Origin: a virus
Virus record (IMG/VR): IMGVR_UViG_3300033142_001406
Coordinates: 4,138-68,137 of that record
Length of the DNA stretch: 64,000 nt
Direction: 5' to 3' (one strand)
This document shows positions 1 to 64,000 of this stretch, in pieces. The notes under the pieces are model-generated. The model was given only the letters and a program-made list of their open reading frames with translations. It did not search any database and was not told the origin of the DNA. Within the stretch, counting starts at the first letter, position 1; each line of letters starts with the position of its first letter. The translations under genes and the position numbers were made by a program.

Positions 1-213
1 GAGGCCTATTGTATCGTTTACGAACTCTTCTATAATAAGTTGTTGAAATAGTTCGTAAAGACCCCTTGTAATATGTTCGTTACTTAAGTTCTCTATATCG
101 TTATAAATAGAACCAATAAATACTGGCTTATCCCCCTCCTTTATCAGTTCCAGTATAAATCTATTACAGATAACGGCTTGCTCTGCAAGCCCCAAGTTAA
201 ATTCAGATTTCAA
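1..213 (-). CDS. Winged-helix-like protein, truncated by the window edge (not in the ORF track)
   Basis: TTG at 213 after an AAGGAG SD; frame open to position 1: MKSEFNLGLAEQAVICNRFILELIKEGDKPVFIGSIYNDIENLSNEHITRGLYELFQQLIIEE..., resembling 3494-3796. Confidence 0.6.
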   Translation of the reverse strand, partial: MKSEFNLGLAEQAVICNRFILELIKEGDKPVFIGSIYNDIENLSNEHITRGLYELFQQLIIEEFVNDTIGL

Positions 214-505
214 TTGTACAGTCTCCTTTATTTACCCACGCTTCCAGCGTGATCTCCCCTTCGTAGAACTTCTCTAAGCACTCCCGGACCATACTCCCGA
301 CCTCTTCAGCCTCTTCGTCTGTCAGCGGGTTGTAGACCCACTTTGCTGCTTTAAAACTGATTCTGGTTCGGTTGGTGGTTATCCTAACTGCCCGTATTGT
401 TACGTAATCTCTGAACCCAAGGTGAATCTGAATCTTATTTAAATCCGTTCGTGAGATTGGTGGTTGTGTGACAACCACTACAACGTAATCGGTTAGCATA
501 CTCAC
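203..505 (-). CDS. Hypothetical protein
   Basis: 100 aa ORF overlapping both neighbours in the operon. Confidence 0.7.
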   Translation of the reverse strand: MSMLTDYVVVVVTQPPISRTDLNKIQIHLGFRDYVTIRAVRITTNRTRISFKAAKWVYNPLTDEEAEEVGSMVRECLEKFYEGEITLEAWVNKGDCTIEI

Positions 506-798
506 CTTTTCTTTGTTACCCGTTGAAATTCTTTATATAAATCTTTACCGTGCGCCGTGAGAACAAGCTGATTTGCAATACTCTTTTTCTCGGAAACTTG
601 CGCGAATACAAGATCCTTATTTGCTAATTTTACCGCACACTTACAAACAAGCGCGTTGTTCATCCCGATTAGTTTGCAGATATCCGGCTGGTGGACAACT
701 GTGTTGGCCCCTACGCAAAGGAATACGTTGAACTGGTTGATATTCCCCCCGAAATAGTTGGAGACAAACTGGAGTGCTTCAGTAATATTACCTCTCAT
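502..798 (-). CDS. MarR-like winged-helix protein (start revised to ATG 798)
   Basis: MRGNITEALQFVSNYFGG-QFNVFLCV...HQPDICKLIG...LVLTAHGKDLY; the longer ORF call overlaps the upstream gene. Confidence 0.75.
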   Translation of the reverse strand: MRGNITEALQFVSNYFGGNINQFNVFLCVGANTVVHQPDICKLIGMNNALVCKCAVKLANKDLVFAQVSEKKSIANQLVLTAHGKDLYKEFQRVTKKR

Positions 799-799
799 A

Positions 800-1153
800 T
801 TATTGTAACTCTTTCTTATAATTATAGATAAATTCAAGCAGCTTATTATATATCCCCACACCCTTTGGGGTGAGTTCCAATACAGATATATTGGGATATT
901 CTGGATGCTTACGGGTTCTGATATAATCGAGCGGCTTTTGACCAGCAACAATCTTATAGTTCTTTGCTGGGCCTAACGATCTGATTATCTTACGTATTTT
1001 CTGCTCCCCCACGTCTATAGCAGCCTTTACCCCGCTCCGTAAAACCATCCCGTTCTCCGCAACGTAAATAAAGAGCAAGAACTGCGTAACGCCGCCCTCA
1101 GTATGAAAATAGCGGTGTCCGAATTTGAGTGCTATAAGCAAATCAGAATCCAT
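800..1153 (-). CDS. MarR-like winged-helix protein
   Basis: QFLLFIYVAE helix, HTH, wing ending LELTPKGVGIY. Confidence 0.75.
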   Translation of the reverse strand: MDSDLLIALKFGHRYFHTEGGVTQFLLFIYVAENGMVLRSGVKAAIDVGEQKIRKIIRSLGPAKNYKIVAGQKPLDYIRTRKHPEYPNISVLELTPKGVGIYNKLLEFIYNYKKELQ

Positions 1154-1156
1154 ACT

Positions 1157-1450
1157 TTAAACCCCGACAAACTCTTTAAAGTTTTTTAAGTAATCCACAC
1201 CCTTGGGTGTGAGGGAGGCTCCTTTTCTTCGTAGGTCGTCTTCATCCACTCTCTCTTCAATCAGTTTCTCTTCAAACAGTCTGAGGACTGCCTTGCTGAC
1301 GGAACTTCTTGATAAGTTTAGGACTTTTTCTAATTCTACGCGGGATATCTCTCTTGCCTCTGCTATATATAGGAACACTCTCAGCACACTTATCGTACCA
1401 GAAAAGTGTTTGTCACACCATCCAACTGCCAGTTCTAAATTACAAATCAT
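1157..1450 (-). CDS. MarR family winged-helix protein
   Basis: SRVELEKVLNLSRSSVSKAVLRLFEEKLIEERVDEDDLRRKGASLTPKG is a typical MarR HTH and wing. Confidence 0.85.
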   Translation of the reverse strand: MICNLELAVGWCDKHFSGTISVLRVFLYIAEAREISRVELEKVLNLSRSSVSKAVLRLFEEKLIEERVDEDDLRRKGASLTPKGVDYLKNFKEFVGV

Positions 1451-1674
1451 ACGAACCCCTTTACAATTTCAACCTTGTACTTTAATACTTTTTCGTCCAG
1501 CCGGTCTTCCATACACGCTATAAACAGTTTCTCAACCCGGCACACTTCGTTCAGATCCAGCGGAAGGTACTTCCACCCCTCGGAGCTGATACGGAACTCA
1601 GTTGTTGTCTCTGCGATCCTAACGGATCTGTTGATCTTATACCCGCCAAGCAACTCGAAGAAATATATAAGCAT
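1447..1674 (-). CDS. Hypothetical protein
   Basis: 75 aa ORF overlapping the next gene's start. Confidence 0.6.
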   Translation of the reverse strand: MLIYFFELLGGYKINRSVRIAETTTEFRISSEGWKYLPLDLNEVCRVEKLFIACMEDRLDEKVLKYKVEIVKGFV

Positions 1675-1690
1675 ATCAATTATTACGGGT

Positions 1691-2035
1691 TCAAGTTTGA
1701 TCCCGGTTAGGGTTATCGTTACGTATTGGTTGATAAATCCGACTCTCCTCTTTTTTGTACTTTTCTTCCAGAACTACAAGCTTTTCCCAATCTTGGAGAG
1801 TCTTAACGTAGTTTGTAGTGTTTAAAATCCTAAATCCGACGTAGATTATGCAGAACGCGCAAAGTAGTACTGCGTAGGATGTGACGTAATCTTTACCAAC
1901 GTAAAACAACCTAAGACTAACCCAAAGGAGAAACACACCTATAGCGGGAAGAATATTCCCGACAAGCGCACCTTCCTTAATCCTTTTTGGAATCTGTCTC
2001 TTAGAGTGTTCCAGCTCCGCTTTTGCGTTTATCAT
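1691..2035 (-). CDS. Small membrane protein (2 TM)
   Basis: Hydrophobic segments ILPAIGVFLLWVSLRLFYV and YAVLLCAFCIIYVGF. Confidence 0.65.
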   Translation of the reverse strand: MINAKAELEHSKRQIPKRIKEGALVGNILPAIGVFLLWVSLRLFYVGKDYVTSYAVLLCAFCIIYVGFRILNTTNYVKTLQDWEKLVVLEEKYKKEESRIYQPIRNDNPNRDQT

Positions 2036-2291
2036 CCTCTCTCATCTCCCTTACACTCCAAGCTAATCCCAAAAGATAACGGTCACTTACTGGCTCTTTG
2101 TCCAAGAGTCTCTGTATCGTTTCGGAGCAAACTTCCGCGAGGCGGTTTCCCCTCCGGCTAAGGGCGCAACTGCTGTAAGATTCTTGATAGATTAACAATT
2201 CCCGAAGCGAAAGCTTCTGAAGATATTCCAAAGCTTGTAACGCCGCAGGATGCGGCTCCGTATCTTTAAGCTGTCCTATACCCATCCTCAT
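2001..2291 (-). CDS. Hypothetical protein
   Basis: 96 aa ORF within the coupled operon. Confidence 0.65.
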   Translation of the reverse strand: MRMGIGQLKDTEPHPAALQALEYLQKLSLRELLIYQESYSSCALSRRGNRLAEVCSETIQRLLDKEPVSDRYLLGLAWSVREMREDDKRKSGAGTL

Positions 2292-2571
2292 CCTCCTTTA
2301 ACACTGCAACCGTGAGTGTTAGGTGTATAATATAGATCTCACACCCCAATTCAGTTATACTTATAAGGCCGCAAGCGTCCCCGCAAATATAACCAGATCT
2401 AAGCAAGAAGCCCAGAACCTCGCAAACTTTTATAGCCCCGAACCTATCGAATTCCTTATATATATTGGTAGCTGATACGGTGTTGTTCTGGTAAAGGCAC
2501 CCCAGCACTTGGAGCTTTTGCAAATCACCTTTAAAGAATTTTAACAGATAATCTCTGTACTGATCTCTCAC
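2266..2571 (-). CDS. Winged-helix protein, paralogue of 2568-2852
   Basis: DYLLKFFKGDLQKLQVLGCL...FLLRSGYI...ISITELG. Confidence 0.7.
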   Translation of the reverse strand: MRDQYRDYLLKFFKGDLQKLQVLGCLYQNNTVSATNIYKEFDRFGAIKVCEVLGFLLRSGYICGDACGLISITELGCEIYIIHLTLTVAVLKEDEDGYRTA

Positions 2572-2852
2572 CTTTCTTGTCCCCCGTTACAATATAACGT
2601 CTCGTATTCTTTATACAATTCTTCACCCTTCGGGGTGACGTAAAGCTGACTCCTTTCTTGGGGTTCTATCATATAACCGTTCCTAAAGAGAAAACTGATT
2701 ATCTCACTCGTTCTAAGCGTCCCAATATATTTGAGATACTTATAAATATCAGCCCCCGTAAACTCGCCCATCCGGCAAATATGACCAAGACAATTTAACT
2801 TCCACACATCCCCGTCAAAATAATCTATAAGAAAATCGTTGTAGTCCTTCAT
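2568..2852 (-). CDS. Winged-helix protein
   Basis: DFLIDYFDGDVWKLNCLGHI...FLFRNGYM...LYVTPKGEELY. Confidence 0.75.
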   Translation of the reverse strand: MKDYNDFLIDYFDGDVWKLNCLGHICRMGEFTGADIYKYLKYIGTLRTSEIISFLFRNGYMIEPQERSQLYVTPKGEELYKEYETLYCNGGQER

Positions 2853-3205
2853 ATTTCCTCCAAACTTTCTGTAAGTTCAAGTAACTCTTCGTAAAGTTTC
2901 TTTCCCTTTGGGCTAAGAAAAATAACGTTGTGTGCAGAGTGTATTTTAGAGGGTTTGCTGTTTATATACCCCAAACCCTTCTGTTTTTTTGAGTCTGTCT
3001 TTGGACAACTGTCCCGGTGCCCATTCCCAAGCATCCCCACCGCTCTCCCGGCTGCTGCCCGACTTATTGAGAGTATTATAAACACTTCACTTTGTTTAAT
3101 CTTCCCAGATTCAGCAACTAAGCAAAACACCCGAAAATACCCAACCTCGTTGCGAAAGTGCTCCGCACAAAAATCTAATATTATCTGTACTTTTTCTAAG
3201 GTCAT
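2849..3205 (-). CDS. MarR-like winged-helix protein
   Basis: FRVFCLVAE...KQSEV...ISRAAAGRAV...GLGYI...IFLSPKGKKLY. Confidence 0.75.
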   Translation of the reverse strand: MTLEKVQIILDFCAEHFRNEVGYFRVFCLVAESGKIKQSEVFIILSISRAAAGRAVGMLGNGHRDSCPKTDSKKQKGLGYINSKPSKIHSAHNVIFLSPKGKKLYEELLELTESLEEI

Positions 3206-3501
3206 ACCCCGACTATCGCCCTTATATATTTCATATTATTATCGTTAATTCCCTCGGGGAACGTTCTTAAAAGAGTCGTAAGCCCCGGCTCAGTAACCGA
3301 AAACTCTGTTACTACGCAACTATCAAAAGCAACTGCTATAATAGAGTGGAGTTCAATATAGGAGTGAACAATCAGCTCTTCTAAGAGTTCGTTTGATTCC
3401 TCCCCGAACAGAACCACAAACTCGCGGATTGGTATGCTGTTGATTGCGTTATAATCTTCAATAATTTCAGATAGTTTCTGAAGTGCTGTCGCTTTAAACA
3501 T
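3202..3501 (-). CDS. Winged-helix-like protein (start revised to ATG 3501)
   Basis: LLEELIVHSYIE...FSVTEPG; similar to 4080-4433. Confidence 0.6.
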   Translation of the reverse strand: MFKATALQKLSEIIEDYNAINSIPIREFVVLFGEESNELLEELIVHSYIELHSIIAVAFDSCVVTEFSVTEPGLTTLLRTFPEGINDNNMKYIRAIVGV

Positions 3502-3796
3502 CCTTCCCCCCCTCAATCTCAATATAGGCCGCCACACCCTTGGGTTTAAGTCTGATATGTCGCAAGCGCCTATCCTCAACTATAAACCCAAAGGTGTGGA
3601 GTTCTACAATAGCCTTCCTAAGTTCTATCGGGTGTACTTCGTCGGCAAGATCGTTTAACAGCTTTGGGATCGTAACCGCTGAATTATAATAGAGAAAGTT
3701 GAGGACCAGTTTGCTGGCCCAAAGCTCTCTATCCAGCTTATCGAGCCACTCCTCAATCTCCGCTGGACTCTTCTTTATTCCGTTTGTCCGGCTCAT
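3494..3796 (-). CDS. Winged-helix protein
   Basis: ELRKAIVELHTFGFIVED...IRLKPKG. Confidence 0.7.
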   Translation of the reverse strand: MSRTNGIKKSPAEIEEWLDKLDRELWASKLVLNFLYYNSAVTIPKLLNDLADEVHPIELRKAIVELHTFGFIVEDRRLRHIRLKPKGVAAYIEIEGGKDV

Positions 3797-4083
3797 ACCC
3801 CGTTCTCTATATCTTCGAATATTCCAAGTTCAATCGCCCCCTTGGGCGTGATATTGAGATCAGCAGAAAGCCCCTCAGAGCCTTTGATCAGCCCTGCAAC
3901 AAAGATGGAAGCGGTGGTGGTGCCCAACAGATAGGGGGATATATCCGGGAACTCCTCGATAATTTCGACGCTGGTAACGTCTTTATTATCTCCAATAAAC
4001 CTAAGCACTTCCACGAACGCTTTTCCTTCTGCCTCTAACTTCTTAAACCACTCAGCGGGTTCTTCAAGATTTTCAGAATTCAT
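3793..4083 (-). CDS. Winged-helix protein
   Basis: EVLRFIGDNKDVTSVEI...IFVAGLI...LNITPKG. Confidence 0.7.
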   Translation of the reverse strand: MNSENLEEPAEWFKKLEAEGKAFVEVLRFIGDNKDVTSVEIIEEFPDISPYLLGTTTASIFVAGLIKGSEGLSADLNITPKGAIELGIFEDIENGV

Positions 4084-4433
4084 ACAAGCAACTCCCGGTT
4101 AACCTTTTTGATTTGTTCCAGTTTATAAAAGCAGAAAGTGTCCCTCAGCTCCCGGTTTCGCTTCGTATCTTCTAAAGCCAGTTCCAGCGCGTCGGGGGAC
4201 ACGTCGACCGTGTTTATCTTAACAATTGATTTCCTTACTTCTAAGATCCCAGCAACGCTGATCAGCTCAAGATCGAAAAGAAGGGAGATATTAACGAGAG
4301 ACTCTTTTCCGTATAACTCAGTGACTTCGCTTACCGGAATCTCTACAATTCGCCCAAGCTTGTTGCAGAGCAAACAGAGCTTGTGGACGATCTGCCCAAC
4401 GAAGTGGTGGTGAGCTTGTCGTGTTGTGTGCAA
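4080..4433 (-). CDS. Winged-helix-like protein
   Basis: IPVSEVTELYGKES parallels IPIREFVVLFGEES of 3202-3501. Confidence 0.55.
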   Translation of the reverse strand: MHTTRQAHHHFVGQIVHKLCLLCNKLGRIVEIPVSEVTELYGKESLVNISLLFDLELISVAGILEVRKSIVKINTVDVSPDALELALEDTKRNRELRDTFCFYKLEQIKKVNRELLV

Positions 4434-4447
4434 TTATCCAACCCCCT

Positions 4448-5104
4448 CTAAATCTCTTCTGCTTTGCAGTACTCAGAAAGTTTAAAGTAAAATCCACGTC
4501 CCTTGGACGTTAGTTTTAAGATTGAAGTGTTGGGGGAATCCGGGCGGGGTTCGCTCTTTATTAAGCCCCTCTCGACAAGCTTGGCAAGCGTTGTGCTCAA
4601 AATCTGAGTGCTGGTTTTACTCTTAAGGCACAACTGGATTCTCTCGATACCAGCACCCTTAGCAGCACCAATAAAGACAAACGCTATAAAGGAGTTGAAC
4701 CCGCCTCCTATTTTAGAAAACCAATAAAAACAAGCCTTTGAGATATCTCCGTATAGGCCACTATTATCCTCGATAATCGAGTCGGACATATCAAAGTAGA
4801 ACTTATCTCCCGCTTTTGTTAAGTCTACGAGTTTTTTATTACGCACTCTCTTGCAAGGTGTTTTAAAGACCAGACCACTTCCGATTTGCTTTTTTCCACA
4901 CATCTCATACTTGTAAGTTATAGGCCCAAGCCGCTGAAAAGTATGGGTTATTCCGCTTAGACCGATACCAGTTTCCCTCGAAACGTCAGACGTATATTTC
5001 AGTTTATCTGCGTCCCCGGTGCTCAGAAAGACTAATAATTGAGTTAACTCACAGCCGTGATTCTCTTTCCAATAATTAAGAGCACTACCGATATCACCTA
5101 TCAC
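4448..5104 (-). CDS. Protein with two tandem MarR-like wHTH domains
   Basis: Two halves starting GDIGSALNYW / GDISKACFYW and ending VDLTKAGDKFY / LKLTSKGRGFY. Confidence 0.8.
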   Translation of the reverse strand: MIGDIGSALNYWKENHGCELTQLLVFLSTGDADKLKYTSDVSRETGIGLSGITHTFQRLGPITYKYEMCGKKQIGSGLVFKTPCKRVRNKKLVDLTKAGDKFYFDMSDSIIEDNSGLYGDISKACFYWFSKIGGGFNSFIAFVFIGAAKGAGIERIQLCLKSKTSTQILSTTLAKLVERGLIKSEPRPDSPNTSILKLTSKGRGFYFKLSEYCKAEEI

Positions 5105-5552
5105 TCTTCACCTTCCTTTCTGTTAGTATCTTTTCAAGTGTACTATAAACAGACTGTTCGATAACTTGCCGTAACCACCCACCTATATTTGCTTGGTTGC
5201 CCAATATTCTAAGCTGGACCGCTGTTATAATCTGCTGGGTTTCGTGATCCTTTAGGGGACACTCAACCCCGGTAATTTCTTTTAATCGGGCTTCATTCAT
5301 ACAACCAGAATCCTCCGCGTATAACTGTTCGCCTTTATTGAGCATACCCAAGTGGTCTGTCTCAAGAGCTTCTGCCAACCTTCTTTGCGTAACCCACCGC
5401 ATACAACTCTTACCAAGTAGGAAATTTGAAGTAGAGGTTTTAGGTACCCCGGAGATTTTGTGAAGTTGTGTAAGGGATAGCTTCCGCTTATTCAACTCGT
5501 ACCGGAGTGCTAATCTGAAAAAATAAACAACGTCGTGATCACCGTTTATCAC
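5094..5552 (-). CDS. XRE/Cro-C1-type HTH protein with C-terminal extension
   Basis: LSLTQLHKISGVPKTSTSNFLLGK...QRRLAEALE. Confidence 0.8.
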   Translation of the reverse strand: MINGDHDVVYFFRLALRYELNKRKLSLTQLHKISGVPKTSTSNFLLGKSCMRWVTQRRLAEALETDHLGMLNKGEQLYAEDSGCMNEARLKEITGVECPLKDHETQQIITAVQLRILGNQANIGGWLRQVIEQSVYSTLEKILTERKVKSDR

Positions 5553-5796
5553 TGTTCTTCTCCTCCAACAAATCTCTACCGAGATTTAGAACCTCTAAAA
5601 CAGTCATCCCGAAATAATCAGCAAGTGCTTCTTGCAGACTGAAACCGAGACCATCCCGGTCACCCCTAACAAATCTATAAATATTACCCGCACTTACATC
5701 CATAGCAAACGAAATAGAGTGTGGATTTAGCCCCGCTTCGTCTAACAGTTGAATAATAGCTGTCCTATAATAGCCCTCAAGTGTTGGTTTTTTCAC
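5539..5796 (-). CDS. XRE-type HTH protein
   Basis: YYRTAIIQLL...VSAGNIYRFVRG...QEALADYFGMTVLEVLNLG. Confidence 0.8.
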   Translation of the reverse strand: MKKPTLEGYYRTAIIQLLDEAGLNPHSISFAMDVSAGNIYRFVRGDRDGLGFSLQEALADYFGMTVLEVLNLGRDLLEEKNSDKR

Positions 5797-5797
5797 C

Positions 5798-6058
5798 CTA
5801 AGCTCTCTTCTTGAATTTAGACCGATTTGCTGATAGTTCAGCCCCCAAATTCAGCAGCTCAAGATGGGTAAGTCCAAAATATTCAGCTACTTTTTGTTCG
5901 ACGTCCAAACGCAGCCAATAAGTTCCCCGCAGAGCAGCGCTTAAATAGGTCGGTGCTAAATCAAGATCCCGGCACACTTGAACGCCCAATATTCCGGTTT
6001 CCTTGAGAAGATAATTTAGAGCTTTTTTGTAGTAATTAATTATAGTTACTTTTCGCAC
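5798..6058 (-). CDS. XRE-type HTH protein
   Basis: YYKKALNYLL...LAPTYLSAALRG...EQKVAEYFGLTHLELLNLG. Confidence 0.8.
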   Translation of the reverse strand: MRKVTIINYYKKALNYLLKETGILGVQVCRDLDLAPTYLSAALRGTYWLRLDVEQKVAEYFGLTHLELLNLGAELSANRSKFKKRA

Positions 6059-6315
6059 AATTCAATTCCTTCCACCTCGTTATTAATATGTAGTTGCTCT
6101 CCGAGATTAATCATAGCTAAGTGCGAGGTATCAAAAACTCTTGCAAGCCTCTCTTCAATCTCGTAAGTTGTATTTTTATTCTCTTGGAAAGCCCCGTAAA
6201 TAGCGGAAGCGGCTGTCTTTGTTTTTTTTGTGAGGTAAGCTCCGTTGTAGCCCTTCTCTTTCGTCAAGTGTTTAAGTGCTATTCTAAAATAATCGTGAAT
6301 ATCTAATTCTTTCAA
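6046..6315 (-). CDS. XRE-type HTH protein
   Basis: YFRIALKHL...EERLARVFDTSHLAMINLGEQL. Confidence 0.75.
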   Translation of the reverse strand: MKELDIHDYFRIALKHLTKEKGYNGAYLTKKTKTAASAIYGAFQENKNTTYEIEERLARVFDTSHLAMINLGEQLHINNEVEGIELCEK

Positions 6316-6328
6316 TTTCCTCTTACTC

Positions 6329-6673
6329 CTATTTATTATTATTATTATATTTTAGCAATTCGGATTCTATTTCTGCTGGGGATAACTTACCATCCCGCAC
6401 TTTCTCCAGTAGATTCATACTCGCTATAAAAGAGGTCTGTTTTACAATCCTCTCTCTCTTTTTTGAGGCGTTCCAAGTTGAAAACATATTCCCGAGCATA
6501 CAAACAAAAGTAAATACGCAGTAATCAGTTAAACCCAACGAGAGATATTCTTTTGTCCCGTGTATCGCAAAAAGGGGAGTAAGAAAAAGAGTGGTAACAA
6601 AGAAGATATTATCCAGATCAAGAAGCTGTCTTATTGATAACTCCTTCTTAAATAAGCTCTTGATATTTCTCAC
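6329..6673 (-). CDS. Small membrane protein (2 TM)
   Basis: IFFVTTLFLTPLFAI and YCVFTFVCMLGNMF hydrophobic segments. Confidence 0.65.
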   Translation of the reverse strand: MRNIKSLFKKELSIRQLLDLDNIFFVTTLFLTPLFAIHGTKEYLSLGLTDYCVFTFVCMLGNMFSTWNASKKRERIVKQTSFIASMNLLEKVRDGKLSPAEIESELLKYNNNNK

Positions 6674-6855
6674 TTTACGAGTCCCACTTTCTGCAAGTGC
6701 TTAACTATATTGAGGCAAGATCTTACTGCCTCACTTGCCAGAGCCTCTTCTGGGTGTGGTTTAGGTTCAATATTCCAACTCACGTTTGCTACTTCGTCGC
6801 AAACGTCTGTAATCTCGATTGTTGCTTTAAATATCCTCTTGTTCTCTTCGTTCAT
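6670..6855 (-). CDS. Hypothetical protein
   Basis: 61 aa coupled ORF. Confidence 0.6.
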   Translation of the reverse strand: MNEENKRIFKATIEITDVCDEVANVSWNIEPKPHPEEALASEAVRSCLNIVKHLQKVGLVK

Positions 6856-7030
6856 CTTCGTTCCTTTTATCGACTAATTTAGCAAGTAAAAGAGCAATTA
6901 TAGTTAACGTTGGCGATTCGCTCAAAGGCAGATTAAGAATATTCGGGGGTCCCTCGAAACAAATATCGAGCTTCCCGTCCGGCAGATCTGTAAGAATTAC
7001 TCTGACGGGTGTGTCTTTGTTAATACTCAA
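6827..7030 (-). CDS. Hypothetical protein
   Basis: 67 aa, TTG start after GAGGAGG SD. Confidence 0.6.
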   Translation of the reverse strand: MSINKDTPVRVILTDLPDGKLDICFEGPPNILNLPLSESPTLTIIALLLAKLVDKRNEDERREQEDI

Positions 7031-7044
7031 AAAGTGTCCTCCTC

Positions 7045-7314
7045 TTAGTCCAGAAATTCACTTAATATTTCTAATAAATTCAGCCCTTTTTCAGAAGGGA
7101 TGCCCTTGGGCTTTTCAAACAGCGGGACCACCAACCCCGGTTTTATAAATCCTCCTTTTAAGAGGTTTGTCCTCGCTTCCGTATAATCAACGGTCTCGCA
7201 AGCTCCCCGCGAGAACAGATCGTCGATATTGGGAGTGTCGTCTCTAAACCAACTTAAAAACACGATAATCTCCCAATTTGAAATCTTATCAGTGGAAGAT
7301 TGCTCCTTCAGCAC
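7045..7314 (-). CDS. Possible winged-helix-like protein
   Basis: NLLKGGFIK...PSEKGLNLL resembles the wing motif of the array. Confidence 0.5.
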   Translation of the reverse strand: MLKEQSSTDKISNWEIIVFLSWFRDDTPNIDDLFSRGACETVDYTEARTNLLKGGFIKPGLVVPLFEKPKGIPSEKGLNLLEILSEFLD

Positions 7315-7753
7315 TTTCGGCTCCTTTCGCAGCTTCTCTTTCTTTTTCTGCCATACTTGAGCGGAAACCTAAGTATGACCCTCTATTTAGAGTTATATCA
7401 TACACGCCCGGCTCTTTTGTTGAGATAGTCCCAAACAACGGTGTGAGTACAAATTGACCCTCTTCCTCCATATGAGCCTCCGAGCAGGTTTGAACAATAG
7501 CAAAGAATATATTGTTGTATTCTTCGATAGTTAGTCCGTCTTTTTCTATTCTATCCGAGATATCAATCCGGTAATTAAACTGCTTAGTTGCTACAACTTG
7601 TTCAAGGAGTTTTTGGAGAATACTAGCACCCACCTCGCAAAGCTCCGGGCCAAAAAAGGACATCTGAACCTCCCCTTCTGGAGCTTCTTCTCTCATCTTT
7701 TTTAGATCTTCTCGCGAAAGCTCTTTGTCTATTACTTTTAATTTAACGGTCAT
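7289..7753 (-). CDS. Hypothetical protein, first gene of the leftward operon
   Basis: 154 aa, ATG start, upstream non-coding region. Confidence 0.7.
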   Translation of the reverse strand: MTVKLKVIDKELSREDLKKMREEAPEGEVQMSFFGPELCEVGASILQKLLEQVVATKQFNYRIDISDRIEKDGLTIEEYNNIFFAIVQTCSEAHMEEEGQFVLTPLFGTISTKEPGVYDITLNRGSYLGFRSSMAEKEREAAKGAESAEGAIFH

Positions 7754-7929
7754 TCCTATCTCTCTTTCTCCAGATATTATATTATATTATCTCTGATAGT
7801 ATTCAGTGGTATTACTTTTCTTCCGTTGTCCAAAATAACTCCCAAATAGTCTATAAGCAGTATCGGAGATACGTATACAAGTCAAGCACTTTCTCGGTAT
7901 GCGCCGACGCAACTTAAGAACATCCGTAT

Positions 7930-8330
7930 GGGCGCATTCTGGAGACTTTACCACACTCGCGTATACATACGTATAGGCCCTGCTGCTTAAGTTCCCAGAA
8001 CAGCGCGTGAGCGGGTCTTACGGGAGTATAAAGACTATCCCAGAACCCACGCTACGCGCCCAATTCTTCCTAACACTATAGACTATACCTTAACGGTATA
8101 GTATAAGTTGATCCTAATAGTATATTAACAAGATGTTAATAAATACAAACCCGTAGGGTTTGTTTAATCTAATAAACTAATCTCTTATTAAGTTTAAATT
8201 AAGAGATAATTAGAAAACCCTTTAGGGTTTTCCTTATTAACTTAATAAATTAAATTAATCTAAGAATAAAGATCCCCTTTAGGGGATCTTCTTTTAATCT
8301 CTTATTAGAGAATTAAATATAAGAGATTAA
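7930..8330. other. Candidate replication origin region: long imperfect hairpin followed by an AT-rich palindrome cluster
   Basis: Inverted repeats at 7930-8061, 8082-8102, 8124-8140, 8145-8163, 8213-8232, 8269-8290, 8294-8330; directly downstream of the initiator-like gene. Confidence 0.55.
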
Positions 8331-8353
8331 TCAAAATATCTTTTTAAAGAAAC

Positions 8354-9286
8354 TTAAGCATATTTTGATTCCACTTCGAAAGCAGCAGCCAGCTCGGAGA
8401 GCTGTCTGTCTCTGCTTTTCAGAGTATTTATATTTTTAGGTATCCCTTTTCCAACACCAGCCAGCAGCGCTGACACGCTGCGGTCTGCTATCGGTTGTTG
8501 TCCAGCAACTTCTTTTTGGGGCTGCTTCTGTATGTATTCAGCAGCGTTAAGGTTTTTAGCAGCGGATATCCCGGCAGTCCTAAGCCACGCCCACGGGTGG
8601 CGTATTCGCTGCCAGAGACGGACGAGAATATACAGACATTCTTGTATTGCGTCCGGTCTGACCCGCTGTTTCCAGAGATAATTTATTGCAGCTTCTGCGT
8701 TAAACCGCCGCTTTTTTTGCGGAAGGGACTCAAACTTTCTGATTAGAGGCTTCGCAGCCTCCAGAAACTCAATCCGTTCCCTCTGGGTATTTTTTTCCGA
8801 AACCACCGCAGGTGCAGCTTTGGGGTTTTTAATATTATCTAGCTTAGAAGTTTCCGTTTCTTTATTAGCGGGGGTTGTTTTTTGAGCGGCCAAACCACCG
8901 GGTATTCCGGCGTTTTGTAGGGCTTTATCATACTCAGTATGCCAGATCAGATAATAGTTGTTGTTCCGAACCTCAGCCGCGTGAGCCGCTTTGCGGTCAC
9001 GGTGAGCCGCAGACTCGACAACAACAAGCTTTTTGCGCTTCAAACCGCTGATTATTTTACGGATGGTGTCCGGGTGTCTTCCGAGCTGCTTCCCCAGATA
9101 TTCGAGACTCGGGTAGGCGAAGCCGTGAATTTTAGATTGGAAATTTAAGAGCTTTAGGAGGTTTTTTTCTGTTGCAGTTATATATTCCCCCATATTATCC
9201 AGCACTTTATCGAAGGGAACTGGGAGGTTAAGGATCGGAATTAACTGGTCTATTTTGTAAATTTGGGCTTGATTTTTAGAATTCAT
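8354..9286 (-). CDS. Putative replication initiator with N-terminal HTH (HTH_36-like)
   Basis: ITATEKNLL...AYPSLEYLGKQLGRHPDTIRKIISGLKRKKLV...NNYYL, then a low-complexity linker and helical C-terminal domain. Confidence 0.65.
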   Translation of the reverse strand: MNSKNQAQIYKIDQLIPILNLPVPFDKVLDNMGEYITATEKNLLKLLNFQSKIHGFAYPSLEYLGKQLGRHPDTIRKIISGLKRKKLVVVESAAHRDRKAAHAAEVRNNNYYLIWHTEYDKALQNAGIPGGLAAQKTTPANKETETSKLDNIKNPKAAPAVVSEKNTQRERIEFLEAAKPLIRKFESLPQKKRRFNAEAAINYLWKQRVRPDAIQECLYILVRLWQRIRHPWAWLRTAGISAAKNLNAAEYIQKQPQKEVAGQQPIADRSVSALLAGVGKGIPKNINTLKSRDRQLSELAAAFEVESKYA

Positions 9287-9295
9287 CTGCTATAG

Positions 9296-9364
9296 TCTTT
9301 CTCAGTTTTGAGGGTTATCTTTCTCAGTTTTAAGGGTTCGTTCTTTTACGGGTTCTTTTACGGG
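9296..9364. repeat. Iteron-like direct repeats upstream of the initiator gene
   Basis: TCTTTCTCAGTTTT(G/A)AGGGTT x2 (period 22) then TTCTTTTACGGG x2 (period 12). Confidence 0.7.
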
Positions 9365-9711
9365 TCACTCTTAATATTGGTGAGCAACTTTTTGGGTTAA
9401 TTGCCGACACCCACCGCAAGGTGGGTGGTTCAAAGTACAGCGGCCAAACTGACTTTCTACAAATTATTTTAAACGACTATCCCGTTCAAGCCTGCAAGCT
9501 TAAACGGGTTTTGTCGTTGTAGAGTTTAAAAGCACAATAACTATCCCCCTCTGTTTAATTTTTCTGTCCCCTCTTAACAACTTCTTGCACGTTTGTCCAA
9601 TTATATTATAAATTCAACTACTTAAGAAGCTGAAGTACGATCTTCTAAGCGTGAACATACCAACAAAACAAATCAAAAGCAAACAAAAACGAAATAAAAT
9701 AAAAATAAAGC

Positions 9712-9739
9712 TTGACAATTGTGGTAGGGTGCTTATATT
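9712..9739 (+). promoter_or_regulatory. Sigma70-like promoter upstream of the virion module
   Basis: TTGACA-16 nt-TATATT with an A-tract upstream. Confidence 0.5.
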
Positions 9740-9885
9740 GTGGATGTTGGAGTACTACCCCTTGTACTTTGTAGTTTTGCTTGAAAATATCGAAAGAGAC
9801 CTTCCCTAAAATAATTGAAATTTTGAAGCGACCTGCTTTCAGCAGCAATACTACTAAAGTGCGAGTCGGCAGTATGCGAGGATAA

Positions 9886-10365
9886 TTGACAGAGAAGAAA
9901 TCCAAATCCAAATCGAAAGTCAAAACCCCGAAGAAAATCATTCCAAAAGAAACAGCTTTGGCAGCACCCGAGGGTGCGTTGATAAAAGCTTACTCAGCTA
10001 AGAAGAAAAAAGAACTTACAACTAGGAAGTTAACTCAGAAAGAAACTAAAGCACTCGCAATAAGTGAGCGGCTGGCTCACGAAGGATTCGACGTTATCGG
10101 AGAAACCCTCAGTCTTTTCAAAGATCTGAAAAGGCAAGCTAAAAAAGACAAATCCAACAAATCACTTCTTAAGCAGCAGCAAGAGATTCTTTTTAAATTG
10201 TTAGATATGAACTTCGCAAGACCCCGCCCCGTAGACCAGAGGATGAGTTCAGACCGCATCCAGTTCAACATCCAGATCCCGTCAGCAACCCCAGCGGGCA
10301 GTCCAAAAGTGACCACAATTGACGTGAATAAGAAAGAGATAGGGATAGAAAATAAGAATGAGTAA
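9886..10365 (+). CDS. Putative terminase small subunit
   Basis: Basic 159 aa protein immediately before terL. Confidence 0.55.
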   Translation: MTEKKSKSKSKVKTPKKIIPKETALAAPEGALIKAYSAKKKKELTTRKLTQKETKALAISERLAHEGFDVIGETLSLFKDLKRQAKKDKSNKSLLKQQQEILFKLLDMNFARPRPVDQRMSSDRIQFNIQIPSATPAGSPKVTTIDVNKKEIGIENKNE

Positions 10366-10480
10366 GTAAGTAAGAGAGTAAGAGAGTAAGTAAGAGACTG
10401 GCAAAGTAAGTAAGTAAGTAAGAGAGTGAGTAAGAAACTAAGAAGGATAAAAAGTGAGAGAATAAGAAAGAGAGAAAGAT
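10359..10480 (+). repeat. Degenerate 4-bp-periodic repeat (AGTA/AGAG/AGAA), copy 1
   Basis: AGTAAGTAAGTAAGAGAGTAAGAGAGTAAGTAAGAG... Confidence 0.8.
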
Positions 10481-11923
10481 ATCGCCTTAGAAAGTATTGA
10501 TTACAAAATTCTGCCAACCTACGCGAAGATCATAAATGACCCAAATCCTTACATATTTTGTCGGGGACCAGTTGGAAGCGGCAAGTCTTCCGGGTCAATT
10601 TGGCACATCTTTTTGAACGCGATAAACCAAGCTCCAAACGCAAAAGGAGTGCGTCACAGTCGCTACGCGATAATCAGATCCTCTTATCCAGCACTCAAAT
10701 CGACAGTTATAAAATCTGTAATTGATTGGTTTGGCCCGATCGTCAAGATCGTTTACGACATACCGATTCGAGGTATGATCAAAACACCCCTCCCGGATGG
10801 AACTTACGTTGAGTGCGAACTTATATTTCTTTCAACCAGCCTTGATACAGACGTTAAGAAGCTTCAATCACTTGAATTAACTGGAGCTTTTATCAACGAA
10901 ACAACTGAAGTCCCTTTTGAGATCTTCAGTATGCTGAAGTCGCGTGTTGACAGATACCCGTCCCAGCGGGGTGTGGGGACAACCAAGAAATTTATACTTT
11001 GCGACTATAACTCTTGCGACACCGACCACTGGCTTTACAGACTCGCAGAAGAGATTAAACCAGAGAAGCACTCCTTTTACGCCCAACCTCCCGCGCTTTT
11101 ATTTGACGGGAAAGATTACCGAGTCAACCCCGAAGCAGAGAATATCGAGAACCTCCCAGCAACCTACTATACAGATATGGTTTACGGGCAAGATCCAGAC
11201 TGGGTGAGTGTTTACGTTCTAAATAATTACGGGCAGGTCCGTACCGGACGCCCAGTTTACAAAGCTTACGCAGACCGGGTTCACTGCTCCCCGGTAGATA
11301 TATTACCCCTGCGGGGTGTCCCTCTGGTTATCGGCTGCGACGTTGGACTCGACTGTTCGATAGTAATTACCCAACTTACACCCACCGGACAACTGCTGGT
11401 TATTGACGAGGTGAGTTGCGAGAACACATCCATTCTGGAGTTCGCTCACGATATTGTCTGGCCACTTTTACGGAACAAATACAGAGAGTTTGAGTACGAG
11501 ATTATCTGCGACCCAGCAGCAAAATTCAGATCGGCAAACGATAAACAGTCTGCTTTGGATATTATGATCCGGGCAGGTTTACCAGTTCGGATCGCGTATA
11601 CAAACGAGCCTCTGGCGAGGAGGGAAGCAGTAAACTTCTTCCTACGGAAGCAGATAGGAGGAGTAAGTGGCTTCTCCCTTTCACCACGTTGCAAAGTATT
11701 AAGAAAAGGATTTATAAGCGGGTATCGGTACTCAAAGTTGAGTAATTCCAATATGTTCAAAGAGAAGCCCGAGAAGAATTCTTTCAGTCACCCCCACGAC
11801 GCTTTACAGTACGCGCTACTAGAATTGAGCAAGGGACGGGTTTTAAGAAAACGCCGACACTCCAATAGACCAACCTCAGATTTTAAGTATGACGGCACTC
11901 CAGCAACCAACGTAGGCTACTAA
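10481..11923 (+). CDS. terL: Terminase large subunit (start extended upstream; probable ATC start)
   Basis: Walker A GPVGSGKS lies in frame at 10565-10588, upstream of the called start; Walker B-like AFINE; nuclease IGCDVG...HPHDALQY. Confidence 0.9.
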   Translation: MALESIDYKILPTYAKIINDPNPYIFCRGPVGSGKSSGSIWHIFLNAINQAPNAKGVRHSRYAIIRSSYPALKSTVIKSVIDWFGPIVKIVYDIPIRGMIKTPLPDGTYVECELIFLSTSLDTDVKKLQSLELTGAFINETTEVPFEIFSMLKSRVDRYPSQRGVGTTKKFILCDYNSCDTDHWLYRLAEEIKPEKHSFYAQPPALLFDGKDYRVNPEAENIENLPATYYTDMVYGQDPDWVSVYVLNNYGQVRTGRPVYKAYADRVHCSPVDILPLRGVPLVIGCDVGLDCSIVITQLTPTGQLLVIDEVSCENTSILEFAHDIVWPLLRNKYREFEYEIICDPAAKFRSANDKQSALDIMIRAGLPVRIAYTNEPLARREAVNFFLRKQIGGVSGFSLSPRCKVLRKGFISGYRYSKLSNSNMFKEKPEKNSFSHPHDALQYALLELSKGRVLRKRRHSNRPTSDFKYDGTPATNVGY

Positions 11924-11943
11924 AATAATTAGGATAATAAAAT

Positions 11944-12342
11944 ATGGCTAACGAAGTCTTTAAAAAATTTAGAACCACTTTCACTTGCCAATCTTCTGTA
12001 GAGATTATTGACGGCAACCATTCGAGCGGAGATCTTACCCCCATAAACACGGGGACGGGAGGGAACGCTGAAGGTGCTGAACTGCTATATATAACGATAG
12101 AAGTTAGTTCTGCTCCAACGTCAGATTGTACGGCAGAAATATACAGCCGCGTAGGGGATGCAACAAATACTCTTTCGGACTGGGAATATCTGCTAACTGC
12201 CCCAGTTTTAACCGACTCAGTACGAATTAATTGTGGTCTTGTAGTTGTAGAAGGTCAGTACGGTGATTTTTCTTGCAAAGCTGTTGGTGCAAATTTTACA
12301 TCTCACCTAACTGTCCGACCCGCGTTGGTTGAGGTCCAGTAA
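11944..12342 (+). CDS. Putative virion structural protein
   Basis: Beta-rich 132 aa protein in the structural operon. Confidence 0.55.
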   Translation: MANEVFKKFRTTFTCQSSVEIIDGNHSSGDLTPINTGTGGNAEGAELLYITIEVSSAPTSDCTAEIYSRVGDATNTLSDWEYLLTAPVLTDSVRINCGLVVVEGQYGDFSCKAVGANFTSHLTVRPALVEVQ

Positions 12343-14922
12343 TTGAGTTATTTAAGGCAACTGTGGAAGAGAAGGCCGAAACAGTGGGGCAGTTTTACGG
12401 CGGTTCAGAGATCGCTCTTTGAAAATCTTGGGAGCCAAAATATCGGGATTGATCCCGAGAGTTGTATAGTCGCAATACCTTTTTGGGAACGGGCAGGAGA
12501 TTATCACAGCTACGGGGTGCTGAGAGGTAGCGGTACCCCATCATCTTGGCAATCTGGTGGGGCATATTTTCAAGAGCAGAGTACTACTAATATTGTTACG
12601 AACTTGGGGACTAGCGATTTTACAATATTAGTTGTGGGCGTAGCGGAAGTCCAGACAGCCACGACTCCAACTCTGATAGCATCTGGGAGTATAGCAACTG
12701 GGGACTGGAGGATATTTGGCCGAAATACCAACCTGTTATTAGAGAGGTTCGCAGCTTACGACGGAACCCACACCACAAATAACACCGCATCAACAATAGA
12801 TGGTCCGATAGAGTGGGGTGTTACTAAAAACGATAATAGTGTCTCTTTATATACTGACGCCGAAGTTGCCGCTGCCAGTGGCGAAAGAACTTTTAATTTA
12901 AACTCCCCTAACCCCCTGTCGTTATGCGGAACACTGGATAACAGTTCCACATACTTCCGAGCAGTTCTTTCCAACACTATAATTCTAAAACAGCACATAA
13001 CCCCAGAGCAATACTACACGTTGTCGAGTGGGCCATCCATATTCGCGCCAGTACCCGCACGAACGTATTTTCTACCCGCAGAAACACAACCCGTACCAGG
13101 ACCGGGTTATTTAAGGCGGTTGTGGAAAAGAAAACCGAAACAGTGGGGTAGTTTTTCCGCAGTAAGGTCGGCGCTCTTTAACCGAGCGGAACTACTTGGG
13201 ATTAGCTCCGAGAACGTAGGTGTTGCCTTACCTTTTTGGGAAGGTTCGGGAGAATATCTGTATGACTACGGTAGGTTAGGTCACAGAACGGAATCCGATA
13301 AATACTACTACAATAACGACGGCGTAACTTTTTCAGACACGGTTTTTTACGCCGACAAGGACCCTTTAATTCAGCCGGATTACGCTGAAGTTTCCGTTGT
13401 TGCTGCTATTGAGCTTCTGCCTTGGCTATTGCCTAATTATCACTGGATTGCTAACAGATGGCTTAATTCTGGCGGCGCGGCATACGGTATGTATATTCGT
13501 GTCAAAGATTCGCCATACAGTCTGTACGCATATCACAACGGCAGTAGTGAAAGTGTCAATAGCACCTACGATCAGTTGTACGAAACTACGTCTATTTCGT
13601 ATGTATATCAAGATCTTAACGTTAAGGCATACTTAGACTATAAGGAGATGATAGATTGGGACGTAGCAAGTCCTTTACAATATACGACTACTTCCACCGA
13701 CGGAACGGATGGTTTGATGATCGGCGGGCAAAAGTTCGGTGGTGAGCTAACAAGTTCAATCCTAAAAAGTTTACTGATTTTTAGCGAACCAATTTCAGCG
13801 GATCAAGTCGGTATTTTGTATGACAATCCGTTCCAGCTCTGGCAACCAGCACTCCAGAGAACGATATTCATTCCTTCTGGGGATTCACCCGATCTGTTGA
13901 GCTTGGACAGTCTTACCCACAATCAAGCGGTCCCCAATCTGAATTTAACGCAGAAACACTCAGTTACAGCAAATAGTCTGGCGCAAGTCCACACCATTCC
14001 GAACTTAGATATTTCTGGGTATTTAGAACTACTTTTAGACAGCTTAACACACGCACAATCTGTCTCCAATTTGTCAGTCAGTCAGACCCACGGTCTGACA
14101 CCAGATAATATACAACAATTACAGACACTTGAAGAACCAGCTCTTACCGCCTTTGCTGATCTGATCGTCCAGCACTTAGCGCACCAACACAGCCTTGATA
14201 ATCTGGCCGTGGCTCAACTACACTCACTTGTGGCAGAAGGATTATCTCACAACCACAACACCCCAAATATAGAGATAAATCAATATCATACTGTAACTGC
14301 TAATAGTCTCTCTCAGTCTCAAACACTCGAAACAACAACGCTTACCGAGTTGTCAGAATTAATCGTTGATTACCTTGTCCACGATAATAATTTAGATCCA
14401 GCGGTTTTAACCCAAATCCACAGTTTGACCGTAGATCAGTTAACCCAAGCCCAGACAATAAACAACGTAACAATAGAGCTTCCCGGTCTGCTGGCTATAG
14501 CTGATCTCTTGCAAGATCAGACAATTACAACCGCAGACGTAACGCAAGCCCACGATCTAATAATACAGAATGCAGGGCACAACCACAATCTGGGGACAGT
14601 ACAACTCATACTTCTTTTAGAGTTGGCGGGACTGTCCCACCTTAACACACTTGAAACACTGGATCTTATAAAGGTTATCACCGTAGATAATCTTAACCAC
14701 TCCAACAATTTAGGGGAGATGAGTATCACGCAAGTGAGTGATCTGCTTGTAAACGATCTCCAGCACAATCAAACACTTAAGCGTGTAATAATTGGACTGC
14801 CCTCGGGCAGAATAACAATACTTCTAACCGGAAAATCAAGCGGGGTACAATTTGACAGCTCAAAATCAGACATCCTCTTCACCGAGCACTCAAAATCAAA
14901 CATCTCTTTCATCGAGCACTAA
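12343..14922 (+). CDS. Putative fibre/decoration protein with two LamG-like modules and a repetitive stalk
   Basis: Duplicated YLR.LWKR.PKQWGSF.AV..ALF motif; ~38-aa repeats L..D.L.H.Q.L....LTQ.H.L. Confidence 0.6.
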   Translation: MSYLRQLWKRRPKQWGSFTAVQRSLFENLGSQNIGIDPESCIVAIPFWERAGDYHSYGVLRGSGTPSSWQSGGAYFQEQSTTNIVTNLGTSDFTILVVGVAEVQTATTPTLIASGSIATGDWRIFGRNTNLLLERFAAYDGTHTTNNTASTIDGPIEWGVTKNDNSVSLYTDAEVAAASGERTFNLNSPNPLSLCGTLDNSSTYFRAVLSNTIILKQHITPEQYYTLSSGPSIFAPVPARTYFLPAETQPVPGPGYLRRLWKRKPKQWGSFSAVRSALFNRAELLGISSENVGVALPFWEGSGEYLYDYGRLGHRTESDKYYYNNDGVTFSDTVFYADKDPLIQPDYAEVSVVAAIELLPWLLPNYHWIANRWLNSGGAAYGMYIRVKDSPYSLYAYHNGSSESVNSTYDQLYETTSISYVYQDLNVKAYLDYKEMIDWDVASPLQYTTTSTDGTDGLMIGGQKFGGELTSSILKSLLIFSEPISADQVGILYDNPFQLWQPALQRTIFIPSGDSPDLLSLDSLTHNQAVPNLNLTQKHSVTANSLAQVHTIPNLDISGYLELLLDSLTHAQSVSNLSVSQTHGLTPDNIQQLQTLEEPALTAFADLIVQHLAHQHSLDNLAVAQLHSLVAEGLSHNHNTPNIEINQYHTVTANSLSQSQTLETTTLTELSELIVDYLVHDNNLDPAVLTQIHSLTVDQLTQAQTINNVTIELPGLLAIADLLQDQTITTADVTQAHDLIIQNAGHNHNLGTVQLILLLELAGLSHLNTLETLDLIKVITVDNLNHSNNLGEMSITQVSDLLVNDLQHNQTLKRVIIGLPSGRITILLTGKSSGVQFDSSKSDILFTEHSKSNISFIEH

Positions 14923-14999
14923 AGAGCAAGAGAGTGAAACAGTCACTCTAAACATCCAGAACGTAATTCACCAAATCAAAATCAAGGACAAGAAATAAT

Positions 15000-15365
15000 A
15001 TGGGAAAATCAATTGACGATACGGTACTGGACGCGGCTTTAGACGTTATAGCTGCGTGTGATAAGCTAACAATTACGAGTGACACGAGTACACCAACGGA
15101 TATCACTACAAATCCTCTGGCTCAAGCGACAGACCTTGTGCCGGGGGATTACACTATAGAGAACGGTGCTGTTTCGGGGCGTAAAATTATAGTCCCCGCC
15201 CGAACGGATATGAACGTTGACGTGGGTGGGACAGCAAAACATATTGTACTTTCCAACGGGAGTGATATCAAGCTTATAACTACCTGCGACGATCAAGTAC
15301 TTGTTCAAGACAGTAAAGTATCAACCCCAACTTTCAGCGATGAAATCGCTGATCCGACTGTATAG
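15000..15365 (+). CDS. Putative virion structural protein
   Basis: DTVLDAALD...GAVSGRKI pattern seen in phage structural proteins. Confidence 0.55.
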   Translation: MGKSIDDTVLDAALDVIAACDKLTITSDTSTPTDITTNPLAQATDLVPGDYTIENGAVSGRKIIVPARTDMNVDVGGTAKHIVLSNGSDIKLITTCDDQVLVQDSKVSTPTFSDEIADPTV

Positions 15366-15366
15366 T

Positions 15367-15699
15367 ATGCTACTCGATATCCAGCCCAACGAAGAGGGTA
15401 CCTATATAATATCTGTAACGATTACAGACGCTTTGGGCGCGGGAATATCTGTAGACGCTCTGACAACCGGAACTTGGACACTCTATAAAGGTACCAGTAC
15501 GGTAGTTAACGAGAGAGAAGATATCGCTATCCCCACTGACGGGAATATAGTTCTGACCGGGGATGATCTCGCACTTATCACCGGGGAAACAAGAAAAAGA
15601 ACAATAAAAGTACACGTCGTTTACGATTCGACTTACGGCGAAGATCTGACAGATAACGCCGAAATATCCTTTAAAATCAAGAACCTCAAGACGATATAG
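15367..15699 (+). CDS. Putative virion structural protein (start revised to ATG 15367)
   Basis: Beta-sandwich-like sequence, coupled to the previous stop. Confidence 0.55.
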   Translation: MLLDIQPNEEGTYIISVTITDALGAGISVDALTTGTWTLYKGTSTVVNEREDIAIPTDGNIVLTGDDLALITGETRKRTIKVHVVYDSTYGEDLTDNAEISFKIKNLKTI

Positions 15700-15712
15700 A
15701 GAGTCCCCTAAT

Positions 15713-17698
15713 ATGCCAAGTCAATTAGAAAAAGAACAAGAGGTTTTTGAAAATCACTTCGAGGAAGAGATTCCAGAAGAGGGTGGTCCCCGCCCAGCAT
15801 ACTACGATCATATCAGTCCGTTGGGGATAAAACTGCAAGGTCTGTTTACTCAAGCAGAAGACGAGCGCCGGGACGTTGAAGAGGAGTGGTTAAAAGATCT
15901 CAGACAATACAAGGGGTTATACGACCCAGAAGTCCTCGCCAGAATCCACCCGAAAAGATCAAAAGCTTTTTTGTCGGTTACAAGAACAAAAGTAAAGACT
16001 GTGACCGCGAGGATGATGGATCTTCTATTTCCAGCATCCCGCGAAAAGAACTGGGGAATACAACCCACCCCGGTACCGGAAATAAATCCGCAAATAAAAC
16101 AGCAGATTACAGAACAATATATAGCAAAAACCAGCAAGACTCCGACTGAAGCTCAGATAAACGACATCCTATACAACTTTGCTAAAAAATCAGCGGAGCG
16201 TATGGAAAAAGAGATAGCTGACCAGCTTGCAGAGCTGGAATATACAAAGATTGTAAGAGAGGTTATAAGCTCCGGGAATCTTTACGGAACCGGAATACTG
16301 AAAGGTCCTCTGGCCCAAGAGAAAGTTGCGAAGCGTTGGTTTCAATCAGACGCTGAAAACTGGGATTCACTCGATATTAAATCTCTTCATCCCTATTGCG
16401 AATTTGTTTCACTCTGGGATGTTTATCTCGATCAGTCAGCCAAGAATATAGAGGACTCTCGGTATATTTTCCAGCGTTACGTTCTGCCCAAGAACAAGGT
16501 TCTGGAACTTGCCGAAAGATCTGATTTTAAAGCAGATCCTCTGACGCTTTACGTCAAAGACCACCCTACGGGTGATAGCGAATACAAGGCGTTTGAAACA
16601 AACCTCAGTATGATCGACGGCAAGAATAGAGTGGGAACCACAATCCAGCGAGAGGGTTATTTTGACGTGCTGGAGTACTGGGGATTTATCGACGTTGAGG
16701 AGCTGAAGAATCTTGACGTTGACTTGAAGGGAATTCCAGAGGGAGCAACAGAGGTTGCTTGTAACGTTTGGCTTCTTGGTAACGTAGTAATTAAAGTCGT
16801 TCTGTCCCCGATAAGCGGAATAGTTTTTCCTTACTATACCTACTATTTCGACAAAGACGAAACGTCAATCTACGGGCAGGGCTTACCTTATATTATGAGG
16901 GACAGCCAAACACTCTTTAACGCCGCCGTCAGAGGAATGCTTGACAACGCGGCAATATCCGCTGGACCTATTATTGAAGCAAATATGGACCTCCTTGAGC
17001 CAGACGAAGATCCTACGGATCTGTTTCCGTTCCGGGTGTTTAAGAGGTCGGGACTCGGAATCGAGAGTACTCAAAGAGCAATCCACGTAGAGACTTTGCC
17101 TTCCTATACCAACGAGTTTATGGCGATGACAGAATTCTTTCTGGCAGCAGCCGACGAGACAACCGCTATACCTCGCTATATGGCGGGGGACAGCACAAAT
17201 ATGGGAGGTGCTGCCACGACTGCCAGCGGTCTTAGTATGCTTTTCGGGGCAGTCAATATTACTCTCAAGGACCAAGTAACCAGTTACGACAACGATATTA
17301 CTAAGAAATATATCAGAAACCACTACTTCTTTAATATGGAGTTCAGCCCCAAATCGGAGAACAAAGGGGATTACTCAGTTATTGCGAGAGGATCTACCTC
17401 GCTGGTTGCGAAGGAAGTTCAAGCAGAACATCTTAATCAGTTTATGATTACCACCAACAACGAGTATGATCAGCGGTACGTTAACAGAGACGTTTGCCTC
17501 CGCGAGTTCGCCAAATCACTCGATTTAACTGAATTTGGACTGATCAAACCACCAGAACAAGTCGCTCACGAAAACGAAATAAGAGCAAAACAGAACCAGC
17601 AGCAACAAGAATTTGAGCGAGAACTCGCAAAAGAGAAGGCTGCTTCGGGCGGCCATATGGCCGACAAAGGCCAGACTCCCCAGTTAGGAACGCCCTAA
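15713..17698 (+). CDS. Portal protein
   Basis: 661 aa; EEEWLKDLRQYKGLY, GNLYGTGILKGP, YGQGLP...RDSQ...NAAVRGMLDNAAISAGP, TASGLSML. Confidence 0.85.
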   Translation: MPSQLEKEQEVFENHFEEEIPEEGGPRPAYYDHISPLGIKLQGLFTQAEDERRDVEEEWLKDLRQYKGLYDPEVLARIHPKRSKAFLSVTRTKVKTVTARMMDLLFPASREKNWGIQPTPVPEINPQIKQQITEQYIAKTSKTPTEAQINDILYNFAKKSAERMEKEIADQLAELEYTKIVREVISSGNLYGTGILKGPLAQEKVAKRWFQSDAENWDSLDIKSLHPYCEFVSLWDVYLDQSAKNIEDSRYIFQRYVLPKNKVLELAERSDFKADPLTLYVKDHPTGDSEYKAFETNLSMIDGKNRVGTTIQREGYFDVLEYWGFIDVEELKNLDVDLKGIPEGATEVACNVWLLGNVVIKVVLSPISGIVFPYYTYYFDKDETSIYGQGLPYIMRDSQTLFNAAVRGMLDNAAISAGPIIEANMDLLEPDEDPTDLFPFRVFKRSGLGIESTQRAIHVETLPSYTNEFMAMTEFFLAAADETTAIPRYMAGDSTNMGGAATTASGLSMLFGAVNITLKDQVTSYDNDITKKYIRNHYFFNMEFSPKSENKGDYSVIARGSTSLVAKEVQAEHLNQFMITTNNEYDQRYVNRDVCLREFAKSLDLTEFGLIKPPEQVAHENEIRAKQNQQQQEFERELAKEKAASGGHMADKGQTPQLGTP

Positions 17699-17926
17699 TT
17701 GCTAAATACAATAAACGAAATAAGAACAGATAGTTATACCGCTTGTTTTCGAGCCTCCTTAAAATTATTTGAGATAAGGATCGGGATCTTAAGCGACAAA
17801 CTCCACACTGCCGAAGGCGACGAGGTTCTGCGATTGCAAGGAGGAATAAAAGAGCTGAAGCAATTACAAGCACTTTTTACCAAACCCCAACCGCGAACAG
17901 ATCAAGTTGACGGCGCATATTACTAA
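17699..17926 (+). CDS. Small post-portal protein
   Basis: 75 aa with EVLRLQGGIKEL motif typical of genes between portal and scaffold. Confidence 0.6.
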   Translation: MLNTINEIRTDSYTACFRASLKLFEIRIGILSDKLHTAEGDEVLRLQGGIKELKQLQALFTKPQPRTDQVDGAYY

Positions 17927-17941
17927 AAAAAAGGGAATCAA

Positions 17942-18793
17942 TTGGCAGAAGAAATAGAGACTGTTGAACCAACAGACGAAGAGATATTCGGGCAAGCTTT
18001 TGACGAAGACGAGGCCACTGACAGTGATACCCCGACTGAAGAAGCTAACTCTACAACTAAGGAGATCGTCCCAGCAGAAGAACTGGCTAACGATACAACC
18101 GAAGAAACAGAGACAACCGAAGACGAAGATCCACCGGACTTCGAGGCTCTTTTCAATCAAGAAAAACAGAAGAACGCAAGCTGGGACGGTCGGATCAAAG
18201 CGGCGAACGAAAGAGCCGCCGAAGCCGAAAAACAACTCCAGCAATCCCAACAAATCCAACAAGATTCGAATCCGTTTAAAGAAGAAACAGACGATAATTC
18301 GGATAGTGAGGATGACGTTCTTGCAGAATTTGTTGACGAATTCCCAGAGCTGGAAACACCGCTTAACTTGCTGATCGAGAAAAAGACAAGATCTTTAATC
18401 GAAGAGCAGCTTAAGACGCTTACTCCAGCAGTACAGCAGCTCACCGAGTCTGCTAAAAAAAGCGAAGCAGAATCGCACTACAAAAAGATCACGTCAGCAC
18501 ACCCAGATTGGTCTACTACGTTAAGTTCTGGACGGTTAGACGGCTGGATAGACAAGCAGCCCTTTATCATCCGAAACACCTACAAGGGGATTATCAAAGC
18601 GGGTTCAACTGACGAGGTTATCGAACTATTAACCATATTTAAACAGACAAATCAGCAAGAAACAAAACAAGCGAAAACCCAAAAGGCTAAGAATCTTATA
18701 GCGGTAAGATCCGGCCCAGCCTCCACCGGAGGCACATACAAGGGCGCATCTGATCCAAACGATTTTGAAGCAGCTTGGGATGAGTTTGACTAG
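17942..18793 (+). CDS. Capsid scaffolding protein
   Basis: Acidic coiled coil, AHPDW, C-terminal DFEAAWDEF, directly before the capsid gene. Confidence 0.75.
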   Translation: MAEEIETVEPTDEEIFGQAFDEDEATDSDTPTEEANSTTKEIVPAEELANDTTEETETTEDEDPPDFEALFNQEKQKNASWDGRIKAANERAAEAEKQLQQSQQIQQDSNPFKEETDDNSDSEDDVLAEFVDEFPELETPLNLLIEKKTRSLIEEQLKTLTPAVQQLTESAKKSEAESHYKKITSAHPDWSTTLSSGRLDGWIDKQPFIIRNTYKGIIKAGSTDEVIELLTIFKQTNQQETKQAKTQKAKNLIAVRSGPASTGGTYKGASDPNDFEAAWDEFD

Positions 18794-18831
18794 TCGAATT
18801 TTTGATTTGTCGAATATAAAGAGGTACTAGA

Positions 18832-19986
18832 ATGGCATACGAAGGAACAAGCTACGGACATATTACTCCTCGGACGGCAGCATACGTAAGTAAAGAATTA
18901 CTTAAGCGTGGGATGCCCTTTCTCGTTTTTGAACGATTTGGACAAGCAAAGCCTATCCCCAAGAACAGCACTCAAAGTATTAAATTTAGACGATATTTCC
19001 TTGAATCGGCTGATATTTTTGCACTTGATACCACTACCCCGTCAGTAACCGACGGAGTGGCCTCTGGTCCGGGTCTTGTTACAGAGCAGGACGACGGCAC
19101 TATAGACTATACTCCTTTCGAGTATTTTGACGGAACTAATAACCCCTTTAGGGTTAATACCAAAGTCTTGGCGGAAGGTACAACTCCTTCCAGCTCAAAA
19201 CTGGCTTCTGAAGATATCAGTAAATCCCTTGTTCAGTACGGGGATTGGGTGCAACTGACTGATATGATTGCAGATACTCACGAAGATCCCGTTCTCCAAG
19301 AAATAATTTCTGTACTTGGTGAGCAGGCGGCGTTAGTAATCGAGAGAACCCGATACAACGATTTGGTTTTGGGAACAAACGCTTTCTATTCCGGCGGGAC
19401 AAGCACTGTCACGGTAGATAGTATATACGACCTCAACCTTCAGAGAAGGGCTGTAAGAAGGTTGAAGAAAAACTTAGCTAGGCAGATCACTTCTGTAGTC
19501 AAGAGTACAACCAGCTACGGAACGCAACCGATCGCTCCCAGTTTTATCTGCGTTGTCCACCCAGATATGGAGTCAGACCTGCGTAGTCTGGGTAATTTTG
19601 TACCCGCAGAGGCTTACGGATCTACTACCCCACTTGAGGGTGAGCTTGGTAAGTGCGAGGAGGTTAGATTTATCGTTTCTACGATTGTCCAGCCCCTTGC
19701 AGACGAAGGAAAGGACGCGCCAACGGGAGTACTTTTAAACGGTACAGCGGCGATGGTATACCCCGCACTACTGTTCGCCAAGGATGCCTATGCGCTTATC
19801 TCCCTTAAAGGAAAGCACGCTATTACTCCGATGGTGCGTAACCCCAACAATCCTAGTAGTTCCGATCCTTTGGGACAGCGTGGCTTCGTTTCTTGGAAAA
19901 CCACTACTGGCGGCGCTCTCATTCTGAATCCGGCGTGGATGGTACGCCTTGAATGTGCCGTATCTGACCTTTTAGCGGCAGAGTAA
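18832..19986 (+). CDS. Major capsid protein, N4-gp56 family
   Basis: YGHITPRTAAY...ERFGQAKPIPKN...IKFRRY; QYGDWVQLTD; SDPLGQRGFVSWK. Confidence 0.9.
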   Translation: MAYEGTSYGHITPRTAAYVSKELLKRGMPFLVFERFGQAKPIPKNSTQSIKFRRYFLESADIFALDTTTPSVTDGVASGPGLVTEQDDGTIDYTPFEYFDGTNNPFRVNTKVLAEGTTPSSSKLASEDISKSLVQYGDWVQLTDMIADTHEDPVLQEIISVLGEQAALVIERTRYNDLVLGTNAFYSGGTSTVTVDSIYDLNLQRRAVRRLKKNLARQITSVVKSTTSYGTQPIAPSFICVVHPDMESDLRSLGNFVPAEAYGSTTPLEGELGKCEEVRFIVSTIVQPLADEGKDAPTGVLLNGTAAMVYPALLFAKDAYALISLKGKHAITPMVRNPNNPSSSDPLGQRGFVSWKTTTGGALILNPAWMVRLECAVSDLLAAE

Positions 19987-19996
19987 TAATTAACGA

Positions 19997-20022
19997 GGCG
20001 GGGGATTCCTCCCCCGCTTTTT
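19997..20022 (+). terminator. Intrinsic terminator after the capsid gene
   Basis: GCGGGGGA-TTCC-TCCCCCGC followed by TTTTT. Confidence 0.8.
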
Positions 20023-20117
20023 AGTACTACCCCAAATACTTTATTTTTAACTGCTATAAATACTTTACTTTATACTTTACTATTAAACCATATAATACTT
20101 TACTATAAGGAACTAAA

Positions 20118-20753
20118 TTGGAAAAAGAACAACAAAACTTACCTTCACTAAAATCTTTGTACTGGAGATCGTCCAACGATCAGATTAAAGAACTGTCAGA
20201 ATACAGAGAGATAGAAAACGTAGAGGATGCCTCCCGGCAGGATATAATCGAAGCCCTTTTAAAGTGGGACGAAGATAACGAGGAGCTGGCCGGAAAGGGA
20301 ATCTCAGTAACGGAAGACGGTGAAGCGTATATCGATATTGACTTTATCCCGGAGATGGACCGGGACTTGGCTGAAGAGATCGAAGCGGTTGGTATTGACC
20401 CAGAAGACGTTATTGAATTTGAAGCAGCTCCAAAGCCGTCAAAGATCAATATTCCGATCACTCGCGCCAAGGGCGTGAGGCTTAAGTCCTCGAAACCAAA
20501 GGAAAAGAAGTTTTTCCGCGTCTTGTTCCACCGCCAAGAAGGGCAGACCAAGTATGTCTATCTGGGGTGCAACGACAGCGACGTATATCTCCCCAGAGAA
20601 CGTCCCTGCAAACTCCCTATTGAATTTTTGGGTGTGATCAGATCAGCAGCGGTTATCAGAACAGAGGAGCGGAGAAGACCAGACGGGAGGGTTGATCGAG
20701 TTGAGGTTAGAATCCCCTCTCTCTCTTACGAAATACTTCCAGATATAGATTAA
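20118..20753 (+). CDS. Conserved-looking phage hypothetical protein
   Basis: 211 aa, TTG start after AAGGA SD. Confidence 0.65.
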   Translation: MEKEQQNLPSLKSLYWRSSNDQIKELSEYREIENVEDASRQDIIEALLKWDEDNEELAGKGISVTEDGEAYIDIDFIPEMDRDLAEEIEAVGIDPEDVIEFEAAPKPSKINIPITRAKGVRLKSSKPKEKKFFRVLFHRQEGQTKYVYLGCNDSDVYLPRERPCKLPIEFLGVIRSAAVIRTEERRRPDGRVDRVEVRIPSLSYEILPDID

Positions 20754-20765
20754 AAAAGGAACAAT

Positions 20766-21416
20766 ATGGCAACAATAAACGACGTAATCACCCGCGTGAA
20801 GCTTATACTTCACGACGGTGCGTTAGTGCGTTGGGGGATAGACGAGCTTGTTCTGTGGGCGAACGATGCGCAACGCGAGATTGTTGTCCACCGGCCCGAA
20901 GCGTATATCAAAACTGAAGAAGTTACACTTCAAACTGGCCCTATCCAGTATGTCCCCACCGGGGGGACGCGCCTAATCGACGTAATATATAACACGGCGG
21001 GAACCGCCGTAAGCCTCGTAGAAAAGGGTTTTCTGACCACAGTGGATGCAAGCTGGGCGGTAGCCACGGCAGTAGCCGAAGGGATCATACACTATATGTA
21101 TGATCAGACCGATCCTCGGAAGTACTTCGTCTATCCGAACGCAACCGATTCAACCGCCGTCTGGATTTCTTATACTGCCATCCCAGCAATTATTGCTGTT
21201 GACGACGCAATAGTGCTGGATGAGTCGTATGTGAGTTGTATGGTAGATTACGTATTATTTAGGGCGTTTAGCAAGGATGCTGAAAGTGCGGGTAACGCCA
21301 CAAGATCAGTTAATCACCTCAACGCCTTTAACTCCCACCTCAATATCGCAAGTCAAAACGACGTAAAGACAAATCCTTACGTTATCGAGTCTCAAAAAAA
21401 AGCACTGAGTGAATAA
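20766..21416 (+). CDS. Head-tail adaptor / tail tubular-type protein
   Basis: RW..DELVLWANDAQREIV..RPEA; VDYVLFRAFSKDAE. Confidence 0.7.
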   Translation: MATINDVITRVKLILHDGALVRWGIDELVLWANDAQREIVVHRPEAYIKTEEVTLQTGPIQYVPTGGTRLIDVIYNTAGTAVSLVEKGFLTTVDASWAVATAVAEGIIHYMYDQTDPRKYFVYPNATDSTAVWISYTAIPAIIAVDDAIVLDESYVSCMVDYVLFRAFSKDAESAGNATRSVNHLNAFNSHLNIASQNDVKTNPYVIESQKKALSE

Positions 21417-22026
21417 TATGAGTATTGATATTAGTACCTTAACCCCTAAAGTGGCAACCGACGCTTACGGTTGCCCACACCCCTTACTTGTCAGAAAACT
21501 TGCCGAATCTCTCCAGACTTTTTGCCGACGATCCTACGTCTGGCGTTATTTTTCTCAACTATATTTCACACCCTCTGAAGATCTGTATGATATTGATATC
21601 CCAGCAGATACTCAACTGGTTGATATTCTCAAAGTACACACCGATAATTATATCCTTGTCCCCGATATCTCAGAAATCAGCGGAGTGGACGACGACAACG
21701 CCTCCAAACCAACGGGTACGCCAGTGGCGTACATCCGGATACCACCAAACCAGATTAAATTCACCCCAACACCAGTCAGCGTATATCCGGTAAATATCCA
21801 GTGTGTGCTGGCCCCAACCGGAAATATAGTCCCAGACTGGATTATTGACGCGTACGGATCTGCAATAATAGCAGGTGCTAAGTGGCTTTTACTCTCAATC
21901 CCGGAAACTCCTTGGTATCGGATCAAGCTTGCCGCTTATCACCAGAACGAATTCAGAAAAGCGCTCAATTCAGCCCGAGCTTCAAACATCCAATCTAACA
22001 GAGTACAGCCTTTCGAGAGGATCTAA
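21409..22026 (+). CDS. Second adaptor-type virion protein
   Basis: GCPHPL...FCRRSYVWR...AIIAGAKWLLLSIPETPW. Confidence 0.65.
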   Translation: MNNMSIDISTLTPKVATDAYGCPHPLLVRKLAESLQTFCRRSYVWRYFSQLYFTPSEDLYDIDIPADTQLVDILKVHTDNYILVPDISEISGVDDDNASKPTGTPVAYIRIPPNQIKFTPTPVSVYPVNIQCVLAPTGNIVPDWIIDAYGSAIIAGAKWLLLSIPETPWYRIKLAAYHQNEFRKALNSARASNIQSNRVQPFERI

Positions 22027-22030
22027 TAAT

Positions 22031-22381
22031 ATGGAACTCTTTAAACCCGTCTTCTACGACAAACTGACAAAAGAAGAAATAGAAACAATTACAAACGGTT
22101 GTGGTGCGGCTGGGGCTAAATTCGACTTCATCCCGGATTCTATTTACGGAATGCCTATATCTGAAGCTTGCGACTATCACGATATACTTTATCACTTCGG
22201 CGAAACCGAAGAGGATAAACGCCACGCCGACCTCTCCTTTCTCGCTAACCTATTGATATTAATAAATAGAAAGGGTGGGTTTTTAAAATACTTACGGCGT
22301 ATGCGGGCACTTGCTTATTATAACGCTGTTACTGACTTAGGGTCTAAAGCGTTTTGGGCCGGAAAGGAAAAGAAGAGTTGA
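22031..22381 (+). CDS. Phospholipase A2-like / DUF1353-like protein (start revised to ATG 22031)
   Basis: NGCG...ACDYHDILY...KRHADLSF motif. Confidence 0.6.
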   Translation: MELFKPVFYDKLTKEEIETITNGCGAAGAKFDFIPDSIYGMPISEACDYHDILYHFGETEEDKRHADLSFLANLLILINRKGGFLKYLRRMRALAYYNAVTDLGSKAFWAGKEKKS

Positions 22382-23961
22382 AGCTAATAATAAAGAACTT
22401 CGGCGGGATGATTCCAAAGACTGCTCCTCAACTTCTCCCCGCTAATAACGCAGAGTGGGCGCTGCACTGCGACCTTTCAGCAGGTTCTCTGCAAGGGTTC
22501 AAGAGTAGTACAACAGAGGTTCCAAGTATTGGTGGGGGTCTTAACACCGTTTATAAATACGGGGATACTTGGCTCAAGTGGCAGCAGGTTGTAAATATAA
22601 TAAACGCGCCTATTTACGGTACGGAAGATATTGTTTATTTTACGGGAAAAGACGAGCCTCAGATTTCCAAGACCGGGTTTATCCAAAACGGGACTTCTTA
22701 CACGCTGGGGGTACCAGCTCCACCCAACGCCCCGACCGTTGTAGTTTCCGACCCAGAGGGTGATCCTTTAGACGAATCGGTAACAGAAACAAGAGCTTAC
22801 GCTTTTACCCGCGTAGACGATTACGGGCAAGAATCAGCACCTTCTCCACTCTCAGCACCCGAAGATCTAATTGTTGGGCAGATTTGCACCTTGACTTTGG
22901 GCGGTAATTATACTGGGACATACCCAAACTCGGATAACTCGTATCTTCGAGTATACCGAACAGTTACAGGCACTTCCGGGACCAACCTACACTATATTGG
23001 CAAGACTGATTATTTAACAGATACTGAATTTATTGATACTGTACCAGCGACCGGGATAGCGGAAGTCTGTCCCTCTTACGGGTGGTTAGAGCCACCCACA
23101 GACCTTGAGGGTCTGGTGAGTATGCCTAACGGGATCGGGGTTGCCTACCACGGCAAAGAGATCTGTTTTTCAGTACCCTACCAATTACACGCGTGGCCGA
23201 TCGGTAATCGGCAGCGAGTGGACAGTGAGGTTGTCGGTTTGGGAGTTGTAGGAAATAGCGTATTTATTGCAACAAAAACAAATCCTTATATAATTACCGG
23301 GACAGACCCACAAAGTATGAGTGTGGAAAAAGTAGAGACAACTCACCCTTGCGTGAGCAAGCGGGGACTTGTCGATCTTGGATATACTATTGTCTATCCC
23401 TCCACTACCGGACTCGTCGCAGCAACTTACGGACAAATTCCCGAACTGGTAACGGAAGACTTCTTCTCTCCTAAAGAGTGGCAAGACCTTGACCCCGAAA
23501 GTATTGTTGCGTACCCCTTGGAGGGCGGCTATTTGTTTTTTACTTCTGGCCCAACTTACCTCTTTAAGCCTCGGGAAAAACAACTAATACAGATAAATAT
23601 ATACGGCAGTTGTGGGTATGTTGACCCCGAGACCGGGGAGTTTTATTTTATAAACTCGTCAAACCTCTTGAAGTGGAACGATGGTATAACCCCTTTTTAT
23701 ACTTGGGAATCTAAAACTTTTATCACCCCTAAACCAGTTAACTTCGGGTGTGGCTGTATTCACACGGGGGGAACGGGGTCGGTCAATCTGACTATCTACG
23801 CAGACGGGGATATCGTCCACGAAGCTTATATCACTAACTCCACTCCTTTTAGACTCCCATCCGGTTTTGTTGCCAGTGAATATAGGTTCAAGTTCTCGGG
23901 AAGCGCACCTATATATGAATTTCAAATCGCGAGTGAAATGAGCGAGTTAGCGACAATATGA
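22378..23961 (+). CDS. Tail nozzle / stabilisation protein
   Basis: NFGGMIPK..PQLLP; FSVPYQLHAWP; CVSKRGLVD; W.SKTF; FRLPSGF. Confidence 0.75.
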   Translation: MKLIIKNFGGMIPKTAPQLLPANNAEWALHCDLSAGSLQGFKSSTTEVPSIGGGLNTVYKYGDTWLKWQQVVNIINAPIYGTEDIVYFTGKDEPQISKTGFIQNGTSYTLGVPAPPNAPTVVVSDPEGDPLDESVTETRAYAFTRVDDYGQESAPSPLSAPEDLIVGQICTLTLGGNYTGTYPNSDNSYLRVYRTVTGTSGTNLHYIGKTDYLTDTEFIDTVPATGIAEVCPSYGWLEPPTDLEGLVSMPNGIGVAYHGKEICFSVPYQLHAWPIGNRQRVDSEVVGLGVVGNSVFIATKTNPYIITGTDPQSMSVEKVETTHPCVSKRGLVDLGYTIVYPSTTGLVAATYGQIPELVTEDFFSPKEWQDLDPESIVAYPLEGGYLFFTSGPTYLFKPREKQLIQINIYGSCGYVDPETGEFYFINSSNLLKWNDGITPFYTWESKTFITPKPVNFGCGCIHTGGTGSVNLTIYADGDIVHEAYITNSTPFRLPSGFVASEYRFKFSGSAPIYEFQIASEMSELATI

Positions 23962-26900
23962 CGACAAACCTCCCAAATATACCAACCACCCCGGTCTTAG
24001 CAGATCCAGCTCTAAAAAGCTGGATGAACGCAGTAAGAGAGATTATAGAAGTTTTCCGAGGACAGCGGGGGAACGAGCTTGATAGGGTTCTGACTTTAGG
24101 CGATATAAGCGGTCAATACAGAGACTTACTTGGGTTATACCGCAGCCAGAACGATATAGATTTCGACTATTATATCAGCAATCAGCCTTCCTTTTCAAAC
24201 CCAAACGGGACAATCGGAACGCCGACAGCGGTTACTAATTTCGAGGTTGTCGGCGGTTTTTCCAACATCTTCCTAAGCTGGGATCTCCCGGCGTACGTCG
24301 GGCACTCTCACTGCAAAATCTACAGATCGGAGACGAACGATTACTCAACGCGGCTTTTTATTGCTACCGCAGCCGGGGTTATTTTTGCCGACGCGGTGGA
24401 TGTAAATAAGCTTGCAACTATCGAAGATCCTTCGATTATCTATTATTACTGGATAACGGCAGTAAATATATTAGGCGTTGAAGGTCCAGTAAACAAGTCT
24501 GCCGGAACTCCCGGAGAAGCTGCCGTCGATCCGGCTTATATGTTGGAGTTGATCAGCGGCCAAATCAAAGCAACTGATTTATATACAGATCTTCGCTCCA
24601 GAATTGATTTGATTGATACGTCTGGAACTGGAATACTGGACCGGATTGCTACGATTGAGAGCGAGATGGACAGTCTTGCGGAGTTTACTGATAAGACCTA
24701 CGAACTAAACGATATAGTTATTTACGAAAGTAAAATCTATATTTGCACCCAAGCAATTACAGAAACACCAGCACCACTGCCAACCGATACGGATTATTGG
24801 GAAAAAGTGGGTGAATCAAGCAGTTTAGCGGGGGACGTATCAGCTAACGCTACCGCGATCGGCTTCTTAGACACTCGCGTAGAGACAAACGAAGGGCTGG
24901 TTGGGGCACACGCACAAGCACTCACAACAATAAACACACGATTAGACGACGAGACAACCGGGATTACAGCTACCGCAAGCGCAATCTCCCAGATGACCAC
25001 CGATATATCTGATAATACTGGAGATATATCTGATAACGCGAATATTCTGAGCGGCGTTGCAGTAACTGTTAATAACGAGTCAACGGGCGTAAACGCGACT
25101 GCCGCTGCCCTTTCTGAGTTGGAGGCTGAAATAACTGGTGGTGGTGGGTTAATTGAAGCAAGCGTGACTGACGCGGTAGAGATTTCAAAGGAGTACACCG
25201 AGGGATGGAGCGCTCAAGGCGCAACGAGTGATCTGACGCTTAAAACCACTGGGGATGTAGTAGCTATAGGGAACACAATTACAAAACCCACTGGGGGCTA
25301 TAGTTGGGGAGCGGGACAAGCATACAGCGTTGAAAGCTACGTTGGGAGTTGTCGGTTATCTTTTCGACCGACCCAGACAAACAAAGCTTATATGATTGGA
25401 CTTAATAACGATAACCCACCAGATGACGCACTCACAGAAGTTCACTACGGCTCAATAAATTACGCTTGGTACCCAAGTAGTAGTGGTATCGCCAATATTT
25501 ACGAGTCGCAATCATCCAAAGGATCGTATGGGACATACACAGCAGATTCACTTTTTGAAATTATTTACGACGGTGCAACCGTCAAATATTATCTTGACGG
25601 CGACTTAAAAAGGGACAGAACGGCTATACCAGATCTTCGGCTGTATGTAGATTCTGATATACAAGCCGAGGGTGCGGTAATCAACAGTATCACCTTCGGA
25701 CCTTACCACCGACCAGACGCGGTTACAGATACGGCAATCGCAAGCGCCGTTACAACACTTAATACGACAATCGACACAAACAAACAAGGGACAGACGCAA
25801 CAGCGACAAGTTTAACCACTCTGACTGGCCGCGTCGGAACCGCAGAAGGGCTTATATCCACCAACAACACCGCTATTGTTGAGTCTGGGGGGTTAATCGA
25901 CTTAAGTGCTTCCGAGACACTGCAAGCGTCAATAGATCACACCGAGGGGTGGTCTGCCGAGGGCGCAACTGTCAACAGATCAGACGCAGCTACAAACGAC
26001 GTTGTAACTGCTGCGGTAGAAGTCGAAGCAGGCTTGAGGATAGAAGAAACCGGGGATCTGTTTGCAAAGTATACAGTCAAAGTTGACGATGGAGACCGTG
26101 TTTCGGGGTTTGGGCTTGCTTCAGAACCGAACGAAGCTGGTGGTCAAACATCCAGTTTTATTGTGAATTCTGACTACTTTGGGATTGACCACCCCAACAA
26201 CACCGAGGACGAAGTGATACCGTTTTCTGTAGTTGACGGGAAGGTTTATATTCAGTCTGCGTTGATCGAGAATGGAACAATCACCAGCGCTAAGATAGGC
26301 TCCGGCGTATTTGACGAGGTATACGCCCAAGTTGCTAATATAGCTACGATAAACGCAAGCGAAATTATAGTAGGCGCGACGAACCAGTACGTTAACGACC
26401 AATCATCTCTTTTGCCGAACCACAATTTTGAGATGGTGGATTCTGATAACGCACCGCTTGGTTTGAAGCACGTATATATTCCTAAAGCGTCTAACGGCGC
26501 GGGAGTTTACGACACAAATTTAAAAGCACTCCACCTTAACAACCCTTATATTATATCTGCTTTTCCAGCAATTAAAATAGATAGCAATTTAACGTATAAA
26601 ATAGAATTAACTGCGTGGGCACCCGTAACCTCTTCCGGTTTTTATTTTCGGGCTAACGAATTAGACGGGGATCTGCCAGAAAATATAACCCACGTTGGTT
26701 ATAATAATAGCCCAACAGAGGGGTGTGTTATTTGCACTAGGGAGATTCTAATATTTAATAACCTGCAACTTACTCCCACACACCAGTTATTAACAGCCGA
26801 GTACACACCAACCTCCACCGCCCGCTGGGTTAGCTTTACAATTTGGCGTTGGGAGGGGTCCGATCAGTACGTCCAAAGGGTTGTTATTAATCTAAATCTT

Positions 26901-27956
26901 AATCCAACAACGACGCTTAACGCTAATCAACAGTGGAACGACGTATCTGGATCTGGGATACCAGCGGATGACGCCACCAACGACGCGGATTTACGTCACA
27001 CCAGCGATCTGACGACGATAAACGGCGGTAAAATCTTCGCCGGATCTGAGATCACTGTCGGTGAGGGTGGAAAAATGGTTGTCGGTGATAAAAACATAAT
27101 TATAGATTCAGCGGATGTCGGGGGGTCGCAGGGTAGAATAATTATTGCGCCAGATGGCGGGCCAGACACCAACGATTACTGTGAAATTACAGACGCGAAA
27201 CTCACCTATAATTATTATAACGGGGCTACACACACACAATATAACGCGATAAGAAGATTTGAAGTAGTCGAGGGGGCAACGTCTGGTCAGTATACAGCAA
27301 TACCGGGGCTTTGGAGGGTTATACCAAGAGTAGTGGCTTCGTTGGCGAGTGTGGGGGTGTATGAAGTAGCATATAAGGAGTTCTCCCAATCAGTACGTTG
27401 CTACGTCGAAGATATTAGACTGCAATCTGGAAAGACGACGGAGTATGAAGCAAAGCCAATATTGGAGTTAAATATTGCTGGGGGTGTTGTTCCAGCAGCT
27501 ACTCCAGTAGACAAAATTGCAAACCCCAACACCACCTCTGCTTTTAATTATTACACAGCGGCAACAGTGCTCCAAGCTGATTTAGATATCTCGAAAATCA
27601 CAATATCGGTTGGTGTTCTAGTTGAATACCAAAGAACAGACACTTGGTATCACGACGGTGACGTGTATTATTCAACCTCACACTTCCCCATTCCAGTGAC
27701 AATTTACTTGCAGGGGCTTATAGGTGGATCTTGGGCTTCGCTGGCAAACGCCACTCAAGACGCGACGGGCGTAATCACGCACAATATGACCGGGGGGAGC
27801 GTATCGTCTATCACCCAATACCGGGTCAGAGTGTACAAGTCATCCAGTGATTACTGCAATACCGTCCATATTACTACCAACTCGGCGATGGTGACAGCCG
27901 ATGATATGGTTGCGTTATCAAGTGGGGATGTGACTCTCACGGCGATCGGCGAATAA
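23958..27956 (+). CDS. Tail fibre / host-specificity protein
   Basis: FN3-like segment, CBM-like motif (YELNDIVIY...DYWEK), coiled coils, DUF1983-like AKYTVKVD...PFSVVDGKVYIQSALI. Confidence 0.75.
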   Translation: MTTNLPNIPTTPVLADPALKSWMNAVREIIEVFRGQRGNELDRVLTLGDISGQYRDLLGLYRSQNDIDFDYYISNQPSFSNPNGTIGTPTAVTNFEVVGGFSNIFLSWDLPAYVGHSHCKIYRSETNDYSTRLFIATAAGVIFADAVDVNKLATIEDPSIIYYYWITAVNILGVEGPVNKSAGTPGEAAVDPAYMLELISGQIKATDLYTDLRSRIDLIDTSGTGILDRIATIESEMDSLAEFTDKTYELNDIVIYESKIYICTQAITETPAPLPTDTDYWEKVGESSSLAGDVSANATAIGFLDTRVETNEGLVGAHAQALTTINTRLDDETTGITATASAISQMTTDISDNTGDISDNANILSGVAVTVNNESTGVNATAAALSELEAEITGGGGLIEASVTDAVEISKEYTEGWSAQGATSDLTLKTTGDVVAIGNTITKPTGGYSWGAGQAYSVESYVGSCRLSFRPTQTNKAYMIGLNNDNPPDDALTEVHYGSINYAWYPSSSGIANIYESQSSKGSYGTYTADSLFEIIYDGATVKYYLDGDLKRDRTAIPDLRLYVDSDIQAEGAVINSITFGPYHRPDAVTDTAIASAVTTLNTTIDTNKQGTDATATSLTTLTGRVGTAEGLISTNNTAIVESGGLIDLSASETLQASIDHTEGWSAEGATVNRSDAATNDVVTAAVEVEAGLRIEETGDLFAKYTVKVDDGDRVSGFGLASEPNEAGGQTSSFIVNSDYFGIDHPNNTEDEVIPFSVVDGKVYIQSALIENGTITSAKIGSGVFDEVYAQVANIATINASEIIVGATNQYVNDQSSLLPNHNFEMVDSDNAPLGLKHVYIPKASNGAGVYDTNLKALHLNNPYIISAFPAIKIDSNLTYKIELTAWAPVTSSGFYFRANELDGDLPENITHVGYNNSPTEGCVICTREILIFNNLQLTPTHQLLTAEYTPTSTARWVSFTIWRWEGSDQYVQRVVINLNLNPTTTLNANQQWNDVSGSGIPADDATNDADLRHTSDLTTINGGKIFAGSEITVGEGGKMVVGDKNIIIDSADVGGSQGRIIIAPDGGPDTNDYCEITDAKLTYNYYNGATHTQYNAIRRFEVVEGATSGQYTAIPGLWRVIPRVVASLASVGVYEVAYKEFSQSVRCYVEDIRLQSGKTTEYEAKPILELNIAGGVVPAATPVDKIANPNTTSAFNYYTAATVLQADLDISKITISVGVLVEYQRTDTWYHDGDVYYSTSHFPIPVTIYLQGLIGGSWASLANATQDATGVITHNMTGGSVSSITQYRVRVYKSSSDYCNTVHITTNSAMVTADDMVALSSGDVTLTAIGE

Positions 27957-28012
27957 ATTAAACACAACGAATATTGTCTCGCGGTCAAAGCGAGATTTGC
28001 AAAGGAGTAAAT

Positions 28013-29245
28013 ATGGGCGGGGACTTTGATTCAGAACGAAACGACGGTGGGGACAGCGCAAACGACCACGAAAGTGACGCCAACGGCGGGAGTGACCGTA
28101 ACACTGGTGGAACTGGGCAAAACGCCGGGAATAACCCTTACAACGACGCGTCGGTTCCGGGGGGTGTTTTAGACTACAACAACGCGATACGCGGTCTGGA
28201 GAACTTCGACAACTCGACCACGGGGCTTGAAGACAGCAACAGTGACGGCACTCTGAACTACAACAACGCGACGGAAGGTCTGGAAGGGGTACCCGAAGCT
28301 CCCCCCGAAATCACTGACGCCGATATAAAAGAACTGATAGAGATGGCGGGCGAACAAGCTAAGACCCAGTTTGGCTGGAAAGACGCTATTGGCGGTTTGT
28401 TGGGACTCTTGGGGGGAATCCCCGGAATAATTGCGGCGGGGACTGCGGCAACAGTAAAAGCAATACAGCGACAAGCCGAAATCAAGGCTGGATTTATAGA
28501 AAACGCGCAAGAGTTTGGAATGACTGAAGAAGAAGCCATCCAAGCTTACGAAGATAGGGCGAATAGTCAAGGGGGTTACTCCGACAGGGAAGGCAACGGC
28601 AACGGTACTTACGAACCTTCCGGGCAAGCCGGGGGTGACGGTAACAGCGGGATATCTAACGGAATTTATAACTCTTCCGAAGCTCTTGTAGACAGCCAGA
28701 GCAGCACCGATCCTACGGATCTGGAGTCGCTGGCGATGGAACAGTGGGAATATTACAAGAGTACTTACCTTCCCTTTGTTAAAGATTTTGCAGCAGAACT
28801 TACAACCGACTCCGCTGGTAAGCGGGAGCAAGTTAAAAACACCGCAGCAGCAGACGTTTACTCGAATCTTGATACAATACAAAGTGGTAAAAAGTCCTCA
28901 CTTTTTAACGGGGGAATAAACCCCAATTCCGGCAACTACAAATCAGAGATGGCCAGCGTAGCTTCGACGCGAGGACTGACGGCTGGCACCGCTATAGCGG
29001 GTGCTAATCAATCTGTAGATAAAGATTTAGCAGACGGCTCTATCCTCGCTTCTAATATGTCCAGAGGAATCAAATCAGACGCTTTAGAAGGACTTAGTTC
29101 GTCGGCCTACAGCGGCCTATTAAACGATGGCTTAAAGTCGGAAGTAGATAGCTATATTGAACAACAGAATATGGCGGCGATGGGCAACCTCGCCGGGGTT
29201 GGTGTGGGATTAATAACAGATACTTGGGAGAAAAAGAAAGATTAA
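28013..29245 (+). CDS. Putative internal virion (ejection) protein
   Basis: AAGGAG SD before ATG 28013; Gly/Asn/Asp-rich with glycine-rich hydrophobic helices; GINPNSG. Confidence 0.6.
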   Translation: MGGDFDSERNDGGDSANDHESDANGGSDRNTGGTGQNAGNNPYNDASVPGGVLDYNNAIRGLENFDNSTTGLEDSNSDGTLNYNNATEGLEGVPEAPPEITDADIKELIEMAGEQAKTQFGWKDAIGGLLGLLGGIPGIIAAGTAATVKAIQRQAEIKAGFIENAQEFGMTEEEAIQAYEDRANSQGGYSDREGNGNGTYEPSGQAGGDGNSGISNGIYNSSEALVDSQSSTDPTDLESLAMEQWEYYKSTYLPFVKDFAAELTTDSAGKREQVKNTAAADVYSNLDTIQSGKKSSLFNGGINPNSGNYKSEMASVASTRGLTAGTAIAGANQSVDKDLADGSILASNMSRGIKSDALEGLSSSAYSGLLNDGLKSEVDSYIEQQNMAAMGNLAGVGVGLITDTWEKKKD

Positions 29246-29699
29246 CCTAATACCGTATATCAACTTAAAAGATAACGAATTCAGAGACTTACTAAAGCAA
29301 ATCGAAACAGACGGAACACTCGAAGACGTTTGCGTACCCAGTATCGAATCCCTTTATACAATCCTCACACACCCAACCCACCGCACTTTTATTGTCGAGC
29401 ACAACGACGAGTATAAAGGAATTATATTACTCGAAAATATAAAGGGCCACCGCGCCCAAATCCACTTTGTAACGTTTAAAAAATACTGGGGAACCGATCT
29501 CTCAGAAGTGGGACGGGCTGTAACTGCCCAACTTCTAACGGTATTTAAAGTGGTATACGGGATCATACCTATCAAACCACACTTAATCAAGTATGCCTTA
29601 TCAGTAGGTATGAAGTATGTGGGAACTCTCCCTTTTTATTTTGACACTTCAGAGGGGCTTATCTACGAAATACACCGTAAAAACAAAATAGAGGAATAA
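29241..29699 (+). CDS. GNAT-like protein (start extended; probable ATT start)
   Basis: Frame open from 29217; ...FIVEHNDEYKGILLLENIKGHRAQIHFVTFKKYWG...SVGMKYVGTLP. Confidence 0.6.
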   Translation: MNLIPYINLKDNEFRDLLKQIETDGTLEDVCVPSIESLYTILTHPTHRTFIVEHNDEYKGIILLENIKGHRAQIHFVTFKKYWGTDLSEVGRAVTAQLLTVFKVVYGIIPIKPHLIKYALSVGMKYVGTLPFYFDTSEGLIYEIHRKNKIEE

Positions 29700-29704
29700 A
29701 TAAT

Positions 29705-30277
29705 ATGTTCGGATCAAGCGGAAGCAGCGGCAACGACTACGTACCAGAAACCACCGCAACAGACACCACCAACGCTATCTCGCGGGAACTTTGGGAGTCT
29801 TATCTGGAGTGGGGCGCACCGATAGATCTAAAGACTTTAGACGACTTAAACAATCCAGAAATTAAACAAGGGCAAGTGGAAACAGCCGGGGATCTGGCAC
29901 GGGAGTCCTACCAGACTTCCCGCGAATCTTACGAGCGGGGGCTGGACAGATATCACTCACCGCTCCAGACCGGGGAGGAATCGGACGCACTCAATAAGGC
30001 CTTCGACCGGGATTCAGTTATAAGCGAGGTGGACGCGGAGAACCGCGCCGCCAGAGCCTACGAGGACACTGCTCTATCCCAGAAACAAGGGTTAGTAAAC
30101 TCTGCCCAAGGCCACCGAGCAGACGTTCAGAACACCTTAAGCGCTTGGACTCAGTATGAGAATAAGACAAACTCTATCAACGCAAACGACGACGCAAACG
30201 ACGCAAGAGATAGATCCCAACTCTGGGGTACTGGGTTGTCTCTTATCGGCAATATCGCCAGTTCTTTTATCAAATAA
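29705..30277 (+). CDS. Putative internal virion protein
   Basis: Helical protein ending WGTGLSLIGNIASSF. Confidence 0.55.
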   Translation: MFGSSGSSGNDYVPETTATDTTNAISRELWESYLEWGAPIDLKTLDDLNNPEIKQGQVETAGDLARESYQTSRESYERGLDRYHSPLQTGEESDALNKAFDRDSVISEVDAENRAARAYEDTALSQKQGLVNSAQGHRADVQNTLSAWTQYENKTNSINANDDANDARDRSQLWGTGLSLIGNIASSFIK

Positions 30278-30283
30278 AAAGAG

Positions 30284-30694
30284 GTGTTTAGTATGAGCAA
30301 GGGACTAAAACCGCAGACAAGAAGTCAAAAACATATTGCCAGAAGCCCCTTTCAAGACGGGAAACAAGAGGCTGCAATATTGCTTCACGCTTATAGAGAT
30401 TTCAATCGGGCAAAGACAAAACAAGAAAAGGATTTATCCGCGTCGCTGTTGGCTTTGCGGATGAACGAAACTCCTTATTATCAATCACAATTTGGAATAG
30501 GTGGAGACTCTGGCCGGAAGGTTATCGGCTTCTCAAACGTCCCGACTAAAGGGGGACCATCCTTCACGCCGATAATTCGTAACAGTAAAACCGGAACCAC
30601 CGGGCCGATGACGAAGAACGCCAGTAACGATCCGCAAGACGAGGTGCTTCACCTCTCAATAGATCAATTAACTCAGTACGTTAGAGGGGCTTAA
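30284..30694 (+). CDS. Hypothetical protein
   Basis: 136 aa, GPMTKNASNDPQDEV. Confidence 0.55.
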   Translation: MFSMSKGLKPQTRSQKHIARSPFQDGKQEAAILLHAYRDFNRAKTKQEKDLSASLLALRMNETPYYQSQFGIGGDSGRKVIGFSNVPTKGGPSFTPIIRNSKTGTTGPMTKNASNDPQDEVLHLSIDQLTQYVRGA

Positions 30695-30695
30695 T

Positions 30696-31832
30696 ATGGG
30701 AAGATACAGCGGGTTAAACGCCTTCGCTGAAGGTATGGTTACTGGTAATCTGTTTTACGGGGGGTTGGTCGACCGGATTGAAGACCGAAGGCAACGAGAA
30801 CTTGAAAACAAAAGAACAAAGGAAGACAGAGCTATAGCCGCAAAAGAGCGTGACCGCAAACACTCTTGGGAAGATATTTCTCACGCGGAAACAATAAAGG
30901 GCTACGGCGAGAACGACAAGATCCGAGCAGAAAACGCCGAAATAAGAAAGTATAACGATTGGGACCGGAAAAATAAACAAGATAACTATAAAGAGAATCG
31001 GAGCTGGGAGAGGACTAAGTTTAATAACAGTCAAACCTTATTCAAAGATACGCTTGAACAGAACGACATCACCAGAAATCTCACCAATACCAATCTCGGT
31101 ATAGCCAATATCAATTTAAAACAGAAAAAACAAGAGCAGGCCCAGCAAAGATATCTTACCTACAACGGAAAGCCTTATAAAGTCGAATACGTTGAAGATA
31201 TATACGATAATAAATACCCAGAACCAAACCCAGCACTCCTTAAAGTGCTGATCGAAGCAGGTCGGACCACTGAAGCAAATAAGATGCTCGAAGACTACAA
31301 AAACTTCAAAAATAAACCCACCAAGGATGAGTTCAAAAATATGTTCGAGTTGTATGGCTTTCCGCGTACGTGGGAACCGACCCAGCTTGAAATATATAGA
31401 AAAAAAGTCGGCGGTGACAAATCCCCACCACCAGATTTTTCGAAGTATCAGATAGGGCGAAGTGGTGCAACGACTGCGGGACGTAGTGGTGTAATAAAAG
31501 GTTTAGGTATTACTGAAAAGGGCGTTAAAGTAGGTTCTTCGGCAAAGGAATTGGGAATTACAAAAAAGGATATAATTGGGGAATTTAAGATGGGTAGGTG
31601 CGCCTTTGTCCGGGGTTATTACTATATCGAAAAATTCAGAGAGGAGCTTGTCGAGGAAACGCCCTACAACCGGGCGCACACCGAAAAAGTGCCTTATTGG
31701 GTAAAGGCAACAAAATCCGAATTGAATAAACTTGACAAGGAAAGCCGCGAAAGCAACGCCGAGACAAAAAAGAAAAGAGAGAGTAATCGTAAAATATTTG
31801 ACGCTTTAAAAGAAATTGGGGGGGAAATCTAA
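30696..31832 (+). CDS. Putative internal virion protein
   Basis: AFAEGMVTG N-terminus followed by a charged coiled coil. Confidence 0.55.
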   Translation: MGRYSGLNAFAEGMVTGNLFYGGLVDRIEDRRQRELENKRTKEDRAIAAKERDRKHSWEDISHAETIKGYGENDKIRAENAEIRKYNDWDRKNKQDNYKENRSWERTKFNNSQTLFKDTLEQNDITRNLTNTNLGIANINLKQKKQEQAQQRYLTYNGKPYKVEYVEDIYDNKYPEPNPALLKVLIEAGRTTEANKMLEDYKNFKNKPTKDEFKNMFELYGFPRTWEPTQLEIYRKKVGGDKSPPPDFSKYQIGRSGATTAGRSGVIKGLGITEKGVKVGSSAKELGITKKDIIGEFKMGRCAFVRGYYYIEKFREELVEETPYNRAHTEKVPYWVKATKSELNKLDKESRESNAETKKKRESNRKIFDALKEIGGEI

Positions 31833-31838
31833 AATAAA

Positions 31839-34800
31839 ATGGATCAAAAAGACCTTATAATCAATCTGGCCCGCCGTAATAATTTCGACCTTGAAAGAGC
31901 ACTTAACGACGGGCACTCTTACGAGGATATTTTAGCGTATTTGCAAGAAGAATCGGGAGTTACCGGAGAAAGGCCAGAAGGAGATCCCGGTTTTATCGGC
32001 GGCGTAAAGGACTTCGGACTCGGTATCGCCAGAGGCGCTCTTGTCTCTCTACCGCAAAAAGTGGGACAGACATTCCAGCGTTGGGATGACGAAGGTGGGG
32101 ATGACACTCTCCGAGATTTAGGAATCTCGCTTGAAGAAACTGGAGACGAGAATCTCCAAGAACAACCTTGGCTTCAAGAGTCCCGACTGTCTATAGAAAA
32201 ACGGCAAGAATCCCCTTGGAATATACGAGGCTGGGGTTACTCAGCCGGGGACAGTCTTATTACCTCACTCGCCCCGGCAGCGGTGGGTGCGGCGGCGGTA
32301 GTCGCGGGGGCACCCGCAGCGGTGGGGGTTGGTATCGGTGTTGTAACGGTCGGTGCTTTATTCTACGGATCGGAAGCAGAACAAACCTACAGACGTGCCC
32401 TCCCAGAACTCGGGCACGAAGAAGCGTTAGAATTGTCCAGACTAACCGGACTGATAGAAGCCGGGGGAGAGATCGTTGCCGACCTTATCCCGCTCTGGTT
32501 TTTTAAAGCACTTCCCAGTCCCGCCAGAAAGAATATCCTCAAAGCCCTTACCTCAAAAAAAGGTGTCCGGGGGATTATTTGGGATATTATTAAAGTTGAG
32601 GCCCTTGAAGTCAGCACTGAAATAGGGCAGTCTACAGCGCAAGGATTAGCCGAAGAAAGATTCGGTATGGGGGACCAGCCGCTACTTGATAACGCTTTAG
32701 CCGTTATCGGTCCGACCCTAATTGTCGGCGGTCTGTATGGTACAGCCGGATCTGTCGGCGGTAACGCCCGACGTAGCTGGATGGTGGAAACTCTTAAAGA
32801 TCCCAAAGCTCCGATAGAAGATAAACGGAAGATTATAGCGGAGATAACCGAAGCAGTTACGAAGAAAGACGCGGAGCTGGGTGCTGCTTTTTCGAAGCAA
32901 GCAACCGCCCTTGCCGAAGCTAAGAAGCCCGTTCTGATTGGGGAGGATAGTAAGTACGAAAGTAAGAAAGAAACTAAGCAAGAGAGTAAGAAAGAAAGAG
33001 AGATAGTAAGTAAGCCAGAGGCAGAGATAGAAAGAGAGACGGACGTTCAGAGAGGGGCGTTAGATACTAATTTTATTGCAGATCCTAACGATAGTCTCCA
33101 AGTCCAAAATCAAAAAAGAATACGCGGGATAGTTGGACCGGAGGCAAAGGGGAGCACCACTTTTGAAGATACGTTAAGCGACGGTTCTGAAAGACCCGGA
33201 GTAACCCCCTCCCAATTCAACAAGGGATTATCAGAAGAGGTTCTGAAAAACCACTTTGAGGCTGTTGGAAAACAGAAAGAGGGTGAGGCATCCCGAAATC
33301 AAAGTATGCTTATAAAGCGTTTTAATTATACGCTTAACCGCTTTAAGCAGCTTGTAAAGTATAAAGATACTTACGCTTATTCTCTCCAAGAAATCGGGGA
33401 TCAATACGAGCAAGCACTCCAAAGTACCAATTTAAGAGATCTTTCTTCAACAAGGGATCTGTTCACCCGACTACAATCCCAAGAACAAAAAATAACTGAG
33501 GTTGACCAGCAACTTATCAAAGCTGCTGAAGACCTCCTCTCCCTTGGGGGCGAGACTAAATCAGTTGACCAGCAGACTTTAGCCCGTATTCAAAAAGAGA
33601 TAAATCCAGAGACTTTAAAGCAACAAGCCGAACGAAGACAACAGCTTATCAACGACGCGCAAGAGCGTGGAAACAAAGTTCTTCAAGAAGCTGAATACAA
33701 AAACTCCCCGGAGTACGCAAAGGAAGTTGACAAAGAAAGACAACAGCAAGAAGCGGATCAGATTAAAAAAAGACAAGCCGAAACCAAACAAGCCGCCGAA
33801 GCTAAAAAGAAGAAAGACGAGCATACCAAAGCTATAGACGACCTTTACGAGAAAACCAAGAAGAGACTCTCCGAGTCTCCCGTATTTTTAAGAAACGAAG
33901 ATCTGTCCAAGCAGATCCTAAACGCTATTCACACCGAGCGGTTGGGAGCTGCCGAAATTGAGCGTGTTATCCGGCAAGCAGAGTTAAATCGTCTGGAAGA
34001 GAGTGGAACTCTCCAGAGTATCACCGAGATGATAGAGGACAAACAATCACCCGGCAAAAAAGACAAAGGCGCAATAGCGCGGGGTGTTGTCCAGCAAGAC
34101 AAAGACAAGGCCCAAGCAGCCAAAACAAGGGCTGCTGACAAAAAGACCCAAGAAAAAGCAGACGAGGTAACGGAACAAGAACGCCTTGGAGCTGCTGCAA
34201 TAAAGCGCCGTGACTTAAAGGGAAGATTAAAAGATAAGTACGGTACCAAGAGGCAAAGGAAGAAGGATGTTGAAGCGGCGGTAAAAGAAAAACAAGAACA
34301 AGATCAGAAGGTTGAGGAGCTTGGAGACGAAAAGGGTAGCACTCCCAAGAAGCCGAAGAAGAAACAAACTCCTCCTCCGAAAAAGAAATCTGCCCTTCGG
34401 GTAAAGCTGGACGATAAGAAGAAAAAGAAAGAGGAGCCTAAACCAAAGCCCCCCAAGAAGAAAAAGGCTACCCCCGTTGAAAAGAAAGTTGTAACCCCAA
34501 GGGTTACACCACCGAAGAAGAAAACCGTTACTGACGCAGCTAAAAAAGAAGCAGCGGCAGAAAAGAAAAGAGAAGCCGCCGCCAAGAAATATCAGGCCAA
34601 CAAAAAGAAACGAGAAGCTGACGTTGACGAGAACAACCGCCTCGTCCAGAAGGGCAAGGAGCTGATCCCGACGATCCGGCTCGAAGATGCGCGGGAAGTC
34701 GGAGAGATGGGCGAACTTCTGGAGAAGGGAGAGATCACCCCAGACGAGTGGGACTCTTTTGTTGAGCGGATGTTCAAAGAGAACCGAGCAAAAGGTAAGA

Positions 34801-37800
34801 TTAACGAGGCTTTAGGAGACCCGAAAAGAAAGAAAGCCCCACCCAAAGACCCACACGCTAAACTGTTTAATAAGAAGAAAACAATCGAAGTTTCCGGCCA
34901 CACCTTTACCGCGCCGAAGTACAACAGCACCCAAGGGGAGTGGTACACCGAAACAGAGGGTCGTCGGTTTGTTTTAAGAAAGTCTCCCCCGGAGGATGCT
35001 ATTGCCCGTCAGTGGTTTGTTCGGGAATTTGACTCCAACAACCCCTCAACGACAAGGGGTGAACAGCTTGTCCCGGACAACACCAAAAAAGCCTCTCTCC
35101 AGTTTGTCGTTGACGAGTACCTAACTGATAAACCTAAAGATCCCACCGAAGGTGGGAACACTCCAAAAGGTAAAAGGCCGATAAAGGATGTTAAGACGAT
35201 CCTAAAAAAGAAGAAAGATTTACCAGATAAGGACAACAGATTCAAGAAGACAACAAAAGAGGAAAACTCAACCGCAGAAGGGCAGAAGGGGATGTTTGAT
35301 ATAGCCCAAGCAACTGGACCCCTCCGGGGGATGGTTGCAGCTATCGAAAAAGCCGGGGGGATTTCCCCGGTAAGTTTAAAGGAGATAGATAATATCTCTT
35401 CTGAAAAAGAGCTGGACGACCTACGTGAGACTTTGAGAGTAGCTTATAACAAATCGCTCAAAAAACCAGAGTCAAAACCTTCTAAAAAAAAGAGAAAGAA
35501 AGACGAGCGAACTTCTGAAGAGATTCTACTTAATAAAGGTATTGCGGCACTAAACAAAGTTGGTAAAGCTCAGAAAGAGGAGTTACTTGGTAAGGTTGAC
35601 GCAGAAATCAAGCTGCTTGAGACTTCGGATGTCTACTACGAAAAAGAGCTGGTAATCAGTCTCGATAATTCTCCAACCTCCTTCACCTTTTACCGGGAGA
35701 ATTTCTATAAAAAAACAAATAAAGATGGGTCCAAAGAAACAGTTAAAGTAACTATGCTTGACGCTTTAAAGGAGTTTAAAAAGAAGCTGACCGCGACCAG
35801 CTTTAACGCAGACAGCCCCTATAAAAAACCCCCAGTACAAAATACGACAAGTGTTACAGCTCATATTGAAAAACGAGCGTATAAAAAGAAAACACAAAAA
35901 CCAATACCCCCAAAGGGTAAATATATTCAACCAATATACCAAGACGGGTTTTATTCAAACAGACAATATTTAGTTAAGATGGACGACGCGCCCAGTGTGG
36001 GAAAGCTCCCGTATGCTACTGGCAAAATAAATATGGAATCTATTTTATCTACGACGGGACTTGAGGAAGTTACTCTCGGAAAAGAGTATCTTGACACCCG
36101 ACTTATTCACGATCCAGAATCTCCGATAGCTGCCCACGACGCTGAAAGCGTCATACACGTTGAATTTGAGGATGGAGATCTTAAGCACTATATATACAAG
36201 ACTACGTATATCAACGCCATCCTCACCGAGCACCCCAAAGCAACCCCAAAGCTTCACCCCCCTACCGGGATGCTGAAGTTTTTTGACGGGTCTGAAGAGA
36301 TTGTCGGAATTACGATGCCCGTTGGGAATAATCTTAAGGTCGGTAGTACAACGGGCCTAATACCAGCAATAAAGGAGGAGCTGGGTATAGATCCTACTGA
36401 CCCAGCTCATATGGCAGAGTTTGATAGGATGAGGGCAACTGAGTTTAAACTTAATAAGATTTATAAGAAGACCGGAGTACGGTATCTTGCTGGACTCCCA
36501 AGAGGCACTTGGTACGATCCAGCAGGTAAAGAAATTATAGGCAAGCAAATATCTGAACTGACAAACCTTTCTCACGCAGAGGTAGAGGGTATCGAGAGTT
36601 TGGGCAAGCTCAGTATGAAACTGGGTGGGAGATCCGATAAATACAGCCCACTACAAGTCGCAGAAGCGCTCTATAACGCGGGTATGAGTGGGAACAAGGG
36701 GTTTGCAAGAATCCCCCGAAAGAAGCGCACCTTTATTACCAACGGGGATGACGTGTTTGAAATAAGAGATTCGGGGTGGGGGAATCCTCTCGTATTCCCA
36801 GTGGTAAGTGCCGGACACTTTACCCTTTCCGACGAGCAGATATTAAGTATTCAAACCGAGTATAAAGAAAAAGACCAGCAGACCTTTACAATACCAGATA
36901 ACCCCGACGTTTCCTTTACAACTGGTCAAAAAACAAATCAGAACCCGATTTCAGAAACCCAAATAAAACAAGCCTTTAAGGGCCAATCTGTCATATTGAC
37001 GGGCAAAAAAACTTATTCAGTTCGCTTCCAGAATGGACGCGGAGCGACTATAAAAATCGTAGACCAGACCCCCGAAGGAAGTGTTCTAATCGAAGCCAAA
37101 GGCGGGGTACTTAACCGGAACGGCCAGTTGATCGCCGGAAAGCAGTACGGAACGACAATCGAGCTTGTTGAGGGTGTGGCTACCGAAGACGTGCTCACGC
37201 ACGAAATACAGCACCTTTTAGAGCGTATAGGGGTAGTAACACCCGCAGACGTTAAAGTGCTGGACAAGGCCGTAATAAGGGCGTCTAAACGTAACAAACT
37301 TGCATACGAGTTGCACTCAGACCCAAGGGAGAACCGCGCTTACTTCATCCAGCAGCTTATCAGAGAAAGAAAGGACGGTCGGGGGACCGTCACTGGGAGA
37401 GTAGTACAAAAGATAAAAGACTTCTTCTCCAAGCTGGCGAAGAGTATATTCGGTATTGAGTCTGCTAGTAATATAGCAAGAGAACTGGAGAGTGGCGAGA
37501 TTTTTAAACGAGAAGCTATAAAACAGCAAGAACTACCAATCTCCACTGAGCAACCACTTTACTCCACCGTAAACGGGTTTGACCACCTCAAGATCAAGTC
37601 AACCGCAACAAAGGCAATCCGTAATACCAATATGGGCAAGAAGTCCCTCTGGGACAATATTAAAGATACGAAAGACTTTATTCTCGGAGATATAAAGGGA
37701 AACGCGAAGAGGGGTAAGAACCACTTCGTAGAGCAATATCTCGATAGATATAAGTATCTTAAGACTGTTGTTGGTGAGCACTTAGACGAGATCGGGGTTA

Positions 37801-40400
37801 AGCTTTCCCCCGAAGAGGACCCCTATAAAGCCCGTCGTATGATCGCAGCCCTTCCTCAGATTATGGGCGGCGTGTTCCACGACGGCCTTATTCTGGAAGA
37901 GAACGGTTGGGTAGCTTACAAGAAGGAGCAGGACCCGGAAGAGGGTGAACTCCGGGGAGGAGTTCTTTCCGTCTTCGAGGCGCTGGGTGATTCAGCACCC
38001 GCGTTTAAGCTTCACTATCTCGCTAACTCAGCTCAGTTCCTTTTTGACAACAAGGAGGTGTCGATTGGTAAGAAGCTGTTTGGTGTTGATCCAGAAACTC
38101 CCGAAATCTTTAGCGATTCTGCTGGTAAGATGGTACCTAACTATCTTGATACTCAGACTGTTATTGACGAGCTGCGGGAAGCGACAAAGGAAGAGTGGGA
38201 CGCGAACAAAGACCTCTGGAAGTCGGCTGAAGATAGGCTGCAAGAGATAAACGATTCAGTACTCCAGTTCGCGGTTGATACTGGAGTGATTAAAGCAAGC
38301 TCAGTTCCCCAGTGGAAGAGGGAGTTCTATTTACCCTTCAACCGGATGGCTGAAGACTTCCTTGGGGATGCCTATAAATCAATCATTCCCCGCTCAAAGG
38401 GTAACACCGTAGGCGGTATCAAACACTTAAAAGGATCGAAGATGTCAATCGGAGATCCTATCGAGAATCTACTTACAAACTACACCTATATAGTAAACGA
38501 GGGGATAAAGAACCAAGCCAACACCAAACTCTATAAAGCTTTGGAAAAGGCTAAAATTAAAAACGATCAAGGGCAAGAAGTGAGTGTCTTTGAGGTTAGG
38601 AAAGTCGGCAAACCAGAGAATATAAGAGTTAGAGCTGGGGAGGTAAACAGAGGCTTAAACAGTTTACTCACCAGTATGGGATTTGACCCCAGCAAGCTCC
38701 CGAAGGGTACCCGAGATTTTTACGTTGATATGGTGAATATGGTGAGTCCTATCAACGAGGACGGGGTATTTTCTATTAAAGAGAAGGGAGTCTCAAAGTT
38801 TATCAAGACCAACGATCCCCACTTGTTTGAGGTATTGGCTGACGTAAATAACGAGGCTATTACAGCCAGCTTTATTAAGATGCTATCGGCCCCTAAACGT
38901 CTGTTAACACTGGGAATTACAGTGAATCCCGCCTTCAGAATTGCTAACTTACTGAGGGATGTTATCCACTCAAAGATTATCTCCCCCAACTTCAAAATAA
39001 GTGGAGTGGCGAAGGCTCTCCGGGACGTTTGGAACGAGCACCCGGAGTATCTTGAGATGAGAGGGATAGGTGGTGCTTTCAGCGGGGGCTGGCACACCCA
39101 AGATGCTGGAAAGACTATTGATTCTGTTATCAATAAGGGGAAAGGAGATAAAGGAAAGGGTGTCCTCTTAAGTATGTGGGATGCTTGGGAGAAGGTTGGA
39201 GAGGCAGCAGAGAACGCCTCCAGACTTGCTCTTTATCGGGAAAACTTAGCAGACGGTAAGTCAAAGTTTGCGTCTGCTTTCGAGTCGCGTGACTTGATGG
39301 ACTTCAGCAATCGTGGACGCGGCGCTTTGGCTCAACATCTTATTGCGCTTGTCCCCTTTCTCAACGCCCACGCTCAAGGGCAGTACAAATTTGCTCGGGC
39401 AATCAGTGAAGAGGAGACCCAAGAACACGTTATTAATACCGGGTTGCTGCTGACCGTCTTAGCATCCACTTTGTTGGCAATCAACAGAACTGGTAACGAG
39501 GATGAGTGGGAGGAGCTTGAGACCCACGAAAAGTGGCAATACCTCCACTTCTTCGGAACGGAGAAACACTACCGGGTACCGCTTCCTTTTGAAGTGGGGC
39601 TGCTGTTCGGAACGGTTATCCCGGCTACGCTGGATATGGTCTTAGACGCTAAGGACGAGCCTCTTGGCGAGGCTATCTGGGATTATACGAAGTTTCTTGG
39701 ACAAGCCTCCTTCGGTATTTCACTTGTTCCGCAAGCATTCAAACCAGCAGCCGAAGTCTACAACAACAAGAATTACTTTACTGGTAGACCTATTGTCAAC
39801 CCCAGTATGGAAAGAAAGGATGAAGTAGATCACTACGATCAGTACACCAGCGACACGTCCCGGATTGTTGCGAAGGCAATTGAGGGGCTTTCGGAAGTCT
39901 CTCCAAAGAATATAGATCACCTTGTCAACGGATATTTCGGCTTTGCCGGAAGATTTGGGCTACTGGCCCTCGACGGAATCCTCAAGCCTTTCAGTGACTT
40001 CCCGGTTGAGCCAGCCGCCAGATCGGAGCACCACTGGTTGACCGGGGTGATACTCGGGTCCGGCAGATTTCGAAGAGACAAGAACCCGAAGCATACTAAG
40101 TATGAGACTGCTTATTACGAGCTTGTAAACGAAGTAGATCAAGTTATCAACTCCCTCAACGGGTATAAGAGCAGCAGAGATTACGAGACGTATAAGAAGT
40201 ATATGAGCGAGCACCGCGAGGAGTACCTCAACCACAACAAGCTGAAATTATTTACCAAACAAATACGGAAGCTGAATACCAGAAGGAAGATTATAGCTAA
40301 GAACCAGAAGTTATCCCCGGCAGAGCGCCGGAAGCAGCTCGACGAAGTATTCAAGAAGCGAACGGAGGTATTCAAGCAAGCTCTTGAAAGGATAAGATAA
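31839..40400 (+). CDS. Large polyvalent / ejection protein (2853 aa), LPD38-like C-terminus
   Basis: N-terminal hydrophobic glycine-rich helices, Lys-rich middle, THEIQH zincin-like motif, C-terminal NPAF...NLLRD, DF...G, VPFLNA..QG, RVPLPFEVG, N.NYFTGRPIV. Confidence 0.75.
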   Translation: MDQKDLIINLARRNNFDLERALNDGHSYEDILAYLQEESGVTGERPEGDPGFIGGVKDFGLGIARGALVSLPQKVGQTFQRWDDEGGDDTLRDLGISLEETGDENLQEQPWLQESRLSIEKRQESPWNIRGWGYSAGDSLITSLAPAAVGAAAVVAGAPAAVGVGIGVVTVGALFYGSEAEQTYRRALPELGHEEALELSRLTGLIEAGGEIVADLIPLWFFKALPSPARKNILKALTSKKGVRGIIWDIIKVEALEVSTEIGQSTAQGLAEERFGMGDQPLLDNALAVIGPTLIVGGLYGTAGSVGGNARRSWMVETLKDPKAPIEDKRKIIAEITEAVTKKDAELGAAFSKQATALAEAKKPVLIGEDSKYESKKETKQESKKEREIVSKPEAEIERETDVQRGALDTNFIADPNDSLQVQNQKRIRGIVGPEAKGSTTFEDTLSDGSERPGVTPSQFNKGLSEEVLKNHFEAVGKQKEGEASRNQSMLIKRFNYTLNRFKQLVKYKDTYAYSLQEIGDQYEQALQSTNLRDLSSTRDLFTRLQSQEQKITEVDQQLIKAAEDLLSLGGETKSVDQQTLARIQKEINPETLKQQAERRQQLINDAQERGNKVLQEAEYKNSPEYAKEVDKERQQQEADQIKKRQAETKQAAEAKKKKDEHTKAIDDLYEKTKKRLSESPVFLRNEDLSKQILNAIHTERLGAAEIERVIRQAELNRLEESGTLQSITEMIEDKQSPGKKDKGAIARGVVQQDKDKAQAAKTRAADKKTQEKADEVTEQERLGAAAIKRRDLKGRLKDKYGTKRQRKKDVEAAVKEKQEQDQKVEELGDEKGSTPKKPKKKQTPPPKKKSALRVKLDDKKKKKEEPKPKPPKKKKATPVEKKVVTPRVTPPKKKTVTDAAKKEAAAEKKREAAAKKYQANKKKREADVDENNRLVQKGKELIPTIRLEDAREVGEMGELLEKGEITPDEWDSFVERMFKENRAKGKINEALGDPKRKKAPPKDPHAKLFNKKKTIEVSGHTFTAPKYNSTQGEWYTETEGRRFVLRKSPPEDAIARQWFVREFDSNNPSTTRGEQLVPDNTKKASLQFVVDEYLTDKPKDPTEGGNTPKGKRPIKDVKTILKKKKDLPDKDNRFKKTTKEENSTAEGQKGMFDIAQATGPLRGMVAAIEKAGGISPVSLKEIDNISSEKELDDLRETLRVAYNKSLKKPESKPSKKKRKKDERTSEEILLNKGIAALNKVGKAQKEELLGKVDAEIKLLETSDVYYEKELVISLDNSPTSFTFYRENFYKKTNKDGSKETVKVTMLDALKEFKKKLTATSFNADSPYKKPPVQNTTSVTAHIEKRAYKKKTQKPIPPKGKYIQPIYQDGFYSNRQYLVKMDDAPSVGKLPYATGKINMESILSTTGLEEVTLGKEYLDTRLIHDPESPIAAHDAESVIHVEFEDGDLKHYIYKTTYINAILTEHPKATPKLHPPTGMLKFFDGSEEIVGITMPVGNNLKVGSTTGLIPAIKEELGIDPTDPAHMAEFDRMRATEFKLNKIYKKTGVRYLAGLPRGTWYDPAGKEIIGKQISELTNLSHAEVEGIESLGKLSMKLGGRSDKYSPLQVAEALYNAGMSGNKGFARIPRKKRTFITNGDDVFEIRDSGWGNPLVFPVVSAGHFTLSDEQILSIQTEYKEKDQQTFTIPDNPDVSFTTGQKTNQNPISETQIKQAFKGQSVILTGKKTYSVRFQNGRGATIKIVDQTPEGSVLIEAKGGVLNRNGQLIAGKQYGTTIELVEGVATEDVLTHEIQHLLERIGVVTPADVKVLDKAVIRASKRNKLAYELHSDPRENRAYFIQQLIRERKDGRGTVTGRVVQKIKDFFSKLAKSIFGIESASNIARELESGEIFKREAIKQQELPISTEQPLYSTVNGFDHLKIKSTATKAIRNTNMGKKSLWDNIKDTKDFILGDIKGNAKRGKNHFVEQYLDRYKYLKTVVGEHLDEIGVKLSPEEDPYKARRMIAALPQIMGGVFHDGLILEENGWVAYKKEQDPEEGELRGGVLSVFEALGDSAPAFKLHYLANSAQFLFDNKEVSIGKKLFGVDPETPEIFSDSAGKMVPNYLDTQTVIDELREATKEEWDANKDLWKSAEDRLQEINDSVLQFAVDTGVIKASSVPQWKREFYLPFNRMAEDFLGDAYKSIIPRSKGNTVGGIKHLKGSKMSIGDPIENLLTNYTYIVNEGIKNQANTKLYKALEKAKIKNDQGQEVSVFEVRKVGKPENIRVRAGEVNRGLNSLLTSMGFDPSKLPKGTRDFYVDMVNMVSPINEDGVFSIKEKGVSKFIKTNDPHLFEVLADVNNEAITASFIKMLSAPKRLLTLGITVNPAFRIANLLRDVIHSKIISPNFKISGVAKALRDVWNEHPEYLEMRGIGGAFSGGWHTQDAGKTIDSVINKGKGDKGKGVLLSMWDAWEKVGEAAENASRLALYRENLADGKSKFASAFESRDLMDFSNRGRGALAQHLIALVPFLNAHAQGQYKFARAISEEETQEHVINTGLLLTVLASTLLAINRTGNEDEWEELETHEKWQYLHFFGTEKHYRVPLPFEVGLLFGTVIPATLDMVLDAKDEPLGEAIWDYTKFLGQASFGISLVPQAFKPAAEVYNNKNYFTGRPIVNPSMERKDEVDHYDQYTSDTSRIVAKAIEGLSEVSPKNIDHLVNGYFGFAGRFGLLALDGILKPFSDFPVEPAARSEHHWLTGVILGSGRFRRDKNPKHTKYETAYYELVNEVDQVINSLNGYKSSRDYETYKKYMSEHREEYLNHNKLKLFTKQIRKLNTRRKIIAKNQKLSPAERRKQLDEVFKKRTEVFKQALERIR
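32949..33014 (+). repeat. Degenerate 4-bp-periodic repeat, copy 2 (inside the CDS)
   Basis: AGTAAGTACGAAAGTAAGAAAGAAACTAAGCAAGAGAGTAAGAAAG...AGTAAGTAAG. Confidence 0.65.
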
Positions 40401-40401
40401 T

Positions 40402-40650
40402 ATGAATGATAAGGAACAAGGAGAAAAACTGATAGCGATTGAGACTAAGCTAACTACTCTGATAAAACAGTTCGACAAGATTTCAAACGGGGTGGGATTC
40501 CCCCGCTGCGTAGAGCGGGACCAGCGTATCAGACAGTTAGAAGAGAGGATGAAGGATCAGAAAATACAGAATCAGAAACTACAAGTTGGTGTTATTACTG
40601 GAATTATTATTATCGTCTTACAGTTTATATCAAGATTTATAGTATTTTAG
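40402..40650 (+). CDS. Holin-like protein (coiled coil plus C-terminal TM)
   Basis: LQVGVITGIIIIVLQFISRFIVF at the end of the virion operon. Confidence 0.5.
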   Translation: MNDKEQGEKLIAIETKLTTLIKQFDKISNGVGFPRCVERDQRIRQLEERMKDQKIQNQKLQVGVITGIIIIVLQFISRFIVF

Positions 40651-40702
40651 ACAGCAAGAAAGGCCAACCTGGAGGGCTGGGGCTGGCCCTTTTGTCTATT
40701 GC

Positions 40703-41218
40703 TCAAGACGATTTCCAGCCGATAGTTCTCATTCGGTGTTCGTCGTTTGTAAGTTGATCCTCGTTGACGACAGCGGTTGGTCCCAATACTGGGAGACACC
40801 TCCGCTTGTTTACTACTGCGGTTGATCTGGCAGTACCAGCGTAGCTTACCAGAAATACTGCCTCCAAATATCCCCTAAAAAGCAGCTCCTCTATATAGTT
40901 TTTCACCGAGCCGTAAGGAATATGTTTGTTATATTGCTCACTTACACCCAGATCCTTCACTTTAAAAGGGCGGGTGTGGTAGATCTGCCAAAGTAAGAAG
41001 TACTGTTTTTCGGTGAGATCGCCGGGGCACTTCTCGGGGCAGAACCCCGGAGTTGCGCCCTCCACCGCGCCCTGCAACACTTCCCTTGCCCTATCCGCGA
41101 CATCTTTTCTGGACTCCTTAGTCACTACCTCCTCCAATCTTTTTCGCGCCTCTACGGTTCGCAAGTCGTCCCGGTCCTCTCTGCCCACTTTTGTTGATTG
41201 TGCTCGGGATAATACCAT
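40703..41218 (-). CDS. ParA partner, putative centromere-binding wHTH protein (start revised to ATG 41218)
   Basis: GGAGG SD; charged N-terminus; C-terminal LTEKQYFLL...IPYGSVKNYIEELLFRGYLE. Confidence 0.55.
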   Translation of the reverse strand: MVLSRAQSTKVGREDRDDLRTVEARKRLEEVVTKESRKDVADRAREVLQGAVEGATPGFCPEKCPGDLTEKQYFLLWQIYHTRPFKVKDLGVSEQYNKHIPYGSVKNYIEELLFRGYLEAVFLVSYAGTARSTAVVNKRRCLPVLGPTAVVNEDQLTNDEHRMRTIGWKSS

Positions 41219-42017
41219 ATTCGTCCTCCAGTAATTTAATAAATTCAGTTGCCAAATCTCTAAACGCTTGAGTTCCTTTAGAATTTCTCCCAAACTCAAA
41301 GATACTTGATTTTCCGTTATACTCTGAGTCCTCGAAGCCAGCACACTTCGGAATAAGAGAATCAAACACCACAGCTTCTCCGAATCGGTCGTTCAGCTTC
41401 GCGATATTAGCTTTGTGAACAGTCCGCCGTAGATCCACTCTGTTTACTACTATCCGCAATAGCTTAAGCGTATCGTTCCCCGTATCTTGTACCGCGCTCA
41501 TCAACTTCAGAACTCCACTCACTCCTTTAAGGGAGTTGGCTGATCCAGCCAACATCGGAATCACAACGCAATCAGCAGCGTACAGAGCGTTAGAAACGCT
41601 GATTCCGAGTGTCGGTGAGCAATCAATTAAAGTAACGTCGAAATTATCCCTTGCAAAATCCCTAACCTGCTGTTTTAAATAGAAATTGCTGTTCGGATAT
41701 TGCAAAGCTATCGGGACCTCAAGTCCGGTAGTTTCGGTCACGTTCGGGAGTATTTTGATATTGTTGTGGATTGTATTGTAAATACAATCTTCAATCGGGG
41801 GCTTCCTTAACTGATCCGGGTCAAGTAACTCATACAGACAATTATTAATTTCCTTGTCCGGGTCGCGCATAAGCGCGTCCGTAGAATCTGCTTGCGGATC
41901 GTTGTCAACCACCAACACTTTCAACCCTCGTCTCGCCAGAGCTGACGAAAGATTGATCGACGTCATACTTTTTCCCGTCCCCCCCTTATAATTCGCGATA
42001 GCGCATATTATTCCCAC
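41118..42017 (-). CDS. parA: ParA/Soj family partition ATPase (start revised to GTG 42017)
   Basis: Deviant Walker A KGGTGKS, VDNDPQ, LIDCSP; AAGGAGG SD. Confidence 0.9.
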   Translation of the reverse strand: MGIICAIANYKGGTGKSMTSINLSSALARRGLKVLVVDNDPQADSTDALMRDPDKEINNCLYELLDPDQLRKPPIEDCIYNTIHNNIKILPNVTETTGLEVPIALQYPNSNFYLKQQVRDFARDNFDVTLIDCSPTLGISVSNALYAADCVVIPMLAGSANSLKGVSGVLKLMSAVQDTGNDTLKLLRIVVNRVDLRRTVHKANIAKLNDRFGEAVVFDSLIPKCAGFEDSEYNGKSSIFEFGRNSKGTQAFRDLATEFIKLLEDEYGIIPSTINKSGQRGPGRLANRRGAKKIGGGSD

Positions 42018-42066
42018 TGCGATCCTCCTTTTTTTGTATATTTGTTTGCAATCCACAATATATACA

Positions 42067-42125
42067 ACATACGCGGCGCGTATGTCAATATATTTGTTGA
42101 CAATTCCACCCTATCCGCTTATAAA
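42067..42125. promoter_or_regulatory. Divergent promoters with a palindromic operator
   Basis: + strand TTGACA(42097)-17-TATAAA; - strand TTGACA at 42088; palindrome ACATACGCG-G-CGCGTATGT at 42067-42085. Confidence 0.7.
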
Positions 42126-42164
42126 GAAGGTAAGCAAGAAAATAAGAAAATAAGGAGGAGGAGG

Positions 42165-43250
42165 ATGACAAATCAGAGAACAACAAAGCTTGAAGGGTAT
42201 ACCGGAGTGTACAAGTACGCGTGTTCTGACGGTCGGATTGCGTACCACATACACTACGACAGTTCCCGGAAACTCGCGGGTTATAAAGATGAGGGCTGGA
42301 CTCCAGAAAAGGCTCAAGCGGAGAGAACGCGCCGGATGGACACGCGGAGAGAGTTCAGTAAAGCAGCGAAAATCGAACGGTTTGACGACGCAGCCGAGGC
42401 GTATTTTCGGTGTATGGTCGGAAACGGAAAGACGGGGGAATCAATCCGAGTGGCCAGATCCCGGTACGAAAATCATATTCGACCGCTTCTCGGTTCTACC
42501 AATTTAAAGAACGTAAGTGTTCAGAAAATCGAAGATCTGAAGTTTGATTGGGCAAAGAGGGGTTTGACTGATCTGAACAAAGCGTCTGTATTTACGACAC
42601 TTTCAGCGATAATCAACCGAACATACGCAAACGGGGACTGGCCGTCAACGAAGAATCCGCTTGCTTTCGTCCAAAGGCTAAAGTGTGAGTCCCGGAGGGA
42701 GCGCGCCCTTTCTTTCGAGGAGTACGAGAGGTTGCGGAATATGTTTAAAACGTTTGACGACCCGCTTTGCTTGACCGTCTTCGAGATAGCTATTTATACC
42801 GGGCTTCGGGGTTCGGAGCTTGAACAGCTCCGTTGGGAAGATGTAGATCTGGACAACGAATTCTTGACTGCCCAAACTAAAAACAAGAACGTAAAACAGA
42901 AAACCCGCAGAGTTCGACTACACCACAAGGTGGTCAACGCCCTCTACGCGTGGATTGAGGAAACCGGAGAGATTGGCCCCTCTGAATTAGTATTCCCAGA
43001 AGGTTTACCAAAGAATACAATCAAGAAAACTATCAGTATGCTTAGTCTTAACAGAGGTTTAGAACCCAACTCAAAAAAGCGAGTGACCTTCCACACTTTC
43101 CGGCACACCTTCGCAACTTGGCTTGTTCTCCAAGGTGTTGATATTATTACACTTAGAGATCTGCTGGGACACCACTCCGTTACGATGACGGAACGTTATA
43201 TGCACCACGCTCCGAGTGCCGGGGACGAGGCTGTATTAGCACTTAAATAA
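42165..43250 (+). CDS. int: Tyrosine recombinase / integrase (start revised to ATG 42165)
   Basis: TGLRGSEL, HTFRHTFATWL, LLGHHSVTMTERY catalytic motifs; N-terminal arm-binding-like domain. Confidence 0.9.
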   Translation: MTNQRTTKLEGYTGVYKYACSDGRIAYHIHYDSSRKLAGYKDEGWTPEKAQAERTRRMDTRREFSKAAKIERFDDAAEAYFRCMVGNGKTGESIRVARSRYENHIRPLLGSTNLKNVSVQKIEDLKFDWAKRGLTDLNKASVFTTLSAIINRTYANGDWPSTKNPLAFVQRLKCESRRERALSFEEYERLRNMFKTFDDPLCLTVFEIAIYTGLRGSELEQLRWEDVDLDNEFLTAQTKNKNVKQKTRRVRLHHKVVNALYAWIEETGEIGPSELVFPEGLPKNTIKKTISMLSLNRGLEPNSKKRVTFHTFRHTFATWLVLQGVDIITLRDLLGHHSVTMTERYMHHAPSAGDEAVLALK

Positions 43251-43261
43251 AGGGAAGTAGA

Positions 43262-43603
43262 ATGACAGAGGAAGTATATCAAGAGATGAAAAAGGATCTT
43301 AAAAATCTTTGCAAAAAGATAGCGAAAGATTACGGGATAAAAGAGGGGGTTGCTGAAGCTATTTTAAGCTTGAGTGCTGACCAGAATATTATTGCTAACC
43401 GTTTGGTACGCGGAGCAACCTCGCTTATAAATACCGCAATAACTGGAGAAGATGGGGTGGGTGAAACCAGAGATATCGAGAATAATATCACGGGGATGCT
43501 CGAAGACTTATCTACTTATATTGAGAGTTGTGTGAGAGTCGGTTTGATGAAAGAGCACAACAAGATAATCGAGCCACTGTTCAGAATAGAGACAGAAGAT
43601 TAA
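43262..43603 (+). CDS. Hypothetical protein
   Basis: 113 aa, follows int on the same strand. Confidence 0.7.
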   Translation: MTEEVYQEMKKDLKNLCKKIAKDYGIKEGVAEAILSLSADQNIIANRLVRGATSLINTAITGEDGVGETRDIENNITGMLEDLSTYIESCVRVGLMKEHNKIIEPLFRIETED

Positions 43604-43608
43604 ACGAG

Positions 43609-43635
43609 AAAAGGCCAGCTCGAAAGCTGGCCCTT
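43609..43635. terminator. Terminator hairpin at convergent transcripts
   Basis: GGCCAGC-TCGAAA-GCTGGCC with a flanking A/T tract. Confidence 0.7.
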
Positions 43636-43712
43636 ACCCACTAACATCTTTTATTAACTAACCGATCTTGGCAGCTTACCTATAACACTTCTCAAATATA
43701 ACTTCAACAAGG

Positions 43713-43975
43713 AAAACCACCCCAAGGTGACCAAGAAGGGTGGTTTTTACTTGGTACTTAACTTGTAGATTACCACTGAGTAAAACCTAAAAAGGATTTA
43801 CTTTGCTGATCCTCAAGATTCCGGGCTTTTATTTTACGTAGGAGCCACTGTCTCTCTTTAAACGCCCACGTAGTACGAAACAAGAATACAGTAACGCTAT
43901 AAGAACCCCCCGCCCTGCACAACGCAGGGTGGAAGGCGTGGACCGATTTGAGTCGAAGCTGGGTAAGCGACAACC
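43713..43975 (-). ncRNA. Candidate small RNA with its own promoter and terminator
   Basis: TTGACT(44010)-17-TATGGT promoter; internal hairpins; terminator at 43713-43748; contains copy 2 of a repeated structured motif. Confidence 0.45.
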
Positions 43976-44015
43976 AAAATCACCATACCTCTTATACTAT
44001 CAGAAGTCAATAGGC

Positions 44016-44056
44016 AAAAAAAAACCCCACCTACTCGCCAGAGTAGAAGGGGTTTC
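44016..44056 (-). terminator. Intrinsic terminator downstream of hicB
   Basis: AAACCCC...GGGGTTTTTTTTT on the - strand. Confidence 0.7.
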
Positions 44057-44153
44057 TCTCTAAAAATTGGACAAATCTTAGATATTATAGATTCCTAGCT
44101 TTTATTTTGAGTAGGAGCTAATACCTCCGTGGGGTGCCTACTTCGCGCCTCGC

Positions 44154-44432
44154 CTAGAGTGTAGAAATCGGGATAATAAAAGTATCTTCTACTACTACGT
44201 ATTGTTTGTACAAAGCCGTAAACTCTTTGTATTGATCGTAGAAAGCCGCAAACACTGTTGGAGGATTTATAAAGACTGGTTCTGAAAGTTCTAAGTGATT
44301 TGTTAGAGCATCCCGCGCCATCTCTACGGCCTCTTCCATATCTTTCCCGCAAGTGTTGCAACCTATTAGATCTGGGAAGGCCACAGCAAATCCTTCTTCG
44401 TTCGATCTGACTATCGCGTAATAAGTTGCCAA
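44154..44432 (-). CDS. hicB: HicB-like antitoxin (N-terminal domain only, no adjacent hicA)
   Basis: YYAIV...GFAVAFPDLIGCNTCGKDMEEAVEMARDAL. Confidence 0.8.
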   Translation of the reverse strand: MATYYAIVRSNEEGFAVAFPDLIGCNTCGKDMEEAVEMARDALTNHLELSEPVFINPPTVFAAFYDQYKEFTALYKQYVVVEDTFIIPISTL

Positions 44433-44594
44433 TCTATTTCTCTTTCTCTTTGTGTGTGTGTGAATCAGTGACGTTTCAAGGCTCCCCCCAAGGTGCCACC
44501 ACGCCTTGTACTTCGCTATCGGCTCTCCGACAAGCCTCCGTAACGGAGCCGGGTGAAAGCACTTGACCTTGCACCGTTACTGGTAAAGTACGTA

Positions 44595-44858
44595 TCAACT
44601 TCTTCTAAATTCGTCAAGGTAAAAGTTGGCCTTTTCTATATCTTCGGCAAGCTTTGCCGGGTCTTTCAAACCCGCCCGGAGGCGATACTTGACAATAGAG
44701 CCAAGACAATACGCTTGATAAAAAGACATCTCCTCAACTGTCTGCTCTGCCTCATCCAGCACCACCCTTATAATCTCCTTTACCTCCAGCGGGTACATAT
44801 TATAGTGTTTCGGGTGGTTTACCGGGTCGTCCTTTTCTAAAATAAGATCTTTATTCAT
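44595..44858 (-). CDS. DUF3310-type phage protein
   Basis: DPVNHPKHYN...GSIVKYRLRAGLK...EDIEKANFYL. Confidence 0.8.
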   Translation of the reverse strand: MNKDLILEKDDPVNHPKHYNMYPLEVKEIIRVVLDEAEQTVEEMSFYQAYCLGSIVKYRLRAGLKDPAKLAEDIEKANFYLDEFRRS

Positions 44859-45165
44859 CCGTTTCCTCTGTAGCCTTTTTAGAATGTCCCCACGTTATAT
44901 TACCCTCTTTTAAGAATTCCGTAGGAAAGGTGTTCTCAATATGATTTTGTAATTCTTCGAGCAACTCAATAAGAGAATCAATACAGACAGCTTTGCGGGA
45001 GTGGCTCTTTAGAATGTGATTTGCCCAACCCTTTAGAGTAGCGTCTAAGGAATAATAGTAACTGTTTTCGGGGGTTTGGGTGTCTCTTAATATATAATTA
45101 TAACTGTCTGAAGTGATATGGTGTTCTTTATCAACCCACACATCCATATTATTTATCTCCCCCAC
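44851..45165 (-). CDS. Hypothetical phage protein
   Basis: ITSDSYNYIL...YYYSL pattern. Confidence 0.6.
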   Translation of the reverse strand: MGEINNMDVWVDKEHHITSDSYNYILRDTQTPENSYYYSLDATLKGWANHILKSHSRKAVCIDSLIELLEELQNHIENTFPTEFLKEGNITWGHSKKATEETDE

Positions 45166-45668
45166 TTTACGTAATTGTAATAATCTTCAATAACTCTCTC
45201 TGGATCTGCCGATCCTTGGTAAGTGTTGTAGTATTTCTTGTAATACTGAGCTAAACCCTTGATATCTCTCTCATCCGGGAGTGCTTCCGGCACTCTCCAA
45301 TAGTGAACCCTCGCCAGTGCTACTTGGTAAGCCAGATTCACTCTTAACTGCCAGAGAAACTTATTCTCGTATGCTGGGTACTGCTCTGACTCAAATTTAG
45401 TATTTGGGATAAATTGTAATATCTTATCTGCGATTGCTGGTTTTCTGTTTAAGTAATTAATCCAGATATCTTCGGCTGTATCTGGTTCGATCTGAACTAC
45501 ACCGACGGCGGGACCACGAACTTGCTCAAGATAGTAACCGCCCTTGGATTCGTGGGCTATCGTCATAATAAGCAGTTCAATTGCAGCCTCAGAATACGGT
45601 ATTTCTGGTTCAAGAAGAGTTAGTACGTCAGAGACTAACATCCTCATATCTTTCTGATTAATCGACAC
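45153..45668 (-). CDS. Putative endolysin, lysozyme-like fold (start revised to GTG 45668)
   Basis: ELLIMTIAHES.GG...GPAVGVVQIEP.T; ARVHYWR.PEALP; AQYYKKYYNT. Confidence 0.65.
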   Translation of the reverse strand: MSINQKDMRMLVSDVLTLLEPEIPYSEAAIELLIMTIAHESKGGYYLEQVRGPAVGVVQIEPDTAEDIWINYLNRKPAIADKILQFIPNTKFESEQYPAYENKFLWQLRVNLAYQVALARVHYWRVPEALPDERDIKGLAQYYKKYYNTYQGSADPERVIEDYYNYVKWGR

Positions 45669-46155
45669 TTGCTTCTCCTCCCGCCCACAACTGCGAGGCT
45701 GGGATAACTGTCTGATTTCGAGAGGCGAGTCTGATACCTTGAACGCTATAAGAATTATCAGAAGCTTCAGAAAATACATACCGCCCCAGCTTAATATAAG
45801 TTGCGAATTCTTTTAAGGTTTCCAGATGCTTAGGCATCTGGTCTATCTCGAATTGTTCGTACTTGGTAAAAACAATAATCGGAAGTTTGTACTGGGAGAG
45901 TGACCGTAGCAACAACCGCAGCGGAAGAGGCTTCTGATCGAGCGGCTCTCCCCCCAGCACCCAGATCTGTTCTACTTCTCCATACTTTATATTGGATGCT
46001 ACCCTCCGCAGCATCTCGTTACTGATTGGCTTCCCCGCCTTGAAATCGTGAAGTTCTGGATTGTGGCAATAGGCACAATACGGAGCTTCGCAACCAGAGA
46101 GGTATATCTCAAGAGATTTAGTTGTCAGTGAGTATTGCAATCCTCCGTAATTCAT
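45658..46155 (-). CDS. nrdG: Anaerobic RNR activating radical SAM protein
   Basis: SGCEAPYCAYCHNP, LGGEPLDQ, YIKLGRY, LASRNQ; adjacent to nrdD. Confidence 0.85.
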   Translation of the reverse strand: MNYGGLQYSLTTKSLEIYLSGCEAPYCAYCHNPELHDFKAGKPISNEMLRRVASNIKYGEVEQIWVLGGEPLDQKPLPLRLLLRSLSQYKLPIIVFTKYEQFEIDQMPKHLETLKEFATYIKLGRYVFSEASDNSYSVQGIRLASRNQTVIPASQLWAGGEASVD

Positions 46156-46157
46156 AT

Positions 46158-48143
46158 CTAAGATACCCCCTTATAGAATTGACGATTAGGATAATCCTTT
46201 TCTCGACGGACCGCCGCCCAGTGCTTTGTATTTGTTAAGAAACCAACTATTCTCGTAAAATTATTTATAATCGGGGACTTGCAAATATTGCAAGTGTCTT
46301 TCCTCCCGACGGTCATATGACCGTTCTCACATTCTTGGAGATTGTAGTTCACAGCCCAATAAATCACTCCCCGTTTTGCAGCCATTCTGATAAGCTTTTC
46401 CATATCCTCAACGTCTTCAATTCTCTCTTCGACGTTGACGTGACAGATTGCACCTCCCGAGAACATCCCGTCGAATTTCCCTTGTATTTCAAGACGTTCA
46501 AGCAACGTAGCCTCCGCTTGCAGCGGAATAAACTGATTGCTATAAAAGGGCAGATTGGCTTTGTTAAACCCAAGATATTTGTCCTTAGTTGCCAGCTTGA
46601 TTGCTGAACTTTCGGCTGGTACTTGCTCGATATTGTGAGGCGTTTTGTGCCTCTTCTGAGCAATCTTAGATACAAGGTCTAAGGCCCGTATGATACGTTC
46701 TGCGACGTTCTGACCAGTTTCTGATACTATACTATGCCCCAGCAGCTCAACGGCCTCGTATAGCCCCGTTATTCCTATCGTTGAGTATTGTTTACTCAAC
46801 TCCATATAACCAAGATCATACAACGGGAGTGCTCCCCGAGCGATCCTATCAGCGAGAATGGAACGCTTCGCAGCGTTAATCTTGACCGCTTTCCCGGCAA
46901 CCAGACAGATTTCGTGGATAACTGCTGGGAAGTCGTTGGGATTTGTTCTGAGTGTTTCCTCAACCAACCGGGGAAGGTTGATAGTACAAACTCCTAAACT
47001 TCCGATCTTTGTACTTCCAGATCCAAAGCTGTTAAAATACTCGTTTCGAGTGTCGGATCTCAAGCGACAACAAGAACTTAGCGTACTTGACTTACCACAG
47101 TAGATATTGATAAACCCGTATTTTTTGTTCTCTTCAGCAATCAGCTTGAGGAAGCCTTCGTCTTGAATTTCACCCTCGTCGTTAACGGTGAAGCAAGCCG
47201 TTGTTACCGGGAAAGTGATTGGGGCGCGGCGTAACTCTTCATTCATAACTTCCAAATAAACACGTTGTAAATTTTCTACTGTAGTAAACGTGGGGATAGC
47301 GCCGTCTTTAAATTTATAATCTTTTACGAGTGATTCCAAGAAGTTATCGTCAAAGACGCTGATATTAACGAACGGACTTTCAGCACCCCTCATAGGGAAG
47401 TTGAAACCGTAGATTAGGGAAGTTAAAGTCTCTCTTACGTAAGTCCAAACATCCTCTTCAGTATTCCCAACCACGATATTCCCATCCCGGAATATCGCGT
47501 ACTCGAATACTTCACAATCTTCTTTAAAATCTCTGAACGATACAAACTGCTCTATATCGTTAAATTCTAATATCTTATCAATATAGTAAGCCATACAAAT
47601 CAGCAGGTCAGCGAGTCCGGTGGCCCCAGCGGTACTCTGGGAGGCGTTGACAACGAACTGCTCAATCTGGCTCTTAAAAGTAAAGAGCGATTTGGGGGGC
47701 AAAGAGCGCACCTTTGCGCCCATCTGAAGTCCTCCAAGCGCAATATCGTAGCAGCTATAGTTAAAGCAGTAAGGCTTCGCAAGAGAGTGGAAGTCGTTGA
47801 TATAAATTCTTCCAACAAGCTGATCTTCTAATATCTGGTTTGCGGTTTGGAGATCGTAAAGATCCCGCAACTCTTGCCAGAGGAGAAAGTATGAATTGTA
47901 ACGCTGAAAGGGCTTAGAAGCCTCGTAATTATAGGCAATTACGTCTTTTGTAGCAACGTTGCTGTTGCTGTCCACCGAAGCGTCGGCGGTGGTTGTTTTG
48001 TTTTTGAAAAACTCCTTCGCGAATAAATTCTGGTCTAATTGCTTTCCTATCCCGTCGATATCAAACAGTTCTTTTCCGTACTTGCTCCACAAGTACATCA
48101 TAACTGTATCGAAGTCTGAGTCGTAACCAACTTTAATAAACAC
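46158..48143 (-). CDS. nrdD: Class III (anaerobic) ribonucleotide reductase (start revised to GTG 48143)
   Basis: PYCFN, SSCCRL, TINLPR, EQVPAES, C-terminal Zn cysteines and RIVGFL glycyl radical loop. Confidence 0.9.
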   Translation of the reverse strand: MFIKVGYDSDFDTVMMYLWSKYGKELFDIDGIGKQLDQNLFAKEFFKNKTTTADASVDSNSNVATKDVIAYNYEASKPFQRYNSYFLLWQELRDLYDLQTANQILEDQLVGRIYINDFHSLAKPYCFNYSCYDIALGGLQMGAKVRSLPPKSLFTFKSQIEQFVVNASQSTAGATGLADLLICMAYYIDKILEFNDIEQFVSFRDFKEDCEVFEYAIFRDGNIVVGNTEEDVWTYVRETLTSLIYGFNFPMRGAESPFVNISVFDDNFLESLVKDYKFKDGAIPTFTTVENLQRVYLEVMNEELRRAPITFPVTTACFTVNDEGEIQDEGFLKLIAEENKKYGFINIYCGKSSTLSSCCRLRSDTRNEYFNSFGSGSTKIGSLGVCTINLPRLVEETLRTNPNDFPAVIHEICLVAGKAVKINAAKRSILADRIARGALPLYDLGYMELSKQYSTIGITGLYEAVELLGHSIVSETGQNVAERIIRALDLVSKIAQKRHKTPHNIEQVPAESSAIKLATKDKYLGFNKANLPFYSNQFIPLQAEATLLERLEIQGKFDGMFSGGAICHVNVEERIEDVEDMEKLIRMAAKRGVIYWAVNYNLQECENGHMTVGRKDTCNICKSPIINNFTRIVGFLTNTKHWAAVRREKDYPNRQFYKGVS

Positions 48144-48318
48144 CCCGTAGCACCTCCGTATATATCTTTTTTGCGTCTTGATATTTCCGACGCCGACCAA
48201 CGGCGTAAACCACCCCCGTCTTGGGGTGCTGGACGTACTTCTTTTCAGCACTGATACCGTGACGTTCGCAAATCCGATTGACAATCTTTCTTAATCTTTT
48301 CGCTTGTTTACCGTTCAT
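48133..48318 (-). CDS. Small basic hypothetical protein
   Basis: MNGKQAKRLRK..., start overlaps the dut stop. Confidence 0.6.
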   Translation of the reverse strand: MNGKQAKRLRKIVNRICERHGISAEKKYVQHPKTGVVYAVGRRRKYQDAKKIYTEVLRGVY

Positions 48319-48749
48319 CCCGTTACCCCCGTACAACCCCAACCGCCGTCTCCCCGGTCGGTTGCCCAAAGAGTATCTACTTCGACAAATTCAGCCCGGA
48401 TAACCGGGGCAATCACCCCTTGGGCGATTCTATCGCCGGGGGAGATTCTCCACACCCGCTTAGAATTATTTCTAATAATTAGAGTAACTTCTCCGGTGTA
48501 ACCAGAGTCGATTGTTGCTGGAGAGTTGACAAGGTAGTTGGGAAAGTCTTTTGAAAGACCGCTACGCTGCCGGATCTGGAGTTCAAACCCAAACGGAATC
48601 CCGAAGGATAACCCGGTCCCGAATACCCCGTAGTGACCGGGCTGGATCTTCTTTCCGACCAACGATCTAAGATCAAAGCCAGCATCCCCAACGTGCTTGT
48701 ACGTTGGGAGCACTGCGTCGTGGTTAACTTTGCTTATCTCGATACGCAC
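48315..48749 (-). CDS. dut: Trimeric dUTPase
   Basis: AGFDL, RSG, TIDSGYTGE, RIAQ, RGDGGWGCTG. Confidence 0.9.
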   Translation of the reverse strand: MRIEISKVNHDAVLPTYKHVGDAGFDLRSLVGKKIQPGHYGVFGTGLSFGIPFGFELQIRQRSGLSKDFPNYLVNSPATIDSGYTGEVTLIIRNNSKRVWRISPGDRIAQGVIAPVIRAEFVEVDTLWATDRGDGGWGCTGVTG

Positions 48750-49206
48750 TGTGATTAGCTCTCCTTTTTTGAGGTTTCAACCAGCTTTTTGGCATCCGAC
48801 TATAGGCCCAGATTATATTGTGTTTTGTGGCCCACTCTCCGTATGTCGTATTAGATCCTTTGTTGATCGGGTTGTTTGGCCGCTCAAAGATCAGCCTAAA
48901 ATCAACGTCGGGATATTGGGTTTTAATTGCTAATATCTTCTGCCGTCCATCTATTGTAAGTCGTCCTTTATACTCGATAATCAGCACCGACCCGTCGTCG
49001 CGAGTAACCCGGAAGTCTGGAAGGTAAGTTCTAATTTTAGGTTGCCACCTCATCCGGGCATCCTTCGGTTCGTACTCCCAAGTTGTCCCCAGCTTGGAAA
49101 GCTGGGCTGCAAGAAGAGACTCCCCTTCAGACCGGAACTGATTAACTCCGTCGCTGTATGACTTTCTTTTTTTCTTACCCTTCCTCTTTCTTAGTCTCTT
49201 GACCAA
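48724..49206 (-). CDS. T7 endonuclease I-like resolvase
   Basis: FRS.GE...WEYE...YLPDF...IIEYKG...TTYGEWATKH. Confidence 0.8.
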   Translation of the reverse strand: MVKRLRKRKGKKKRKSYSDGVNQFRSEGESLLAAQLSKLGTTWEYEPKDARMRWQPKIRTYLPDFRVTRDDGSVLIIEYKGRLTIDGRQKILAIKTQYPDVDFRLIFERPNNPINKGSNTTYGEWATKHNIIWAYSRMPKSWLKPQKRRANHSAYRDKQS

Positions 49207-49672
49207 TATTCGCCTCCTTGATTAACTCGAATTGATATTTTGGTATATCTATCAAGGGCTTATCCTTATCTCCCCGCTTCTTGAATCCACCCATCCGACG
49301 CTCAAACTCCAGATCGTCGTTGATCGGAACGGAGATAACAGACCCGCACCGCCACCCGGAAACGTAGTATGCTGGTACTTTATCCAGCTTTGACAAGGCC
49401 AGCATATAATCGTATTTGCTTTCGTCCAGATAGACAGTCTCAAGTTTCGAAAGGATATAACTCCTTGATTTAACTTCAATATATCCGACAAGGTGTTTAT
49501 TGAACTCAATAAAGAAGTCTACCCGGTGCCACTGAGGAAACTGGTGGAGGATGTGACCGTCGTGGGTTGACTCCCAGACTTGCTTAAGATACTGTTCTGA
49601 CTCCCAATCCTTATAAGTAAATATATCTTTTACCACCACTCCTCGCCTTCGCAGAGTGACTTGAATCTGCAA
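49175..49672 (-). CDS. PD-(D/E)XK nuclease-like protein (true start probably a GTG near 49640)
   Basis: RVDFF...YIEVKSR. Confidence 0.65.
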   Translation of the reverse strand: MQIQVTLRRRGVVVKDIFTYKDWESEQYLKQVWESTHDGHILHQFPQWHRVDFFIEFNKHLVGYIEVKSRSYILSKLETVYLDESKYDYMLALSKLDKVPAYYVSGWRCGSVISVPINDDLEFERRMGGFKKRGDKDKPLIDIPKYQFELIKEANIGQETKKEEG

Positions 49673-50526
49673 TAACTTTTACAGCGGGTTCCCCGATCTT
49701 TGCGCTCTTCAATAAAGTAGTTTTGTTTTTTATTACTCTGGATGCGCTTTGCCAGCTCAACTTCAGCAGCCTCCCGATCTTCAAAAACTCTTAGGGCGCG
49801 TTTGCCGCCGACTTTAAGGACAGCGAACGTTGACGGGTCTTTCCACCTTTCTAAGTCTGTACAAATAGGAAGGTGTTCTTCCTCCAGAAGCTTGACGTTC
49901 CGGTGCTCTTCAATACGGTGTTTGAGGTAATCAAGCTGATCAGCTTCTTGCCAAAGCGGAATTGGAATCTGAGTAAAACGGGTCTGCGGATATTCTGGGT
50001 TTGCGTCGGCTTGCTTCTGGTTCCACCCGTCCATAACTGCAATAACAAACAATTGATTAATCTCTATATCCTTGGATTTCTTAGCCATATAAGCGTAAAG
50101 ATTGAGCTGGTTAGTCCACTCGGCTATCTTCTTTTTGACTACTTTGAAGACGTTACACGTTTTGATATCGTAAAGAACATCTTTGCGGATAATATCGGGA
50201 CAGCCGGAAACCTTAGCCCCGTAAACGTCTAAAAATAAACGTTGCTCACATACGTAGCCAGAAAGCAGATTAAGTCCAGCCTCAAAGTGAGAGTGGACAG
50301 CATCCCCTCTGACTCCAGCCAGAGTGCTATTAATTGCTGTTTTTTCTCGTTTAACATACGGATATAACACCTTTAACCGGGCAAGCCGGGTTGAGTCAAT
50401 CAACTCTGTTACGCTGAAATCAGCCTCCCCCTTTGAGTATTTGCCCATATTAGCTATCAGCAAATCAAATACTGGTTTAATATGTTTTACGTCGTCGTAG
50501 TGTTCTGGATATTTAATATTTCTAAT
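49630..50526 (-). CDS. Cas4/RecB-like exonuclease (start extended; probable ATT start)
   Basis: GDAVH, SGCPDII...YDIKT, QLNLYA, C-terminal RCKSYCRFKSLC; AAGGAGGT 6 nt before ATT at 50526. Confidence 0.75.
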   Translation of the reverse strand: MRNIKYPEHYDDVKHIKPVFDLLIANMGKYSKGEADFSVTELIDSTRLARLKVLYPYVKREKTAINSTLAGVRGDAVHSHFEAGLNLLSGYVCEQRLFLDVYGAKVSGCPDIIRKDVLYDIKTCNVFKVVKKKIAEWTNQLNLYAYMAKKSKDIEINQLFVIAVMDGWNQKQADANPEYPQTRFTQIPIPLWQEADQLDYLKHRIEEHRNVKLLEEEHLPICTDLERWKDPSTFAVLKVGGKRALRVFEDREAAEVELAKRIQSNKKQNYFIEERKDRGTRCKSYCRFKSLCEGEEWW

Positions 50527-50571
50527 ATTTATACCTCCTTTGGGGAGCCGATAGGCTCCCTTGGTAAACTG

Positions 50572-51171
50572 TTAGTAAAGCACGTTGTCGTCCAGATCGC
50601 CGCTTCCACCCTTGAGCGCGGAGTTGTCAGACTCTGTTACTTTACCCGAGGCACCCCCCTTGATAAACGCCTCAAAAGACTCAGCATTCTCTAAAAGAAT
50701 CATTCTGATTCCCTCTTGAGTGAGGGTCTTCTTGAGCGCCTTTCCAAACACCTCTTGATTGCTTGCCAGATTGCCAAGCAATTTAACGGATGCCTCAATT
50801 GCTGAAGTGCGGATGATCTCCTCCGGGGATCTGAACTGACCCGCTGCTGGAGACTGAAAACTACCCCCTCCTCTGCTCTTTGATTGAGAAGAGGAGCCTC
50901 CTCCTCCCCCGGCTCCCAGCTTCGAAACCCCTTCAACTTTCCAAAACTGGCCGTCTTTGACCATCTTTATATTGATCTCGTCCCCAGCTTTGAAGTCTCT
51001 GAAATCACTTGCTATATCATCCCAAGTGGGTATGTCCTTTTTCCAAGTGTCTGCGGAATACTGACCACTCTGGTCTTTCTTGTTTCCGACAAGAAATAGT
51101 ACGTCGTAATCCTTCCCGGCTTTTGAGGTTCTCTTTTCTTCAGTTACGTCTTTTGTTAGTTTTACGATCAA
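50572..51171 (-). CDS. Putative single-stranded DNA-binding protein
   Basis: OB-fold-like N-terminus, Gly/Ser linker, acidic tail DLDDNVLY. Confidence 0.6.
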   Translation of the reverse strand: MIVKLTKDVTEEKRTSKAGKDYDVLFLVGNKKDQSGQYSADTWKKDIPTWDDIASDFRDFKAGDEINIKMVKDGQFWKVEGVSKLGAGGGGGSSSQSKSRGGGSFQSPAAGQFRSPEEIIRTSAIEASVKLLGNLASNQEVFGKALKKTLTQEGIRMILLENAESFEAFIKGGASGKVTESDNSALKGGSGDLDDNVLY

Positions 51172-51174
51172 GAT

Positions 51175-51813
51175 TTAGTTTCCTTTTTTTTTGTCTTTGA
51201 TTAGGTATTCGGGGAAAGCAATCTGCTTCAGAATTTCAACGCAGAACTCCCGCCACTCGTACCACTTGTGGTTTTTTCGTTGGTAAATAATATTCTGTAA
51301 AGTCTTATAGTTACAATTGACGAGGCGGGTATAGTGGAAGCCTACCGGGGCGTTTTCGACCGCCCCCTCAAAGTCTCCGCACTCAATATATTCGTTGACG
51401 ATATCCAGAGTGCGTTGGTCAACGTGCTTCCCGCAGTTCTCTTTTTTGATAGCACCCCGTTTTAGAATGGTGTGCATCATACTGTCAGATTGTTTAGTAA
51501 TTCCAACTCGATAGGTATCAAATTGATCCCAGAATTTAAGAGTGGCCTCTACTACAAACCATACTTGGATTGACTCCAAAAACTTATTGTGACCGCCTTG
51601 GGCGTGGGCTAAACTTCTCGCGATTTCTTCTAAGTAAGCCATACTGGGAGGTTTATTTTCTATAACTTCGTTGTTCCGGTAATCAAACGCTGTCATCTCC
51701 CACGCTGGGTGATTGTCGGTTAAAAACATATACTTACGGGAGATATCGTGGCTTAAGCCCAGCCCCAGAAGGGCTTCTTCGTAGCCACGCTCCTCTATAA
51801 CTTTTACTTTCAA
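51175..51813 (-). CDS. ThyX-like protein (divergent)
   Basis: GGHNKFLE...FWDQFDTYRVG...SDSMMH...NYKTLQNIIYQRKNH...EW. Confidence 0.55.
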   Translation of the reverse strand: MKVKVIEERGYEEALLGLGLSHDISRKYMFLTDNHPAWEMTAFDYRNNEVIENKPPSMAYLEEIARSLAHAQGGHNKFLESIQVWFVVEATLKFWDQFDTYRVGITKQSDSMMHTILKRGAIKKENCGKHVDQRTLDIVNEYIECGDFEGAVENAPVGFHYTRLVNCNYKTLQNIIYQRKNHKWYEWREFCVEILKQIAFPEYLIKDKKKGN

Positions 51814-51834
51814 AATTAACCTCCTTTTATTTTT

Positions 51835-51911
51835 TGGAAGACCAGATAGGAGTCGAACCTATATCACCCTGCGTCAAAGGCAGGTGCTCCACCGGATTGA
51901 GCTACTGGCCT
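51835..51911 (-). tRNA. tRNA with anticodon TTG (Gln), CCA encoded
   Basis: AGGCCAG/CTGGTCT acceptor, GCTC/GAGC D stem, CCTGC-CTTTGAC-GCAGG anticodon arm, ATAGG-TTCGACT-CCTAT T arm. Confidence 0.9.
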
Positions 51912-53784
51912 ACGCTGATATTTTCTCTATCTCCCCATAGTTAGGACCCGCTTCCGCGTCCCCAGCCAACCGGACGTTGAAATCGCAACCGAAGTATCGG
52001 CTGATATAGAGAGGGAGTTTACGGAACACATCCAGACAGATCTTAGCTACTGGCTGCACCTCTTCGTTAGGACAATCCAGAACTAACGAATCGTGGACTT
52101 GACAGATAACCAAAGAGGTAAACTCCCCTTTTTTAAGCTCTTTTCGGATCAACAGCATCGCCAAACAAACAATATCGCCGCTGGCGAACCCTTGGACCGG
52201 ATAGTTCTTGATCTGGTTTTCCGAATAGTTCCCCCGAAGATCCCGTTTGAATCTTAGGATGCGACCAGAGGGGAGCTTAAGATATCCGTTTTCCTCAACA
52301 AATTTGATATTTCGATTCTGCCATTCCTTAATTTTAGAATACTTTTGATAGAAGCGGTCTATCGCGATCTGCCACGCTTTACGCGATAATTTGGGCATAT
52401 TGGGATCGTCAAAGAAGCCTTGAGCTGTCCGACCGTAAATCAAACCAAACAGCAAAGCTTTTGCTGCATCCCGAAACTTCGCGTCCCCAAAAAACTTAAT
52501 CGCGTTATCGGTGTGAGCGTCCAGACCGTCAGCGATCTCTTTTATTGCAGTCCAATCTTGCGCAAAAAAGGCAACAACTCTCCACTCGATCTGAGAGAGA
52601 TCGACGTTAAGGATCTGGTCGTAGCGAGGAAGGAAAAGCCTCTTAACCGGGGCTGTACGGCTCTTCGGCAAGTTCTGCCCGTTGGGGTTTGAAGAAGAAA
52701 ATCGGCCAGTATTTGTTGCTGTATTATTAAAGGAAGGGTGGATAATTCCGTTAACAGATTTCTTTGGGAGACCGACAAAATAAGTCCCCCGTTGTTTCTC
52801 AAGCTTGGATCTCTCTTGTAATAATTTGAGTACCCGCTTTTGCCTCTTGTCTTTTGTTTTGAGCTTTGCGAGGACGTTCTTATTTACAAAATAGTACCCG
52901 TCTTTCTTGGTTTGGGACCGGGGGAGGGGGCTGATCCCCAACCCCTCGATTCGGGTTGGTGTGATACACTTTCTTTCGTATTGCTTTATCCGACCACCTT
53001 TTAATTCTCTTTCAACAGTCTCCGTTCCTTCCCGCTTTATAACACCGCCGTAAAGCCCCGCAGACAGCTCGTCGTCAGAGTTTAAGCGGATATCGAAACC
53101 AAACAACCCGATTAGTTCGGAGTCAATATCCGCTATTTTCTCTGCATACTCAGCCGCATACTCTGCGGCCAGCGCGGAGTCAAACCTCATCCCGTTCGTT
53201 TCCACGTCGGCAAGCATACCGACGATCCCACAGTGGAGCCGGACAACTTTAGACAGTCCCTCCTTTCTTATCTGTCCCCGTTGTCTCTGATAAATAGCCA
53301 GTGTGTTGATACAATCTTGCTCTAAATAAGGATTAAGAACGGACAGAGGTATCTCGTCCGTCTCATACCCGCTGTCCCAATAAGTTTTAACAAGATCAAT
53401 TTTATCTGGAATTCCGTATCGTTTGGACAGATAGTCCAGCGACGGGTATTTTATTTGCTGGCCGGATAGAATATATTCTGCCGTCGAAGTGCAGAATACT
53501 TTTGAGTCGGGACAGACCAGCCCGACCGAGCTTAACCAGTACAGATCAAACTTAAAATTGTGGCCGCAGACAAGCGCTGCGTTGTCAATCTCCTTTTGTA
53601 TTTCAGCAAGTTTAACGTTGTCGGGAACAAGGCTGCTATCGACCTCTGAGTGATTAAACACCCACACTTGGGTAGTTCCATCCTCTCTCGCTACCCCAAT
53701 TGAAACGAGAAAAGAATCGTCTAACCAAGGAAGATGATTAGGTTTTTTAGAAGTCTCTACGTCCAGCCCTATACAGTATGTCAA
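51910..53784 (-). CDS. polA: Family A DNA polymerase with 3'-5' exonuclease
   Basis: LDVET, GHNFKFD, TGRFSSSNPNGQN, DLSQIEWR, RDAAKALLFGLIYG, QVHDSLV. Confidence 0.92.
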   Translation of the reverse strand: MTYCIGLDVETSKKPNHLPWLDDSFLVSIGVAREDGTTQVWVFNHSEVDSSLVPDNVKLAEIQKEIDNAALVCGHNFKFDLYWLSSVGLVCPDSKVFCTSTAEYILSGQQIKYPSLDYLSKRYGIPDKIDLVKTYWDSGYETDEIPLSVLNPYLEQDCINTLAIYQRQRGQIRKEGLSKVVRLHCGIVGMLADVETNGMRFDSALAAEYAAEYAEKIADIDSELIGLFGFDIRLNSDDELSAGLYGGVIKREGTETVERELKGGRIKQYERKCITPTRIEGLGISPLPRSQTKKDGYYFVNKNVLAKLKTKDKRQKRVLKLLQERSKLEKQRGTYFVGLPKKSVNGIIHPSFNNTATNTGRFSSSNPNGQNLPKSRTAPVKRLFLPRYDQILNVDLSQIEWRVVAFFAQDWTAIKEIADGLDAHTDNAIKFFGDAKFRDAAKALLFGLIYGRTAQGFFDDPNMPKLSRKAWQIAIDRFYQKYSKIKEWQNRNIKFVEENGYLKLPSGRILRFKRDLRGNYSENQIKNYPVQGFASGDIVCLAMLLIRKELKKGEFTSLVICQVHDSLVLDCPNEEVQPVAKICLDVFRKLPLYISRYFGCDFNVRLAGDAEAGPNYGEIEKISA

Positions 53785-53800
53785 TATTCTCTTTCCTTTT

Positions 53801-53850
53801 TACTTAGTTACTTTCTTACCTACCCTCTTACTCTCTTACTTACTTACTTC
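53801..53850 (-). repeat. Degenerate 4-bp-periodic repeat, inverted copy
   Basis: - strand AAGTAAGTAAGTAAGAGAGTAAGAGGGTAGGTAAGAAAGTAACTAAGTA. Confidence 0.75.
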
Positions 53851-55106
53851 TTTTTGTGGGTACTGATCCGGCAAAGATCTTTGTCGATTCTGGCAACTAT
53901 CGGAACGTTATTGTTGCCGTTGATCTTGTTCTTGGAAACGTAAACATACCTTGTATTTTCGTAGGTTTGCCCTTCCATCTTACCGATACCGATAGCAACA
54001 TCCAGCTCACCTTGAACACCCACTTTAGACTGGTCAATATAGATCATATCGAGCCACTGGCGATTCTGAGCTTTTTTATCTGCTTGACCTATTGTAATAA
54101 GAGTTACTTGGTATTCTTTTGCTAAATCGCGGTAAGCTTCAAATAATTCTTGGAGTCTTTCGTGCTTAGATTCTGTCTTAGACCCGGTTAGCTGGACCTT
54201 CGGTCCTTGATCAATCACGCAGACAACTGGCTTATATTGTTCAAGATATTGCCGAATAGCAGCAATCGTCTTCACCTGCCCGATAGTGACCAGATTCTCA
54301 CCGCCGTTCTCCTTGTAGATCCTATCAGCAGTCTCCGGGTCCTCTGAAATCCGGTCCTTAGTCGCGCCTAACAACGCGCTGTAGGTTCTTAGCCTAAGAC
54401 GCAAGATAGACTCCTCGTTTCCCAGATAGAGCAACTTCTTTTCTGTCCCCCGGAGCTGGTACGCAAAGTGGGACAGCTCAGAAATACAAAACGCAGACTT
54501 GCCCGTTTCTGGCCTCGCAAAAACGTGGATCAGCGTCCCCGGTATCGGGGGGCCTATCACGTCGTTGAGGGGGGCCAGCCGCCACTCCAGCCCCTCCCTC
54601 GGCGTTACGCTCTCTATCAGATCCGCTACACCTAAAGAGCACACCCTCTCGGAGTCTGTCCCCTCTTCTTCTGCTGTGAGTCCCTTTATATTGGTATTGT
54701 ACTGGTCAATTAATTCTCGGACTGCTGGGAGGTTGTTCTCTCCAGTTCCGCTGCTCATAGGAATCATCTCTTGGATGATAGCAGCGCTCACACTCTGAGC
54801 AACCAACTGATCCAAACACTCAAATACCAAGGAAGGATTTGTATCTTTGTGTTTTCTAATATTATCAAAGACTTCGGCGTAAGCCGATTTATCCTTCGTC
54901 GCGGGATTTTCCAGCCAGAAAAGAGTCTCTAACTCCTCCGGTGTGATCTTTTGGGTATCGGAATACTTTTCGTAAAATCTCTTTACGGTGGCGACAGTGC
55001 GTTTAAACACCGCGTCTTGCGCGGGTAACTCACTAATATACTTGATTGTTTTTAGGTAGGTAGGTTTGTCCAGCAAAGCACTTAAGATAATTGCTGTATT
55101 GTCAAT
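53844..55106 (-). CDS. DnaB-like (SF4) helicase (start extended; probable ATT start)
   Basis: ARPETGKS Walker A, GNEE, VIDQ, SKVGVQGELD, KNK; ATT overlaps the upstream TGA. Confidence 0.85.
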   Translation of the reverse strand: MDNTAIILSALLDKPTYLKTIKYISELPAQDAVFKRTVATVKRFYEKYSDTQKITPEELETLFWLENPATKDKSAYAEVFDNIRKHKDTNPSLVFECLDQLVAQSVSAAIIQEMIPMSSGTGENNLPAVRELIDQYNTNIKGLTAEEEGTDSERVCSLGVADLIESVTPREGLEWRLAPLNDVIGPPIPGTLIHVFARPETGKSAFCISELSHFAYQLRGTEKKLLYLGNEESILRLRLRTYSALLGATKDRISEDPETADRIYKENGGENLVTIGQVKTIAAIRQYLEQYKPVVCVIDQGPKVQLTGSKTESKHERLQELFEAYRDLAKEYQVTLITIGQADKKAQNRQWLDMIYIDQSKVGVQGELDVAIGIGKMEGQTYENTRYVYVSKNKINGNNNVPIVARIDKDLCRISTHKKK

Positions 55107-55297
55107 CAGAACCCGAACTCCTCACACACCGCTTTAAGCTCGGCAACAACCTCCGGGTTTGTGGAGTAAACTAAGATTGCCTCGCTGAGATTGTTGCAAG
55201 TATCACAGACTGTTTTCGCGATTCCTTGTAGATTTTCAACGCTGTCTTCTTCGCAGATTCGCTCTAAGTCGTCGAAAATACATTCAATTTCTTCCAT
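55106..55297 (-). CDS. Small acidic hypothetical protein
   Basis: 63 aa, GAGGGGG SD. Confidence 0.65.
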   Translation of the reverse strand: MEEIECIFDDLERICEEDSVENLQGIAKTVCDTCNNLSEAILVYSTNPEVVAELKAVCEEFGF

Positions 55298-55315
55298 ACA
55301 ATTCCCCCCTCTTTT

Positions 55316-56128
55316 TTAAACCAGTTGTTTTTTTATTTCAGAAATACTACACTCTTTTGGATCTGCTTCGGTAAAGACTATTACAGCCCTCGCTCTCCCG
55401 AGCGTGTGGCACCGCCTCAAAAACCCCAAAGCCTCTTTAAATTTGTTGGAATCCAGCCAGATATAAATTTTATTGTCTGCTGGGATGGAGAGTATCAAAT
55501 CGTCCGAGATATACGCGTATAGGAGCGCTATGGCGCGACACGTCCGATTTAATTTGATTGCTGACAAGATATCCTCTACCAGAACAAAGGCTTCACTCTG
55601 TTGATTATCGTGGGTGTCCCCGATAAAGTAAGTTCCGGTTCGCCCTCGCTCCCGGATATTGATATACTTCGGGCGCTCTTTGGTAATCTGTCCGACGTTC
55701 CGGCCCTGCCAGTACCGAAGCACCCCCTCTTGGTAAACTGGGAGGATTACCCGGTCCAGAAACGGAGAGTACCCTATTATATAGTGCTGGATCTCCTTTG
55801 GGGTGATCCCGTACTTCCGAAGCCAGAACATCCCCGCTGGGGGGAGCAACCGCGTGAAATCTTTGGGTAATCGAACGTTGGTCTGGTAAGGATTTGTCTG
55901 CAAATCTTCTTTATTTATAAAGGATATTGTCTGAGCTGGGCTTAGGCCGCTTACTGACCGAAAGCCTCTTAGACCACAGCGGTGACAGTAATACTGCCAT
56001 CCACTTGCTCTACGGGTTATAATTAAGGCTTTGTCTTTTTTGTGCTGAGAGCACTCGGAGTGATAATAACGTATGGGTGCGTCAATTGGGGCTTCTGGAT
56101 CAAATAAACTACTGATCCCGGCACTCAT
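55316..56128 (-). CDS. DNA primase (Zn finger + TOPRIM)
   Basis: HSEC...CHRC, YWQGRN...PKY, VLVEDILSA, WLD, DPK. Confidence 0.8.
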   Translation of the reverse strand: MSAGISSLFDPEAPIDAPIRYYHSECSQHKKDKALIITRRASGWQYYCHRCGLRGFRSVSGLSPAQTISFINKEDLQTNPYQTNVRLPKDFTRLLPPAGMFWLRKYGITPKEIQHYIIGYSPFLDRVILPVYQEGVLRYWQGRNVGQITKERPKYINIRERGRTGTYFIGDTHDNQQSEAFVLVEDILSAIKLNRTCRAIALLYAYISDDLILSIPADNKIYIWLDSNKFKEALGFLRRCHTLGRARAVIVFTEADPKECSISEIKKQLV

Positions 56129-56316
56129 ACTTCGTCTTCGGAAAGTCTGTCTTTTAGGGTGTCTTTTACAATTCGGTTTATAATAGGATAGAGTTCTTCG
56201 AAGAGCTTCTTGTACTCTGGTGGGGCGTTGTTGTGAACGTAAAGACTTGAAAAGACATCGTTTTTGCCTTTTCGTCTCTCCTCAACGCCTACTCGAACCT
56301 CGCAAATAGATTCCAA
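56125..56316 (-). CDS. Hypothetical protein
   Basis: 63 aa, first gene of the replication operon. Confidence 0.6.
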   Translation of the reverse strand: MESICEVRVGVEERRKGKNDVFSSLYVHNNAPPEYKKLFEELYPIINRIVKDTLKDRLSEDEV

Positions 56317-56361
56317 TATTGGCTGTCCCCCTTTGTTTGGGTTGCGTTAAGCATACCCAAC

Positions 56362-56389
56362 AATATATATACAGTTGTGGATAAGTCAA
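56362..56389 (-). promoter_or_regulatory. Sigma70-like promoter containing a consensus DnaA box
   Basis: TTGACT-16-TATATT; TTATCCACA at 56384-56376. Confidence 0.6.
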
Positions 56390-56400
56390 GGGGTGAAGCA

Positions 56401-56433
56401 AAAAAAAAGGAGCGCTTTAAGGCGCTCCTTTTT
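56401..56433. terminator. Bidirectional intrinsic terminator
   Basis: A-tract-GGAGCGC-TTTAAG-GCGCTCC-T-tract. Confidence 0.8.
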
Positions 56434-56473
56434 GTATCTCTAATATTTTCAATTGTTTATCTTTTTCAGCTTT

Positions 56474-56917
56474 TTACAGCTCAGAAGCTTTTAAAAGTTT
56501 CTTGTAGTAGTTCTCACCTTTTTTAGTCAAGTACACCAACACCCCCTTGTTGTAAGTCTTTGGATGCGGGGAAACCCCGAGCAAACCCTTCCCACCCTTT
56601 TTAGTATACGTCCTCGAAGCCAGCTCTGTCACTGTACTGAAAGTACTAAGTGCTTTAATAAGCCTGCTGACGGCAGGCTGGGACAGATCGAAGTGGTGTT
56701 TTATATCATACTGTGTCGTCGGGGCATTCTCAGCGACGTAAAGAAAGATCAAGAACTGCTGGAATCTGTCCCCAAAGGTGCCCCAACCCATAGTCAGAAT
56801 TTTAAAAAAACTTCCGTCGAGTTTTGGGCCTTTGTATCTCAAATCTTCAATTATTTCGTTTGCTTCGCTGTTTTTCTTGTCGGCCTTTTGGGATCTACTT
56901 AAAGCTAAAGGAGACAT
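56474..56917 (-). CDS. MarR-like winged-helix protein, related to the left array
   Basis: QQFLIFLYVAE...TQYDI...LSQPAVSRLIKAL...VYLTKKGENYY. Confidence 0.8.
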   Translation of the reverse strand: MSPLALSRSQKADKKNSEANEIIEDLRYKGPKLDGSFFKILTMGWGTFGDRFQQFLIFLYVAENAPTTQYDIKHHFDLSQPAVSRLIKALSTFSTVTELASRTYTKKGGKGLLGVSPHPKTYNKGVLVYLTKKGENYYKKLLKASEL

Positions 56918-57935
56918 TCACGTCAATTCCTATTCGGTGTTGTTCTGATTTAGGTTCCTCCACCCGTTGCGGGGCAACTTGGACGATTAGAGCTTGTAAT
57001 AGATTGATCAGTTCCGGTGGTATCGCTGGGACGGGTGCTGCCGCTGGCTGCTCCGGGACAGCTACTACAGTCAGCTCTTCTTCAACCACTACTTGGGCCT
57101 CGGGGGGAGTTAGGTATAACTCCTTCGAGGGAAGAATCTCTTCTAATTCCTCAAGTGTTAGGGAGGGTGTTGCCTCCGGTTTAGCAATTATCTCCTCTTC
57201 CTCGCTATCTTCTACTACCTCTTTGGGTAGTTCGATATCAGAAGGAGTCTCTTCAATTACTACTTCTTTTTCAACAACAAAATCTTCAAGCGGCTCTATA
57301 GTCCCCGTAACCTCTTCTTTTTCCACAACTTCTTCGGGTAGCGGCTTGAATATGGGTGATACTCCGCTCGAAAACGCCCCGGAGGAGTAATTCAGTTTAA
57401 GTGCTGGTATTACTTCGTTTATACAATCCAGAGTGAGTCTTTTCGAAGGGGAGTATAGCTCGTTTAACTCTCCGGGAGTTAGTCTGTAGCCGTCTTCGGT
57501 TAGAGTATAAGAGTAGCCACTTCTATTTGTTTTGCGCACTCGCTGAATAAAAACTCCCGTCTCTCGTCTTGATATCTGCGATAGTATTGCTGAGATATTC
57601 GAGCGATTAGTTCTGATCTCGTTTTTCCGCAATACCTTTAGCATCTCCAACGAAGTCGCACCCTCCCCCGACGCTAAAATATTAAATATTCCAATAAGTT
57701 GTTTGTTTTGAATTTCTCCACCCTCCATAATAAATTTCCCTTCAAGCATCCGCTCGTAACGGTGCCGATTAATCTGTCTGTTTGTTAGTCTTTTCGTCCG
57801 TCCCGGCTTGCGGTCTTCGGAATATCTGTTTAAATTATCTTGCCAGTTTCGTTCGGCGTTAGTCACACCAAGGTGGTGGCCACTCCGGTGAGTGGCCTCT
57901 TGGACTACGCTTAGTATCTCTTTACCCTCGCTCAT
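56895..57935 (-). CDS. wHTH-containing protein with an acidic low-complexity C-terminus
   Basis: TSLEML...NISAILSQI...YTLTEDG then an E/P/V-rich tail. Confidence 0.6.
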   Translation of the reverse strand: MSEGKEILSVVQEATHRSGHHLGVTNAERNWQDNLNRYSEDRKPGRTKRLTNRQINRHRYERMLEGKFIMEGGEIQNKQLIGIFNILASGEGATSLEMLKVLRKNEIRTNRSNISAILSQISRRETGVFIQRVRKTNRSGYSYTLTEDGYRLTPGELNELYSPSKRLTLDCINEVIPALKLNYSSGAFSSGVSPIFKPLPEEVVEKEEVTGTIEPLEDFVVEKEVVIEETPSDIELPKEVVEDSEEEEIIAKPEATPSLTLEELEEILPSKELYLTPPEAQVVVEEELTVVAVPEQPAAAPVPAIPPELINLLQALIVQVAPQRVEEPKSEQHRIGIDVNVSFSFK

Positions 57936-58039
57936 ATTATTCAGCCTCTTTGTATTAGATTTCACCCCCGATTGTCGGTATTCGCTATTGCATACCAGAA
58001 TATCTATTATACAATTTCCCAATAAAATCAAGTATTATT

Positions 58040-58309
58040 TTAGTCGATTTGATCTGGATCGCAGATAAGCGCGTCACCAACGATTGGACCGACACCAGCT
58101 TGAACAACCTCAGAAGCCAACAAATTGAGGGGTTTGTTCGTCAGAAGCCCCTCCTCGTCAACAATCATACAGCGGTGATCCTCTGTATAAACGATCTGGA
58201 TCACACTACAGCTAAGTAGCTCGTACAGCTCTTGAAGTTCAAACGTTTTCCCGTTCCTTGGTTCGACCTCTTCCGGGAAACAATTAACTTTTAGTAATAT
58301 CGCTTTCAT
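58040..58309 (-). CDS. DUF3846-like phage protein
   Basis: FELQELY...MIVDEEGLL...NLLAS...IVGDALIC. Confidence 0.7.
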   Translation of the reverse strand: MKAILLKVNCFPEEVEPRNGKTFELQELYELLSCSVIQIVYTEDHRCMIVDEEGLLTNKPLNLLASEVVQAGVGPIVGDALICDPDQID

Positions 58310-58312
58310 ATT

Positions 58313-58495
58313 TTATTCTCCCTTTTTATAGACTTCTCCCTCAAATTCGGGGATAACACCTTGTTTTAGTACAGCCTTTAGTTCCGGGATATCTTCGGTC
58401 CCGAGACAGAGTTTACCGACGTTTTTACCACCGATAAAAACTGTCGTTAACGTGTGTTCCGGGTTTGACGCGTCAAACCTTAGTTTTATTTTCAA
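58313..58495 (-). CDS. Hypothetical protein
   Basis: 60 aa, TTG after GAGG SD. Confidence 0.55.
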   Translation of the reverse strand: MKIKLRFDASNPEHTLTTVFIGGKNVGKLCLGTEDIPELKAVLKQGVIPEFEGEVYKKGE

Positions 58496-58496
58496 A

Positions 58497-58937
58497 TTAC
58501 CCTCTTATCCACTTGTTTTTAAACAGTTTTGGGTTTCTGATTTTCTTTGCTCGTCTGAGTTTGCCAACCGATTGTATGGCTTGCCAGTGACCAATTTCAG
58601 CAATCGCCCAACTGGAATACTTAAATATTAGATCTCTGTCCCCAATTGAGACAAGCGTTTCAAAAGGCTTGCCGTCGTTACAGATCCCCAAAGGGAGAAA
58701 CACTGTTGAAATAAAACCAAATTCACCCCCAACCCGGATTCTGGTTCGCCCGATAAACCGCCAAGAGGGACACTCTTTTTCGTTTTGCCCCCCCTCTTCT
58801 GCAAATATAGTAAACAGACTCTTCCCGAAATTACCGGAAATATCAAAGTCAACCGGAGTTACACTTTTATCCCGGTGCAATTTAAAATAGCGTGGCCTAT
58901 AATCAAACATACTCATATTATACCTTTCCCATCTCAA
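58497..58937 (-). CDS. Hypothetical phage protein
   Basis: ISTVFL...KPFETLV...YSSW..AEIGH. Confidence 0.6.
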   Translation of the reverse strand: MRWERYNMSMFDYRPRYFKLHRDKSVTPVDFDISGNFGKSLFTIFAEEGGQNEKECPSWRFIGRTRIRVGGEFGFISTVFLPLGICNDGKPFETLVSIGDRDLIFKYSSWAIAEIGHWQAIQSVGKLRRAKKIRNPKLFKNKWIRG

Positions 58938-59047
58938 CCCTCTGTTTATTCAGCTTTTTAAGTGCGCGACCCCACCGCCCTCGGCGGCTTATCCAAAAGC
59001 CGCCGAAAAACGTTATAACTGATATTAATATTGTTTTAACTATCAAA

Positions 59048-59956
59048 TTACAAATCATACCTCACTATATAAATTTTATTACCTTTTACTGCCGTTGTCG
59101 GCCCAACCCAACAAGCCGCAACGTCAATTACTTTGCCAATATTGTCCCCGAATCTTTCGTGGCGTAGGACACGCTTGTGCCGCCGCCGTTCGTGGGGACT
59201 CTTGAGAGTCACTTTTTGGGAGTGTGTCCCTTCTCCCTCCGTTAGATCGTAAGTTTTTCTGATCTGATCGGGAGTAAGCAGCGTAAATTCCGAGCGCTGG
59301 TGCGCTCTTGGGATCTTCTTTGACGTAAAGGGGTCAATCACTTTTTTGGGTCTTTCTTCCACTACAAAGTGTTTAGTTGATCCCAAAAAAAGGAAAACCG
59401 CAAGTCTGCTCATAATTGATTTTGTTATTATCTCTCTATATTCGTCTATAAATTGATCACCTTCCTTTATCGGCACACCTCCTTTCTGGTCTTGAAATAA
59501 GATCGTCTTCGCCGGGATGTCCAAATCCGCAAACAACTCTAAATTATTAAATACTTGTATACGTTTTATATTGAAAAAAACACTGTGTTTATCACCCTCA
59601 AGTACGCCCGCCGCAAGTGTTGTTAGATTACCTTTTTCCGGGAAACCAACGGGGGCTACTTCTCCGTTTTTTGGTGGGGAAAAAGGCTCGTAAGTGCTAA
59701 CAAAACGAGGACTTGAGAATCCTATCTGATTATTGAGAGTGTCCCCGATTAAACAAACGGAATCTTCAATTTCAACGGTACACTCGGTAAAAGGGAGTGT
59801 GAAAGTTGACAACAGTTCTTCCGGCGTTTCAGCTATATTTCTGTCGTCAAGTGGTAGAGAGTCTGGGACTACAAACCTATTTGCCACTCTCAAAAACTCC
59901 GAAAGCTGCCCTTGGGGGCTTTGTTCTGCTATCTTGCAAAGATCGTTAAAGAACAT
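59048..59956 (-). CDS. Hypothetical phage protein
   Basis: C-terminal SPHERRRHKR...ACWVG. Confidence 0.7.
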   Translation of the reverse strand: MFFNDLCKIAEQSPQGQLSEFLRVANRFVVPDSLPLDDRNIAETPEELLSTFTLPFTECTVEIEDSVCLIGDTLNNQIGFSSPRFVSTYEPFSPPKNGEVAPVGFPEKGNLTTLAAGVLEGDKHSVFFNIKRIQVFNNLELFADLDIPAKTILFQDQKGGVPIKEGDQFIDEYREIITKSIMSRLAVFLFLGSTKHFVVEERPKKVIDPFTSKKIPRAHQRSEFTLLTPDQIRKTYDLTEGEGTHSQKVTLKSPHERRRHKRVLRHERFGDNIGKVIDVAACWVGPTTAVKGNKIYIVRYDL

Positions 59957-59967
59957 ACTATCCCCCT

Positions 59968-60216
59968 TTAAACGTAAGAATTCCGGTCGTATCGCGACTC
60001 GAAAACAACAAGGGCATCGTTGATATTCCCCCCGAGCCAGTCTTCACTCTGGTAGCCATCTTTAGAGATAATCGCCCACTCCACACGCTCCAACCCCGCG
60101 TTGTAGCGCCTCTCAAAAGTCATATTTAAACCTAATCTGTTTGCAGCGGCCTCTAATTTATTTCGTCTTTTCTGAGTCATACTATTTATCCTCCTTTTAA
60201 AATTCAAAATTCTCAC
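59968..60216 (-). CDS. Hypothetical protein (probable start ATG 60180)
   Basis: AAGGAGG SD precedes MTQKRR. Confidence 0.55.
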   Translation of the reverse strand: MRILNFKRRINSMTQKRRNKLEAAANRLGLNMTFERRYNAGLERVEWAIISKDGYQSEDWLGGNINDALVVFESRYDRNSYV

Positions 60217-60520
60217 TGTCTCGATTGCCTATAAACCAAGACGCCTCTTTTTTTGTTTCTAAAAACTCCAAATATAGGGCATATTTTAGGGGCCAGCAAA
60301 TAGTGCTGGCACCGTAGCGAGAAAAAGCCTCGCGTAAAAACTTCTCAATCCGTTTTTTTCGGACTTGTCTTCCCCACACAATCTGCTTTTCCGAACCCTC
60401 CAAGGCAGCTATTTCTGGAATAAACTCACTTAGAGGCGGGGCCAAGTTTGTCTTCGGGGCTTTCTGTTGTCTTTCTAATTTTGTAAGCCACCTATCTATC
60501 AGTTTTCCCGTTGTTATCAT
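60197..60520 (-). CDS. Hypothetical phage protein
   Basis: LEGSEKQIVWG...EASWFIGNR. Confidence 0.65.
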   Translation of the reverse strand: MITTGKLIDRWLTKLERQQKAPKTNLAPPLSEFIPEIAALEGSEKQIVWGRQVRKKRIEKFLREAFSRYGASTICWPLKYALYLEFLETKKEASWFIGNRDSENFEF

Positions 60521-60531
60521 ACGCTTATCTC

Positions 60532-61008
60532 CTATTTATCGGTTAGCACTCTGTCAAATCTGCCCATACAAATATGGCTACAAATAAAACATACGTCCCA
60601 CTCAATATCAACTCGTTTATTCTCGGCCCGATATTCGTCAGTGTTAAAAGTTAAACTACTTGAGTATTCGCCGTTCTCGTTCCCGCAGATACAACAGCAG
60701 AAATTTTTCAGCTTCGCCCGATCAATAGAGCGCTCAGTAACCGCAGCGTCCCACATCCTACTGCTGTGGAGAGCCTTCGCGACAACCCCCCAAATATCTC
60801 CCCGAAATTTATCTCTTATATTTTCTATTGAGTCTTGGACCCGGCTTGCTTCCTCGCCCCTTTCCTCGTTTTCTTCTTCGTCTGCCTCTTCGATTACCCC
60901 GTTGAACTCTTCGATATCCTCTTTTAACTTGCTCGTAAACCGCGCAAAAGTGCAAATAATATCATACTGAACTTTGCTGGTGATCTTCACCTCTTTCGTT
61001 GTCTTCAT
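60532..61008 (-). CDS. Hypothetical protein with an acidic patch and CxxC pairs
   Basis: EEADEEENEE; CCICG...CFIC. Confidence 0.65.
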   Translation of the reverse strand: MKTTKEVKITSKVQYDIICTFARFTSKLKEDIEEFNGVIEEADEEENEERGEEASRVQDSIENIRDKFRGDIWGVVAKALHSSRMWDAAVTERSIDRAKLKNFCCCICGNENGEYSSSLTFNTDEYRAENKRVDIEWDVCFICSHICMGRFDRVLTDK

Positions 61009-61059
61009 ACTTTCCCCCTCTTCTTAAAGTGAGGGCCTCAAGAGGCCCCCGTTAGAAAC

Positions 61060-61338
61060 CTATAACACTTTAAAACTTCTGGAACGACAATCCCAGACAG
61101 TCATATGAGCCACCTTTGCGTCAAAACGAGCAGCTTCAACCAGTGGGTCGCAACGATCTGGCCCAGCTAAATAATCGTCCCGGATATATCCGGTAAAGCA
61201 CGTCTTTAGATCTATATCTAACAACCGAAACTCAGTGATAGCAGCAGTCCCAAGGGCAAGTTCAACAGCATCTTTAGTTGCTATTATTTTGTCCACTTTT
61301 TTTCGGTGGTCTACGCTGATCATCCAATTTAAAGACAC
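61060..61338 (-). CDS. Hypothetical protein
   Basis: GAGGAGG SD, GTG start. Confidence 0.6.
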   Translation of the reverse strand: MSLNWMISVDHRKKVDKIIATKDAVELALGTAAITEFRLLDIDLKTCFTGYIRDDYLAGPDRCDPLVEAARFDAKVAHMTVWDCRSRSFKVL

Positions 61339-61351
61339 AATATTATCCTCC

Positions 61352-61645
61352 TCACTTTTTATTAACCAACCGTCTATCTGTCGCTATAAATTTAACAGCC
61401 TCTTCCTCCGTTGCGAACTCCGTATCTCCGCTATCTATCCGGTAATTCTTGGGATCTATAGTTGACACTCTAAATATAGTCTGGACGACAAGCCCCGGTA
61501 TCACCTGCTGGAACCAGAAATAACAGTAGTCCGGCATATTTCGAATGCCGGATTTCCAGCCTCGTTTCTTGATTAGCCCCAAAAGACACGCGTTTTCTGG
61601 ATTACTACGCAAATCTTTCGGGGTAACCTTGATATCTTTAATCAT
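61352..61645 (-). CDS. Hypothetical protein (start revised to ATG 61645)
   Basis: Start overlaps the upstream gene's end. Confidence 0.55.
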   Translation of the reverse strand: MIKDIKVTPKDLRSNPENACLLGLIKKRGWKSGIRNMPDYCYFWFQQVIPGLVVQTIFRVSTIDPKNYRIDSGDTEFATEEEAVKFIATDRRLVNKK

Positions 61646-61904
61646 CTTCAGCTTCCCCGTAAGCCGCAATATATAAGCATTCCGCGCAAATACGCTCAAA
61701 TTCAACAACTTCACCCGTTTTGGGATCGTAACCGCTGGCCTTTGTAACTTCCTGCCCCAAACCGTCGTTACAGCAATTACACCCCAAATAACTGAAATTA
61801 TACTGATCTTCGTTGTCGTCTACGACTGTATAAGTAAGGCAGTTGACTCCCGATTCGCTCATAAAAGCCTCAACTCGTTTGCACTTCTCCTCTACTGTTG
61901 CCAT
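61638..61904 (-). CDS. Small Cys-containing phage protein
   Basis: FSYLGCNCC..GLG...ICAECLYIAAYG. Confidence 0.65.
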   Translation of the reverse strand: MATVEEKCKRVEAFMSESGVNCLTYTVVDDNEDQYNFSYLGCNCCNDGLGQEVTKASGYDPKTGEVVEFERICAECLYIAAYGEAEDD

Positions 61905-61918
61905 ACTATCCCCCTTTC

Positions 61919-62320
61919 CTATCCAAATAACCTAATCGGCTCTTTTACGTGTTTTGTCAGATAGTTGACCGCTGCTTTAGCCAGCGTAAGCTTAACTACC
62001 TCATCCCCTCCTTTGTACCGCGCTATTGCTGCCCTCCTTGCGATTTCTGTCAGAAACCAACCCGTTGACCCGCGCGTGATAGTAACACGCGTAAACGGCC
62101 CAGAATCGCTCGTTTCCGGCATACTATAGCTGTTCGTTATCTCACACCCAATCCGGTTTTTGAGCGGGATGTGCCTCAATTCCAACGCTTCCTCGGCTGC
62201 TTCAGTCCAGATCAGAATCTTCCCAGCACCAATACACCGTTCTGTTTCTTCGCCCTCTGTCTTCTTGATAAGCGCTGTTAAGCTGCTGGAATCCTTAACG
62301 TTTACCTTTAAAGCTGTCAT
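61919..62320 (-). CDS. Hypothetical phage protein
   Basis: AGGAGG SD; TITRGSTGWFLTEIAR. Confidence 0.65.
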   Translation of the reverse strand: MTALKVNVKDSSSLTALIKKTEGEETERCIGAGKILIWTEAAEEALELRHIPLKNRIGCEITNSYSMPETSDSGPFTRVTITRGSTGWFLTEIARRAAIARYKGGDEVVKLTLAKAAVNYLTKHVKEPIRLFG

Positions 62321-62405
62321 ATTATACCCTCCTATTTATTGGGTTACTGGCTGACACACCAGCTCGAAACCGGGAGAGGAAGCCCCCCGGCTTCTGGTCA
62401 GAGTG

Positions 62406-62831
62406 TCAACTGCTGATATCTTCTATTATATCATCTGCAAGATACCCGAAATCTACCCGGTCGAGGGCGTAGCCGTAAAGATCGGCGTAAACACTCCCCT
62501 TGCCGATATCTGCAAGGTGGTGATTAACTGCACTCCCAATAATATCGGCCTTTATAGACGATTTAAGAGCTAACCTTATCTGCCAGTTTGACTGTCCATC
62601 CGAACGCAATTCAAGAGCTGCCCCCCGCCAGTGCTGGGCGAGGGAAACACCCGTTTCCCCAATCTCCTCTAAAGACCACTGATAAACGATATCCGTCTCT
62701 TTGTTTGGGGCACCGTTGACTGCTTCAAGATCTTTTACTTTTTCGCTCAAACCGTTTACAGCTTGTTTAAATCGCGATTTAAAATATTTTAATTCTCTCA
62801 GTAAATCGTGTTTCTTTTCTGCGGGTGTCAT
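62406..62831 (-). CDS. Hypothetical phage protein
   Basis: AAGGAG SD; C-terminal ADLYGYALDRVDFGYLA. Confidence 0.65.
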   Translation of the reverse strand: MTPAEKKHDLLRELKYFKSRFKQAVNGLSEKVKDLEAVNGAPNKETDIVYQWSLEEIGETGVSLAQHWRGAALELRSDGQSNWQIRLALKSSIKADIIGSAVNHHLADIGKGSVYADLYGYALDRVDFGYLADDIIEDISS

Positions 62832-62861
62832 CTTCTTTACTTCTCCTTTTCTTTTAGCTCG

Positions 62862-63161
62862 TTATTTCTCCGAGTCCAGAATATCTTGGATCTCTTTTAA
62901 ACCCGATACTATCCGGCCAAGTCCACCGTCGTAAACAGTAAAGCACGTTGACCGCACCAGATCGTAATTTAGCCCGGTATCTTTAACGAAAGCGTTAATC
63001 CAATCTTGGGGCAGGGCAAAGTCAAAATATCCCCAAGGAAGCCCGATATCGTTTGCCAGATCCTCCTTAGTATAGCGCCCCCGGCGCTGCTTATCGTCTA
63101 TCTCAAGCTCGGTAAACACCTTGTATTTTTTGGGTTTTTCCATCTTTCTTATCCCCTGCAA
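62862..63161 (-). CDS. Hypothetical protein
   Basis: 99 aa ORF, probable start MEKPKK. Confidence 0.6.
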   Translation of the reverse strand: MQGIRKMEKPKKYKVFTELEIDDKQRRGRYTKEDLANDIGLPWGYFDFALPQDWINAFVKDTGLNYDLVRSTCFTVYDGGLGRIVSGLKEIQDILDSEK

Positions 63162-63196
63162 AGGTGGGGGCTTGCGCCCCCGGTTAACTCAACTTG

Positions 63197-63370
63197 TTAA
63201 CTCTCGTCTGTCTCTTCCTCTTCTTCCTCCTTATAATAAACGATTCCACCGTAAGCCATCCGGTATTCTGTAACCAGAAAAGCTGCGTCCTCTGGGGTGT
63301 CTGTCTGGTCGACCCTTTCCGGGTGATTGTCGTCCTTGCTAATCCAATATATAACGTATTCTGTCTTCAT
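63197..63370 (-). CDS. Small acidic protein (not in the ORF track)
   Basis: GGAGG SD; MKTEYVIYWISKDDNHPERVDQTD...EYRMAYGG...KEEEEETDES. Confidence 0.6.
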   Translation of the reverse strand: MKTEYVIYWISKDDNHPERVDQTDTPEDAAFLVTEYRMAYGGIVYYKEEEEEETDES

Positions 63371-63413
63371 TCTTTTAAACCTCCCTTGGGGGCCTTCAGC
63401 CCCCTTTTATATA

Positions 63414-63965
63414 CTAATACATACTATAGTCTACCCCAGCATACCTCGTTGCCTTCTCGGGGTACACAAGGAGCCAGAACGGAATAAAATAGTCGCAGTA
63501 CAGACCACAACAGCCGGGAAATATAAGAGTGTTGAAGTAGTCGTTGTTGTCGGAGACAACTCCGAATCCCGCCTTTTGAGCCAGTTCAATCCAACTACCC
63601 AGATCGGAAAAGTTAGACTCCCAGAGACTACTTTCGGGGTAGTTCTCTGCGTGATCTGCAAAGTAATCGTTATACTCTTCTTTGCAGTTCTCCAACACCC
63701 AATTATAAAGCGTTTCCTCGTCCTCCTCCCTCTCGTTCAATCTATCGTTAAGCTCTTGAATTTCTTTTGATTTCTTTTCAAGCTTCCGGGCCAGATTCAG
63801 CTCACTTATAACGTCTGGGTCCTCCTCTTCGAAACGTTCGGTGATTTCTCCCACTTCGTCGGTTAACTCCTCGATTTCTTCATATCCGTCGGGAGATATC
63901 TCTTCCCAGTAATCAACCGAATTCAAAAACTGAAGTACTTTTTCACTCGTAACTGGTCTTGGCAA
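63414..63965 (-). CDS. Strongly acidic early protein
   Basis: D/E-rich 183 aa ORF. Confidence 0.65.
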   Translation of the reverse strand: MPRPVTSEKVLQFLNSVDYWEEISPDGYEEIEELTDEVGEITERFEEEDPDVISELNLARKLEKKSKEIQELNDRLNEREEDEETLYNWVLENCKEEYNDYFADHAENYPESSLWESNFSDLGSWIELAQKAGFGVVSDNNDYFNTLIFPGCCGLYCDYFIPFWLLVYPEKATRYAGVDYSMY

Positions 63966-64000
63966 AATATAATTACTTAGGCGGTTTACAAGCGCCCCAT

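Follow-up and report, generated by a model that had tools for sequence, protein, structure and literature searches.

A multi-copy family of MarR-like regulators in a long, probably early operon of an integrase-bearing phage

The window analysed here (64,000 nucleotides) is part of a complete phage genome of 68,137 bp, in which genes for an integrase, ParA and a Rep-like protein are also present. On the minus strand, some 30 tightly packed genes make up a 9.3-kb polycistronic operon that extends from window position ~7750 to 1.4 kb past the left edge of the window. A first-pass annotation of this DNA had described the genes as translationally coupled, and their packing is indeed close: 18 of the 29 operon junctions were overlaps (eight of exactly 4 nt), the remaining 11 being gaps of 1–16 nt, and an SD-like motif was located upstream of 21 of the 30 operon starts. 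The leader/regulatory region at 7753..8340 appears to be the start of this operon, which is probably expressed early. Every ORF that the annotation had listed was found on the minus strand with identical coordinates. The array that they form is real and larger than had been described: it does continue past the window edge, into genome positions 2760-4350, and 16 winged-helix or winged-helix-like genes share the single operon. The features are given below in window coordinates, genes being named after their first position.

1..213, minus strand: 5′ part (71 codons; gene at genome 4090-4350) of an 86-aa acidic, candidate winged-helix-like gene, pI 4.17; paralogue of genome 3327-3587
203..505, minus strand: family F gene, 100 aa, not winged-helix-like; paralogue of 1447-1674 (BLASTP E 0.001, Smith-Waterman z 6.7)
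502..798, minus strand: family A MarR-like gene, 98 aa, pI 9.51; BLASTP against the genome-1765 copy E 6e-8, phrog_9665 E 0.0038
800..1153, minus strand: family A MarR-like gene, 117 aa, pI 9.63; matched by BLASTP and the A1/A5 profiles, phrog_9665 E 2.6e-5
1157..1450, minus strand: family A MarR-like gene, 97 aa; phrog_9665 E 7.7e-11, MarR_2 E 1.9e-7
1447..1674, minus strand: family F gene, 75 aa, not winged-helix-like; paralogue of 203-505
1691..2291, minus strand: two intervening genes of different types (one of 114 aa that includes a hydrophobic stretch, one of 96 aa)
2266..2571, minus strand: family B gene, 101 aa, pI 5.28, winged-helix-like; paired with 2568
2568..2852, minus strand: family B gene, 94 aa, pI 4.91; weak link to family A
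2849..3205, minus strand: family A MarR-like gene, 118 aa, pI 8.79; matched by BLASTP and the A1/A5 profiles, phrog_9665 E 2.9e-8
3202..3501, minus strand: family E gene, 99 aa, acidic, pI 4.44; predicted winged-helix topology
3494..3796, minus strand: family D gene, 100 aa; predicted winged-helix by an Atlas model (pTM 0.62)
3793..4083, minus strand: family D gene, 96 aa, acidic, pI 4.12; paired with 3494
4080..4433, minus strand: 117-aa ORF with uncertain start codon, marginal paralogue of 3202 (27% identity)
4448..5104, minus strand: family A gene of 218 aa with two domains, two MarR-like units fused in tandem (two profile matches)
5094..6315, minus strand: four tandem paralogues, putatively of Xre/Cro-type HTH, in the same operon (BLASTP E 7e-11 to 8.5e-5)
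7045..7314, minus strand: 89-aa ORF, candidate winged-helix-like by motif
7753..8340, minus strand: leader/regulatory region with three terminator-like hairpins, AT-rich palindromes and promoter-like sites
56474..56917, minus strand: family A copy outside the operon (147 aa, pI 9.72), situated upstream of replication genes

Several operon genes fall outside the winged-helix set. The family F gene at 203..505 had no Pfam match at E 0.01, and the two interposed genes at 1691..2291 had neither a Pfam match above cut-off nor an hhalign link of at least 20%. The mutual paralogy of the four putative Xre/Cro-type genes is clear and their HTH_3/HTH_26 Pfam matches are weak and sub-threshold, while the gene at genome 2760-3005 matched HTH_3 with 36.2 bits against a cut-off of 23.

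Family A comprises seven genes with eight domains: 502, 800, 1157, 2849, the two-domain 4448, 56474 and a gene at genome 1765-2082, outside the window, which adds the eighth domain to the sub-family already recognised in the first-pass annotation (BLASTP E 1e-12 to 5e-4). Five of these genes, one being the two-domain fusion, lie in the operon and two lie elsewhere. The phrog_9665 HMM matched six of the seven (E 9.2e-13 to 3.8e-3), whereas 4448 matched phrog_11046 instead (E 1.2e-5), and its two halves share only ~20–27% identity with the other copies. Gene 502 was matched by both the A1 and A5 profiles, and the 56474 copy matched the genome-1765 copy (BLASTP E 5e-12) as well as phrog_9665 (E 1.1e-10). 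Only 1157 exceeded the gathering score of MarR_2 (PF12802; 31.6 bits versus 27); 56474 (25.9 bits) and the C-terminal half of 4448 (20.3 bits) fell below this cut-off, and 502, 800 and 2849 gave no MarR_2 match at E up to 1. MarR_2 was also matched by 33 of the closest 40 outside relatives, and a family A profile searched against PDB sequences gave 32 matches at E ≤0.01, nearly all of them MarR/SlyA/SarA proteins. On these profile matches, family A belongs to a known phage family of MarR-like regulators (Pfam MarR_2, phrog_9665), so that its earlier description as an undescribed system does not hold. The description of the whole array as MarR-like stands for family A, the only demonstrably MarR-like part, and not for the rest.

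The copy number of family A is exceptional among the records examined. A profile built only from outside sequences detected eight family A domains in this genome, and searches of the same kind gave exactly one in each of seven whole records (five Autographiviridae and two from IMG/VR) and in all 31 fetched loci; tblastn likewise gave a single place per record in 62 of 62 phage records. A related phage bearing such an array was sought and none was found. On a tree including 70 outside relatives, the copies of this phage cluster: their label required two changes against a shuffled mean of 7.7 (0 of 500 shuffles as low), in keeping with the proposal of a set diversified by duplication. Forcing them into one clade gave a tree that the test did not reject and that was even the better one (p-AU 0.786). 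A single origin of the copies inside this lineage of phages is thus not rejected. The copies are old and may have been acquired more than once, since for five of the eight domains the best outside match outscored the best copy from the same genome.

Divergence of the recognition helices, which had been claimed for the array, was also found in family A. Outside relatives carry a conserved S-R-N in this helix (frequencies 0.90/0.92/0.62), a motif fully intact in one of the eight domains here; most copies depart from the DNA-contact residues that are conserved across their outside relatives. Six of the seven genes encode proteins of pI 8.8–9.7; the best MarR_2 match, 1157, is not basic (pI 6.6). 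In family A, net charge over the contact segment (recognition helix plus wing) ranges from +1 to +9, against a median of +3 in outside relatives.

For the remaining winged-helix-like genes, kinship was sought in several ways. The strict wing motif [LIV][TSK]PKG, fixed beforehand by the first-pass annotation, was searched over the 283 ORFs that are 50 aa or longer; all six occurrences lie inside the array, against 0.27 ± 0.50 (maximum 3) in 500 shuffles. Cross-family Smith-Waterman z-scores of at least 3 were obtained for 17 of 139 candidate pairs versus 8 of 361 candidate–control pairs, and candidate z-scores exceeded those of controls (Mann-Whitney p 1e-8, the pairs being non-independent). 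Lastly, hhalign gave nine links of at least 20% among candidate units and none among pairs involving ten control units. These observations, together with two independent structure models of winged-helix type (3202 and 3494), weigh against a reading in which family A alone is real, the other genes are early ORFans that evolve fast, differ in fold and are not related, and too much has been read into the ‘LTxKG’ ending. We consider that reading improbable, although the non-A genes have no Pfam, PHROG or NCBIfam match above threshold, no relatives of these ~90–115-aa proteins were found elsewhere, a deep outside profile reaches only 2568 among them (E 0.005), and the broad version of the motif was drawn up after the sequences had been viewed.

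Two of the proposed non-A pairings are real: 2266/2568 (E 1.5e-11, Smith-Waterman z 20) and 3494/3793 (E 0.002, z 9.1, 0 of 1000 shuffles). The sub-family 3202/4080 proved marginal (E 0.08, z 3.5, 8 of 1000 shuffles), and the gene at the window edge, which had been grouped with 3494/3793, pairs instead with genome 3327-3587 (z 8.9, 0 of 1000 shuffles; hhalign 69%). Families A and B were linked by hhalign at 83.6% over 79 columns, and 2568 matched the A1 profile (E 0.0044), HTH_45 (E 0.0058) and phrog_11046 (E 0.0025). The AF2 model of 3202 (pLDDT 77.6; just one of five models good) has the topology H2-17, H25-45, E49-57, E61-69. All 50 VIA matches listed for it were winged-helix-domain proteins, mostly transcription regulators, at Z 6.3–7.9, a range that the tool calls common, and Foldseek matches had E of at least 0.02. 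For 3494 the AF2 model was poor (pLDDT 59), and named wHTH-type regulators (HxlR, ArsR, MarR, FilR1) made up 8 of the 10 listed neighbour clusters of its Atlas model (TM 0.64–0.75). We therefore assign a winged-helix fold to 2266/2568, 3494/3793 and 3202/4080 with moderate confidence, from structure models or weak profiles, because one of five AF2 models was good and the Z-scores were below 8; for family B, it is weak profiles that suggest the fold.

Five further genes (genome 3017, 3327, 3602 and 4090, and window 7045) are treated as leads, their winged-helix-like character being suggested by motif or language model. Among the first four, hhalign links of 69%, 57% and 30% were obtained; genome 4090 gave an Atlas language-model lead to MarR_2/HTH_45/WHD_ArnR1 clusters at 0.87–0.88, and genome 3017 a weak match to Sso10a_fam (E 0.027). 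ORF 7045 had no Pfam or NCBIfam match and no hhalign link of at least 20%. Of the relatives that had been proposed at 7045, 56474 and 56895, the second is a family A member, whereas the other two are alike at the level of the motif, with no profile match.

The non-A proteins differ in charge. Many of them are clearly acidic, with pI 4.1–5.8; in all, ten of the 11 have a pI of 4.1–6.84, that of 4080 being 6.96, and three have a net charge of −9 (3202), −7 (genome 4090) and −6 over the contact segment; two of these three have 0–1 basic residues there, 3202 having none. Such acidic proteins, which have negative contact faces, faint sequence kinship with family A and no known relatives, as is common for conflict genes that evolve fast, could be decoys or poison subunits, serving as anti-repressors or in anti-defence, with family A as the matching DNA binders; their targets would be winged-helix regulators of host or phage, or further DNA-binding proteins of the host. 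This we regard as unlikely: the predicted fold is supported for some members only and there is no regular pairing of acidic and basic genes along the operon. The charges also bear on the first-pass proposal of a DNA-binding arsenal, in which all ~16–18 small proteins would be sequence-specific DNA binders that silence or reprogram host and defence promoters. A winged-helix fold or motif throughout the array, the diverged recognition helices and the apparently early operon speak for it. Since the non-A genes are mostly acidic, three with a negative contact segment, it fits only part of the array, basic family A; moreover, a repeated operator family was sought in the window and similarity to defence-system regulators was also sought, and neither was found. 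As an account of the whole array we judge it very unlikely.

Family A was compared with known systems. The MarR-like regulators of T7-like integrase-bearing phages (P-SSP7 gene 0.7/PSSP7_011, HTVC019P gp10, LUZ100 gp10, RHEph01 gp08 and CRP-113 gp5) belong to the same sequence family (phrog_9665; A5 profile) and share its size of ~100–120 aa, basic character, N-terminal helix, wHTH and ‘LTxKG’ wing. In all five Autographiviridae examined a single copy directly precedes the integrase and RNA polymerase genes. Here, by contrast, there are seven genes with eight domains, none adjoins the integrase (42042-43250) or a phage RNA polymerase gene, the MarR-integrase-RNA polymerase synteny is absent from the phage genome, and the conserved S-R-N of the recognition helix is lost in most copies. 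With bacterial MarR/SlyA/SarA repressors family A has the winged-helix core in common (best solved chain 3nrv, profile E 9e-6), although its members are shorter (97–118 aa versus 139–178 aa in the matched MarR chains). SarS (PDB 1p4x), a two-domain SarA homologue that acts as a pseudo-dimer, resembles 4448-5104 in having two MarR-like units in one chain, and is also one of the structures that the 3202 model matched by fold. Those structures include F93/F-93 and Sso10a-2 too; the archaeal-virus proteins SSV1 F-93 and STIV F93 and Sso10a are similar in size and fold, and F-93 was the best PDB sequence match of the family B profile (2568+2266 alignment; E 0.024). These matches are weak and come from unrelated hosts, and the proteins are DNA binders, unlike the strongly acidic 3202.

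Family A might also be a library of hetero-immunity repressors, each for the operators of another phage or plasmid and protecting a lysogen or plasmid-carrier from superinfection, as the diverged recognition helices, the integrase, ParA and Rep-like genes and the role of lysogeny repressor proposed for the one homologue of LUZ100 (PMC10134795) would allow, but this is highly unlikely. The copies do not occupy separate immunity regions but share a long operon with many other genes, and on the tree they group with one another, not each with another outside phage, which fits duplication better than capture.

We somewhat favour a lineage-specific expansion of family A, mostly within a probably early operon, accompanied by acidic winged-helix-like proteins that would act through protein contacts. 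Its core would be the amplification of a small regulator present once, beside the integrase, in T7-like temperate podoviruses. The family A proteins, basic like their relatives, are most likely binders of double-stranded DNA, and probably bind it as dimers or, for the 4448 fusion, as a pseudo-dimer. Because most copies have altered DNA-contact residues in recognition helix and wing, they most likely act at different operators. The 9–11 interspersed winged-helix or winged-helix-like proteins of ~90–115 aa, faintly related to family A and mostly acidic, would be modulators or decoys working through protein rather than DNA contacts. With family A the phage would have several repressors or activators, each addressable on its own, to run its lysis/lysogeny/maintenance programme and possibly to act on promoters of the host or of competitors.

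Every ORF in the tandem array of about eleven MarR-like winged-helix genes proposed by the first-pass annotation was found, on the minus strand. The array does cross the edge of the window: the remainder of the truncated first gene (<1-213; genome 4090-4350) and further small genes lie outside it. Genes are designated here by their start coordinates in the window or, with the prefix "genome", in the whole record. The array belongs to a minus-strand operon, counted at 30 genes, that extends from window 7753 down to genome 2760 and that also includes the following features:

Window 5094-6315, same operon: four tandem Xre-type HTH paralogues
Genome 3921, 3602, 3327 and 3017, same operon: small genes past the left edge of the window, continuing the array
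Genome 2760-3005, same operon: an Xre-type gene, the fifth of its kind and the last gene of the operon

Neighbouring genes of the operon overlap at 18 of the 29 junctions (at eight of them by exactly 4 nt) and are separated by gaps of 1-16 nt at the other 11, and an SD-like motif is present upstream of 21 of the 30 starts. Terminator-like hairpins and promoter-like sites were located upstream, in window 7850-8340, and we infer that the operon would be read as one early transcript. The stretch between the Rep-like gene and the operon (window 8100-8340) contains three terminator-like hairpins with GC cores, in alternation with AT-rich palindromes. Stand-alone DNA-binding-type domains are encoded by 21 of the approximately 30 genes (16 winged-helix or winged-helix-like and five Xre), far above the handful of regulators that phages usually carry. 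This content suggests an unusually layered regulatory programme or a fold repurposed for host conflict.

All-against-all BLASTP analyses revealed a single clear family (E 5e-12 to 5e-4), designated family A and consisting of 502, 800, 1157, 2849, both halves of the two-domain gene 4448, 56474 and genome 1765. Gene 1157 scored above the Pfam MarR_2 cut-off (31.6 bits against 27), with 56474 and 4448 just below it; six of the seven genes matched phrog_9665, a "transcriptional regulator", while 4448 matched phrog_11046. A family A profile identified 1738 proteins at E ≤ 1e-3 among 1.84 billion representatives, mostly of 105-125 aa, and MarR_2 was matched by 33 of the 40 closest outside relatives. 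Against PDB sequences the profile gave 32 matches at E ≤ 0.01, nearly all of them MarR/SlyA/SarA proteins (best E 9e-6). A word-based protein search with family A returned four matches, all of them this genome's own proteins. Two-domain fusions like 4448 were present in four of the 150 best outside matches (P0008, P0011, P0044 and P0054), and P0008 carries an extra C-terminal HNH nuclease. The homodimer prediction for 1157-1450 scored 0.35, the mark being 0.42, and speaks neither for nor against dimerisation.

The end of the operon abuts a convergent plus-strand gene (genome 2147-2728) coding for a CxxCxxCC protein of 193 aa (PF03692, E 1.6e-9). Beyond it lies the family A copy at genome 1765-2082 (minus strand), divergent from the CxxCxxCC gene across 64 bp. 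This arrangement is the one classically seen for a regulator and its target, and genome 1765 is the most canonical MarR-like copy. The adjoining region of about 760 bp (genome 1004-1765) contains no convincing ORF and no Rfam family, and an Rfam search of genome 1-4400 likewise returned no family. In the search for operators, dispersed repeat families were examined and none was attributable to the array; a 19-nt repeat at 856, 1195 and 3532 was rejected as an operator, being the coding sequence of the LTPKGV wing.

A search of GenBank phages with P0013, a close outside relative of family A, identified 62 records, each with the homologue in one place, from HTVC019P-type pelagiphages, P-SSP7 and other cyanopodoviruses, roseophages, Rhizobium phages and Pseudomonas LUZ100. 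The Autographiviridae homologue lies directly ahead of the integrase and phage RNA polymerase genes in all five contexts checked, whereas this integrase synteny is lost here. PMC10134795 proposes the LUZ100 homologue as a lysis/lysogeny repressor acting at the polymerase promoter. Profile A5, built from outside sequences only, detected eight domains in this genome (E 6e-25 to 3e-5), compared with exactly one domain per genome in five of five Autographiviridae and two of two IMG/VR records. With an outside-only HMM, one domain was found in each of 31 fetched loci against eight in this genome, in a sample (two IMG/VR and 29 metagenome loci, L032 duplicating L010, 13 of the 31 at least 9 kb long) that is skewed to one family clade because the loci were found via one peptide pattern. 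In the literature library searched, no paper describes a phage whose MarR-like genes form an array of several copies. The array had been put forward as a candidate for an undescribed system. The family itself is known and annotated; new are the number of copies, the fusion, the missing integrase synteny and the acidic relatives.

The window comes from one contig of 68,137 bp, of which it spans bases 4138-68137. The first 100 bases of this contig are found again at position 68023, and its collection classes it as viral, with direct terminal repeats and complete to 100%. It codes for a large terminase, a portal, an N4-type major capsid protein and an internal virion protein, for a family A DNA polymerase, a DnaB-like helicase and NrdD, and for a 2853-aa protein with an LPD38 domain, a Rep-like HTH_36 protein, a tyrosine integrase and ParA. 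The nearest GenBank phage capsids, those of Stenotrophomonas StenR_269, Xanthomonas DES1 and Pseudomonas Rollin, are only 36-37% identical, and searching these three genomes with the family A profile gave no match. The major capsid protein query found no close relative in IMG/VR or JGI metagenomes; the one relative found beyond the GenBank phages, 27% identical, is encoded on a Clostridiales MAG contig of 68,149 bp, nearly as long as this phage, and that contig has no family A match. Comparison of window 1-8000 with the phage collection by blastn gave no match.

Several other features of the genome were recorded. The avoidance of CATG reported earlier was borne out, with none observed against 19.9 expected from trinucleotides in 68,022 bp, and may be connected with the many GTG/TTG starts; CTAG is also scarce across the whole genome (16 against 104.6 expected). 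A single tRNA-Gln gene (anticodon TTG; window 51835-51911, minus strand) lies amid the replication genes, and two adjoining 21-nt repeats, 95% identical and iteron-like, occupy window 9296-9338 just upstream of the Rep-like gene (8354-9286). Degenerate AGTA/AGAG arrays of 4-nt periodicity are present ahead of the large terminase gene (window 10321-10495) and within the gene for the 2853-aa protein (window 32937-33055).

The origin of the family A copies was examined in a tree, built by quick search over 116 columns, of the eight own domains and 70 representatives from outside. Six of the eight domains fell on one side of a branch with an SH-aLRT of 89, and the label "own" required two changes, where 500 shuffles averaged 7.7 and never went as low. 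Since the best tree with all eight domains together had a log-likelihood 30.7 above that of the free quick tree (p-AU 0.786), the suggested single origin followed by duplication is not rejected, on a tree with long branches for which the tool issued a long-branch-join warning. For five of the eight domains the best of 143 outside matches outscored the best own-genome copy, which would argue against a recent origin, but these outside matches were picked from 1.84 billion proteins.

Among the remaining genes, family B (2266/2568) is a real pair at E 1.5e-11, and so is family D (3494/3793) at E 0.002 and a Smith-Waterman z of 9.1. Genome 4090/3327 (z 8.9) and 203/1447 (family F; z 6.7) are real pairs as well, the latter pair not being winged-helix-like. 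The family E pair, 3202/4080, is marginal at z 3.5 (8 of 1000 shuffles). The AF2 model of 3202 reached a pLDDT of 77.6 (46-56 for the other four models) and consists of a helix, a long helix, a two-strand hairpin and two helices. All 50 VIA-align matches listed for it were winged-helix-domain proteins, mostly transcription regulators, led by TubR (Z 7.9), with MarR, SarS, Sso10a-2, PadR, F93 and further proteins following, the lowest at Z 6.3, in a range (below 8) that the tool warns is common; the top Foldseek rows were of the same kind, but at E ≥ 0.02. The AF2 model of 3494 (pLDDT 59) was too poor for structure searching. Its Atlas model (pTM 0.62) had neighbour clusters at TM 0.64-0.75 over residues 7-100, and eight of the ten listed are named wHTH-type regulators (HxlR, ArsR, MarR and FilR1, one without a common Pfam family), the other two being an RDD-family cluster with an ArsR-type HTH_5 domain and an unannotated hypothetical cluster. 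Family B is linked to family A by hhalign (83.6% over 79 columns) and by A1, a family A profile (E 0.0044), and has weak matches to HTH_45, phrog_11046 and SSV1 F-93. Genome 4090, 3327, 3602 and 3017 and window 7045 are winged-helix-like as leads only, and PDB sequence searches with genome 3017 and 3602 gave no relevant match. PADLOC and NCBIfam returned sub-threshold matches only (WH_III-A 0.037, JetA 0.034, Sso10a_fam 0.027).

One rival reading is that these genes are unrelated ORFans over-read as winged-helix. tblastn of 3494, 2568 and 3202 (families D, B and E) gave no match at E ≤ 0.1 among 50,697 phage records, and families D and E found own proteins only (two matches each) in a word-indexed collection of 5.8 billion proteins. 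In keeping with an over-reading, a deep profile built from 130 outside relatives together with family A failed to draw in the non-A genes, the hhalign probabilities dropping. Group tests point the other way. By hhalign there were nine links of at least 20% among nine candidate units, a tenth joining family A to the Xre family, and none in pairs with ten control units (nine single ORFs and the F pair). Smith-Waterman z was at least 3 for 17 of the 139 cross-family pairs of candidates, for 8 of the 361 pairs of a candidate with a control and for none of the 170 control-control pairs (Mann-Whitney p 1e-8, the pairs not being independent). The wing motif first noticed, [LIV][TSK]PKG, occurs six times, always within the array, against 0.27 expected. 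A broader motif, written after the sequences had been seen, has matches in 21 ORFs out of 283, and 15 of these 21 belong to the array. We consider the over-reading unlikely.

The DNA-contact residues of family A have diverged. In outside relatives S-R-N of the recognition helix occur at frequencies of 0.90, 0.92 and 0.62, and D...R of the wing at 0.82 and 0.80. Among the eight own domains S-R-N is intact in genome 1765 only and 56474 retains S-R, the others having SK, GR, CK, RK, TH and ST at this motif; only 1157 and genome 1765 retain the wing D...R. Like the outside family (median pI 9.33), family A is basic, with a pI of 8.8-9.7 in six genes and 6.6 in 1157. Among the non-A candidates, which are acidic or neutral, nine have a pI of 4.12-5.78 and the other two 6.84 and 6.96. 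Over the contact segment, defined as the 42-residue stretch whose last residue is the wing glycine, net charge is +1 to +9 in family A and +3 in the outside median, against -9 in 3202 (zero K or R), -7 in genome 4090, -6 in genome 3017 and -3 in 3793. Because their segments are net negative, these four proteins are unlikely to bind DNA via the canonical face.

We lean towards reading the core of the array as an old, lineage-specific expansion of a phage regulator family that is already known, its DNA-contact residues having been retargeted; the basic copies would be sequence-specific DNA binders, each with different operators, and the acidic members would be protein-binding modulators. A decoy toolkit, which would suit the acidic contact segments, is improbable. 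The DNA-binding arsenal of the first-pass annotation agrees with the basic character of family A, but the acidic members, with contact segments of -9 to -3, are the main departure from it, and an arsenal in which every member binds DNA is less probable still. Equally doubtful is a reading in which this phage would have refashioned the winged-helix scaffold as a set of protein-targeting tools: one MarR-like regulator gene would have been duplicated many times, some progeny would have shed all basic residues from the DNA-contact face to become acidic decoys or poison subunits against winged-helix regulators of the host or of rivals and against defence sensors, and the basic copies would meanwhile retarget promoters. 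If this holds, the operon would represent an undescribed type of host-takeover module with two arms. That family A is a repressor library for hetero-immunity would match the repressor role proposed for its LUZ100 homologue and is very improbable.

As an expansion of a regulator family, the array bears on the single-copy MarR-like gene of T7-like temperate phages, a proposed and still unproven lysis-lysogeny switch. Its seven diverged copies offer a naturally occurring set of specificity variants that share a scaffold, usable for mapping the residues behind operator choice and for building orthogonal small repressors.

Follow-up and report, generated by a model that had tools for sequence, protein, structure and literature searches.

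Small RNAs that end in an intrinsic terminator exist in bacteria and phages, and some of them are derived from 3′ UTRs. The preQ1-I riboswitch represents RNAs that adopt a small H-type pseudoknot. Paired cis-acting RNA elements are found just behind the early promoters of lambda (nutL/nutR) and HK022 (putL/putR), and lambda-type attP sites, which act at the DNA level, span ~270 bp. A further group is that of the type III antitoxins. These are described as tandem repeat arrays followed by a terminator and then, in the same operon, by an endoribonuclease toxin gene, and the antitoxin RNAs adopt pseudoknot folds (PMC5086642). Phage TE is reported to escape ToxIN via pseudo-ToxI (PMC5086642; PMC3475682).

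The locus reported here is a duplicated non-coding element in a phage genome. It resembles ToxI/CptI/TenpI and pseudo-ToxI in the repeated non-coding units, the possible pseudoknot with an A-rich loop, the Rho-independent terminator, and the phage context. However, the copies are dispersed, no toxin gene follows the terminator, and the first loop is long and variable. The likeness to preQ1-I lies in a short hairpin with an A-rich 3′ tail capable of pairing into the loop, whereas the first loop here measures 17-18 nt, no regulated gene lies downstream, and a search of 471 nt against Rfam with E up to 10 gave no match. When riboswitches or attenuators in general are considered, an alternative pairing is found in copy 1 only, and there is no downstream ORF. 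As with nutL/nutR and putL/putR, two related RNA elements occur in one genome and their transcripts would meet terminators, but the elements of this phage sit at an operon end.

The stretch analysed (64,000 nucleotides, hereafter the window) corresponds to bases 4138-68137 of a 68,137-bp IMG/VR record, and positions are counted within that stretch. The record has direct terminal repeats, and the genome is estimated to be complete. The rightward genes are structural (terminase, major head protein, and others), and the leftward genes serve replication and nucleotide metabolism (family A DNA polymerase, DnaB-like helicase, NrdD, and NrdG). The two blocks meet in an accessory region, the features of which are listed in Table 1. 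The hicB-like gene closes the long leftward operon for replication and nucleotide metabolism; its product has the N-terminal HicB-like fold only, and neither a hicA partner nor a hicA-like ORF was found beside it. The major capsid protein shows at most 37% identity to that of any GenBank phage, and the best homologue of the integrase among the 5.8 billion proteins searched shows 37% identity over 49% of the query. Judged from its sequence, the phage is an orphan without close relatives in the collections searched.

Several other features of the genome were observed. Since a ParA ATPase (41118 on) and a tyrosine integrase (to 43250) are both present in a phage with direct terminal repeats, their pairing suggests lysogeny, either as a plasmid or in the integrated state. 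A 16-nt direct repeat (TATATTTGTTTGCAAT / TATATTTGTTGACAAT, 88% identical) is located at 42037-42052 and 42089-42104, in the divergent parA-int control region, and is a possible operator or partition site. A 2853-aa ORF occupies 31839-40400, and the last third of its product has ~25% identity to phage proteins annotated as methylase, portal, or hypothetical; in StenR_269, a distant relative, the giant gene found in this position carries the annotation virion-associated RNA polymerase. The leader of the hicB-like gene contains a (CA)n run and a low-complexity run of TCTCTT x3.2 (44433-44480, 44540-44580), and the interval that separates this gene from the DUF3310 gene includes an imperfect inverted repeat of 18 nt.

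Table 1. Positions of the genes, the two copies, their proposed helices, and the flanking signals (numbering within the window)
Feature	Position	Strand	Remarks
parA	41118-42056	-	accessory region
int (tyrosine integrase)	42165-43250	+	361 aa as called in protein collection; convergent with motif region
ORF113	43262-43603	+	no assigned function; between int and non-coding stretch
Non-coding stretch	43604-44153	n/a	550 bp; sole sizeable one beside int/ORF113
T3 terminator-like hairpin	43610-43635	-	11 pairs; just ahead of ORF113/int antisense
T2 terminator-like hairpin	43711-43748	-	T4 tail; ~70 nt past copy 2
Copy 2	43816-43872	-	within non-coding stretch
P1, copy 2	43871-43865 with 43842-43836	-	7 bp, one G-U
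Proposed P2, copy 2	43846-43843 with 43827-43824	-	4 bp
GC-rich structured stretch	43900-43975	-	upstream of copy 2; 121-nt fold z -2.47
Sigma-70-like promoter match	43982-44010	-	TTGACT, 17 nt, TATGGT; 9/12 consensus
T1 terminator	44016-44055	-	15-nt arms 44055-44041/44036-44022, 4-nt loop, nine T
Copy 1	44089-44143	-	starts 10 nt past hicB-like stop codon, in hicB-like 3′ UTR
P1, copy 1	44142-44137 with 44115-44110	-	6 bp
Proposed P2, copy 1	44119-44116 with 44100-44097	-	4 bp
A-rich linker, copy 1	44109-44101	-	within core
GGAATCT, copy 1	44095-44089	-	core 3′ end
hicB-like gene	44154-44432	-	92 aa; PF15919, E 7e-10

The initial annotation of this DNA had reported a duplicated structured RNA motif next to hicB. 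Both minus-strand copies were recovered with the same sequences and coordinates, their start-to-start spacing was measured as the reported 273 bp, and the gene upstream of copy 1 was verified to be HicB-like by its Pfam match (Table 1). The reported identity of the 3′ 30 nt (26/30) also holds: the differences are confined to the four N positions of the core pattern GCTCCTAC-NN-AAAATAAAAGC-NN-GGAATCT. With up to 3 mismatches allowed, this pattern has 2 matches in the window, none of 100 shuffles yields one, and in the whole 68,137-bp record it matches the same 2 sites only. The local alignment of the two units scored 48, as compared with 23.0 +/- 3.2 (maximum 34) for 200 shuffles. The homology spans ~70 nt, from within the loop to a common TTTTTAG, and upstream of this aligned part no homology was detected between the copies by local alignment. 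When a covariance model (R1) was built from the two copies and applied to the genome, only these two sites were found (78.5 and 74.2 bits), and the next match had E of at least 3.1. The differences are distributed unevenly: 4/30 in the core, 2/8 in the 5′ strand of stem P1, and 11/17 in the loop, the loop being more diverged than the core (Fisher p=0.0007). The repeat is thus genuine, beyond chance, and under uneven constraint. A 14-nt partial look-alike, AGCTTCGACTCAAA, occurs in the GC-rich structured stretch, at 43960-43947 on the minus strand, and matches AGCTCCTACTCAAA of copy 1 at 12 of 14 positions; it could be a decayed third copy or a chance occurrence.

P1 closes a loop of 21-22 nt, and a second helix, P2, has been proposed between this loop and the tail. 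In the 60-column alignment of the copies, the 7 pairs of P1 and the 4 pairs of P2 provide standard pairs in 21 of the 22 cells. Within P1, one pair is changed on both sides (A-U to C-G), another on one side (A-U to G-U), and a third forms in copy 2 only, while the changes in P2 consist of a single two-sided pair (A-U to G-C). The G-U pair of P1 in copy 2 can form only in minus-strand RNA; it forms neither in the plus strand nor as a DNA palindrome. The retention of these pairs was evaluated by a neutral simulation, in which substitutions were placed randomly on copy 1 (14 in the 29 5′ columns and 4 in the 27 3′ columns). All 10 copy-1 pairs are kept in copy 2, and this outcome was obtained in 0.10% of 200,000 runs, a value that refers to a structure chosen after both copies had been seen. 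For the single helices, P1 alone was kept in 1.7% and P2 alone in 8.5% of the runs. The shuffle control for covariation, when applied to two sequences, has no power (123/500), and the covariation stems from these two copies, no homologue having been found in the collections searched.

The folding energies were also examined. Folded in isolation, neither copy gains stability over its shuffled versions (z +0.84 for copy 1 and +0.33 for copy 2). P1 is a weak stem (-4.4 and -6.7 kcal/mol), and P2 by itself has marginal stability (-1.2 and -2.9). Competing helices are found, namely UUAGCU/AGCUAG (copy 1), UCCU/AGGA, and GGGC/GCCC (copy 2). The earlier statement that the differences between the copies preserve P1 is borne out by the double change and the G-U pair, which keep the stem; the minimum-free-energy fold of copy 1 does not use P1 as drawn. 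The loop-tail pairing can also form in both copies; it includes a single covarying pair and survives neutral divergence at the frequency given above. We regard P1 as reasonably supported, and an H-type pseudoknot formed via P2 as possible but unproven.

The signals in the flanking RNA were then considered together with the two copies. T1, T2, and T3 are three successive minus-strand terminator-like hairpins that lie within 450 nt, ahead of int antisense. T1, a strong terminator, begins 33 nt past copy 1, and T3 lies ~100 nt beyond T2; T3, which is beside ORF113, has a better T tail when read on the minus strand than when read in the direction of ORF113. The two copies had been described as being followed by similar terminators. 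Both T1 and T2 are indeed terminator-like and on the same strand, but they align poorly, with a 34-column gap. No ORF was found downstream of either terminator on the minus strand, and beyond them lie ORF113 and int in the antisense orientation. The sigma-70-like promoter match sits directly past T1, ahead of copy 2. It is a consensus match only, and such matches occur in the region at chance frequency (3 vs 2.4 expected from shuffles). The arms of T1 (CUUCUACUC / GAGUAGGUG, 44055-44022) closely resemble the P1 arms of copy 1 (CUCCUACUC / GAAGUAGGC, 44145-44109), and therefore the core can pair with the 3′ arm of T1.

Homologues of the element were searched for in Rfam, IMG/VR, the GTDB genomes, the JGI metagenomes, and the GenBank phages, and none was found. 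No Rfam family matched the element, even at E up to 10, where the best match (PyrR, 24.8 bits vs a threshold of 54) was carried by the terminator; at the gathering thresholds, the window contained only a tRNA-Gln, located elsewhere. The searches of the phage databases with the covariance model and the patterns were likewise without a homologue. In IMG/VR, two of the pattern scans gave 0 stretches, and one gave 14 stretches, which fall into 5 sequence groups and do not resemble the element in its upstream part; a further scan gave 15 stretches, among which the best R1 score was 17.5 bits. There were 8 R1 matches among the IMG/VR stretches, of which the top three were examined and the other five had E of 3.9-8.2. 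The stretches rejected as homologues were L046, which falls between two ORFs in antisense to a ribosome-binding site, L045, which lies inside a 527-aa ORF, and L034, which lies inside a 231-aa ORF. The core pattern was found in 4 stretches of the GTDB genomes, all of them chance-looking, and in 2 stretches of the JGI metagenomes, none of these being accompanied by the upstream half. The blastn search of the GenBank phages gave 15 records, each covering at most 5% of the query with E of at least 0.3.

Related loci were also sought through the neighbouring proteins. No related locus in IMG/VR was reached via the integrase, HicB, or major capsid proteins. NrdD led to 5 IMG/VR loci with 50-55% identity, all of which are without the motif, and R1 found the motif in 0/5 of a set composed of four distant GenBank relatives and one IMG/VR record. 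In the protein Atlas, which was consulted for host inference, NrdD fell in viral clusters only. Because no relatives were found, the pseudoknot and a role as an antitoxin mimic, both of which the initial annotation had put forward, are unconfirmed.

The reading that we tentatively prefer, to which we assign somewhat less than an even chance, is that the copies are a paralogous pair of minus-strand RNA modules, each consisting of a hairpin, a conserved A-rich single strand, and an intrinsic terminator. Minus-strand structured RNA is favoured because the stem is kept via compensatory and G-U changes, the loop rather than the core has diverged, and the terminator is on the same strand. In such a module, the P1 hairpin with its fast-diverging loop would come first, and the A-rich single strand with GGAAUCU would follow; the 3′ part would comprise an AU-rich hairpin region of lower conservation, with UUUUUAG at its end, and the intrinsic terminator after it. 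Copy 1 would be the 3′ UTR of the hicB-like gene, and copy 2 may form its own unit of ~265 nt behind the sigma-70-like promoter match. Both would be released as terminator-ended small RNAs or 3′-UTR fragments, and the 30-nt core, comprising the P1 3′ half, the A-rich stretch, and GGAAUCU, may serve as the binding surface for a protein or for a complementary RNA. The tail might fold back on the loop, so that the 4 bp of P2 stack directly on P1 to give an H-type pseudoknot.

The modules thus proposed are comparable to the terminator-ended small RNAs in that one copy is in a 3′ UTR and the other behind a promoter-like site, and in that each has a hairpin, A/U-rich sequence in single-stranded form, and a U-tailed intrinsic terminator. 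They differ in having no outstanding complementary site in the phage. As for Hfq-type trans-acting small RNAs, terminators are present here, but the targets within the phage are no better than those of shuffled queries: the best non-self duplexes reached -25.0 and -34.2, as compared with -24.0 to -30.6 for 6 shuffled queries. Other points against RNA modules are the stability of the motif, which does not exceed that of shuffles, the alternative pairings, the chance frequency of the promoter match, and the fact that the element lies where the attP of the neighbouring integrase is most likely to be.

The last point leads to the main rival, in which the two 30-bp direct repeats are arm-type or accessory-protein sites flanking the crossover core of the tyrosine integrase, that is, parts of attP. 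Next to int and ORF113 there is only one non-coding region of any size (43604-44153); it holds both repeats, and their span of ~270 bp is that of the lambda-type sites. They share with the lambda-type arm sites the direct orientation, this spacing, and the non-coding position beside a tyrosine integrase gene. In addition, the conserved blocks of 8, 11, and 7 nt, separated by 2-nt variable spacers, are placed about one helical turn apart around an A-tract. The integrase is predicted to carry ~65 extra N-terminal residues, modelled as two strands and a helix, before its core-binding helices, and these presumably have the place and size of an arm-binding domain. However, this part of the model has a pLDDT of 32-51 and no Pfam arm-binding family matches it. 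In 43250-44160, no short word of the sort expected for arm sites recurred three times or more, and a single two-copy repeat family was present; unlike lambda-type arm sites, the repeats are two copies only, each of them, at 30 nt, long for an arm site, with G-U-dependent complementarity and a tie to a same-strand terminator. A protein site fails to explain why a double change and a G-U pair have left the complementarity intact when the 17 columns in between diverged, and it leaves the same-strand terminators unexplained. Since the N-terminal extension may be arm-binding, while its model is of low confidence and without a family match, we keep attP as an unlikely reading that still carries appreciable weight. 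It is somewhat less probable that the copies are a functionless remnant, produced by local duplication of a segment with a 3′ UTR and a terminator at a convergent junction, and kept, as one part of this reading would have it, for no other reason than that a succession of three terminators shields int from transcription running leftward. The succession of T1, T2, and T3, the limitation of the homology to ~70 nt, and the lack of homologues in the collections searched are consistent with such an origin. Nevertheless, neutral decay should be even, whereas the core and the loop differ markedly (4/30 vs 11/17), the retention of the pairs is improbable under such decay, as the simulation indicated, and the terminators themselves are the least similar part of the units.

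The resemblance between T1 and P1 raises the question of cis-acting control, in which P1 or the pseudoknot would set the read-through of T1 and T2 into ORF113 and int antisense in the manner of a riboswitch or an attenuator. In copy 1, CCUACUC pairs with GAGUAGG of the T1 3′ arm at -12.3 kcal/mol, as compared with -7.6 for P1, the P1 5′ strand pairs with the T1 5′ arm at -8.9, and read-through RNA would be antisense to int. This reading is nevertheless improbable: the alternative pairing is lost in copy 2 (-7.3 vs -13.3 for P1), the minus strand has no gene downstream before parA, no riboswitch family was matched in Rfam, and the distance between motif and terminator varies (33 vs ~70 nt). Decoys of the type III kind, proposed from the start, were judged to be very improbable. 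As mimics or sponges, the pseudoknots would serve to neutralise either a type III toxin of the host or some other defence protein that binds RNA. Both copies could form an H-type pseudoknot with an A-rich loop, the element adjoins a solitary hicB-like antitoxin gene, and pseudoknotted type III antitoxins and the pseudo-ToxI reported for phage TE provide a precedent (PMC5086642; PMC3475682). But the copies are spaced by 273 nt rather than arrayed in tandem, and Tandem Repeats Finder detected in the region only a 6-nt TCTCTT run, away from the motif. There is no toxin gene downstream, and ToxN (PF13958) had 0 matches in the whole genome. PADLOC, applied to 8 neighbouring proteins, gave no convincing match (best E 0.00035, on ParA), and Rfam gave none for the element. 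Moreover, the ~58-nt unit with its 17-nt first loop is unlike the compact type III repeats that have been described (PMC5086642). The assignment to type III antitoxin-type RNA was thus not borne out, and of the claim of a structured RNA, what stands is that minus-strand RNA is favoured over coding or chance. Only a slightly greater weight, still a very small one, is given to a wider version, in which the hicB-like gene and the two RNAs together form an 'antitoxin island', with the protein as an antitoxin mimic and the RNAs as two diverged decoys. The least credible reading is that of a small coding region, in which the core encodes LL(L/R)KIKARNL in ORF67 (43973-43770, minus strand) and copy 1 is a decayed duplicate. 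Two of the four core differences are synonymous in this frame (GCU/GCC, AGG/CGG), but ORF67 has a TTG start with poor Shine-Dalgarno spacing, has no homologue and no Pfam or PADLOC match, and is absent from the called proteins; in copy 1 there are 10 open codons between stops, and yet the core is still 26/30 identical. On the plus strand, no ORF of at least 30 aa covers either copy, and a plus-strand promoter or ribosome-binding site was rejected, there being no ORF after AGGAG. A partition site was also rejected, as int and ORF113 separate the parA module from the motif, and so were iterons, for which no array was found.

With two copies in one orphan genome, the paired modules are at present a well-delimited candidate and not an established new class. 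If the antitoxin island were true, its decoys would titrate effectors of host toxin-antitoxin systems or other abortive-infection effectors that bind RNA, and they would do so as dispersed, terminator-ended units rather than as a ToxI-like tandem array. If the modules are real RNAs, they would constitute a new, so far lineage-restricted family of phage small RNAs. Their locus is the junction of the replication operon and the integrase/ParA module, beside a solitary antitoxin-like gene, and it is at such junctions that counter-defence or lysogeny-control functions tend to gather.
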